A DNA stretch of 64,000 bases from Dendrobates tinctorius (lineage: Eukaryota), in the NCBI RefSeq assembly GCF_039654945.1, contig NW_027361863.1, positions 17,422,001-17,486,000 on the forward strand, in the 5' to 3' direction. Positions 1 to 64,000 of the stretch are shown in pieces. Both the position numbers and the translations under genes were made by a program. Under the pieces are notes generated by a model, which had not been told where the DNA came from, searched no databases, and saw only the letters and a program-made list of their open reading frames with translations. Within the stretch, counting starts at the first letter, position 1, and every line of letters begins with the position of its first letter.

Positions 1-408
1 GCGGCCAATGGGGGCGCTAACTCCTCCGTTGCAGCGTTAGTGCCGCTATGTAACGATCCCGGTAATCGCAGGGCCATGCAATGTGAACCCGGCCTAACAC
101 TATGAGAAGATGATGACAATGTGCGGAGCCTCTCCTCCTGCACACCATATACTGTGTGTATACGCCAGGGGGGAGGGGCCAGGAGAGTGGAGCTTTATTC
201 GCTCCTCCCCCCAGATGAGTCACAGGCAGGATTCACTGCTTCCAGTCGCCAGAAAAAAAAAACAACGGCTCATTCACCCTGCAGAGCCGGCTCATTTCGT
301 TCACGGCAGGGAGCCGGCTCTTTGTATCGGATCGTTCACGAACGACACATCACTACGCCGGAAGCGGAAACGGAGCCTTATCACTGTCCTCCTCCAGGAA
401 CCGGAGTC
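1..408 (+). promoter_or_regulatory. USP5 promoter/5' region (CpG-rich)
   Basis: CCAAT at 5-9, G-rich box near 167-180, tandem ETS-like CCGGAAGCGGAAAC at ~358-371 just upstream of the ATG. Confidence 0.5.
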
Positions 409-516
409 ATGGTGGATGTGAAAGATACGCTGCTGTCTATCCTGCCGACTATCCGGTTGCCCAGGGCTGGGGACCGAGTACACAAGGATGAGTGTGCCTT
501 CTCCTTCCATACTCCG
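409..516 (+). CDS. USP5: USP5 exon 1
   Basis: [36 protein letters not shown], donor GT at 517. Confidence 0.95.
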
Positions 517-3500
517 GTAGATATGGCGCCTGTGCTTTGTCACCATCCTTGGTTGTGTCCCCCTCTGTATGAATATGGGGGGTCTGGGGTCGCCCCGACC
601 TGTGGGGGCCGTGTGACCCTTCATGTCCGCTGCGCTGGGTGATGGAGCTTATTCACCTCCTTTCATTGGTTGAAGAGGCTCGGGACATGTGATTATCATT
701 ATTATTATGCATTTATATAGCGCCTTTTATTCCTTGGCGCTTTACATGTGAAAAGGGGAAATATAGACAAGTGTGATATGTAAAGTCCTTGGGGGTCCAA
801 CCACAGGGACCCCCCGTGCAAGAACGAGGAGTGATTGGAGCTGTCGTGGGCATGCGCGATAACCAGCCATACAGATCCAGAGGGTATCACGCATGCGCAC
901 GACTGCTCCATTCAACATGCGGACCCCCCTGTCCGTGTGATCACAGGGGTCCGAAAGCCCCATATGGGTCTGTAAGTGCAGTGGTCACACGTGCGTCTCG
1001 ACCTCTCCATTCACCATGCGGACCCCCCTGTCCATCTGATCACAGGGGTCCGAAAGTCCTGTATGCGTCTCTAAGAGCAATGGTCGGACATGCGCAGCAC
1101 GAGCACTCCATTCACAATGGGGACCCCCCCCTGTCCGTGTGATCACAGGGGTCCGAAAGTCCTATATGGGTCCAGAAGAGCAGTGGTCGGACATGCGCAG
1201 CGCGACCACTCCATTCACAATGGGGACCCCCCTGTCCGTGTGATCACAGGGGTCCGAACGTCGCATATGGGCATGTAAGAGCAGTGGTCGCACATGCGCA
1301 GTGCGACCGCACATTCACAATGCGGAACCCCCCCCCGCCCCTGTCCGTGTGATCACTGGGGTCACAGATGGGTCTGAAACAGCAATGTTTGTACATGCTC
1401 AGCACAACCGCTCCATTCATATCTGATGAAGAATGTTGTCTACGGGAAAAAAGCCATTTAAACTTAAGGGCATATTCCCATTCTTCTGTAAATCCGAAAC
1501 ATTTTTGTGATTTGGTGCTTATTAAACTTGTAGCTGAATTTGAGATATTAATACTGTGTTGTTTACAGCTGGAGACCGACCTCCTCTGCTCTGACGTAGC
1601 AGGCTCCTCCAGAGATCCCGGCCAACTTCAACAGCCGGTAAACACTGCTAATGTTCTGCTGTCTAGCAGCGGTGGTCGGTCTCTAAGGCAACAAGTAGTA
1701 AATAAAAGTGATAATGTCGCAAGAACGGCTGCAAAGTTTAATAAATGGTAAATTACAAAAACTGCTTGTATTTATAAGCTCTGTCTGACATCAATGAGGT
1801 ATTACTGCAAATGAATGGGGTCACATATTTACCTGTAGGGTAAAACACAACAAATAAGTCGCAAAACACTCAAACACATTTTTTTTGCGCTATTCTTGGT
1901 GCGCTGTGGCTTGCATTTGGTGTGACGTAGCAGCAGCTTACAGCTATCTTTTGCTGCATGAGTTGAGTCCTCAGCCTAAGGCCGGGGTCACACTTGCGAG
2001 AAACTCGCACGAGTCTCGCGTCTCAATACCCAGCACTGATGCCAGCACTCGGGACCGGAGCGTTCAGCTGCATAGAAATACATGCAGCCGCACACTCCGG
2101 TTCTGAGTGCTGGCGGCAGTGCCGGTTATTGAGAAGCAAAACTCGTGCGAGTTTCTCGCAAGTGTGACCCCGGCCTTTGGGCTCTTTCAGTCGTCCATGA
2201 AAACCGTTTTGAGATGTCCCAGATTCTATGAAGTTGTGATGGTATGATATGCTATGTGGATGTCATTTTGTGTACATTTCTATTTCACTTATTTTCATAG
2301 TGTTTTTCTTGATGCCTGGTATGTCTACAGCACTGTATCTGTCTCTTGATGACCCTCTGTAGTGCATTAATCCCTAAGACTCCTTTGTTCTCCTCTGGGA
2401 GGCCTGGAAACCTCCCCCAACCTGTTTGATTACCCCTGGACAAGGAAGGGGGTGGGGGGAGAACAGGAGCAGGGCAAGTCAGTTCGGGTGTGGACAGCGT
2501 CATGTAAAGACTGCATTTCAGAGAGAGAAGGACCCATTTTATCCTCTGGTGCTAGAGTTTTGGAATCTCGTTTCCCTGGACATTTTATCCTGTTACTGGA
2601 CTGCATTCTTATTCTGGACTATCTTATCCTTTGTGTGGTGGACTGAATATGGACCTTTCGTATTTTTGCCTGAATAAAGGTCTTGGAATTGTTCACTCTT
2701 CGCTTGCTCTGTTGATTGTGTGATACCAGAGAAGGACCCCGCGACAACTGGTGGCAGCGGTGGGATCAACAGAGCGTAACCCAATGGAGAACCACTCACA
2801 GAGTGAGTACAGAAATTGGACTGTATGCAGTCTACAGGAGAGAGCCAGAGACCTGGGCCTGAACCACCAGGGACTGACTAAAGAGGTCTTAATTGATCTA
2901 CTGGTGGGTGCTAGCCCGGCCACCCCCTCCCAGATGTCTGAAGGACGAGCACTGGAGACAGGGATCCCCATCCAGAAAAGCCAGTGGGTGTTGTGGTACG
3001 AAGAAGAGATGGCGGTTCTGGGCCCCGGAGTCTCTCAGGAGTACAAGGAAGAGGCTGCACGCCTGGCGCAGCGGAGACAAGCAATGGAGCTTGAAAGAGG
3101 GAGTAACGCAATGTGGAGTGTAAACCCCACGATCTGGGAGCCTGTACGGATCACCGGGACAGAGTTTAAGCCATTTGATGAGGCTTCCGGAGATGTGGAG
3201 GGGTTCTTCACGGACTTTGAGCAGCAGTGTGCTGTGATGGAGGTGCCCCACTCTAGCTGGATGCGTTTGTTAGTGGGACTCCTGAATGGAAGCTTGGCGG
3301 AGGCTTACCGAACCATTGATGCACAGCGGAATCGGGATTATAACATTTTAAAGCATGCTATCACCCCAGACTCATATAGAGCCAAGTTCCGAGACCTCCC
3401 ATGCACCACGGGGGGATCGTTTAGGATGTATGCCCATAAGATGTCCCAGGCGTGTCGGAGATGGCTGGCAGCAGAAAACGCCTTTACTGTGGAAGATGTT

Positions 3501-6500
3501 ATACAGGCGTTCCTTATAGAACAATTTCTTGCCAAGTGCCCCGCAGAGGTACGGGAATGGGTCCGGGAGCGCATGCCGTGTACCGTGGATAGAGCTGCAG
3601 CCCTGGCCGATGAAGCCCTTACTATCCGACCGCAATGGAGGAGGCTTCTGGACAATGAACCACGGCCTGCTCCCCGTCCCCCTCAGATTATATCTGCCCT
3701 TCCACCTAGTCGCAAGCCGATGACTATCACGTCTCCCAATCATGGGCTCCAACAGTTCCGAACACGACCTGGGGGTATCACAGAGAGGAGATGCTATGCG
3801 TGTGGGCAACCTGGACATTTGCAGTTTGGATGTCCCTAACGGATTCGGAGGGAGCCCCACGCAGCCCCACCTCGTCCAGTGCATCTTGTACACTCCACGA
3901 CACCTGAGGAAGAGCTACCACCACCCCCACCAGAGTGAACCACCGACCACGACACCATAGATACCCCTCCTGGAGTGTACGAACTCCGGCCTTCGTCCTT
4001 TAGCTCCCCAGAGCAACGGCAACGCCACCTGCAGGATGTCTTTATTGATGGATACAAAGTGTCAGGATTTAGAGACACGGGGGCGTTCTTGACTATCGCT
4101 GACCCCCGTGTGGTTCGACCCGAGGCAATTCACCAGGGTGCAGGAATTCCCATTGTCTTGGCGGGGGGTGCCCGCAAATATATACAGCGAGCTTTGGTGC
4201 GTTTGGATTATGGTTTTGGAGAAAAACTGTGCTGGATTGGAGTTATGGGAGGACTTCCTGCAGATATCCTCCTTGCGAACGACATTGGGGAGTTAGTGTC
4301 ATTTTGTGGGAGCAGCCACTCAACTACAGGCCCTTCAAGCACCACGACATCCGGACCTCACTGGGAAGCAATCTGTTTGGCCAGAAGGTCCACGGGTCTC
4401 TCCCTCTTCTGAAAGAACAATTGGAGGGAGATATCACAGACATTGGAATGCCCATCATTATCTACGTTCTAGAGTTCATAGACCGTCTCGCCCAGCTAGC
4501 GGCCCAGTCCAGTCAAGAAACCTGGTATGACCGTAACGCCAGGACCCGGGAATTTATGGAAGGACAACAAGTGCTTATAATTATTGCAACCCCTGCCACT
4601 GAACAAGGAACTATAAACGACTGAGCAATGTGGACTAAAGTGAGCAGGCCAGAGGTCTGTGTAGACCTCATAGCGTGCTCACTTATTATGGGGGGGGGGG
4701 AGGTTGTGATGGTATGATATGCTATGTGGATGTCATTTTGTGTACATTTCTATTTCACTTATTTTCATAGTGTTTTTCTTGATGCCTGGTATGTCTACAG
4801 CACTGTATCTGTCTCTTGATGACCCCCTGTAGTGCATCAATCCCTAAGACTCCTTTGTTCTCCTCTGGGAGGCCTGGAAACCGCCCCAACTTGTTTGACT
4901 ACCCCTGGACAAGGAAGGGGGTGGGGGGGAGAACAGGAGCAGGGCAAGTCAGTTCGGGTGTGGACAGCGTCATGTAAAGACTGCATTTCAGAGAGAGAAG
5001 GACCCATTTTATCCTCTGGTGCTAGAGTTTTGGAATCTCGTTTCCCTGGACATTTTATCCTGTTACTGGACTGCATTCTTATTCTAGACTATCTTATCCT
5101 TTGTGTGGCGGACTGAATATGGACCTTTCGTATTTTTGCCTGAATAAAGGTCTTGGAATTGTTCACTCTTCGCTTGCTCTGTTGATTGTGTGATACCAGA
5201 GAAGGACCCCCGTGACAGAAGTTATCATGCTCTGGTCCGGATAACCACGCCTAGTCTACTTACACGGATGTCTGAATACACTCTTAGGCCGGGATCACAC
5301 TACCGTGTGTGATGCGAGAAACTCGCACGAGTCTCTCGCATCAACACCTGGCGCTGCCGCTGGCACTCGTAACCGAAGCTGCATAGAAATACATGCAGCC
5401 GTAGCGCTGGTCCTGAGTGCCGGTGGCAGCGCCGAGTGTTGATGCGAGAGACTCGTGCGAGTTTCTCGCATCACACACGGTAGTGTGATCACGGCCTTAT
5501 AGAAATAAGTATTGTCCACACACCAGCACAATCATTGCTGAATATACAACAGTCGTGACGTCAGAAAACTAGAAAAAAGGGGCAAGGAGAGGTGAAGGTG
5601 TTTTCTGAAACTTTTTTTTTTTTCTGCAGGGAAATTATTTAATTTCCGTTACAAAAGCAGGTAGTGCGAACCCTCCCAAGAGTGTAATAAACATTACTAT
5701 GCACAGCCTTGGGGTCTGGGACATTATAAGATGACGCGCCCATTATTGGCTTGTTGTAAAAAATGAAAAACTAGTAAGTGCTGACATAAGAGAACAATAG
5801 ACTGTAAGTACGTGCGTCCGCCCCTCACCGCTTATTATTGACTGTTACGTGTGGACATTGATGCGGTGGTAACTTGGATCTTCATAACCGCATTGACCGG
5901 AATCTGCTGTGGACCCGTTGTCATCAAAATCTGTCTGCAGGACCCGTGACTTCCAGCAAATAGATCTGGGCATAAAGGAACTTTTATTTTTTTTCCAATC
6001 TACATGTTATAACTTCCTTCCGGTCTTTCTATCTTGTAATCAAGAGATTTTGTGTTTGCCGTCCTATGTAATGACACAGGAAACTCCCCGGTAAATGTAT
6101 TCCTCCCGACATCTTGTGTTGCAGGAGACCGATGGTGGATTATATATATGCATGTATACCTTCCTGGGGTTTGGCAGACCGTACGTAGAAAAACACTTTG
6201 AGAAGACCGGCCAGAGAGCATTCCTGCACCTGAAGAGGACCCCCAAACCGGTAATGGAAGTGCGTGCTTCCGTTTAAAGGGGAAACTTCCTTACATTAGG
6301 TCATCTGTGTGATGTTTTAAAGGGAGTATGTCGGCCCAGAATGACTGTTCCGACCTCGCACAGGCGCTCAATTCACCTTCCCACCTACATGTTTTTCATC
6401 TGTCAGTCTTCCTTGATTGACTGCTGCGGAGTCAGAAGATCCAAAGATAGAGGGGAAAACAACTTGTCAACTTGGAGGAAAGAGCTCTGCACTGATTGGT

Positions 6501-9500
6501 CACGTCCTTGGTGCTCCGGGCTCCTGTGCTTGGTTTGAACCGTCATTGTGCACTGACATACTCTCTTTATACTAACCCAGTGGATTTGGGCAGGGACCAG
6601 AGCTGAATTGCATGAACATCCCCTGACTGTGAATCTTGTTTTTTGTTTTTTTTCCATAGAAATCTGAAGACTCCAGTTCCAATACAGGAGACCCCCCTCG
6701 TAAGAAGCCCACCCGTCTCGCCATAGGTAGGATCTTCTAATTCATTAACCTGCCTGTAAGTAATGACTCCAATGGCTGCTCCGGATCTGAACCTCATATG
6801 TCGATAGCTTTTACATACTTTGTTGGTTTGAACTAAAATAAATGGATTTTTTTTTTTTTTCATTCAGTTAATGTTTTTTTTTTTCCCTAAAATGTTTTTG
6901 GTGGCATATATTTTGTAGCATTTTGCACAGTCCTATGGAAAAGGCAATGGGAAAACCCCCCCCCCCAGAGCGTGCTGCATTGAACAAAAAATAAAACATC
7001 ACTTCCCATAAAATAAACCACTAAAAACACCAAGACGCTGAATAGTGTTTTCTTATATTTTGCTAAAAACATTAAAGAGGGTTTTTTCAAGTTTTGGACT
7101 TCTCCGGTCTCCCAGCTGCAGATTATCAAAAAAGAATCCATAGCGCTGAGTCTTTGTTGCTGCTCCCGGTGTTTGTTATTCACTTGGACAGCGCTGCAGC
7201 CAATCGTTGAGCTCAGTGGCTTGTGCAGAGATGATTGCCTACCGTGGTGTCATCATGAAGAACAAATACTGGGAGCAGTGGTATAGACTCAGTGCCAGAT
7301 CTGGGGAGAGTGAGTAAAGTCCTGTTTTGTTTTGTTTTTTTACTTTCAGCCCGGGGACAGGGTTTTTCCCACACTGGAAAATTCCCTTTTAAATGTGTTG
7401 TCCTGGGCATATACATTGATGATCTATGCAAAGGTACCAGTGGGGCCTTGAACAGCTCAGCTTTGTACACCATGTAGTGGTCGTATCGGGTACTGCATCT
7501 CAGACACATTCACTTCGATTGGAGCTGAGTTGCAGTACCTAAGAGCGGCCAATACACAGTGTTTGGGGCTGTGCTGTTCCACTTCTATTACCATCCGCCT
7601 GTAACAGGAGCTGCAAACGACACCCACAGATCTGATCATACCAGAAGTCCTAGACAAACCATTGAAAGTACCATCTGAATGCATTAGGAAAATGCACGTC
7701 AGTGAAGGTGCCAGGGAAACAAGTGAATCCACTGCGTGTGACTTTACCTAATACTGTTTAACAGGGGACGAGTCTCCCCCTCTCCTGCTCACCAGACAGC
7801 TCCGTATCTCGATTTCCTCCATCTTTTTTCCTATCCCCTGTTTATCTCCTCTTTTTTAGGGATGGAGGGCGGATTTGACATGTGTGACGAGCAGTGTGAG
7901 TATGAAGAAGAGGTGAAGTTGATCATTCTGCCCGAGTTCCTGGATATTCAGCGGGAAGAACTGTTGGGTCTCCCAGAGATGGTCAGGGACCGGGTGGGTA
8001 ATCTGAGGTGTGTGTGTGTGGGGTGGGAGGGACAGATCTGTGTACCTTTTGGGATGATTTTTGTTGTGTTGCTCCTTTTCTGCTGCCCATCGTCATCTTC
8101 TTCTTGTTCACCTCACTCCATTTTCCTCCATCGCTCAGGTATCTTCTGCCATCGATGCCATCTTAGCTGCTGACTCTGCGTCCCGTAAGCAAGAGATTCA
8201 GGCGTGGGACGGCGAGGTCAGACAGGTTTCTAAACATGCGTTCAGTCTCCAGCAGCTTGGAGGGGCTCCCCGTATCCCTCCTTGGTAAGTGATTTTCTCC
8301 TAATAAGACTGACAAGTCGTCCAGAATTTGCCATCTTACAGCTGCTCCACTTTGCAGCCGAGGACAAGAATCCAGGCGGACTGTTTATTAAAAAGTTTCT
8401 ATCTAACCTTACTGCAGGTTGTGCCCTTAAATCTTGCCCCTCGTTTTATCCCCTTGCTGGTGGTCTCATCTGCTTCCACCTTTTCCTGCAGGGCTATGTA
8501 TACTTGACAATGACTATATGGCACATGGACGTTGCGGTCGTCTCACCCCTAATGACATTATATCCCGTGCCAGTGATGTATGTCACAAGGATAGAGGAGC
8601 ACATTGGGGAGGAAATTAAAGCCTTGCAGAGCTGGAGTCCTGGGTTCAAATCCCACCAATGACAACATCTGTGAGGAGTTTGTATGTTCTCCCCGTATTT
8701 GCGTGGGTATCCTCCGGGTTCTCTGGTTTCCTCCCACATTCCAAAGACATACTGATAGGGCTCACAATCTAAATTCCCTATCGGGGACAGTGCCAATAAT
8801 GTTTGTAAAGCACTGTGGAATTAATGGTGCTATATAAATGAGTAAAATAAATAAAAATAAAACTGTGATAATCTGCGTCCTAAGACCAACACCCATCACT
8901 CAAATCAAGGGGCAGAAGTGCTCAGATTATCATTGATCGTGAGTACACAACCACAGACTTTGTTGAGTCTGCACACTACTCGTTAATAAGCTGAATGTTA
9001 AATTGTTGATGGTCTCAGGACCTCCGGGAGCAACAGCTATGAACATATCAAGATGAGATCAGAGATTATTATTCTGCCTTTCTCTTACAAAACCTTTTGA
9101 ATATTCTCCATCCTGATATTTAAGATTTGCCTTCATTCACTTTCCTGCCTGTTGACTGTCTCCACCAGTGGTTGGAAGTGCAGCGTGTGCGATCTGCGGG
9201 AGAACCTGTGGCTCAATATGACAGACGGAGCGATCCTCTGCGGCAGACGATACTTTGACGGCAGCGGAGGGAATAACCACGCAGTGCAGCATTACAGAGA
9301 GACAGGGTACCCGCTGGCTGTCAAACTGGGCACAATCACTCCAGATGGAGGAGGTTGGTTTTTACTTTTTGCACAAACTCAATCAATCACTTTGCAGGAG
9401 TTAGGCCGGGCTCAGAATTTTAAGACCTGGACAATCGTCTCAACAAACTGAAGAAACTTTGCATGTAGGCTTCACTACATACCTTCTCCAGTTTTGTGTA

Positions 9501-12500
9501 TACAGCTCTTATGAGGACTTGCTTCCCAGTGTTTACAGGTCCCATCCTGCAGTTATGTATCGCTACTCGGCTACTGTACATCTGTCTTCACTGTCTGATA
9601 CATTGAGCTGCATAGAACCTGTGTTCACCAAACGGTAGAAGATATTGTATGACGCTTATGTGCAAAGTTTCTTCATTGATATAAATTCCACCCCCTATCT
9701 TATGATCAGGTCAGGCTAAACCCTCACAAAATAAAATTCTGACCCCAGCCTAAATGCTGTGATATGTAATGCCGACTATTTGCAAAGCTTCTTCATTTTA
9801 TTCCCCTCTTGTTTACATTGGAGCAAATAAAAAAATATATATTTTGAAAGTTTTTATCCCCTCAAATGCTGTAGGATTGACGCTTTTGCTCCTCATTGTC
9901 CCCTGTTCCCCCATCAGATGTCTACTCCTACGATGAAGATGACATGGTCCTGGACCCCAACCTGGCCGAACATCTATCGCACTTTGGTATCGACATGATG
10001 AAAATGCAGAAGGTGAGCGCGACCGTACTAGGATATCCCCGCCGTCCCACCCGTACACACGTAACATCTCTTCCCATTCCTAGACGGACAAGACGATGAC
10101 CGAGCTGGAAATTGATATGAACCAGAGGATCGGAGAATGGGAGCTGATCCAGGAATCAGGGGTGCAGCTGCAGCCTCTGTATGGACCCGGGTACACAGGG
10201 ATCCGCAATCTGGGCAACAGCTGCTATCTCAACTCCACCATGCAGGTCGTGTTCAGTATTCCTGCCTTCCAGCGCAAGTAAGTGTCTGTGACACAAGGTC
10301 CTCGCAACCATTGTGATTGTGCAGAGTATAAAGCCCTGCAATCAGGAGCAGATCAGCTGCGATCCTAGCTGGAAAGATGATGACAGATTATATCCCACGT
10401 CTCCTTTAATGTCTTTATTGCACTCCGTTAGTGCCCATAGTGAATAGGAGCGGTGGCAATGTCTTTCCCTGTTTTGCTCCCCAGCATGGCAGACTCAATA
10501 TGACATGGCGGTCATTTGTCGTGTTACACCCTATATACGCAAATGTATCTGCTCATCACAAGGGTTAAAGTGGAACATAACTCTCAGCATTGATTGCTTA
10601 CAGATATGTAGAACGAATGGAGCAAATATTCCATAAGTCGCCAGCTGATCCCACGCAGGATTTCAACACCCAAGTGTAAGTAGTGTGGAGGGAATATGCC
10701 GGGGCTGGAAGGAGGGGTCGCTATGAGTCTCCTATACCTTGGAAGATATCAAATGAACATTCTTGGTGATGTTTCCACAGAGCGAAGCTCGGCAACGGCC
10801 TGTCATCTGGTGAATACTCCAAGCCAGCGACTGAGAAAGAGGGCGAGGAGCAGAAGGTGAGACTTCAAATTGCAAAGAAATAAATACCTGGGATCCGATT
10901 CATCAAGACCGGCATTGTTCATACTGGTCTTGATGAGGGGTGTGCTGGAGTCAGACCTCCTGATTTATGAAGAGGTTGCACATTGTAAAGAACACCTAGA
11001 TGTGAGGACATGTCTTCAGCTTCAGACTGTGTACAGAGATGTGTCCGTTCACTGAGAGCAAGCAGACGTATAGCGAACGGTGATGAATTGAAGCACAAAG
11101 TATATTAGAAAGTTGCAGAACTTGTCTATTGCTAATTGGTTTCCTGGTACCCCCGCCAGTTTTTCTTTGAGCCCCGACCACCCTTTGTGTTTTTTGCAGG
11201 GTTTACAGGACGGCATCGCACCACGCATGTTTAAAGCACTTATAGGGAAGGGACATCCAGAGTTTTCCACCAACAGGCAGCAGGACGCCCAGGAGTTCTT
11301 CCTTCACTTCATAAACATGGTGGAGGTGAGTGGCAGTGGTATACATCTGTGTGTGTGCACAGTAGGGTGACCGCAAAAAATCGATGTCGGAATTTTGTTC
11401 GTCTGGACCCCACAAAACGATTCCCCTTTCCAGATATTGAGAGAGCCAAAATTTGAGCTCGATCAAACGACGTTAACCCGTGCCGCTCGTCGCTCAAAGT
11501 TTGAAAAAATCCAAATTGAGGTATTTTAAGATTTAGGTATTTTGCATAGTCTGTTAGACTATAAAGAATGTGACAACAACATTGCAGAAATAGCCCTGAC
11601 CAAATTTTCGAACCATTTGTGGTATTTGAATGCAGAGTTGGTGGGATTATCGTTTTTTGATCCCAGCATTACAGACAATGAAAAGTTGTTAATGGCTAAT
11701 AAATTGCTCAGTAGCACAGATGAACCATCAGAGCACGCTAGGGTTGTAAATCCAAAAGTTAGGAAAGAAAAATTAAAAGAGGTAGGAAGTAACCGACCTT
11801 AACGACCTTCTGACAAAAGATGAAGAACAAAAGCAATATGTCCTGCAAGTTGTAAGCAAATGCCGAGCATTATATTCTGACGTTTCAAAAACTACTTTAA
11901 CAAAAGCTCTAGAATAGATTAGATAACTATGTAAAATTATCAACTCATGTAGGTTAGCGTGCTCTGATGGTTCATCTGTGCTACTGAGCAATTTATTAGC
12001 CATTAACAACTTTTCATTGTCTGTAATGGTGGGATCAAAAAACGATAATCCCACCAACTCTGCATTCAAATACCACAAATGGTTCGAAAATTTGGTCAGG
12101 GCTATTTCTGCAATGTTGTTGTCACATTCTTTATAGTCTAACAGACTATGCAAAATACCTAAATCTTAAAATACCTCAATTTGGATTTTTTCAAACTTTG
12201 AGTGACGAGCGGCACGGGTTAACGTCGTTTGATCGAGCTCAAATTTTGGCTATCTCAATATCTGGAAAGGGGAATCGTTTTGTGGGGTCCAGACGAACAA
12301 GATTCTGACATTTTTTTTCCCCCCCATATGAGATCCGGTCACCCTAGTGCACAGCTCTGTACATTTTCGGAGGTAACTTTCCGCTTTACGTCTCCACAGA
12401 GAAATTGCCGCAGCTCTTCTAATCCCAATGAAGTATTCCGGTTTTTGGTGGAGGAGAAGATTAAATGTCTGGTGTCCCAGAAAGTGAAGTACACGCAGAG

Positions 12501-15500
12501 GGTGGAGTACATCCTGCAGCTGCCCGTCCCTATGGAGGCCGCATTAAATAAAGGTCAGAAAAGGAGCCAGTCCCATGTGGGGTCGTACGGCGACTGGTCG
12601 TCTACTGAGCTCACCTGTACTTTGTATGTCGTGCAGAGGAGCTCGCTGCCTATGAACAGGCCCGACAACAAGCAGAGCAGGACCACCGGCCCCCTCCCGA
12701 ACTCGTCCGGGCACGAATTCCATTCACATCTTGTCTAGAAGCTTTTGCCGCTCCTGAGCAACTGGACGAATTCTGGAGCGCCGCTCTGCAGGCCAAATCC
12801 ACTGCACTTAAGTAAGGAAGGGTTTGTCTCGCAATACTCCTCATACTTTTTCCAGTTCTCTGCTTGCAGTCTGTGAATGAAATAGTTTTTCTCTTAACTG
12901 TCTGATCTAGTCAGACTCACACAAATATATTACGTGTCCTCCTCCTACCCACACTGATACATTGGAAAAAACTTTTGCTGTGTAAACAGGGCCTTTCTCA
13001 GGAAAGCGATCTATGAAAGTTGACATTCACTGACTCCAAGCACTGATTGTGAAAATGATGAGCAAGAGAAAGAAGTGTCTATTAGATAGATGCACTCCTC
13101 TACAGGGTCAGCTCGCTTTCATCTAGTAGATTTAAGGCATATCTACACGATGATGCTAGTCTCACCTCTGAGCGCTGCATCTATCTAGAGAATGGGGCCT
13201 AGTTATGCAGCGCACAGGTAAGGCATGGTTGCCACACAGGTACGGCGTAGTTTTCTCACAGGTACCAAAGCTGTTTCCGCATCTATCATATATGGAGCGG
13301 AGCAAAAAAATCCCCGGACCCTTGTACATCTTAAGCTCAGTCGCTTTACCGGAGCTACTAACCTGCTCCTAGCTGCTGACATCCCTGATGCCGCTCCTAA
13401 TTAGCAGGTCCTATCATGTCATTACATTGTGACGCTCACACAGCGCCTACTAATCAGAGGAAGCTCCGGTGATGTCACAGGTATTGGGAGGTTCACATAG
13501 TTCTCATTTCGTTTGCCACAAACTGCACCAGGGTCCTACAAATTTTTTTCATGAATTCTTATCTTACTTATACGGCACATTCTGTAGATTTACCATAAGG
13601 CTATGAAATCCCTTTAAATATATGTAAACCCGTGTCATTGTTCCGTTGTTCTAGGACATCCCGCTTTGCCTCATTCCCTGACTACTTGGTCATCCAAATT
13701 AAGAAATTCACCTTCGGTCTAGACTGGGTTCCAAAAAAATTAGGTAAGGACTCAAGATTTCATCCTTGGTTGATAGCAGGGAAGACACTAAAGGCCTCAT
13801 CCAACTCCACCAGCGGATGCCGGCCGTGTTATAAAGCAGACACGTGCCTCTAATAATGAAGACCGGAGTTGGCGCTGGTTCCTGCTGTTAAACATGTCGA
13901 TGTCGCGGTCAGTCACTTAGAGCAACGTTTATGGTTCCTTTAGGCCTGCGTAAGTCAAGAAAAAAATAGCTCACATATTAAAATTAGCTTATTAGAATGG
14001 GTTAAAAAAGCCCTTTAAGTCAGGTCCAGGTTGCATTTCCTCCATCTCGCTCCCTGACCTCTCTCCATCTGATTTATCTGCAGACGTCTCCATCGATGTC
14101 CCGGAGGAGTTGGATCTGTCTCATTTTCGGGGCGGGGGTCTGCAAGGGGATGAAGAAGAACTTCCGGATGTTGCTCCCCCGTTGGTTACCCCAGATGAGC
14201 CCAAAGGTAGCCTTGGTTTCTATGGCAACGACGATGACGACTCATACTGCTCCCCTCACTTCTCCTCTCCGACATGTTAGTGTTTCTGTCTCTTGGGGGC
14301 CATGTGAATGTCGGGTGAGCGGATGTGTGATGTCGGGGCGCCCCCATTAGTCCCCCATCCACCCCCATAGTCCATAACGTTCTTCACCGAGCAGCATCCC
14401 TAATATATAATGCTGATTTCCAGATAATTTTGCCACATCTCCCGTAACTAAAATTTAAAGGGGTGACACGGAATCAACAAACATTGGGCTTAAAGGGGAA
14501 TTCTTGCTCCGAACACGATGCATGATGGTGGGAGGTATTGTGCACCTGTCCTCTTCATCTGGCGGCCATCTGCTACTATTTAGGCCTGTTTCACACTTCC
14601 GTTTTTGACCATCAGTCAAAATCCGCCGTTTAAAAAAAAAACAAAAAAAACGGATCCGTCTAAAAAAAACAACGGTCCGGTGGCATCAGTTACCAACGGA
14701 TCCGCATTCCGCCATTTTGGCGGATTTTAACTCACACAAAAAAAAATGAAGTGTGAAACAGGCCTTAGAGGGTAGTGGGACCCTACCGCTGTGAAGTGAG
14801 TGGTCCTGCTGGTTTCCACACTGTTGTAACCCGCTTTAATTAAAAAAAAAAAAAAAACCTCTAAAATTCATATTCCTTCTGTAAGATCCAGACATTGTAC
14901 CGGAGCTGCAGCCACTCACAGGCACAAAGGATCCATTATGCAAGTTTGTGGCTTGGCTTGTATTAACGGGGTTGTCCGGGATTTAAAAAAAATAGAGCGC
15001 CACCCCTGTTTGTGGGTGGTACTGCAGCTTTGCTCCATTCACTCAATGCCAGACACAAAACTTGTGCGCAAAAAAAATCCCTGTATCTTGGAGACCAAGT
15101 GCAGTGGCAGCATTGCTTTCTGTGGATTTCTCCACTGTCGTCCTATGGGGGGGCAGTATGGTACTGCATGACAGCCATGCATGACATGAGTGACTGTGTC
15201 GGGGGGAAGAGGGACCGCCTCTGGGATTTCTTTCTCTGTCTCTTTGCTCTCCCCTTTGGGGCGGTCACTGAACCCCATTAATTGTAGGACGCCACATCCC
15301 GGCTCTTATCTATTCACTTCCCTACCTCCCCCTGTCCGCACAGCGCCCATGCTGGATGAGTCGGTGGTCACGCAGCTGGTGGAGATGGGATTCCCGACTG
15401 AAGCGTGTCGCAAAGCCGTCTACTACACCGGCAACAGCGGTGCAGAAGCCGCCATGACGTGGGTTATGTCACACATGGACGACCCAGGTAATATATGGCG

Positions 15501-16159
15501 CAGAGCCTGCAGGCTGTCGTACATTAAAGTTTGCTTAAAGGGGTATTCCTGCCTCATAGAGTAATGACATGTTGCTAGGATATTGATGGGAGTAAAACCA
15601 TTGAGCCCCCCACTAATTCTGAAAATTAATGGGGCGCCCCTGCACGTAGCCCCCCGGGCCAACGCCTGCACAGGGGGAGACACAGGGCGTGATGCAGAAT
15701 AAGTGCTGTGAACCCCATGACTCTCGATGTTCGTCCTCCATAGTGTTGGCTTATTCTAGTGATGTCCTGTCACTTCACATCAAAAGGGAAGAACCCTTTA
15801 ACCCCTTCATGACATGGCGATTTTCTGTTTCTTCGTTTTTGTTCTTTTCCTCCCCTTCTTCCAAGAGCCATAACTTTTTTTTATATTTTTTTGTGTCCAC
15901 ATAGACATATAGGGGCTTGTTTTTGCACAACAAGTTGTACTTTTCAATGACCCCATTCATTATACCACATAGTGCACTGGAGAAAAATTCCAAGTGCGTT
16001 GAAATTGCAAAAAAAAAAAAAGTGCAATTCCACAATTGGATTTTGGTTTTTTTATTTACCATGTTCACTATATGGTAAATCTGACCTGGAAGTAGTATTC
16101 CCCAAGGCAGTACGCAGTACGGTAAACATGCATAGTGTTTTTTTGTTTGTTTTTAAGTA

Positions 16160-16197
<38 letters not shown>

Positions 16198-19100
16198 GTA
16201 AAAAACAAAAAATTTGCTTTTGTTGCCATTTTCCGAGACCCGCAATGCTTTCATTTCCAGAGATCAGAGGCTGGGTGACTGCTTATTTTTTTACGGCCTG
16301 AGCTGACATGTTTACTGATATCATTTTGGGGTAGATACAATGTTTTTTATCGCCATTTGTTGCATTTTATTGCAATGTTGCAGTGGCTAAATAATGTAAT
16401 TTTGGAGTTTTTGTTTATTTTTACCAATTGGATTAATTTACTTTATATTTTGATTGTGGATTTTTTTTTTAATTGTTTTATTTTTAATGGGGCAAAAGGG
16501 TGGGCGATTTTAAATGTTTGTGGTTTTATTTTTTCATATTTTTCAAAGCTTTTTTTTTTTTTTTTTTTACTGGATTTAATAGTCTCCTAAAAGCTGCAAT
16601 CATCCAATTGCCTGTGTGACACATAACAGGGCTCCAGTTCTATGTACAGCAAAAATCATGATCTCCTATGAACTTCGGCCCGGGCTGGCGTTTTCAGGAG
16701 TATCCTAGTGCCAGGCACCGGGGTCTGATAAATAACAGAATAACTGCATGATGAGGCCTGCAGCGTTCTGTTATACATTGCTTTTCATCTACTCTCCATT
16801 ATCAAGACCTCTGCTGTCAATGAAAAATTGTTGCTTACTTACAAAGGCAAAAATCTTGTATAGATCTGATGCTTCTCAGAGCTGAGGGTTTGGTACCATT
16901 ACCAGGAAAAAAAGAGGTGAACGCTTGTAATAATCTGACAAAGTCTCTTCTCTCCGCAGACTTTGCTCATCCTTTAGTGTTATCCGGGGTCAGCGCTTCA
17001 CCTTCAGTCCCGACAGGAGGAGACCCCCCATCTGAGGAGCACATAGCCACCATTATATCCATGGGCTTCTCCCAGGAGCAAGCAGTTCGGGCGCTCCGCT
17101 CTACAGTAAGTGCTCCGCGTGCACTCAGTGTCTGTCCTCAGACACCGGACCCCCTGTCTGTGCACCTTACATATGGCCATGATTCCTACAGGATGATGGG
17201 CGGGGGGGATCTTGTCATGTAGGTGCTGGACCCCAATAACTTGCTGATGTCTAATCCCTATAGAACAACAGTCTGGAGCGAGCCGTGGACTGGATCTTCT
17301 CTCACATCGATGACCTGGACGCAGAGGCGGCCATGGACCTGTCAGAAGGACGTTCGGCTGCAGAATCCGTGTCGGAAAGCCTCCCCGCTGCCGGACCTCG
17401 TGTCAAAGATGGGAATGGCCGTAAGTGCTAAATACAGAGCGAGGGTTAGAAACTTCGCAGAGACCAAAAGACGATGGTGGCCTGGCACTGCCCAATGCAT
17501 GAGTATATTTTCTGGCGGCTTAATGCCAGCATACGAAGGGGTGGAAGGAAAGAGACACGGGCAGTTCGGTCTGTAAAATTACACAGTGGGACAGGGGCCC
17601 CTTGTGGAAAGTTTAGAGGCAGGCAGGTTTGGGGGGGTCTCTTAGTATACCCTACATTGGACTCAATTTCCAAGGTTTGGCTTAAAATCAAATAAGAGAG
17701 GTCGGGCACTTATCAATGTACACACCTATTTGGAGTAAGACTTACTCTCAGAATTTGAGTCCCTCATATCATTGGAAAAAGGGGTATACCTCAAAATGGA
17801 TAGAAGTAAATATTTTGATAAATTATGAGGTCCCTGGCTTGGCGGTAACCAGCGATCAGACTCGATCAGATCTTGTTAGATGTGTATCGGTTGCTGTGGA
17901 ATCACTACACATTGCGCTTACAAATGCCAATCGGCTGTGCGCCTTTCGACTGGCCTGACTTATTCTGATGTGTATGGTCATATATCTGTCATATGGTAAT
18001 CTCAATAACAATTGTTAGGGGAGAGGGGGGGTAAACACCTTGGTTGAGAAGGTTATTTGTATATGTGTGTTATAAAATTAATAAAAAATGTACTTGATTA
18101 AAAATAATACAGAGAAGAGGGTAGGGCAGAAAACTAGTATTAGTGGAGAGAGCCCCCATACAGGAAACCACCCCTCCTTCTGCAAAGAGAAGGAGATCAC
18201 TTGCTCGGGTACGGTCACTTGGTGCCATTCAGTCATAGCTTCTCCTGTTGAAAGGAGGGTCCGACCTGATGGCAAGAACCCCTCAATAAAGGCTTTCCCA
18301 GCTGGACATATTTCATTGGTAGATTATCCTAGTTATACTGAGACTCCAGTTTCAGCAAATAAATTCTACATAATTTATGTTGAATCTATTTTATTGAAAA
18401 GAATTTAACATACCGGGTGAGTCATAAAGGACGGACGTTTTTAAACTAATCATAAAATCGTTAAATATTTATTAAATATAAATGTATTCACAGATTTGGT
18501 TACGTATACTAATAGCATTTGACAAATTCAAGTGTGGAAAACAACATCTGCCATGTGGTGGCCATTATCAGTGATGCATTTCCAAAGGCGTTCTTGGAAG
18601 TTGGCATCAACACGTTCCAACACAACTCTGTCGAATTGGGCAACTTCCACTCGAATAGCTTCCTTCAGTTCTTGTAATGATCGAGGCTTAAGCTTGTATA
18701 CACGTGATTTGAGGTGACCCCATAAGTAATAATCGCACATGGACAGGTCTGGGGACCTAGGAGGCCAATTAATATCGCCAAACCTGGAAATGATGCGACC
18801 AGGGAAGAGAGGGCGAAGAACGTTCATTGTTGCTCCGGCTGTGTGGGCCGTTGCCCCATCTTGTTGAAACCACACACTAGAGATGGGGATATGTTGCCGT
18901 CGTAACTCAGGAACAAAGAAGTTATTTATCATGGCGATATAACGTTGTGAGTTCACGGTAACAGTATTGCCATTATCGCCTTCGAAAAAGTACGGACCGA
19001 TCACGCCATATTTGCCCATAGCGCACCACACCGTTACCTTAGGGCTGTGCAGCGGTCGTTCATGTAATTCTTTCGGATTTTCATAGGCCCAATAACGGCA

Positions 19101-22100
19101 GTTCTGCTGATTAACCATGCCATTGACATGGAAATGAGCTTCATCACTCATGAATAAAATAAGGTTGTCGTTTTGCTCAATAATTGCTTCCATCTCATGT
19201 GCGAACTTCAGTCGCGCTGCGTAATCCCCGCGCTCCAACTGTTGCACAATGGCCAATTTATAGGGGTGGAAATGCAGGTCTAAATGCAAAATACGCCTTA
19301 CTGTACGATTACTGAGGGCAAGTTCTAAAGAATGTTTCCGAGCAGATCGACTCGGACTACGCAGCATGGCTTGCCTGACGCGTTCCACATTTTCAGGGGT
19401 ACGTGCCGTTCGTGGAGCCCCCGGTGGTCGTTTGTTCATTAGTGTACCTCGTGTACGGAGTGCTTCAACCCAACGTAGGATAGTGTTACCAGCGGGAACA
19501 GCTTGATTTCTGTGAATATTGAAATGACGCCGAAACTCACGCTGAACGGCTGTGATACACTCATTATTCTTGACAAAACTGTCGTACGCAAAAACGCGAT
19601 GTTCTATCGTCCACGGCACCATAGCTTAAACTGAAACTAACCCCACAAACATAACCCCGCCTCCCGCACATCTCTACCTCCACCTGGTGGTGAGTTATAG
19701 CCACTTCAAATACATCCGTCCTTTATGACTCACCCGGTATAACATACAAGACATAAGGTACAAGATTATACACGGTTATACACTGAGCCATACTGGATCA
19801 AAGCAACATTGGTATGTGTTCAACAACAGTTTGCCCATAACCTGTGAAGGTGTATTGCAAATATCAAAGAGAGAGAGGAATCAGAAAGAGAAAGATAACT
19901 CACAAGGAGTATAGATAGAAAGAGAGAGGGGAGAGAGGCAGAGGGAAAAAAAGGGGGGGGACAGGGGGATGGGTTTCAGACCTCCGAGCCGGCCTCTAAG
20001 AAGTGTTTTCGGTCAATCGAAGTAGTCCAGGCGTCTCCCTGAACACGATCCAGGGCTGCCATGTTCGAATCAAACGGGAATTATCTCCCTCCAATTCAGC
20101 CATCAACTCCTCCATACGAAAAATGTCTATAAACTCTGATAACCACTCTGCTATAGTTGGCTTTGTCGTCGTACGCCAGTGGCGTGGGATCACCATCCTT
20201 GCTGCAGTAATACAAAACCGGAGAAGGCTCTTCTTTTGTGTGGATATGGAACCCGGGAGAATTGATAAAATGGCAATTTGTGGGGAGGGAAGGACACATT
20301 TCCCAGATATCTCCTGGTAGGCCCGAAACACCCCTTCCCAGAAGGGTCGTACAGCAGGGCATTGCCACAAGATATGGTATAGTGTGCCCCTCTCCATTGT
20401 ACAGCGCCAACATGTATCATCCAATGTCAGGAAGATGGACTTCAATCTAACGGGGGACAGATACCACCTAGTCAGTATCTTATAATTTTTCTCCTGAGCG
20501 CCCCCGGCCGGAGACATTTTATGTGTAAAAAGAAAAGCTTTGTCAAGGTCTTCCTTCGAAAATTTGCAGCCCATCTCCTCCTCCCATGCGCGGATGTAAC
20601 TTGGAACCCCTTCCGAGTCCCCTGAGTGAAGTTCCTTATATAAAAAGGAAATCAGATGTGAGGGAGGGTCCTGCATTTGTAAGAGAGCTTCCAGCCGCGT
20701 CATGGGAGGGCGAGAAGCACGGTCGACCAAACGTCCCCGTATAAACGATCTCAACTGGTTATATTCCAACCAGGAGAGTGACCTATTGGGGAACATTTCC
20801 CGCAAGGCGTCCCACGTCGGGAAATTTCCGTCTACTAGTATCTGTCCCAGTCGTAAGTCAGAACTCCTATGCCAACCTAAAAATTGGTCTCTGTGACACC
20901 CTGGAGGAAAGTCCGGATTACCAAATATTGGTGACAGTGGGTTCAAATTGCTGATCAGTTTCTTTTTATGTTTAACACGATTCCAGATCTGTAGAACTTC
21001 TCGAGTCAAGAAACCTTATAGTCATTTGCGACCTGTTCAGTTCGTGTGATCCACGGGAGATGACGCAATGGGACGCCGAAAGACGCCTGTTCCAATTGAA
21101 CCCATTGTTTAGAACGGTGGCCGAACTGCCAGTCAAACAGACGTGCAAGTAGGGAAGCTCTATGGTAGAGTTCCAGGTCAGGGAGGCCCGCTCCACCTCT
21201 GGGTTTCGGGGCGGTTAGAATAGAATATTTAAGACGAGGTTTAGATGTCTGCCAGGTAAAGCGGATTAACGCAGATCTAATGGTCTGAAAGAATGTCTTC
21301 GGCGGCACAATCGGGACCGCCTGGATTAGGTATAAGAACCTAGGAAGAATGTCCATTTTAAATGAATTCATCCTGCCAAACCATGAGATGTTCTTCAGTC
21401 CGTATTCCCTCAACCGTTTCAGAGTCGACTCCAACAAAGGCACATAATTTAATTTATATAAGTCAGTTGTGTCAGTAGGAATTTGAATGCCTAAATATTG
21501 AATGGCCCCAGTCTTCCACCGAAAGGGGAAATTTCCCATAAGTCTTGTAAGTTCTGTCTGTCCTAGGGATATGTTAAGGGCTTCAGTTTTCTGAAAGTTA
21601 ATCTTAAAATTACTGACCGCTCCGTATTTTTGGAACTCTTCCATCAATGATGGGAGGGTAATATGTGGCTGGGATATATACAGTAAGAGGTCGTCCGCAT
21701 AAAGAGAGACCTTATAATGAATATTATCTACCCATAGACCGTGTACACTAGGGTTCTTCCTGATCGCCACTGCCAAGTGCTCCATAACTATCGCGTATAA
21801 AAGGGGCGACAAAGGGCACCCTTGCCTGGTCCCGTTCCCAATGGTCATAGAGCCCGACATTGCTCCATTTACCTTGACCCTAGCCGACGGGCCAGAGTAT
21901 AGGGCTGCAACCCTATGCAGGAAACGGTTTCCCAGGCCTATCTGTCGTAGAGCCGAGAACATGAAGCCCCAGTGCACACGGTCAAAGGCTTTCTCCGCAT
22001 CCATCGACAGTAAATTCTACATAATTTAATGAAAAGTGTACATATTTCTAATGATTTTTCCAATGATACATTCACTGTGCATGGGACTGCCGGAGACAGC

Positions 22101-23059
22101 AGCGCTGCAGTCCCATGGACAATGAATGGAGCGGTGCCATTTCAGAGACCCTCCCAGAGAGCAGCAGGATTGCCCACCGACTCTCCACAGAAGGTGGCAG
22201 GTCTCAGGGAAGGTCCCATTTATTCCCATTGAAAACGCCTGCACACTCGGCAAGGCCTAGCATGCATGTGTGTGAGGTGTCAGGAGGAATGGCCGGCCTT
22301 AGTCGCAGGATCTCAAATCATATTTCCTATGGACATGCTTCCTGGCCCCGGTCTGCTGCCGTCCGCCTCTCACTCTGGGCGGCACATCTTCACATAACTG
22401 GGTTCTGATTTATGTTTTGTATCTTTTTATATCGCAGGATACGAGCTGTTCGCATTCGTCAGTCACATGGGAACGTCCACCATGTGTGGTCACTACGTAT
22501 GTCATATAAAGAAAGATGGACGGTGAGATCTTTGTGTGCTCGTCACTTAGATGTGACTGACGTGATGTCTCCTCTCCTTGTTTTCGCGTCTAGAGCCTGT
22601 TCTTCTATGTCTATACTTTCCAGAATGCACGTCATCTCTTCAGGGTCTTACACCTGCGTGCTATAAGCAGATAGTCCTGCGGCATGTGCGCCTGCTTCTC
22701 CCCCCTGTGGCGTGCGAGCCTGCTTCTCCCCCCTGCGGCGTGCGCGCCTGCTTCTCCCCCCTGCGGCGTGCGCGCCTGCTTCTCCCCCCTGCGGCGTGCG
22801 CGCCTGCTTCTCCCCCCTCCCCCACTTCCTGTTTCCTCTTTGCCTCCCCTCCTCCTGTTCCCTTCCCGCCTCGGTCCTCGCCTCCTGTTCCCTCCCCTCC
22901 TCGGTCCTCGCCTCCCTCCTGTTCCCTCTGTTTCTGACAATTATTCTTGTTTTTCTCATCTGCAGGTGGGTGATCTACAATGACCAGAAGGTCTGCGCAT
23001 CTGAGAAGCCTCCAAAAGACCTTGGTTATATTTACTTCTACCAGCGTGTGCAGAGCTAA
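409..23059 (+). CDS. USP5: Ubiquitin carboxyl-terminal hydrolase 5 (isopeptidase T), complete 20-exon gene
   Basis: Exons 409-516, 6125-6250, 6660-6726, 7860-7993, 8139-8284, 9169-9353, 9918-10012, 10084-10277, 10604-10675, 10781-10856, 11200-11325, 12400-12553, 12637-12811, 13655-13743, 14084-14275, 15344-15487, 16960-17105, 17264-17420, 22438-22522, 22966-23059. All introns are GT-AG; exons sum to 2565 nt = 854 aa + stop. Contains ZnF-UBP ([15 protein letters not shown]), Cys box (NLGNSCY), two UBA domains, His box ([11 protein letters not shown]) and C-terminus [11 protein letters not shown]. Confidence 0.98.
790..1420. repeat. Degenerate ~101-bp tandem array, probably MITE-derived
   Basis: GGACCCCCC..TGTCCGTGTGATCACAGGGGTCCGAA recurs at ~920, 1020, 1121, 1223 and 1324. 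Confidence 0.75.
1980..2175. mobile_element. Palindromic MITE (PIF/Harbinger-like)
   Basis: TIR GGCCGGGGTCACACTTGCGAGAAACTCGCACGAG / CTCGTGCGAGTTTCTCGCAAGTGTGACCCCGGCC. Confidence 0.8.
2235..2746 (+). repeat. 5' LTR
   Basis: TGTGATGG...GCGACA, near-identical to 4705-5217; contains AATAAA. Confidence 0.93.
2749..2766 (+). other. Primer binding site complementary to tRNA-Leu 3' end
   Basis: TGGTGGCAGCGGTGGGAT is the reverse complement of ...ATCCCACCGCTGCCA-CCA (recalled vertebrate tRNA-Leu AAG/TAG 3' end); lies 2 nt after the LTR. Confidence 0.8.
2784..3839 (+). CDS. Retrotransposon Gag (SCAN-like capsid domain, CCHC zinc knuckle)
   Basis: ORF 2751-3839 (first ATG 2784). [34 protein letters not shown] resembles SCAN; [14 protein letters not shown] is a CCHC knuckle. 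Confidence 0.85.
   Translation: MENHSQSEYRNWTVCSLQERARDLGLNHQGLTKEVLIDLLVGASPATPSQMSEGRALETGIPIQKSQWVLWYEEEMAVLGPGVSQEYKEEAARLAQRRQAMELERGSNAMWSVNPTIWEPVRITGTEFKPFDEASGDVEGFFTDFEQQCAVMEVPHSSWMRLLVGLLNGSLAEAYRTIDAQRNRDYNILKHAITPDSYRAKFRDLPCTTGGSFRMYAHKMSQACRRWLAAENAFTVEDVIQAFLIEQFLAKCPAEVREWVRERMPCTVDRAAALADEALTIRPQWRRLLDNEPRPAPRPPQIISALPPSRKPMTITSPNHGLQQFRTRPGGITERRCYACGQPGHLQFGCP
3975..4624 (+). pseudogene. Pol remnant: aspartic protease plus integrase C-terminal fragment
   Basis: [10 protein letters not shown] protease motif and ILLAND; in another frame [18 protein letters not shown]...[21 protein letters not shown], typical of the Gypsy integrase tail. Confidence 0.75.
4705..5217 (+). repeat. 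3' LTR
   Basis: Preceded by G-run PPT, followed by TSD GAAGT. Confidence 0.93.
5287..5496. mobile_element. Palindromic MITE (PIF/Harbinger-like), related to 1980-2175
   Basis: TTA flanks both sides; TIR GGCCGGGATCACACTACCGTGTGTGATGCGAGAAACTCGCACGAG. Confidence 0.82.
6125..6250 (+). CDS. USP5: USP5 exon 2
   Basis: [17 protein letters not shown]...[12 protein letters not shown] bounded. Confidence 0.95.
6660..6726 (+). CDS. USP5: USP5 exon 3
   Basis: [27 protein letters not shown] bounded. Confidence 0.93.
7860..7993 (+). CDS. USP5: USP5 exon 4
   Basis: MEGGFD...LPEMVRDR. Confidence 0.95.
8139..8284 (+). CDS. USP5: USP5 exon 5
   Basis: [34 protein letters not shown]...RIPP. Confidence 0.95.
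8621..8860 (+). mobile_element. 5'-truncated tRNA-derived V-type SINE
   Basis: B-box GGTTCAAATCCC, core GAGTTTGTATGTTCTCCCCGT..TGCGTGGGT, A/T-rich tail; same family as 50933. Confidence 0.8.
9169..9353 (+). CDS. USP5: USP5 exon 6 (ZnF-UBP)
   Basis: [16 protein letters not shown]...[10 protein letters not shown]. Confidence 0.96.
9918..10012 (+). CDS. USP5: USP5 exon 7
   Basis: [32 protein letters not shown]. Confidence 0.96.
10084..10277 (+). CDS. USP5: USP5 exon 8 (catalytic Cys box)
   Basis: [19 protein letters not shown]...[13 protein letters not shown]. Confidence 0.96.
10604..10675 (+). CDS. USP5: USP5 exon 9
   Basis: [24 protein letters not shown]. Confidence 0.93.
10781..10856 (+). 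CDS. USP5: USP5 exon 10
   Basis: [25 protein letters not shown]. Confidence 0.93.
11200..11325 (+). CDS. USP5: USP5 exon 11
   Basis: [42 protein letters not shown]. Confidence 0.96.
11363..12346. mobile_element. hAT (hATm-like) foldback non-autonomous DNA transposon
   Basis: TIR TAGGGTGACCG / CGGTCACCCTA, 8-bp TSD GTGCACAG (11355-11362, 12347-12354), ~357-bp inverted arms carrying a transposase-like fragment. Confidence 0.88.
12400..12553 (+). CDS. USP5: USP5 exon 12
   Basis: [23 protein letters not shown]...PMEAALNK. Confidence 0.96.
12637..12811 (+). CDS. USP5: USP5 exon 13
   Basis: [15 protein letters not shown]...[40 protein letters not shown]. Confidence 0.95.
13655..13743 (+). CDS. 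USP5: USP5 exon 14
   Basis: [29 protein letters not shown]. Confidence 0.96.
14084..14275 (+). CDS. USP5: USP5 exon 15 (long form; alternative donor after 14206)
   Basis: [17 protein letters not shown]...VTPDEPK then [23 protein letters not shown]; donors GTAGCC at 14207 and GTTAGT at 14276. Confidence 0.93.
14583..14764. mobile_element. MITE (PIF/Harbinger-like)
   Basis: TTA flanks; TIR GGCCTGTTTCACACTTC / GAAGTGTGAAACAGGCC. Confidence 0.8.
15344..15487 (+). CDS. USP5: USP5 exon 16 (UBA1)
   Basis: [47 protein letters not shown]. Confidence 0.96.
15802..16730. mobile_element. AT-rich non-autonomous piggyBac-like fragment
   Basis: Starts TTAA|CCCCTTCATGAC; a similar stretch begins near 43980; right end approximate. 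Confidence 0.45.
16960..17105 (+). CDS. USP5: USP5 exon 17 (UBA2 start)
   Basis: DFAHPLVL...[18 protein letters not shown]. Confidence 0.95.
17264..17420 (+). CDS. USP5: USP5 exon 18
   Basis: [33 protein letters not shown]...GPRVKDGNG. Confidence 0.95.
17440..18105 (+). mobile_element. Probable 5'-truncated LINE (L1-like) 3' end
   Basis: Flanked by direct repeat AATACAGAG (17431-17439, 18106-18114); ends with AATAAA and an A-rich tail. Confidence 0.5.
18413..19737 (-). mobile_element. Full-length Tc1/mariner DD41D (rosa/Visitor-type) transposon
   Basis: TA TSD (18411-12, 19738-39); 23-bp perfect TIR CCGGGTGAGTCATAAAGGACGGA; intact transposase. Confidence 0.95.
18528..19622 (-). CDS. DD41D transposase, 364 aa
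   Basis: N-terminal HTH region; [31 protein letters not shown]; 41 residues counted between the 2nd and 3rd catalytic Asp. Confidence 0.95.
   Translation of the reverse strand: MVPWTIEHRVFAYDSFVKNNECITAVQREFRRHFNIHRNQAVPAGNTILRWVEALRTRGTLMNKRPPGAPRTARTPENVERVRQAMLRSPSRSARKHSLELALSNRTVRRILHLDLHFHPYKLAIVQQLERGDYAARLKFAHEMEAIIEQNDNLILFMSDEAHFHVNGMVNQQNCRYWAYENPKELHERPLHSPKVTVWCAMGKYGVIGPYFFEGDNGNTVTVNSQRYIAMINNFFVPELRRQHIPISSVWFQQDGATAHTAGATMNVLRPLFPGRIISRFGDINWPPRSPDLSMCDYYLWGHLKSRVYKLKPRSLQELKEAIRVEVAQFDRVVLERVDANFQERLWKCITDNGHHMADVVFHT
19996..22004 (-). pseudogene. L1 ORF2 fragment (RT + C-terminal domain) with one frameshift near 21006-21009
   Basis: ORFs 21006-22004 and 19996-21009 are consecutive ORF2 segments. 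Confidence 0.88.
22438..22522 (+). CDS. USP5: USP5 exon 19 (His box)
   Basis: [28 protein letters not shown]. Confidence 0.96.
22677..22820. repeat. 29-bp GC-rich minisatellite in USP5 intron 19
   Basis: CCTGCGGCGTGCGCGCCTGCTTCTCCCCC x ~5. Confidence 0.85.
22966..23059 (+). CDS. USP5: USP5 exon 20 (last coding)
   Basis: [30 protein letters not shown]. Confidence 0.96.
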
Positions 23060-23555
23060 TCTTCCCCCTCCTCTGTATGTGTTATGTGTCCCTCCTTGGT
23101 GAGGATTATGGGATAGAGAATTTTTTGGTTCACATCTTCCAGGCTTGGGGCGGCTTTATTCCTGGGTTATTGCTACAAGACGTTCCTGTCCTTGGATCCT
23201 CTGGTCCCATCACTGCACTTCCCCAATATGTCAGCAGAGATCGATTCTGGCGCAGGAGACGGCCGAGCTATGTCTGCTTCTGCACTAGGGACTGAATTGG
23301 GCAAGGCTGCAGGGGCGGAGATCTGATGCTGGGACCTGTGTGCTCTGTCTCAGAGTACAGGGGTTTCTCTCGCAGTAGTACGCTGGTTATGTTTCCCAAA
23401 ACTGTGTGAGTAAAGGTTTTTTTTTTTTCTCCCCATACTTCAGTTTCTGTGGTCTTTGTGTTATGTCTGGGACCTAAAAATGTAGAACTAACACTTCAAT
23501 GTTAGGGCGCAGTAAGTACCAAGCGCCGGCATCCTAGAATGTTTCCTAAATGGTT

Positions 23556-23719
23556 GGCGAGGAGCCATGACGTCCGCGTGTGGAGGCGAGGAGCCATGAC
23601 GTCCGCGTGTGGAGGCGAGGAGCCATGACGTCCGCGTGTGGAGGCGAGGAGCCATGACGTCCGCGTGTGGAGGCGAGGAGCCATGACGTCCGCGTGTGGA
23701 GGCGAGGAGCCATGACGTC
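23556..23719. repeat. 29-bp perfect minisatellite downstream of the USP5 stop
   Basis: GGCGAGGAGCCATGACGTCCGCGTGTGGA x ~5.6. Confidence 0.92.
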
Positions 23720-24272
23720 TGTTGATGAATGGAAACTTGAGGGCACTACTCAATAAACAAGGGCAAAGACCACACACAATGACATATAAATTGAGGAACA
23801 AGAAAAAGGAGTGTGCATTTGAGTCTTGATCAACCGAACAATATATTAGAAAAATATCAATTTTATTTATGTACACACACAAGACACACTTGAATTACAA
23901 ATTAAAAACAAGCCAAAAATAGGCCCCATGAATAAACCACCAAAGGCCCCTGTAAGGACCTCACCTCCTCCAAAGTGCTAGGCAAAAAAAAAAAAGATAG
24001 GCAATGGATATATACCTCTTTCTGGTTTGTAACATATACAAATAACAATCAAATTACACACCCACCTTTATCCAAAATAATATTAACTGACAACGTGGAA
24101 AGTCAGGCCAATAAAACATAGTAACATGCTAATAATGGTAAATAAACATCATAGAAATAAAGCCATAAAGATGGCCCTAACCAAAATACATATGAGAATC
24201 AAAAAGACAAAGCATGGGCACACTATATGTGCAAAGACAAAGGATAAGGAAGACCAAGGTATGACAAACCAG

Positions 24273-27200
24273 TATAATTATTATTTATTATTATAGTGCC
24301 ATTTATTCCATGGCGCTTTACATGTGAGGAGGGGTATACATAATACATACAAGTACAGTAATCTTAAACAATACAAGTCACGACTGGCACAGGATGAGAG
24401 AGGACCCTGCCCGCGAGGGCTCACAATCTACAAGGGATGGGTGAGGATACAGTAGGCGAGGGTAGAGCTGGTCGTGCAGCGGTTTGGTGGATCGGTGGTT
24501 ACTGCAAGTTGTAGGCTTGTCGGAAGAGGTAGGTCTTCAAGTTCTTTTTGAAGGTTTCCATGGTAGGCGAGAGTCTGATATGTTGTGGTAGAGAGTTCCA
24601 GAGTAAGGGGGATCCGCGGGAGAAATCTTGTATGCGATTGTGGGAAGAGGAGATAAGAGGGGAGTACAGAAGGAGATCTTGTGAGGATCGGAGGTTTCGT
24701 GCAGGTAAGTACCGGGAGACTAGGTCACAGATGTACGGAGGACTCAGGTTGTGGATGGCTTTGTATGTCATGGTTAGGGTTTTGAACTGGAGTCTTTGGG
24801 TAATGGGGAGCCAGTGCAGGGATTGACAGAGGGGAGAGGCCGGGAAATAGTGGGGGGACTGGTGGATTAGTCGGACAGCAGAGTTAAGAATAGATTGGAG
24901 GGGTACGAGAGTGTTAGAGGGGAGGCCACAGAGCAGGAGGTTGCAGTAGTCAAGGCGGGAGATGATGAGGGCATGGACTAGGGTTTTTGCAGATTCTTGG
25001 GTGAGGAATGTACGGATCTGTGAAATATTTTCGAGTTGAAGTCGGCAGGAAGCGGAAAGGGCTTGGATATGTGGTTTGAAGGAGAGATCAGTGTCAAGGA
25101 TAACCCCGAGGCAGCGAGCTTGTGGGACTGGAGAGAGTGGGCAGCCGTTTAATGGATAGGTCTGTTGGGGGGGGGTCACGTGAGATGGGCGAAATATGAT
25201 TAATTCTGTTTTGTCCATCCATATTAAGTTTTAGAAATCTAGCGGAGAAGGATGAAAGAGCAGACAGACATTGAGGGATTCTGTTTAGTAGGGAGGTGAT
25301 ATCTGGTCCAGAGATGTAGATCTGTGTGTCATCAGCATAGAGATGATACTGAAAGCCATGAGATTCTATGAGCAGTCCGAGGCCGAAGGTGTAAACGGAG
25401 AAGAGCAGGGGTCCAAGGACTGAACCTTGCGGGACTCCGACAGATAGGGAGCGCGGTGAGGAGGTGGTGTGTGAGTGGGAGACACTGACTGTCCGGTCTG
25501 TTAGGTATGATGAGATCCAGGATAGGGCCAAGTCTGTGATGCCAAGAGATGAGAGGGTCTGTAGTAATAGGGAATGGTCCACTGTGTCAAAGGCAGAGGA
25601 CAGGTCCAGGAGGTGGAGGACAGAGTAGTGTCGCTTGGCCTTGGCGGCTAGTAGGTCATTGGTGACCTTAGGGCAGTTTCAGTAGAGTGGTGTGGCCGGA
25701 AGCCGGATTGCAAGTGGTCAAGGAGGGAGCAAAAAGAGAGGTGGGAGGATAGTTCAAGATGGACGTGTTGTTCCAGTAGTTTTGAGGCATAGGGGAGAAG
25801 TGATATAGGGCGATAGCTAAATACAGAGGATGGGTCAAGAGAGGGCTTTTTGAGGATAGATGGATTGAGGCATTTTTAAAGCTTGAGGGGAAAACACCAG
25901 TTGTTAGTGATAGGTTGAAGAGATGGGTTAGGGTTGGGATGAAGACTGTGGTGAGTTTTGTGATGAAGTGGGATGGGATCGGGTCAAGTGCACAGGTAGT
26001 GAGATGTGATCTTGAGAGTAGAGTGGAGAGTCGATCTTCTGTAATGGTGGAGAAGTTGGTTTTGGGGGAGGAGGGCAGGGCAGGTTGGAATAGAATCATA
26101 GAATCGTAGAGTTGGGAGGGACCTCCTGGGCCATCTGGTCCAACCCCCTGCTTAAAGCAGGATTCGCTAAATCATCCCAGTCAGATGTCTGTCCAGCCTC
26201 TGATTGAAGACTTCCATTGAAGGAGAACTCACCACTTCTCGTGGCAGCGTGTTCCACTCATTGATCACTCTGTCAAAAAGTTTTTTCTAATATCTAATCT
26301 GTCTCCTCCCATTCTGTTTCATCCCATTGCTTCTAGTCTTTCCTTGTGCAAATGAGAATAAAGTTGATCCTTCTACAATGTGACAGCCCTTTAGATATTT
26401 GTAGACAGCTATTAAGTCTCCTCTCAGTCTTCTCTTTTGCAAACTAAACATTCCCAAATCCTGCAACCTTTCCTCATAAGACAGGGTTTGCAGACCGGTC
26501 ACCATTCTGGTCGCTCTTTTCTGAACTTGCTCCAGTTTGTTGATGTCTTTTTTAAAATGTGGTGCCCAAAACTGGACACAATATTCCAGATGAGGTCTGA
26601 CCAAAGAGGAGTAGAGGGAAATAATGACTGCACGTGATCTAGACTGTATGCTTCTGTTAATACATCCTAGAATTGCATTTGCCTTTTTTGCTGCTGCATC
26701 ACACTGTTGACTCATATTCAGTCTGTGATCTATTAGGAGGAAGGGCACTGGGGGCTGTTGACCAAAACTGTCTCTGATGTTATCAATCTTCTTGAAAAAT
26801 GAGGCAAAGTCTTCAGCTGAGCTGACATGAGTGGAGAGGGAGGAAGTGCTGGGGGGCGGAGGAGAGAATTGAAGGTGTTGAATAACTGTTTAGGGTTGCG
26901 AGACAGGGAGGATATGAGAGATGAGAAGTAGGTTTGTTTTGCTGCAGCGAGTGTGGCCTTGAAAGTAGTGAGGGACTGTTTGAATGTGATGAAGTCCTCA
27001 TTGGAGTGGGATTTTTTCCATCTCCGCTCAGCAGCCCTGGAAGCCCGCCTCATTTCTTTGGTCAGACTGGTGTGCCAGGGCTGTCTGTTGATTTTGCGAG
27101 TTTTGGTATGTTTGAGAGGGGCAGCAGATTCCAAAGCTACAGCTATTGTGGTGTTATATAGAGCGGCAGCGGCATCCGCATTGTGTAGGGAACTTATGTC

Positions 27201-27860
27201 TGTAAGAGGGAGGAGGGATTCAGACAGTGAGTGGAGATCGAGGTGTTGAAGATTTCTGCGAGGGTGTGCAAGTTTTTGAGATGGGGATTGTAGACCTGAG
27301 GAGGAGAGGGAAGAGAATGTAAGTAGGTTGTGGTCAGAGAGAGGAAGAGGTGAGTTAGAGAGGCTAGATAGGGAGCAGAGGCGGGTGAAGATGAGGTCCA
27401 GTGTGTGGCCATCTTTGTGAGTGGCTGCAGAAGATCATTGAGTGAGGCCGAAGGAGGAAGTGAGAGATAGAAGTTTAGTGGCAGCTGAGAGGGAAGGGTC
27501 AATGGGGATGTTGAAGTCGCCCATGATGATAGCGGGGATATCAGTGGAAAGGAAATGGAGTAGCCAGGTGGTGAAGTGGTCAAAGAAGGTGGTGGCTGAC
27601 CCTGGAGGGCGGTATATGACAGCTAGTTGGAGGGGGAGTAGATGCGCACAGAGTGCACCACGAAGGAAGGGAGGGTAACAGAGGGTGGCAGTGGGATTGG
27701 GGTGAAGGAGCAGTTATCTGACAGGAGAAAACCAACTCCTCCACCATGCTTGCAGCTGGGGCGGGGGGTGTGGGAAAGGTGGAAGTCACCATATGAGAGT
27801 GCAGCAGGAGAGGCTGTGTCAGAGGAGGTGAGCCAGGTTTCAGTGATGGTGAGGAAGGAT
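24273..27860 (-). mobile_element. Degenerate L2-clade LINE (endonuclease + RT, multiple frameshifts)
   Basis: [40 protein letters not shown]; (AAT)n tail at ~24273-24295. Confidence 0.9.
26090..26734 (-). mobile_element. CR1 LINE 3' fragment nested in the L2
   Basis: MSQQCDAAAKKANAILGCI...LVRPHLEYCVQFWAP...RRLRGDLI; (ATTCTATG)-type tail at 26090-26105. Confidence 0.9.
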
Positions 27861-28289
27861 AATCAAGTGAGACTGCTCAAGGACTTATGAGAAAGAGCAT
27901 ATTGCCAGCCAAATGTAATGAGAGGAGGAGGGGGGAGCATACCCTACGCGTATTGCCACCAGACAGCTCATCCCACTGAATACTCGCTCTCCTATCCCAT
28001 GAACATAATACTAAAACAACAACGGGTGAGGGTAAAATCGTGTGGCAATACTTTATTGAACCACCAATAGACAATAACATATAGAACAATCCCAGCAAAA
28101 TACCCAAGATAGTGCAAAATTAGAGTCTCACCCTTCATCTGAATCGCTGAGATTAGAGTATCTGCGTCTTTGGGGCTTCCAGGGCTGACTGCCCCCAATA
28201 GTGGCACACTGCATTTGGCAGGGACCTACAGAAAGGAGGTAACGACAAGCTTAGGAAACTGATGGTCCATTGAAGCACGTGACCGGAGG

Positions 28290-28530
28290 GTCGCAACCTT
28301 TCTTCCCCAAGTGTCCCCATGGAGCCAGGTGACCGGAGGCTCCTAACTTGGCATCTCCAAACATCCCTGGGGCCAAGTGACCAGAGGGTCCCAATCTGGC
28401 TTCCCCAAATGTCTCCATGGAGCCAGGTGAGCAGAGGCTCCCAACCTGGCGTCTCCAAATGTATCCATGGGCCCAGGTGACCAAAGGGTCCCAACCTGGC
28501 TTCCCCAAATGTCTCCATGGATTCAGTGAT
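28290..28530. repeat. Degenerate ~49-bp tandem repeat
   Basis: CCATGGAGCCAGGTGACC..AGG.TCCCAA.CTGGC..C.CCAAATGT recurs ~5x. Confidence 0.7.
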
Positions 28531-29704
28531 GGTCAATGAAGCAGATCTGTATCCCTCCAGGTGATACCGAGGTCCCTTAAGCTGGCATCCTGTAGAACGT
28601 TAAATCTGTGTTCCTCTTGATGGTGCCTTTGGTGTTGCTCTGTAGAGTCGCTCCCTTTTTTTTTTGCAGGATAGAAAACGCTTTTTATATCAACATCTGT
28701 GGTTCAAGTCATCATCCACAGGTCAGGGTGCTGGTGGGATGAGATTAACTCCCATCGTTTGAATATTTAATCAATCTGCATATTTTGTCCTCCACTGTTT
28801 TACAGGTCAACAAGCAACATAGACATATATAGTAGGTAAACAACATATTAGCAAACATCGATTGTTCAATGACCCTGCGTCCCTGCCCTCCAAAGATAGT
28901 AGCACAATAAACTGTAGGAGCAGATACAAGAGGTAAACAGCAGCCATTGAACAATTTCCAAACATCAATTTCAAGAGTCAACATTCAGACTCATGACAAC
29001 GGTCTATGTTTCTTGACCCACCGGAAAAAAAACATAAATTCATTAATCAACATTCAGACAATAGCCTATGTCTCCCGGCATTCTGAATGAAAATATACAT
29101 CTGGCATAATTAAGATTAAATGCGCGGTGTCGTGACAACGTCCACATCAGGAGGGGAGCAGAGACGTCCTAATCGAGTATTTTTAGCATGCTCCAAAAAA
29201 ATGCTCTAGCCGCCAAGGCTTCATGGCTCACGGCTACAACACATGCAGGGATTGCCTGTTGGTGCATAGTTACACATGGGAGCAGCAGGGGCCGCGTAGC
29301 CCCTTACACCCCCATAATAATGATGCCCTTCTTGCAGAGATCTCGTGCGCTAATTATGGGAAATCTAGTGTAGAAGCCGCATGCATAAAGTTATGCATTG
29401 CTGCACAGGGGCCCTATGAGTAAGGGGGCCCTCACCACTGGCATCAGACCTTGCCACACTAGATTTGCTGGGGAATGTACAGGACCTCTTTGATGGTGAC
29501 TGCTCTACTGAACAGGGGCCAATCCTTCCATACAGGGAGACCTATGGAAACACAGACTTTTTGGCTCCATGTGTATAATAATTAGCAATTGTCAGGTCTA
29601 AAAAGAACATTTTAAGTGCAGATTTTCCCTTCTAAATGGCAGATATAGAATTTGCCCACACTTAACATGGCGCCCACAGCCTGGAGACGCTCAGCAGCTG
29701 TCAA

Positions 29705-29775
29705 ACGGCGGTGGGCGTGGTCACCGGAACCTTTGCCCGGGGGAGTGGGCGTGTGCTCAGTGGTTATTTAAAGGC
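29705..29775 (+). promoter_or_regulatory. TPI1 proximal promoter
   Basis: Two GTGGGCGTG (Sp/KLF-type) boxes and TATTTAAA at 29765-29772, ~85 nt upstream of the ATG. Confidence 0.7.
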
Positions 29776-29787
29776 GCCGCGCAGTGA

Positions 29788-40217
<10,430 letters not shown>

Positions 40218-40327
40218 TCCTCCTGTCTGCCCACTGTTCCCATCTCCTTAACGTTAGCGGTGCTGTGTCTCTCATGTACATGTCCAGTAGTCCTTGGTGT
40301 GAGCCGCCTCCCCGGAGCTCGATCTGT

Positions 40328-40333
40328 AATAAA
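40328..40333 (+). terminator. TPI1 polyadenylation signal
   Basis: AATAAA 110 nt after the stop, followed by GT/T-rich sequence. Confidence 0.75.
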
Positions 40334-40568
40334 ATGGCAAAATTTCTGTCCGCCGTCTGTCTTGTTTTTCTCGCTGGATTAATCAGATTGTAAAGTTTTT
40401 CTAATAATGAGAAGGGAGATGGAGCATGGGGGTCTGCCAGCAGCGAATAATATTACACAAATGTATTTCAGTGCAGACTATATATTCTTACTCTTTACAC
40501 TCCTGGCTCTCGTTTCACCTAAACTTCTCAGCAAAAAAGATGCTTATGCTGATCGACATTGTGACCAC

Positions 40569-41560
40569 CACTGTCTCCCTGCCTCCTGTGTGTGTAGCAC
40601 TGGGGGTCTGTCACACTGTCTCCCTGCCTCCTGTGTGTGTAGCACTGGGGGTCTGTCACACTGTCTCCCTGCCTCCTGTGTGTGTAGCACTGGGGGTCTG
40701 TCACACTGTCTCCCTGCCTCCTCTGTGTGTAGCACTGGGGGTCTGTCACACTGTCTCCCTGCCTCCTCTGTGTGTAGCACTGGGGGTCTGTCACACTGTC
40801 TCCCTGCCTCCTGTGTGTGTAGCACTGGGGGTCTGTCACACTGTCTCCCTGCCTCCTGTGTGTGTAGCACTGGGGGTCTGTCACACTGTCTCCCTGCCTC
40901 CTGTGTGTGTAGCACTGGGGGTCTGTCACACTGTCTCCCTGCCTCCTCTGTGTGTAGCACTGGGGGTCTGTCACACTGTCTCCCTGCCTCCTGTGTGTGT
41001 AGCCCTGGGGGTCTGTCACACTGTCTCCCTGCCTCCTGTGTGTGTAGCCCTGGGGGTCTGTCACACTGTCTCCCTGCCTCCTGTGTGTGTAGCCCTGGGG
41101 GTCTGTCACACTGTCTCCCTGCCTCCTCTGTGTGTAGCCCTGGGGGTCTGTCACACTGTCTCCCTGCCTCCTCTGTGTGTAGCACTGGGGGTCTGTCACA
41201 CTGTCTCCCTGCCTCCTGTGTGTGTAGCACTGGGGGTCTGTCACACTGTCTCCCTGCCTCCTGTGTGTGTAGCACTGGGGGTCTGTCACACTGTCTCCCT
41301 GCCTCCTGTGTGTGTAGCACTGGGGGTCTCACACTGTCTCCCTGCCTCCTGTGTGTGTGTGTGTGTAGCACTGGGGGTCTGTCACACTGTCTCCCTGCCT
41401 CCTGTGTGTGTAGCACTGGGGGTCTGTCACACTGTCTCCCTGCCTCCTGTGTGTGTAGCCCTGGGGGTCTGTCACACTGTCTCCCTGCCTCCTCTGTGTG
41501 TGTAGCACTGGGGGTCTGTCACACTGTCTCCCTGCCTCCTGTGTGTAGTGTTGAGGGTCT
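40569..41560. repeat. 45-bp minisatellite
   Basis: CACTGTCTCCCTGCCTCCTGTGTGTGTAGCACTGGGGGTCTGTCA x ~21. Confidence 0.97.
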
Positions 41561-42069
41561 GTTGCACAGTCTCCCTGCCTCCTGTGTTGAGGGTCTGTTG
41601 CACTCTCTCAATGTGTAGCACGGGGGGTGTCGCATGCCCTTTTCCTTACATGCACAGCTTGGGGGAATGTCACACTCTTCCTGCACTTCTGTGTGTGGGG
41701 GTCTGTCACACTCTCCCTGTCCTTCCATGTGTAATGTGCTGGGTCCTGTTGCGTTCTCTCTCGCTGCCTTTCAACGTGTGGCACATGTCGTCCTGCTTCT
41801 TCCACCTGTAGCATGGGGTCCTTTCCCTGAGCCTCTGTGTGTAGTGCTCGGCTCTGTCACACTCTCTCCCTGCCCCCCAGTTTGTAGCACTGGGTTCTGT
41901 CACTCACCCTGCCCCTCCATGTATAGCACTGGGTCTGTTGCATGCGCTTGTTTTCCTTCCATATGTAGTGTTTGGGGTCTGTCACATACTCTTCTGCTTT
42001 TCTATGCGGGGAGGTCTGTGGCGCTCTTCTGATCCCTCCATGTGTAACGTGCAGGGTCCTGTCACTCTC

Positions 42070-43010
42070 CCACCTGTAGCGCAGGGTCCTCTCCTTTCCT
42101 CTCTGCTCTTTTCCTCCTGTAGCGTGGGGTCCTCTCCTTTTCTCTCTGCTCTCTTCCTCCTGTAGCTCGGGGTCCTCTCCTTTTCTCCCTGCGCTCTTCC
42201 ACCTGTAGCGTGGGGTCCTCTCCTTTTCTCCCTGCGCTCTTCCACCTGTAGCGTGGGGTCCTCTCCTTTTCTCCCTGCGCTCTTCCACCTGTAGCGTGGG
42301 GTCCTCTTCTTTTCTCCCTGCTCTTTTCCACCTGTAGCTCGGGGTCCTCTCCTTTTCTCCCTGCTCTCTTCCTCCTGTAGCTCGGGGTCCTCTCCTTTTC
42401 TCCCTGCTCTCTTCCTCCTGTAGCTCGGGGTCCTCTCCTTTTCTCCCTGCTCTCTTCCTCCTGTAGCTCGGGGTCCTCTCCTTTTTCTCCCTGCTCTCTT
42501 CCTCCTGTAGCTCGGGGTCCTCTCCTTTTTCTCCCTGCTCTCTTCCTCCTGTAGCTCGGGGTCCTCTCCTTTTTCTCCCTGCTCTCTTCCTCCTGTAGCT
42601 CGGGGTCCTCTCCTTTTTCTCCCTGCTCTCTTCCTCCTGTAGCTCGGGGTCCTCTCCTTTTTCTCCCTGCTCTCTTCCTCCTGTAGCTCGGGGTCCTCTC
42701 CTTTTTCTCCCTGCTCTCTTCCTCCTGTAGCTCGGGGTCCTCTCCTTTTTCTCCCTGCTCTCTTCCTCCTGTAGCTCGGGGTCCTCTCCTTTTTCTCCCT
42801 GCTCTCTTCCTCCTGTAGCTCGGGGTCCTCTCCTTTTTCTCCCTGCTCTCTTCCTCCTGTAGCTCGGGGTCCTCTCCTTTTTCTCCCTGCTCTCTTCCTC
42901 CTGTAGCTCGGGGTCCTCTCCTTTTTCTCCCTGCTCTCTTCCTCCTGTAGCTCGGGGTCCTCTCCTTTTTCTCCCTGCTCTCTTCCTCCTGTAGCTCGGG
43001 GTCCTCTCCC
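42070..43010. repeat. 43-44-bp pyrimidine-rich minisatellite
   Basis: CCTGTAGCTCGGGGTCCTCTCCTTTTTCTCCCTGCTCTCTTCCT x ~21. Confidence 0.97.
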
Positions 43011-44498
43011 TGCCCCTCTGTGCGTAGTGTGGGGTTCTGTTGCACGCTCTCCCTGCCCATCAAAGCAGTCACTAGATTTCCTTCATAAACTGGGTCCTGA
43101 CTTTCTCACCGTGTGAGAGGCTGGCACTGAGGCGACTATATAAGACTAGTTAATTTCCCGTCTGTTCCTCGGGGTTTTGCCCTCCCCTGCATCGGTGCTG
43201 TAGGATTTTGGGTACGTCGCTCTTTGCATGACAGGATCAGATTTCCTTGATATCTATAACTGCAGGATCCAACTCCATGTTGGCCAGAGATGTAGTAATG
43301 CTCAATAAAATGTGAATTCTTGCTAAACAGCGTGTCATACTGAGGCACAACCGCGGTGTCTGAATGTGCCCCAAAGCTGCTGCCCACAAGCTGAAGGTTG
43401 GGAGGAGGCTGCAGTCTGGACACCATATGGGGTTAAAAACAGGATAGAGACGAGTCCAACCAGAGAGCGAATCCTCAGCCCTGGTTGCACTTATTGATTT
43501 TTTTTTTTTTTTCCTATATATACTGCAGTGCCCGCATTGTGCCATCTTATACCTCAGCAGGTTAATTTGTTTTCCTGCCTTTCTCTGCCACCATTTCTTC
43601 CCGTTTGTGACAAGAATCAGAAATTCGAAAGTGGAGACTGCAGGGCCGGAGCGCTGGTCCTTTGGGAGAGACTGGTTGCTATGGATACGACTTAACATGT
43701 ACATATAGGCCTTACGTGTGTGGCTGCCGGGCAGCTTGTCCATGGCAACCTGCCTGCCTCAGATGGCTCCTGTCTGCGGCGGCCTTCAGACCGTTGCTAT
43801 GGAAGCCCCTGACATGTGGAGAAGATGGCTTGTCATCCCAGTATGCCTGCCGGTCACTGGTGACGCCGCACTGGTTTCTGTGGTGCAGTTTTCGAGGCCA
43901 CTTTTATTTTCTGGATGAAGTATCGCTAAACCCGGCCATAAGGGTATAACGGATGACTGAGCCCTTCCAGATTGTCTCTTAACCGCTTCAAGACCAAGCC
44001 ATATATATATATATATTTTTTATTTTTTTTTTTTACAAGTTTTTAACTTTTTTCTTTGACACGGCCGTATGAGGGCTTTTTTTTTTTTTTTTGTAGTTTT
44101 TAATGCCAGCGTTCATTTTACCATTTAATGTCCAAAAAAGCGGGAACAAAAATCCAAGTTATGTGAAATAGAGGAAAAAAACCAAAACATTTCATCGTGC
44201 GGTAAAAATAACCTGACAAAACGATTGTCCCAGTCAGCACCAATATGGCGATAACCGACTTGTATAAGTTGTTTAATATTTTGGTGATTAAAAATTTCAG
44301 AGCTTTGTAAAATAAGGAAAAAAAACTGGTTTGTGAGACCCAGAGGGTTTAATATTTTATTTTTTTTCTCCAGTCTGTGAGGGCTTGGGTTTCTCGTGTT
44401 TTGCATATCGAGCTGTAGTTTTAATTGGGCGTAAAAAAAAAAAAAAATATGGCAATTCTGACTTTTTTTTTTTTTTCTCCAGCTTTTTAAGACACAGG

Positions 44499-45036
44499 TT
44501 AAAGAGAACCAGTCAGCAGGAATTAGCCCCATAAGCTAAAGCCACGGCCATAATGGCGCTGAGGAATCTGATACCTGATGTGAAGGGATCCGCTCAGAGT
44601 CTGAAGAATACTCACCTTGTGAAGTTTTCATAAAATGGCATCTTGTGTTCTTCAGGGTGGGATGTGGGGATAGGGTCTTCTTCTGGTTCTCCACCCCAGG
44701 CCCCTACCAGCAATCCTTAATAAATCTCCGCTCTGCTACCGTCATTGTGTGGGCAGCGCATGCGCAGTGGCAGTCGGCTTCCTGTGTGCAGGACTGCAAT
44801 AAAATGGCACTGGAGGTGGCGCATGCGCAGATCGAGAGTTTGGCTTGGTGAAAAATTTACTCAGCTGAAATCTCAATCTGCGCAAATTTTAAAAATGAGG
44901 CGAGTCAGTCACATGTACAAGAAGTGGGGGAAGCGGGGTCAAGAACCAGAAGACCCTGCCCCCCACATACCGTCCCCTCGAAGCACACAAGACGTCATTT
45001 TGTGAAAAGTTCACAAGGTGAGTGAATCCCTTCAGT
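44499..45036. mobile_element. Partial palindromic TTAA MITE
   Basis: Starts TTAA|AGAGAACCAGTCAGCAGG; inverted arms CTCACCTTGTGAAGTTTTCATAAAATGGCATCTTGTG / CACAAGACGTCATTTTGTGAAAAGTTCACAAGGTGAG. Confidence 0.65.
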
Positions 45037-45242
45037 AAAGAAAAATTGCCCTTGAAAGTGTCCACAGCCTTAAAACACATAATGCCCACTTGAAATCGCA
45101 CGTGGTTTTGAACCGGAAAACACATGAAACAATTTGTAAAAAAAATGCAAGTTTTACATTCTGCTCACGTCTGATCTTTATACCCTAGCAGTGACACTTA
45201 ATATGTCCTTGATAATCTGCATAAAATCACCTGGGTAACAGA

Positions 45243-45359
45243 TAATAATAATAATCTTTATTTTTATATAGCGCTAACATATTCCGCAGCGCTTTACAGT
45301 TTACACACATTTTCATCACTGTCCCCAATGGGGCTCACAATCTAGATTCCCCATTGTGT

Positions 45360-45390
<31 letters not shown>

Positions 45391-45491
45391 ACGCAAACAC
45401 GGGGAGAACATACAAACTCCTTGCAGATGTTGTCCTTGGTGGGATTCGAACCCAAGGCTGCAGCGCTAACCACTGAGCCACCGTGCTGCCC
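45243..45491 (-). mobile_element. V-type SINE with internal deletions
   Basis: Same family as 50933; ACAGATAAT repeated at both flanks. Confidence 0.85.
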
Positions 45492-46379
45492 ATACAGATA
45501 ATTTTAGGCTTCTTGTGAGATCTTTTCCCGTGCCAGCCCATGGGCAAGGTCATAATAAGATTCTGGAGAAAGAAAAATCAAGGTGACAAACTTGTGTGAA
45601 CTGTCTGGGAAATACATGATATTCCGATAATATGCAACGTATGGAGAAGAGTATTGGGCCGCACGTCTTAATCACTCACGTACAATTTTTCCTTCAGCCC
45701 CTCACTCCCGCTGTGTAACGTGGGCCCCCCTGGTGAATAAGCTCCGACCCCCCCCCGCCATGCTGTCTGCCATTACCAATGTGGTAGAGCGGCCGGTGGT
45801 GCAGAGCTCCTGATACCAGCACGGTCCTGTAATAGGAGCCACTGGGGTAACAAGTCTGTCCATGACATTTCCTCCTCCTGAATCTTTCCTCATCACCTGT
45901 GAGTGATATTACAACTCAGCCACGAAGTGGAGACCCCGTAATGTTACAGAGTGGTGGGCCGAGTGCGGAGGAGCAGAAGGCAGAAAAGTCACCACCGCTC
46001 TACTGACTCCATAAATGCAGAGTACAGACCTCTTCTGATATACGAGAACATCATATTCTCATAACAGCACAAACACTGCGCCCCCCGCTGGGCGCTTCAT
46101 GGCCGAGCAGCAGCAGGCAGCCGTACATCACCAAGCACAATGCCAAGGGTTGGATGGAGTTGTGTAAAGCCGCCACCCCTGGACTCTGGAGGAGACGCGT
46201 TATGGATCACACTTCTATATCTGCGTCTGATGGAGGAGTCTGAGTTTGGTCCATCTAATATATTATGGGGACGTCAGATTTGGCACTTGATGACAACTTC
46301 CAATATTGGCATTGGACTACACATCTATTATACTCTCCATTATATTATATTGGGTGCAGATAGGTAAGGGCTTTCATTC

Positions 46380-47431
46380 CTTCAACCCCATTGACTACAC
46401 GTTATTAAAATATGTACCATCTGGGAGCTTTTGGTGTGAAGAAGCTGCTATAGTATACATCCCTGCAGACATACACCTTGCTATTCTGGCACCTCAGGGT
46501 CTGTGCAAATGTGACATGAATAGTACCAATAAAGCAAAATCTGCACAGCAAAATGGCGCTCCTTCCCTTCTGAGATTTACAGTGTGCCCTAATAGCAGTT
46601 TCTGACCACATATGGGTTATTGGCGTACTCGGGAAAGATTGGGTTACTGATTATGGCATCCGTTTTCTCCTACTATGCCCTGTGAAAATGAAAAAAATTG
46701 AGGCCAAAGCAACATTTTAGTGTAAAAAAAAATTAAATGTTTCATTTTGAAGGTCCATTATTATAAAATGTTGTGATGCGCTTGTGGGTTGAAAATGGTT
46801 ATTACAACGCTAGATAAATGCTTTGAGGGGTGTAATTTCCAAAATGGGATCACGTGTGCGGTTTTTAAATGTGACAGCGTCCACAATCTATTCCAGCCAA
46901 AAGTCAACTATTGCTCCTTCCCTTCCGAGCCCTGTTGTGCACCAAAACAGTAGTTTTCCCCCCACATATGGGGTATCGGTATACTCAGGAAAAATTGCAC
47001 AACAAATTGCGGTGCCCATTTTCACTTGTTACCCTTGAGAAAATGAAAAATTTGAGGCTAAAGCAACAGCTACGCTTTTAACCTTTCTAACATGCTAAAA
47101 AAAATAAAAATGACAGAGAAGAAATATGGTCAATTTTATTTACTTACAAATTTTATGCAGAATGACTGTTTTAAGATCATAAAAGTTCAAGCCGGAAAAA
47201 AGTAGAGATTTTCATTAAAGTTCAAATATTTTCATAAATATAAGCAAAGTGCATCGACGTCATTTTACTGCTAACATAAAGGACACTGTGTCATGAAAAA
47301 AAAATAAACAGTCTCGGAAATCCTGAGGTATGTAGAAGCAGTTTATAGTTAATAATACATGAAGTGACGCTGATCGAATTTGAACAATTTGGCCTTGTCC
47401 GGAAAGTGAAAACTATCTTTGTCGGGAAGGG
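46380..47431. mobile_element. Degenerate non-autonomous piggyBac-like element fragment
   Basis: Internal duplicated blocks (GCTCCTTCCCTTC.GAG, CCACATATGGG.TAT.GG); right end ...GTCGGGAAGGG resembles the end of 53313-53872. Confidence 0.45.
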
Positions 47432-47954
47432 AATAAACGGGTGTATACACACTGGGGATATTATCTGCACTACGCAAGTGAGATTTCCAAAAGTGGATCC
47501 CAGTCCTAACATTTTGTTTTGGTAATGGATCCTTATGGGAAGCAAAACTTTAAACCAAGGCACAAATCAGCGCAACTGTAAGTGGGCGCCAAAATTCACT
47601 CATCACCAATAACCTGATCGGTAGCACAGATCTAACATAGCTGCATGGAAAGCTAGCAAGCTTGGTAGCCATATAATCACTTAAGGAGATGATCCTAAAG
47701 ACAGGACAGACCTCCATATGCAATGATAAAGTTATGGTTGTAGACGTTGGCATTTTGGTCCTCTCCCTAATTTTAGATGATTTCCAATGGTATTGAGCTT
47801 GAAATTGCGTGCATTGCTCAAACTACACAGATTCAGTAGACACACGTCACTTGGGATGAGGGTTGTCTTCAAAAAGGTAAACCAATCCCTGCCATATTTG
47901 CATCTTCCTCTGATTACCTATCTGCACCTCTCACCTTTGTCTCTCATTATCACC

Positions 47955-48863
47955 ATGTCTTCTACCACTATCAAGGCTTTTAGTGCAGTCCACATCTTGG
48001 CTTTCCTCAGCGGATTGATCACAAATGGTTTTGTCCTCGGGGTCAACATTTGGAACCAAAAACATTCAGTCCCTCTGACTAAATCAGACTTCTACATGTG
48101 CTATTTGGCAATAACCAACCTTTCTCTCCAGATCTGGACCACAGCCAGATGGATATGTAACATTGGCCAAGAGAATGACCTTGTCTGCCGCTTAATGAAT
48201 GCCCTAACCACAACCTCCATTTCGTGCAGTCTACTGTTGACCGCATCTCTTTGTATGTTCTACTGCAGCAGGATTGTCGTCTTCAGATGCATTTTTTTTC
48301 GATGGGTGCAAAAACACGTTGTCCAAAAGTACCAATACCTGATTATACTGTCTGTTCTTTTCTGCGCAGCGATGGGTTTACCTTTGGCATGGACCATTGA
48401 CGTGTACAAAAACACGTCATGCCTTTGCTCCTCAGCTCCGTGTAGCGAAAGGATCGACACACCTTCTTACAAAGTGATATATCGCTCGGTAATAATGCTT
48501 TTTGGGTACGCAATACCACTTTTTTACGTTGTCCTAGCAGCTGGTCTTATACTTCGGTCGCTTGTACACCATGTAAGACGAATGCATACCAATATGAGAA
48601 TGGGACATGAAGTCCGCATGGTGGCCCACCTACAAGCTGGATGCACCGTGCTGTCTTTGCTCCTTTTGTTTAGTGTATACTTTGTGATATCTGTACTGTT
48701 TTTAGCAGACTTGGTTCCTCGGGACAGTCCGTTCTCACATGCTTCTTATTTAGCACCAATGCTCTACTCCACTGTACATGGTCCAATAATGATTAAAGGG
48801 AACGTCAAACTACGAAATGCAGCAAGAGGCCTCGTAAAGTCATTAAAAACTTTGAGGTGGTAG
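47955..48863 (+). CDS. Taste receptor type 2-like GPCR (TAS2R-like A), 302 aa, intronless CDS
   Basis: Seven hydrophobic segments. TAS2R motifs: TNGFVLGVN (TM1), SDFYMCYLAITN (TM2), LCMFYCSRIV (TM3), NTS sequon in ECL2, LILRSLVHHVRRM (TM5), AHLQAGCTVLSLLLL (TM6), HGPIMIKGNVKLR (TM7/H8). Start placed at the ATG in CACCATGT; the ORF is open from 47787. Confidence 0.88.
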   Translation: MSSTTIKAFSAVHILAFLSGLITNGFVLGVNIWNQKHSVPLTKSDFYMCYLAITNLSLQIWTTARWICNIGQENDLVCRLMNALTTTSISCSLLLTASLCMFYCSRIVVFRCIFFRWVQKHVVQKYQYLIILSVLFCAAMGLPLAWTIDVYKNTSCLCSSAPCSERIDTPSYKVIYRSVIMLFGYAIPLFYVVLAAGLILRSLVHHVRRMHTNMRMGHEVRMVAHLQAGCTVLSLLLLFSVYFVISVLFLADLVPRDSPFSHASYLAPMLYSTVHGPIMIKGNVKLRNAARGLVKSLKTLRW

Positions 48864-49321
48864 CAATTATAATTTGTAATCCATATCTGTCTATTTCTGC
48901 ATTCTGTTTCTTTCTGACAATACCTACAACGAAACATGGATCTCATTGTCTGCACCCTTCATCGTCTAAAGCGGACGTTTTACTGCCATGGAAACACTGG
49001 TGGAGAAGGTAACCCAATGCTCCTGTATTTTGCATCTGTTTGCCTCTGACTTTTTTTTTTTCATCTTCGCCTCCATCCTGTATTTACTTACTGCAGTCTT
49101 TGCTGGTGACTTTGTAGTAGTGGTTGATCAACAGAAATGGAAATTCTGGAATCTGCGTCCACCACTGGCTAATAAATGTCTACTGTACACTTGTCATCAT
49201 GATTGACTCTTTGATGTTGTCGGAAACTATGACGTCTTTAGCCAAATTGCCATTAACTTTGTGCTTGTTCAATTCTATCACCTTTTCTATAAGATGAGCA
49301 ACAAAAGCATATTAAAGTAGA

Positions 49322-50119
49322 CCATCTGATGGTCCACTTCTTATGATCTGATGGTCCACTTCCTTATGATCATCTGATGGTCCACCTTCTTTATGATCAT
49401 CTGATGGTCCACCTTCCTTATGATCATCTGATGGTCCACCTTCCTTATGATCATCTGTTGGTCCACCTTCCTTATGATCATCTGATGGTCCACCTTCCTT
49501 ATGATCATCTGATGGTCCACCTTCCTTATGATCATCTAATGGTCCACCTTCCTTATGATCATCTGTTGGTCCACCTTCCTTATGATCATCTGATGGTCCA
49601 CCTTCCTTATGATCATCTGTTGGTCCACCTTCCTTATGATCATCTAATGGTCCACCTTCCTTATGATCATCTGTTGGTCCACCTTCCTTATGATCATCTG
49701 ATGGTCCACCTTCCTTATGATCATCTGTTGGTCCACCTTCCTTATGATCATCTGATGGTCCACCTTCCTTATGATCATCTGTTGGTCCACCTTCCTTATG
49801 ATCATCTGATGGTCCACCTTCCTTATGATCATCTGATGGTCCACCTTCCTTATGATCATCTGATGGTCCACCTTCCTTATGATCATCTGATGGTCCACCT
49901 TCCTTATGATCATCTGTTGGTCCACCTTCCTTATGATCATCTGATGGTCCACCTTCCTTATGATCATCTGATGGTCCACTTTCCTTATGATCATCTGTTG
50001 GTCCACCTTCCTTATGATCATCTGATGGTCCACCTTCCTTATGATCATCTGATGGTCCACCTTCCTTATGATCATCTGATGGTCCACCTTCCTTATGATC
50101 ATCTGATGGTCCACCTTCC
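49322..50119. repeat. 27-bp minisatellite
   Basis: CATCTGATGGTCCACCTTCCTTATGAT x ~29. Confidence 0.97.
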
Positions 50120-50932
50120 TTCTTCTTAAATTGTTCTGCTACTATAAAGGAACTATTGGTGGAAATGGCAACACGTTGCTTCTGTTCGTGCTCACATTGT
50201 CTATTTTGACTTCTCATATCTTTCCATTGTGTATTCGACCATTGCCTTCAATCTCTCCTCTGCATAGACTTGTTAGGTTTCTCACCTATGATTATAGAGT
50301 GATTGATCTACGAGATCGTTTTGCAGTGATCTGTATGCCTATAACCAACTTTCCAGATATGGTATGTGGTCAGGATATAGCTGGTTTTGAATCAAAGTCC
50401 GATACTCCTACTATACACCGTCTTAGTCGGGCGTCACATCACGTCTTGGTTCTAATTCATAACTCTTATCAGGAAGACTACTCTATTGTTTCCTAAAGGA
50501 TGGACACCGACGGAAAGATGGTCAAGTGGAGTCCAAAGTTTCATATTTTGGATTCTCGCTGTTTCATTAAAGTCAGTGGCTTTTCTTGTGTAATCAGATT
50601 GAAGCCTATGAACGGCGGTCAAGCGCTAGGTGAACCTAGCCTTACATGATTTCCACAAATTGTACCATTGTACCATCGTTACTCATTTTGCTAGCTTTTA
50701 GCATTAGGGCATCAACTTTTTGCGCTTTTCCAAACCAACTTCTTATAAATCAAGGGAATGTGTATATAAATCTAGCTGCACATTATGACGTTTTTAGGGC
50801 TAGGGTCACCTGACCGAGGATTCTTTGATCCAAGAGAATTGGCCGATCATGCTAATTGCACTCTGATGAAACTCTGTCCGAGGAAAAAAATTGGACACAT
50901 GTATGGCAAAATAGAATAAAACAGATCTGATA

Positions 50933-51049
50933 GGGCAGCACGGTGGCTCAGTGGTTAGCACTGCAGCCTTGCAGCGCTGGAGTCCTGGGTTCGAATCCCA
51001 CCTAGGACAACATCTGCAAGGAGTTTGTATGTTCTCCCCGTGTTTGCGT

Positions 51050-51080
<31 letters not shown>

Positions 51081-51207
51081 ACACTCCAAAGACATACTGA
51101 TAGGGAATTTAGATTGTGAGCCCCATCGGGGACAGTGATGAAAATGTGTGCAAACTGTAAAGCGCTGCGGAATATGATAGCGCTATATAAAAATAAAGAT
51201 TATTATT
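50933..51207 (+). mobile_element. Full-length tRNA-derived V-type SINE
   Basis: A-box TGGCTCAGTGG, B-box GGTTCGAATCCC, V-SINE-like core, L2-like 3' end with (ATT)n, TSD ATCTGAT. Confidence 0.9.
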
Positions 51208-51428
51208 ATCTGATGTTTTGTCAGATCACACTGGGACAGAAAATACGGTGCACGAGCCCTTAGGACTTCAAGCTGATCACCACACTGATTATTTTTTTCT
51301 CCTTCACCCTCCCTCTTCTAAGGCTGGCATGTAAAGCAATTGGTGGCAGAGGTAACTCAACGCTCCGGCACTTTGCATCCATCAATCCATCTTCTACCTA
51401 CTTTGACTCCATTTTCACATCAATCTCC

Positions 51429-52385
51429 ATGATGCATGCAGCTCTTTATTTCATTCTTTCTGCTGCCTCCTTCGGGGGAATATCAACCAATGGTTTTGCC
51501 GTGGGAGTCAATCTATGGGACTGGAAACTTAGAGGTGATCTGAAAGCCTCTGATTATTTTATATGTAGCATTGCCTTATCCAATCTCTCTCTCCAGTTGT
51601 GGTTGGGATTCGCTTGGCTCTGTGACAACGACTGGCACGACGACACCTTTTGCCGCATCGACTATGTCTTGACGATGATTTCCACTCATTTTAGCCTGGT
51701 ATTGGCGGCAGCCATGTGTTCGTTTTTTTGTTCCAAAATTGTGACGGTCAACAACTGGTTAATTCAGATTGTGAGACGACTGTACAGCGAATCGTACGGC
51801 TTTATCATCTGTCGCATCTTCGTTATCTGCATCGTCTTGGGGTTACCACTTTTCTGGGTTAAAAACCTAGAACCATCCACCGGCTCAGACTCTACGTCCC
51901 TTAACATAAGTGATTCCGCCAACTTGTATGAGACCCGAATGGAGAGCTATTTGGAAGCTTATATGTCCTTTATTTTGACCTGTGGGTATACGTTTCCTGT
52001 GATGATGAGTTTGGTGTCAGCTGGTTGTATAATGACATCTCTCGTGAAGCACGTGAAGAGGATGCGAAGCACCATGGAGAAAAAGCATGGCGTCCTTATA
52101 GAAGCCCACCGACGCACCGCCTGGACAGTGCTCTCCTTACTCGCATTAATCCTTATGCACTTTGTGACATCCATTATCATTACGATGGAGGTGTTTCCCG
52201 CAGGAGATCTCGGCTCAGCTATCTGTAATGTTCTCTCTCGATTATACACGCCAATGTTTGGGATTCTACTTCTTAGAAGTAATTCTAAACTTAGGAGGGT
52301 GGCAAGCGAGATTAAAAGGAAAGCAATAGGGAAGATAAAGGCACTGACATGGACAAGAAACAATGCACCAGTCCATATCAATTAG
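51429..52385 (+). CDS. Taste receptor type 2-like GPCR (TAS2R-like B), 318 aa, intronless CDS
   Basis: TNGFAVGVNLWDW, SDYFICSIALSN, MCSFFCSKIV, NIS sequon, IMTSLVKHVKRM, EAHRRTAWTVLSLL, ILLLRSNSKLRR. Confidence 0.88.
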   Translation: MMHAALYFILSAASFGGISTNGFAVGVNLWDWKLRGDLKASDYFICSIALSNLSLQLWLGFAWLCDNDWHDDTFCRIDYVLTMISTHFSLVLAAAMCSFFCSKIVTVNNWLIQIVRRLYSESYGFIICRIFVICIVLGLPLFWVKNLEPSTGSDSTSLNISDSANLYETRMESYLEAYMSFILTCGYTFPVMMSLVSAGCIMTSLVKHVKRMRSTMEKKHGVLIEAHRRTAWTVLSLLALILMHFVTSIIITMEVFPAGDLGSAICNVLSRLYTPMFGILLLRSNSKLRRVASEIKRKAIGKIKALTWTRNNAPVHIN

Positions 52386-52462
52386 ATAAAAATACACCCC
52401 GCCTGTTTCACGATTTGTTTAGAGGTTAAGGACACTTTTGGGGCATATTTTTCTTACTTAAA

Positions 52463-52828
52463 GGGAATCTGTCAGCATATTTTTTTCATGTAATCCAAGA
52501 GCAGCATAATGTAGGGTCTGAAACCCTGATTCCAGTGATGTGTCACTTACTAGGCTGTGTTTTGCTATTTCAAGAAAATCAGTGTTTTATCAGCAGGAGA
52601 TTATCACTCACAGACTAGGTGTCTAATCCCTCCTGGTCCAACCCCGCCCCCACCACTGATCGGCAGCTTTCTGCCTATGCACAGTGTACATATAAAGTCG
52701 CCAATCAGTGGTGTGGGCAGGGTTTGTATAAAAATGACAGCAAGTGACGCATCGCTGGAATCAGGCTCTCTGCCCCTACAACATGCTGCTCTCAGATTAC
52801 ACAACAAAAATCTGGGAAGAGATTCCCT
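52463..52828. mobile_element. TTAA MITE (T2/Kolobok-like)
   Basis: TTAA|AGGGAATCTGTC ... GAGATTCCCT|TTAA with internal inverted symmetry. Confidence 0.75.
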
Positions 52829-53312
52829 TTAAATGCATGAACTTTGGGCTAAAAAACAGTTATGCATTTGGGTTCAATTAAAAACGTTTTGCACCTTTTG
52901 GCCTTTGCAGGATTTTTGTCTCCCTGCACATTGCTGGCTGCAGAATGAGATAACTGAGAATCTGACAGTGAGCTCCTTCTGAAGGGAGAGTTTGCAACTC
53001 TCTTGTCGTTAACTGAGCATCATTGCTGATTTATGTTTAGTTCAACTTTGATGTGGTCTGTGGATGTAAGCGACGACGGATTCTCAGTCAACTCATTGTG
53101 CAGCCAGCAGTAAGCAGTGCAACACAAAAGCTATGGAAGCCAGTCGCTGCAACATTTTTAATGAAGCTCAATTAAACATATTTTAGCCCAAAATACATAT
53201 ATATTTAAGCAAAAGCTTATACCCCCAAAGGTGCTTATATGCTGATTACAAACAATATATATATATATATATATATATTCCATACAAAATTCAGTTCCTA
53301 GTAAAACTTTAA

Positions 53313-53872
53313 CCCCTTAGTGACCACCATTACGTCTTTTTACTGACCTCACACATCAGACAATAGCAGCACCCAACTGGAAAAAGTGCAGCAGCTGTCG
53401 GCTGTACACTATAGCTGGCACCTTGCTGCATCAGCCTCAATTGGTGTTGGCACCAACCAAAGTTTTTTTTTAACTCTTTGGATGCTGCTATCAATAGTGA
53501 CTATGGCATCTAGATGGTTAACAGAATGGGGGGGGCTCCATCTTTATCCCCATGGGCACCCTGAGATCATGATTGTGTGGTCCTGATGCTTGCTATGGCA
53601 ATTCACGGTCAATTAACGGCCTTAGAGGACAGCGACCTGTTGAAAAGTTAGCAACATTTAAGTGGTAAAAATAAAATTTTTCCTTCCAGTCATGCTACTT
53701 TGTATTAATTCCTAAAAAGCTCCTGAAGTGTTAAGAAACTTCCTGATAGTAAGTACAATATGTCACGAAAAACAGTCTCAAAATCTCTAAGATCTGATGA
53801 AGCGTTCCAGAGTTATTACCACATACAGTGACACTGGTCAGATTTAAACAAATTGGCCGGGTCACTAAGGGG
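53313..53872. mobile_element. Non-autonomous piggyBac-like element
   Basis: TTAA TSD; TIR CCCCTTAGTGACC / GGTCACTAAGGGG. Confidence 0.85.
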
Positions 53873-54705
53873 TTAAGACGATAAATTTATAATAATGTTC
53901 AGACTTGCATTTCCTGGCACTCCTGGAACAACAATGACATATACCCCTGATGGGCCAGGGGTATTTCCGGGAGAAGTGGGGGAGCGGGAATTCCATGGAG
54001 GGGCGAGATTGGGACTTAAATATCCCAAGAAATGTTGGAAACTATGGCATTTTGTTTGTACCATACAACCGTGGAGACACATAGATTTGCATAAGAGCTG
54101 TAAACACTGCAATAGTGCTTTATTCTTATAATTTCACTGCATTAGAGTTAAAGAAATGTCTTCCTGACCAATGAATTGAGAGAATCTCGATCCCTATGTA
54201 TCTTACTTTCTGGAATATCTTGTACCTGCTTTGTGTGTTTTTGATGATTATTCAATAAAGCAGAGCTATTGTTTATGTGAAAGTCAACAACATTCCACGT
54301 GAATAGAATTTGTGCATTATTAGTTCAAAGTTTATCATCCACAACAATAAAAGAGTGTTCACACAGAGGAGAGGATTCACATTAGGATAGGTTCCCAGCA
54401 ACAGGAGATCGCCTTGTTGTTGGCTGCTGGGCATGCACGAATTGGCCAAATTAGGTGCTAAGAATCTCCATTTTTTTCTTATGATCTAGAGCAGTAATGC
54501 AAGTCAAAGTTCATATATTTTACATGCTATAGCACTACAGAGTGCAAGTTTATTTGTTAATGTGCTGTATTCTTGACAGCTAATACACAGACAGGGGCAC
54601 CGATTGATCAGGCGCCCCTATTGGAAAGTGCAAAATTCCTTTAACATCAGACCTATGACCAGTCCCCTAAATAAATTCAGACCCAAGACCAGGCCCCCTA
54701 AATAT

Positions 54706-56470
54706 ACAGTGCAGTGACCGAATCTTCGAATAAAAAGCGCCGCTATTTTTTTATTTAAAATGATACAACTAAGATGCGATTGAAGTGGAGACTTTCAGCT
54801 TTACATAAAGGGTTGAACAGAAATATCCTGTGAGACGTTTAGGAATTGCAACCTCATTTCAGGAGTTCAAAAGTAATTGGACAAAATAACTTTTTCCTTT
54901 GCAGGAAATGACCTGAAGTCTTGGACATCACCATACACTGGGTTTCCTCCTGTGTGATGCTTTGCCGTCTTTCCTGCAGTGACTTCAGTTGTTGCTTGTT
55001 TGTGGCTCTTTCTGCCTTAAGTTTTGTCTTCAGCCTGTGAAATGAGGCTCGATGGGGCTGAGAGCTGGTGATGACTCGGCCATCGCAGAATATTCTACTT
55101 CTTTGCTTTTTGCAGTATGTTTTGGGTCATTGTTCATTACTGTACTGTGAAACCCCGTCCAATCGACGTTGCTGCATTTGGTTGAATCTGAGCAGAAAGT
55201 ATCACCCTGTACACACAGAATACATCCGCCGCTTCTGTTTTCAGTCACGTCATCAATAACCACTAGTGACCCGATGCCATGAATGCCCGCGCCAGCACGA
55301 CGCCTCCACCACATTACAGAAGATGCGGCGTGCTTTGGATCATGAGCTGCTTCAAACCTTCTCTATGCTTTCTTCTTCCGGTACAGGATGATCATTGTTT
55401 TGTCTACACATAAAATGCTTTTCCAGAACTGGGCGGCTTCTTTACATGTTGTTTTTGGCAAAGTCTAGTCTGCCTGTAACACTCACCAGGTTAGATGGTT
55501 CCTCCAAACCCAAGGTCCAGGTGTGCCAACAGGCCACAGTGCAACTCGGGCACGTGGAACACGGAGAAATGAGGGACTGGAACCGCAGGTGGAATGCTGG
55601 AAACCATAGGCAGGCGGAGATGTCCAGGAGACCGCAGACAGGATGCTGGAAACTGCTGACAAGCAGGAGACCACAGACAGGCAGGTGGGAAACATGCAGG
55701 AGACCACAGGCAGGAGGGATGCTGGGAACTACTGGCAGGTGGGAGACGTCCAGGAGACCGCAGACAGGATGCTGGAAACTGCTGACAAGCAGGAGACCAC
55801 AGATAGGCAGGTGGGAAACGTGCAGGAGACCACAGGTAGGAGGGATGCTGGGAACTACTGGCAGGTGGGAGACGTCCAGGAGACCGCAGACAGGATGCTG
55901 GAAACTGCTGACAAGCAGGAGACCACAGACAGGCAGGTGGGAGACGTCCAGGAGACCGCAGGCGGGAGGGAAACGTCTAGGAGACCACAGGCAAGCAGAC
56001 GTGATGCTGTAAACCGCTGGCAGGCGGGAAACGTCTAGGAGACCTGCAGGCAGCAGCTGAGCAGGTTGAGGAGTATGGAGCAAGCCACTGTCTTAGTAGT
56101 ACTGATATCTTAATACCAAGACACAGGAGTCTTGGTATTAAGCTTTATATGAGCTTTATAAAGGCCAGGACGGGTGGTCACATGGAATCATCTGTAAATC
56201 CCGAAGTGAAGCACAACAGAGTCTAGCAAACTGGGGTAAGGGAAGCAAGGCACAGATCTGCGACAGGTGCGTAACACTGGCATTTCCATTTTTATGGCTG
56301 ATTAATGGTTTTCACCATGTGGTGAACCCTCTGTATTTGCTCTCAAGAAGTCGTCTCTTTATGGTAGATTTAGATACCGAAACACCTACTTCCCGGAGGG
56401 TGTTTTTCACTTGGGTGGAAGTTGTGAAGGTTTCTTTTTTCACCGTGCAAATGATTCTGTGATCATTATT
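54706..56470 (-). mobile_element. Degraded Tc1-like transposon, interrupted by a probable solo LTR
   Basis: Starts TA|CAGTG; transposase remnant NNDPKHTAK...SSPALSPIE (ORF 55030-55314); boundaries approximate. Confidence 0.6.
55475..56276. mobile_element. Probable solo LTR containing a ~126-bp tandem repeat
   Basis: TGTAAC...GTAACA termini; flanks CTGCC/CTGGC (5-bp TSD, one mismatch); internal repeats 55615-56050. Confidence 0.55.
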
Positions 56471-56753
56471 ATTACTAGATGGGGCTGGATGCTATGGCAT
56501 CAGGAGGGCGATAATGTCACGATGGGGGCAGGCTTTGCAGCGTTGAGAATCTCTCCCCACATGTGCTCACCCACCTGTCCACTCTCTCTTTCCCCATGTG
56601 CTGACTTCTCCCGTCTGTGCTCTCTTCTTTGACCTGTCTACCCCATGTGCTCTCCCCCTTGTCTGCTGTCTCTCTCCTTCCTGTGCTGTGTTCTCCCCTC
56701 ATGTGCTGTCCCGTTTGAGCTGTCTCCCCCCTGTGCTCTGTCTCTCTCACCCC

Positions 56754-57000
56754 TGTGTCTGACCGTGTACGTAGAATACCACAGCTCCTGGGCAGGGGAG
56801 GAAGCAGAAGACAATACTGACATTACAGCAGGAGATCGCAGAGGATACATTTTGTGAGGTAAAATATTGTTTAAAAAGTCAGTGAAATATTTTACCTCAC
56901 AAAATGAATCCTCTGTGATCCCCTGCTGTAATGTCAGTATTGTCTTTTGCTTCCTCCCCTGCCCAGGAGATGTAGTATGCTCCGTACACGGTCAGACACA
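56754..57000. mobile_element. Palindromic MITE core
   Basis: ~115-bp inverted arms TGTGTCTGACCGTGTACG...CATTTTGTGAGGTAAAATA / TATTTTACCTCACAAAATG...CGTACACGGTCAGACACA. Confidence 0.75.
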
Positions 57001-57619
57001 GACAATTTTGAAAATGAACTTACGTTCGTGGGAAAACCCCTTTAATGTGACCGGCTTCCTCCACCTGTAGACACGTCGCACATCTGCCGCCGGGATCAGC
57101 CAAATGATTCACTGCGCCTGCACGGAATTCGCGCAGGCACAATGCGATGGTGTTCAGCTGGTGGTACCGAGCAAGAGGCTGCGTGAGTGTGTGAGAGTGT
57201 ATGTGAGTGTGAATGTGAGTGTGTGAATGTGAGTGAGAGTGTGAATGTGACTGTGTACGGCGTATAGAGAGTGTGTGTGTGTGTGGTGCGTCGGTGTTCC
57301 GCTGGTGGTACTGCGTAATAGGTTGGTATCAGCAGCAGTTTCCATATGGAGACATCCATCACTTGGGTGTCCCAATATGGCGGTCGGTGAACTTCCTCCG
57401 CTTGGAATTCTGGAATACGGCGACATCTGGACAGAACAGGAAATGAAAACATTACAAGGCAATTATATAAATAGATATATTATTATAGCGCCATTTATCC
57501 ACCACTGCTATCTTCTGTATGTTCCCAAGCTCATCAGTGTGCTCTTTTTTTTGCAAAATGTACCAAACTTTTGATTTGGGCGCTCCTAACATTTTTGCTT
57601 ATCTCTCTGATGAATTTCT

Positions 57620-60600
57620 GACAGTATGTGGACAGCTGTATATAGCCGGTACACGTGTATACAATATGTGGACATCTGTATATAGCCGGTACACTTGTAT
57701 ACAGTATGTGGATGGCTGTATATATCCAGTACACATGTATCCAATATTTGGACGGCTGTATATAGCTGGTACATGTGTATACAGTGTGTGGACGGCTGTA
57801 TATAGCTGGTATACGTGTATACAGTGTGTGGATGGCTGTGTACAGCTGGTACACGTGTATACAGTGTGTGGTCGGTTGTATATAGCTGGTGCACAGTTTG
57901 TGGACGGTTGTATATAGCTGGTACACAGTGGGTGGACGGTTGTATATAGCTGGTACACAGTGTGTGGACGGTTGTATATAGCTGGTACACAGTGTGTGGA
58001 CGGTTGTATATAGCTGGTACATTGTGTGGACGGTTGTATATAGCTGGTATAGTGTGTGGACGGTTGTATATAGCTGGTACAATGTGTGGACGGTTGTATA
58101 TAGCTGGTACACAGTGGGTGGACGGTTGTATATAGCTGGTACACAGTGGGTGGACGGTTGTATATAGCTGGTACACAGTGTGTGGACGGTTGTATATTGC
58201 TGGTATACAGTGTGTGGACGGTTGTATATTGCTGGTACACAGTGGGTGGACGGTTGTATATAGCTGGTACACAGTGTGGATGGTTGTATATAGCTGGTAC
58301 ACAGTGGGTGGACGGTTGTATATAGCTGGTACACAGTGTGGACAGTTGTATATAGCTGGTACACAGTGGGTGGACGGTTGTATATTGCTGGTACACAGTG
58401 GGTGGACGGTTGTATATAGCTGGTACACAGTGGGTGGACGGTTGTATATAGCTGGTACACAGTGGGTGGACTGTTGTATATAGCTGGTACACAGTGTGTG
58501 GACGGTTGTATATTGCTGGTATACAGTGTGTGGACGGGTGTATATTGCTGGTACACAGTGGGTGGACGGTTGTATATAGCTGGTACACAGTGGGTGGACG
58601 GTTGTATATAGCTGGTACACAGTGGGTGGACGGTTGTATATAGCTGGTACACAGTGTGTGGACGGTTGTATATTGCTGGTATACAGTGTGTGGACGGGTG
58701 TATATTGCTGGTACACAGTGGGTGGACGGTTGTATATAGCTGGTACACAGTGGGTGGACGGTTGTATATAGCTGGTACACAGTGGGTGGACGGTTGTATA
58801 TAGCTGGTACACAGTGTGTGGACGGTGGTATATTGCTGGTACACAGTGTGTGGACGGTTGTATATTGCTGGTACACTGTGTGGACGGTTGTATATAGCTG
58901 GTACACAGTGGGTGGACGGTTGTATATAGCTGGTACACAGTGTGGACAGTTGTATATAGCTGGTACACAGTGGGTGGACGGTTGTATATAGCTGGTACAC
59001 AGTGTGTGGACGGTTGTATATTGCTGGTATACAGTGTGTGGACGGGTGTATATTGCTGGTACACAGTGGGTGGACGGTTGTATATAGCTGGTACACAGTG
59101 GGTGGACGGTTGTATATAGCTGGTACACAGTGGGTGGACGGTTGTATATAGCTGGTACACAGTGTGTGGACGGTTGTATATTGCTGGTACACAGTGTGTG
59201 GACGGTTGTATATGGCTGGTACACTGTGTGGACGGTTGTATATAGCTGGTACACAGTGGGTCGACGGTTGTATATAGCTGGTACACAGTGTGGACAGTTG
59301 TATATAGCTGGTACACAGTGGGTGGACGGTTGTATATAGCTGGTACACAGTGGGTGGACGGTTGTATATAGCTGGTACACAGTGGGTGGACGGTTGTATA
59401 TAGCTGGTACACAGTGCGTGGACGGTTGTATATTGCTGGTATACAGTGTGTGGACGGGTGTATATTGCTGGTACACAGTGGGTGGACGGTTGTATATAGC
59501 TGGCACACAGTGGGTGGACGGTTGTATATAGCTGGTACACAGTGGGTGGACGGTTGTATATAGCTGGTACACAGTGTGTGGACGGTTGTATATTGCTGGT
59601 ACACATTGTGTGGACGGTTGTATATTGCTGGTACACTGTGTGGACGGTTGCATATAGCTGGTACACAGTGGGTGGACGGTTGTATATAGCTGGTACACAG
59701 TGTGGACAGTTGTATATAGCTGGTACACAGTGGGTGGACGGTTGTATATAGCTGGTACACAGTGGGTGGACGGTTGTATATAGCTGGTACACAGTGCGTG
59801 GACGGTTGTATATTGCTGGTACACAGTGGGTGGACGGTTGTATATAGCTAGTACACAGTGTGTGGACGGTTGTATATAGCTGGTACACAGTGGGTGGACG
59901 GTTGTATATTGCTGGTACACAGTGTGTGGACGGTTGTATATAGCTGGTACACAGTGTGGACAGTTGTATATAGCTGGTACACAGTGGGTGGACGGTTGTA
60001 TATAGCTGGTACACAGTGGGTGGACGGTTGTATATAGCTGGTACACAGTGCGTGGACGGTTGTATATTGCTGGTACACAGTGGGTGGACGGTTGTATATA
60101 GCTAGTACACAGTGTGTGGACGGTTGTATATAGCTGGTACACAGTGGGTGGACGGTTGTATATAGCTAGTACACAGTGTGTGGACGGTTGTATATAGCTA
60201 GTACACAGTGGGTGGACGGTTGTATATTGCTGGTACACAGTGGGTGGACGGTTGTATATTGCTGGTACACAGTGGGTGGACGGTTGTATATAGCTGGTAC
60301 ACAGTGGGTGGACGGTTGTATATAGCTGGTACACAGTGGGTGGAAGGTTGTATATAGCTGGTACACAGTGGGTGGACGGTTGTACTGTATATAGCTGGTA
60401 CACAGTGTGGACGGTTGTATATAGCTGGTGCACAGTGTGTGGACGGTTGTATATAGCTGGTACACAGTGGGTGGACGGTTGTATATTGCTGGTACACAGT
60501 GGGTGGACGGTTGTATATAGCTGGTACACAGTGGGTGGACGGTTGTATATAGCTGGTACACAGTGTGTGGACGGTTGTATATTGCTGGTACACTGTGTGG

Positions 60601-62730
60601 ATGGTTGTATATAGCTGGTACACAGTGGGTGGACGGTTGTATATAGCTGGTACACAGTGTGTGGACGGTTGTATATAGCTGGTACACAGTGGGTGGACGG
60701 TTGTATATAGCTGGTACAGTGTGGACGGTTGTATATTGCTGGTACACTGTGTGGATGGTTGTATATTGCTGGTACACAGTGGGTGGACGGTTGTATATAG
60801 CTGGTACACAGTGTGTGGACGGTTGTATATTGCTGGTACACAGTGGGTGGACGGTTGTATATAGCTGGTACACAGTGTGTGGACGGTTGTATATTGCTGG
60901 TACACTGTGTGGTTGGTTGTATATTGCTGGTACACAGTGGGTGGACGGTTGTATATAGCTGGTACACAGTGGGTGGACGGTTGTATATAGCTGGTACACA
61001 GTGTGTGGACGGTTGTATATTGCTGGTACACAGTGGGTGGACGGTTGTATATTGCTGGTACACAGTGGGTGGACGGTTGTATATTGCTGGTACACAGTGT
61101 GTGGATGGTTGTATATTGCTGGTACACTGTGTGGACGGTTGTATATTGCTGGTACACAGTGGGTGGACGGTTGTATATAGCTGGTACACAGTGTGTGGAC
61201 GGTTGTATATAGCTGCTACACAGTGTGTGGACGGTTGTATATTGCTGGTACACAGTGGGTGGACGGTTGTATATAGCTGGTACACAGTGGGTGGACGGTT
61301 GTATATAGCTGGTATACAGTGGGTGGACGGTTGTATATAGCTGGTACACAGTGTGTGGACGGTTGTATATAGCTGGTACACAGTGGGTGGACGGTTGTAT
61401 ATAGCTGGTACACAGTGGGTGGACGGTTGTATATAGCTGGTACACAGTGGGTGGACGGTTGTATATTGCTGGTACACAGTGGGTGGACGGTTGTATATAG
61501 CTGGTACACAGTGTGTGGACGGTTGTATATTGCTGGTACACAGTGGGTGGACGGTTGTATATTGCTGGTACACAGTGGGTGGACGGTTGTATATAGCTGG
61601 TACACAGTGTGTGGACGGTTGTATATTGCTGGTACACAGTGGGTGGACGGTTGTATATAGCTGGTACACAGTGGGTGGACGGTTGTATATAGCTGGTACA
61701 CACTGTGTGGACGGTTGTATATTGCTGGTACACAGTGGGTGGACGGTTGTATATAGCTGGTACACAGTGGGTGGACGGTTGTATATAGCTGGTACACAGT
61801 GGGTGGACGGTTGTATATAGCTGGTACACAGTGTGTGGACGGTTGTATATAGCTGGTACACAGTGTGGACGGTTGTATATAGCTGGTACACAGTGGGTGG
61901 ACGGTTGTATATAGCTGGTACACAGTGTGTGGACGGTTGTATATAGCTGGTACACAGTGGGTGGACGGTTGTATATAGCTGGTACACAGTGTGTGGACGG
62001 TTGTATATTGCTGGTACACAGTGGGTGGACGGTTGTATATAGCTGGTACACAGTGTGGACGGTTGTATATAGCTGGTACACAGTGGGTGGACGGTTGTAT
62101 ATAGCTGGTACACAGTGGGTGGACGGTTGTATATAGCTGGCACACAGTGTGGATGGTTGTATATAGCTGGTACACAGTGGGTGGACGGTTGTATATAGCT
62201 GGTACACAGTGGGTGGACGGTTGTATATAGCTGGTACACAGTGGGTGGACGGTTGTATATAGCTGGTACACAGTGTGTGGACGGTTGTATATTGCTGGTA
62301 CACAGTGGGTGGACGGTTGTATATAGCTGGTACACAGTGGGTGGACGGTTGTATATAGCTGGTACACAGTGGGTGGACGGTTGTATATAGCTGGTACACA
62401 CTGTGTGGATGGTTGTATATTGCTGGTACACAGTGGGTGGACGGTTGTATATAGCTGGTACACAGTGGGTGGACGGTTGTATATTGCTGGTACACAGTGG
62501 GTGGACGGTTGTATATAGCTGGTACACAGTGGGTGGACGGTTGTATATAGCTGGTACACAGTGGGTGGACGGTTGTATATAGCTGGTACACAGTGGGTGG
62601 ACGGTTGTATATAGCTGGTAGACAGTGGGTGGACGGTTGTATATAGCTGGTACACAGTGGGTGGACGGTTGTATATAGCTGGTAGACAGTGGGTGGACGG
62701 TTGTATATTGCTGGTACAGTGTGTGTGAAC
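57620..62730. repeat. 5.1-kb 32-bp satellite/minisatellite array
   Basis: CACAGTGGGTGGACGGTTGTATATAGCTGGTA x ~160, with 30-bp variants and 40-bp units at the left end. Confidence 0.98.
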
Positions 62731-62829
62731 GGTTACCCAGAGACGCACAGGACACTCTCCTGTCATTTCTGGGCCTCCTGTATCTATTTTACATCAGACG
62801 TCGTTGTGAGTAAAATACTAAAATGAGTA

Positions 62830-63029
62830 AAGGCAACAAAATGGCCGCCGCCGCCACCGGCGCTAAACCTGACAGGGCAGCAGCAGTATGGGAGGAGCGA
62901 GGGAGTCACGCGTCGTCATGGACACCAGCTCATACACTTCCGGCAGTCGCTATGACAACTGAGTGACGCTATTTCAGGTTTCCGGTGCTCAGAGTTGCTG
63001 CAGCCGCCAGAGTCGGGTGTCGGGCGCAG
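62830..63029 (+). promoter_or_regulatory. CpG-rich promoter and non-coding first exon of probable LRRC23
   Basis: YY1-like AAAATGGCCGCC (~62838), two RFX X-box-like motifs GTCGTCATGGACAC (62912-62925) and GTCGCTATGACAAC (62946-62959), ETS ACTTCCGG, strong donor CAG|GTGAGT at 63029/63030. Confidence 0.7.
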
Positions 63030-63166
63030 GTGAGTGCTGTCTCCTGTCACAGGCGCCATTTTGTAGCTGAATAGCACATGATTATTGCTGGCGTCAAGTC
63101 TCATCTTGTGTGTGATGGATTGTGCAGTGCGAGCTCACACTGCTGCCATGTTTGGTCAGGGAAAGC

Positions 63167-63690
63167 CGTCACTACGCCCCGTGTTTGGTCGGGGGAGGGT
63201 CACTACGCCCCGTGTTTGGTCGGGGAGGGTCACTACGCCCCATGTTTGGTCGGGGGAGGGTCACTACGCCCCGTGTTTGGTCGGGGGAGGGTCACTACGC
63301 CCCGTGTTTGGTCGGGGGAGGGTCACTACGCCCCGTGTTTGGTCGGGGGAGGGTCACTACTCCCTGTGTTTGGTCGGGGGAGGGTCACTACGCCCCGTGT
63401 TTGGTCGGGGGAGGGTCACTACGCCCCGTGTTTGGTCGGGGGAGGGTCACTACGCCCCGTGTTTGGTCGGGGGAGGGTCACTACGCCCCGTGTTTGGTCG
63501 GGGGAGGGTCACTGCGCCCCGTGTTTGGTCGGGGGAGGGTCACTGCGCCCTGTGTTTGGTCGGGGGAGGGTCACTGCGCCCCGTGTTTGGTCGGGGGAGG
63601 GTCACTGCGCCCCGTGTTTGGTCGGGGGAGGGTCATTATGTCCCGTGTTTGGTCGGGGGAGGGTCACTACGCCCCGTGTTTGGTTGGGGG
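63167..63690. repeat. 31-bp G-rich minisatellite in the first intron
   Basis: GTCACTACGCCCCGTGTTTGGTCGGGGGAGG x ~16. Confidence 0.96.
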
Positions 63691-63933
63691 TGGGCCTGCA
63701 TCTGGAGGGCTCCAGTGAGGAGCTCTGCTGCTGTCGGCCAGCGGGGGCAGCCTTTGATGGTGGTCCCTGCATGTGCGCCTGTTTACTGCCCCTCAGCATC
63801 ACATCTAGAGATGACACATTGTCAAGAAGCAGCTAAGTGCATACATTTATAAAAGTTTGAAAATTCGGCCCCCAGGGGCCACAAATATTAGGATGTTACG
63901 AGACCCTAAATGTTTTATATTTTTTTGTAGGAG

Positions 63934-64000
63934 ATGTCTGACACAGAGGATGACATTTTAGATGAAGAGCAGGAAGGAGAAGAAGCATTAGAAGAGCCAA
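63934..64000 (+). CDS. LRRC23: First coding exon (partial) of probable leucine-rich repeat-containing protein 23
   Basis: Acceptor TTTTTTGTAG at 63930, then MSDTEDDILDEEQEGEEALEEP. The acidic MSD(E/T)-type N-terminus resembles LRRC23; supported by USP5-TPI1 synteny and X-boxes. Only 22 codons visible. Confidence 0.65.
   Translation, partial: MSDTEDDILDEEQEGEEALEEP

What the first reader, a model, noticed from the sequence alone, without database searches (positions are those of the whole stretch)
47955..52385. Isolated pair of divergent TAS2R-like receptors inside the conserved USP5-TPI1-LRRC23 housekeeping block
Seen: two intact, intronless, same-strand 7TM ORFs with TAS2R signature motifs, highly diverged from each other, between TPI1 and probable LRRC23. 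Known: in mammals this interval holds SPSB2 and no taste receptors, and amphibian TAS2Rs are greatly expanded, mostly in large clusters. Inference: this may be an old, positionally conserved amphibian receptor subfamily outside the main clusters, possibly with a non-gustatory or endogenous-ligand role. It is the best candidate for an undescribed system in this window.
Basis: partly seen in the sequence, partly recalled or inferred. Interest (0 to 1): 0.72.

Follow-up and report, generated by a model that had tools for sequence, protein, structure and literature searches.

The report
Old frog bitter-receptor pair beside TPI1
Two intact bitter-taste-receptor (TAS2R) genes sit just after the housekeeping gene TPI1 in this poison-frog-like genome; the same small locus is found across frogs, so it is an old but ordinary branch of a known receptor family, not a new system.

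Summary
Two intact, single-exon, same-strand ORFs (47955-48863, 302 aa; 51429-52385, 318 aa) are full-length TAS2Rs by Pfam, with no V1R hit. They are 33% identical and lie 7.7 kb after the end of TPI1. The model of gene a is a confident 7TM fold, and its best solved matches are TAS2R46, TAS2R14 and TAS2R4.

They are not recent species-specific copies. Both belong to one strongly supported frog-wide clade on a long stem, with a newt gene as sister. The a lineage is found in Ascaphus, Bombina and neobatrachians; the b lineage was found only in neobatrachians. The order TPI1 then TAS2R recurs in Engystomops and Bombina. Pairwise dN/dS is 0.18-0.45.

LRRC23 was not seen in the window. "Isolated" is only partly shown, because Anomaloglossus carries at least five b copies.

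Orthologues are already auto-annotated in other frogs as "taste receptor type 2 member X-like". Nothing supports a non-gustatory or endogenous-ligand role, and no RNA data were available.

One addition: every gene of the clade has a conserved GGTAAC-CAAT plus octamer (TTTGCAT) element 49-73 nt before its ATG. It is a candidate POU-factor switch. The scan had already noted an octamer cassette before other TAS2Rs of this genome, on other DNA.

Verdict: new members of a known kind, of modest interest.

The parts
9191..10320 (+). USP5 exons (part of the gene only; upstream neighbour of TPI1)
   Evidence: Six-frame peptides with the ZnF-UBP motif [11 protein letters not shown] and the catalytic Cys box [13 protein letters not shown]. 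The gene name rests on the known USP5-TPI1 adjacency, not on a test done here.
29854..40217 (+). TPI1 (triosephosphate isomerase) coding region, several exons
   Evidence: Peptides [28 protein letters not shown] and GGASLKPEF, followed by a stop. The pieces match the PF00121:TIM genes lying upstream of the TAS2Rs in Engystomops and Bombina.
47876..47903 (+). Conserved upstream element of gene a: GGTAAACCAAT, 9 nt, ATTTGCAT (octamer in reverse orientation), with the octamer 59 nt before the ATG
   Evidence: The same two blocks with near-fixed spacing precede all clade genes, including those of Ascaphus and Bombina.
47955..48863 (+). TAS2R gene a, single exon, 302 aa (end includes the stop codon)
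   Evidence: Pfam PF05296 E 5e-29. 82% identical to the Anomaloglossus orthologue. AF2 pLDDT 90.7, and the top 17 PDB fold hits are all class T GPCRs. dN/dS 0.18-0.34.
49323..50121 (.). 27-bp minisatellite, about 30 copies, between the two genes; it explains the long repeat ORFs on both strands
51351..51378 (+). Conserved upstream element of gene b: GGTAACTCAAC, 9 nt, CTTTGCAT, with the octamer-like block 58 nt before the ATG
51429..52385 (+). TAS2R gene b, single exon, 318 aa (end includes the stop codon)
   Evidence: Pfam PF05296 E 2e-24. 78-79% identical to the Anomaloglossus b copies. Sequence hits to solved TAS2R46, TAS2R4 and TAS2R43. dN/dS 0.28-0.45.

Best explanation
These are two functional genes for class T G-protein-coupled receptors (TAS2R bitter/xenobiotic receptors). 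They form an ancient tandem pair directly downstream of TPI1. Shown: both are intact, single-exon, full-length TAS2Rs. They belong to one frog-wide TAS2R lineage that split into an 'a' and a 'b' branch long ago. The position next to TPI1 is shared with distant frogs. Both evolve under purifying selection. Each is preceded by a conserved CCAAT-like plus octamer element. Inferred: like other TAS2Rs, they bind small bitter or toxic compounds in the transmembrane pocket and signal through gustducin-type G proteins in chemosensory cells. Also inferred: the octamer element is the binding site of a POU-domain factor (POU2F3 being the obvious candidate) that turns the genes on in such cells. Ligands and tissues of expression are unknown.
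For: Family: Pfam TAS2R over the full profile for both genes, with no V1R hit. The AF2 model of a has pLDDT 90.7 and shows 7TM plus helix 8, and its 17 best PDB fold matches are all TAS2R46, TAS2R14 or TAS2R4 (TM-score 0.78/0.82 for the best match, 7xp6). Sequence hits to solved TAS2R46, 43 and 4.
Age and orthology: the exhaustive profile search shows a sharp score gap after the clade (444-280 bits for frog representatives, 207 for a newt, 160 or less for everything else). In the careful ML tree the frog clade has 100/100 support on a stem of 0.93 and the newt is sister at 98/98. The a lineage (Ascaphus, Bombina, neobatrachians) has 98/93 support. The b lineage (Ranoidea plus Hyloidea in the tree) has 100/99. 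A b-like ORF also follows gene a in Pseudophryne; it was not in the tree.
Synteny: Engystomops has TIM, then a, then b. Bombina has TIM, then one TAS2R. Pseudophryne has a then b. Anomaloglossus has a followed by at least five b copies. Ascaphus has the pair duplicated in tandem. In Mantella the TAS2Rs lie next to EMG1, another 12p13.31-block gene by my own knowledge.
Selection: dN/dS is 0.18-0.34 for a and 0.28-0.45 for b.
Regulation: the two-block element is the only conserved sequence upstream of a and b genes whose other flanks no longer align. It has exactly two matches in the 64-kb window, against 0 expected. A loose form of it lies before nearly every copy in the fetched frog loci.
Against: There is no expression evidence. 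No run on record as RNA holds the locus. The one possible RNA contig covers only 47754-47885 and has no canonical splice site at its break. No ligand data exist. The timing of the a/b split is not firm: an AU test of a later, neobatrachian-only duplication gives p = 0.041, chosen after seeing the tree. Ascaphus' two genes are each other's sisters. POU2F3 binding is only an inference from the motif. There is no TATA box between the element and the ATG, and the transcription start is unknown. Presence in Xenopus, Rana and Bufo was not shown: the word searches returned none, and the 50 X. tropicalis TAS2Rs in the supplement of PMC11798467 lack the clade's TM1-TM3 motifs. That is weak evidence.
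Confidence: 0.85

Rival explanations
1. The pair acts mainly outside the mouth (skin, gut, liver, brain) as xenobiotic or toxin sensors rather than as taste receptors proper.
For: PMC11798467 reports that many amphibian TAS2Rs, including those of a poison dart frog, are expressed only in extra-oral tissues. This does not conflict with the family assignment.
Against: No expression data exist for these two genes. Octamer/POU motifs fit taste type II cells and tuft-like chemosensory cells equally well, so the element does not discriminate.
Confidence: 0.3
2. One reading: a conserved receptor for an endogenous ligand (for example a steroid or bile acid) with a non-gustatory role, kept in place inside a housekeeping block.
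For: The a lineage is found across roughly 200 My of frog evolution, single-copy in most of the species sampled here and at a fixed position. Its dN/dS is as low as 0.18. Papers report steroids and bile acids as TAS2R agonists (titles; not read).
Against: Copy number is not constrained. There are at least five b copies in Anomaloglossus, three related proteins in Eleutherodactylus and a duplicated pair in Ascaphus. dN/dS of 0.3-0.45 between close relatives is not unusually low. There is no ligand or expression evidence.
Confidence: 0.08
3. One or both ORFs are non-functional relics, or chance ORFs in repeat-rich DNA.
For: The surroundings are full of minisatellites that create long spurious ORFs.
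Against: Both ORFs are intact and full-length. Intact orthologues exist in many frogs, dN/dS is below 0.5, and the upstream element is conserved.
Confidence: 0.03
4. They are vomeronasal type 1 (V1R/ORA) receptors rather than TAS2Rs.
For: V1R/ORA is the sister family of TAS2R and has a similar size and a single-exon structure (own knowledge).
Against: There is no PF03402 hit at E<=1, while PF05296 scores 87-102 bits. The best fold matches are all TAS2Rs. In the trees both genes fall among named TAS2Rs; no V1R/ORA outgroup was included.
Confidence: 0.01

Closest known systems
Vertebrate TAS2R (class T GPCR) bitter taste receptors, e.g. human TAS2R46, TAS2R14 and TAS2R4 with solved structures
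   Same: Pfam family, about 300 aa, single coding exon, short N-terminus, 7TM plus helix 8 fold, and the family-typical residues N in TM1, F-Y/F-C-S-K/R-I at the end of TM3, SL..H..RM after TM5 and N.KLR after TM7.
   Different: Only 18-21% identical to the solved human receptors. They belong to a frog-specific lineage with no amniote member among the 75 best representatives.
RefSeq-predicted frog orthologues: 'taste receptor type 2 member 40-like' and '9-like' (Anomaloglossus baeobatrachus), '119-like' and '13-like' (Engystomops pustulosus), '143-like' (Pseudophryne corroboree), '1-like' (Bombina bombina), 'member 33' and '13-like' (Ascaphus truei)
   Same: Orthologous or co-orthologous genes, 44-82% identical, at the same locus where this could be seen.
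   Different: The names are automatic best-hit labels and differ between species. None is functionally characterised as far as I could find.
Conserved TAS2R loci and 'copy-number-constrained orthologs' described in PMC11798467 (PLoS Genet 2025)
   Same: The same kind of observation: a minority of TAS2Rs sit in small or singleton loci, keep orthology over long times and can be traced by neighbouring conserved genes.
   Different: The paper does not mention TPI1 or USP5. Its table of orthologous loci lacks the two assemblies I could cross-check, Pseudophryne and Bombina. I could not map its one five-species orthologue group (its Fig 5C) onto this clade, because the amphibian sequences are not in the stored supplement.
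Octamer (ATGCAAAT) sites bound by POU2F-class factors; POU2F3 is the master regulator of type II taste cells and tuft cells
   Same: An exact ATTTGCAT (a lineage) or a one-mismatch variant (b lineage) lies at a fixed distance before the ATG. POU-family motifs are enriched in open chromatin of mouse type II taste cells (PMC10239704).
   Different: No binding or reporter data exist. The element is paired with a GGTAAC-CAAT block, not with the TATA box that an earlier scan note (s1-369577) reports for other TAS2Rs of this genome.

Membership tests
TAS2R (Pfam PF05296, class T GPCR) | Profile match above the curated gathering score over most of the profile | tested here: met
   Gene a: 101.8 bits, profile positions 1-300 of 303. 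Gene b: 86.6 bits, positions 8-297. Cutoff 22.2 bits.
TAS2R (Pfam PF05296, class T GPCR) | About 300-aa receptor encoded by one uninterrupted exon, with a short N-terminus and no large ectodomain | tested here: met
   Uninterrupted ORFs of 302 and 318 aa. The first helix starts at residue 4 in the model.
TAS2R (Pfam PF05296, class T GPCR) | Seven-transmembrane fold closest to solved class T GPCRs | tested here: met
   Gene a: pLDDT 90.7, pTM 0.87, and PDB fold ranks 1-17 are all TAS2R46, TAS2R14 or TAS2R4. Gene b was tested by sequence only, with TAS2R46, TAS2R4 and TAS2R43 at E about 1e-5.
TAS2R (Pfam PF05296, class T GPCR) | Family-wide conserved residues | tested here: met
   The nearly invariant columns of a 64-sequence TAS2R alignment are N24, L99, C104, I107, S202, L203, H206, M210, A228, N283 and L286, numbered on gene a. 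The corresponding motifs are found in gene b.
TAS2R (Pfam PF05296, class T GPCR) | Falls among named TAS2Rs of other species in a tree | tested here: met
   ML trees of 74 and 43 sequences. No V1R/ORA outgroup was included.
TAS2R (Pfam PF05296, class T GPCR) | Activated by bitter or toxic small molecules and couples to gustducin/Gi-type G proteins | not testable with these tools
   Needs a heterologous calcium or G-protein assay.
TAS2R (Pfam PF05296, class T GPCR) | Expressed in taste receptor or other chemosensory cells | tested here: inconclusive
   No listed run on record as RNA holds the locus. Only a 132-nt contig piece lies upstream of gene a, in a run guessed to be RNA.
V1R / ORA vomeronasal receptors (Pfam PF03402) | Profile match to PF03402 | tested here: not met
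   Not listed at E<=1 for either protein.
Copy-number-constrained TAS2R orthologues (CNCO, as defined in PMC11798467) | Exactly one copy in more than 50% of species and two or more copies in at most 5% | tested here: inconclusive
   The a lineage is single in the window, Anomaloglossus, Engystomops, Mantella and Bombina. It is doubled in Ascaphus, and Pseudophryne has two near-identical proteins. The b lineage is clearly multi-copy in Anomaloglossus and Eleutherodactylus. Too few species were sampled.

The most novel reading that the evidence does not exclude
The GGTAAC-CAAT plus octamer element kept before both paralogues since before the frog radiation may be the core cis-switch, bound by POU2F3 or a related factor, that confers chemosensory-cell expression on TAS2R genes. 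The a lineage may be a rare long-lived TAS2R with a conserved, possibly endogenous or ecologically constant, ligand. If so, this small locus would be a compact model for how bitter receptor genes are switched on, which is still poorly understood.
Probability: 0.2. Interest if true: 0.55.

Novelty: new member of a known kind. Interest (0 to 1): 0.3.

Why it matters
TAS2R genes usually turn over quickly, and amphibians hold the largest repertoires known. A two-gene locus that has stayed beside TPI1 since the frog ancestor is therefore a useful fixed point for comparing receptors between species. It could serve deorphanisation work, for example testing whether orthologues share agonists. It could also help date the amphibian expansion. 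The conserved upstream element gives a short, testable candidate for the little-understood transcriptional control of bitter receptors. None of this changes what the genes are: ordinary members of a well-known family.

Tried and rejected
1. V1R/ORA identity: rejected by Pfam.
2. The long ORF from 47787 as the true start of gene a: rejected. Orthologues start at the MSST methionine, and the conserved upstream element lies inside the extension.
3. The long ORFs at 49.3-50.2 kb on both strands: these are translations of a 27-bp minisatellite, not genes.
4. LRRC23 or SPSB2 in the window: no LRR motif in 52.4-64 kb and no convincing ORF in 40.2-47.9 kb, which hold only minisatellites and repeats.
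5. Expression: the run search found no run on record as RNA. The 256-nt contig of run X1 breaks at 47754, where there is no AG acceptor, and its other half is not in the window. I do not count it as evidence of splicing or transcription.
6. Synteny outside frogs: no DNA was returned for the newt locus because the file is too large. The best caecilian and Anolis hits are other lineages at other loci.
7. Mapping onto the published catalogue: the stored supplement of PMC11798467 is cut before the relevant frogs, and its locus table lacks the assemblies I could cross-check.
8. A full-text search for TAS2R together with TPI1, USP5 and frog found nothing relevant.
9. A simple hydropathy count gave only 5-6 segments. 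I judged it too crude and replaced it with the structure prediction.
Full report
**Observation**

ORF b is 51429-52385 (318 aa). Both match Pfam TAS2R (PF05296) over essentially the whole profile: 101.8 and 86.6 bits against a cutoff of 22.2. A weak rhodopsin-family echo appears and V1R does not. The two proteins are 33% identical over 296 residues.

tblastn with both proteins finds nothing else TAS2R-like in the 64 kb. The long ORFs between the genes, on both strands at 49.3-50.2 kb, are translations of a 27-bp minisatellite with about 30 copies.

**Neighbours**

TPI1 lies upstream on the same strand. Its signature peptides ([37 protein letters not shown] followed by a stop) fall at 29878, 36950, 37626 and 40164. 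Its coding region therefore ends near 40217, 7.7 kb before gene a. USP5-type peptides (ZnF-UBP and Cys box) lie at 9.2-10.2 kb.

Between TPI1 and gene a I saw only minisatellites and repeat ORFs, and no SPSB2-like ORF. Downstream of gene b there is no LRR motif in any frame. That region is dominated by tandem arrays, including a 32-bp satellite of about 154 copies at 57857-62734.

**What the proteins are**

An AlphaFold2 model of gene a, built on a 64-sequence alignment, has mean pLDDT 90.7 and pTM 0.87. It shows seven long helices plus a C-terminal helix 8. Its 17 best Foldseek matches among solved structures are all class T GPCRs (TAS2R46, TAS2R14, TAS2R4). The best TM-scores are 0.78/0.82, ahead of class A receptors.

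By sequence, both proteins hit solved TAS2R46, TAS2R43 and TAS2R4. Family-typical residues are present in both. On every feature I could test, they are TAS2Rs.

**Relatives**

- The word-indexed search found orthologues of a in Anomaloglossus (82%), Engystomops (65%), Leptodactylus (63%), Mantella (50%), Pseudophryne (49%), Ascaphus (48% and 45%) and Bombina (46%).
- It found an orthologue of b in Anomaloglossus (78%).
- All carry automatic RefSeq names of the form "taste receptor type 2 member X-like".
- The closeness to Anomaloglossus (dS about 0.3) and an earlier scan note (s1-382879) both point to a poison-frog-type genome.
- Whether the subfamily is confined to frogs depends on finding no relatives elsewhere, so I ran the exhaustive profile search. 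Scores fall from 444-280 bits (five frog representatives) to 207 (one protein of the newt Lissotriton helveticus) and then to 160 or less.

**Phylogeny**

The careful ML tree of 43 sequences gives these results:

- The frog clade has 100/100 support on a stem of 0.93 substitutions per site.
- The newt protein is its sister (98/98).
- One branch (98/93) holds Ascaphus (its two genes are sisters), Bombina and the neobatrachian a genes, in the order of the species tree.
- The other branch (100/99) holds only neobatrachian b genes (Pyxicephalus, Mantella, Engystomops, Eleutherodactylus, Anomaloglossus and the window).
- The best caecilian, axolotl and Anolis hits fall elsewhere.

A duplication only after the Ascaphus and Bombina splits is 10.9 log-likelihood units worse, with p-AU 0.041. 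That is borderline, and I chose the test after seeing the tree. The a/b split is therefore at least as old as Neobatrachia and probably older than crown frogs.

**Synteny**

| Species | Arrangement |
|---|---|
| Engystomops | TIM gene at 2269-7994, a at 10001-10900, b at 11315-12268, all on the + strand |
| Bombina | last TPI1 exon ends at 3412, the single TAS2R starts at 10001 |
| Pseudophryne | a followed by b within 230 nt |
| Anomaloglossus | a followed by two b copies within 6 kb, and three more about 54 kb on |
| Ascaphus | the two-gene unit tandemly duplicated, copies 98-99% identical |
| Mantella | b-like, then a, then EMG1 on the opposite strand |

By my own knowledge, EMG1 belongs to the same human 12p13.31 block as USP5 and TPI1. 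The position after TPI1 is thus shared by lineages that span the deepest frog splits: roughly 200 My or more by published timetrees (own knowledge, not tested here).

The newt locus could not be read. "Isolated pair" needs a caveat. Given the b amplification in Anomaloglossus, further copies could lie beyond the 11.6 kb that follow gene b in the window.

**Selection**

Nei-Gojobori dN/dS values are as follows:

- Gene a: 0.34 (window vs Anomaloglossus) and 0.18 (window vs Engystomops).
- Gene b: 0.43-0.45 (window vs Anomaloglossus) and 0.28 (window vs Engystomops).
- Among the young Anomaloglossus b paralogues: 0.53-0.56.

Both genes are under purifying selection, a more than b. I have no same-species values for other TAS2Rs to compare against.

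**Upstream element**

Following a lead from an earlier scan note (s1-369577: an octamer cassette before other TAS2Rs of this genome), I looked before the two ATGs.

- Gene a has an exact ATTTGCAT at 47896-47903, 59 nt before the ATG.
- Gene b has CTTTGCAT at 51371-51378, 58 nt before the ATG.
- In each case GGTAA[AC][CT]CAA[TC] lies 9 nt further upstream.
- Aligning the 120 nt before the ATG of eleven a and b genes, from Ascaphus to the window, shows that these two blocks are the only conserved columns besides the ATG, with near-fixed spacing.
- The combined pattern matches exactly twice in the 64-kb window, against 0 in 100 shuffles. The pattern was derived from these two sites, so this shows uniqueness, not significance.
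- A loose form (GTAA, 16-22 nt, TTTGCAT) lies before nearly every TAS2R copy in the fetched frog loci. It also occurs at two orphan sites that look like relics of lost copies.

Synonymous sites between these species are saturated (dS 1.3-1.8). Retention of the element in both paralogues therefore argues for function.

The octamer is the classical site of POU2F-class factors, and POU2F3 defines type II taste and tuft cells (own knowledge). POU-family motifs are enriched in open chromatin of mouse type II taste cells (PMC10239704). Binding here is an inference only.

**Expression**

The run search returned no run on record as RNA.

- One DNA-like run of a close relative covers the stretch at 95-99% identity.
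- A run guessed to be RNA gives one 256-nt contig, of which 132 nt match 47754-47885.
- That contig's break has no splice acceptor, and its other half is absent from the window.

I draw nothing from this.

**Literature**

PMC11798467 (PLoS Genet 2025) catalogues 9,291 vertebrate TAS2Rs. It describes extra clusters in amphibians, a minority of copy-number-constrained orthologues, loci traced by conserved neighbours, and wide extra-oral expression.

- Its data set included the Pseudophryne and Bombina assemblies that carry clade members, so these genes are very probably in that catalogue.
- It does not mention TPI1 or USP5.
- I could not map its five-species orthologue group onto this clade.
- The 50 X. 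tropicalis TAS2Rs held in its supplement lack the clade's TM1-TM3 motifs. That is a weak hint that Xenopus may lack the lineage.
- A full-text search for TAS2R with TPI1, USP5 and frog found nothing relevant.

**Verdict**

- Right: this is an old, positionally conserved frog TAS2R lineage with a salamander relative.
- Wrong: it is not an undescribed system.
- Untested: nothing speaks for a non-gustatory or endogenous-ligand role.

The most useful new point is the conserved upstream element. It is a candidate switch of a kind this scan had already noted on other DNA of the same genome.

Noticed in passing
L001 11038-11064 (Anomaloglossus) and L006 11040-11066 (Mantella): Orphan copies of the b-type upstream element (ttggtggagaagGTAAC..CTTTGCAT) with no TAS2R ORF behind them. 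They are probably the remains of lost b copies.
   Followed up: partly
L001 12981-16836 and L002 259-17428 (Anomaloglossus baeobatrachus CM109166.1, about 23.87-23.94 Mb): At least five intact b-type copies, 84-86% identical to each other in the two pairs compared, spread over about 60 kb. The b lineage has amplified in this close relative, while the window shows one copy.
   Followed up: partly
L004 530-2739 and 10001-12209 (Ascaphus truei): The two-gene unit is tandemly duplicated with 98-99% protein identity between the units. The two gene types within a unit are each other's closest relatives (63% identical). This fits an independent duplication or gene conversion in Ascaphus.
   Followed up: partly
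L008 10001-17722 (Anolis sagrei, protein XP_060615857.2, 402 aa): The gene model spans two separate full-length TAS2R-like ORFs (10025-10885 and 16790-17668) and does not translate back to the protein in the locus. It is likely a fused annotation. GTAA..TTTGCAT patterns occur four times in this locus, more than chance would give.
   Followed up: no
window 40569-41587, 42065-43009, 55585-55971, 57857-62734, 63168-63694: Dense minisatellite and satellite arrays: 45 bp x22, 44 bp x22, 126 bp x3, 32 bp x154 and 31 bp x17. They flank the receptor pair and create many long spurious ORFs and strong GC skew.
   Followed up: partly
window 54857-55362 (- strand): Stop-free stretches with Tc1/mariner-like transposase wording (...NDPKHTAKS...). 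This is probably a decayed transposon. It was not tested against any family library.
   Followed up: no
L007 about 9900-10001 (Rhinatrema bivittatum TAS2R XP_029437358.1): An unrelated caecilian TAS2R has ATTTGCAC followed 4 nt later by TATAAAG about 80-100 nt before its ATG. This is an octamer-plus-TATA layout like the one an earlier scan note describes for other TAS2Rs of the window's genome. The gene lies next to an olfactory receptor gene.
   Followed up: no
window 47700-49300 versus run X2: A DNA-like public run of a coded 'organism B' covers the gene a region at 95-99% identity, with about 30 substitutions and one 2-nt insertion outside the ORF. It is a close relative or a divergent population of the source species.
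   Followed up: no
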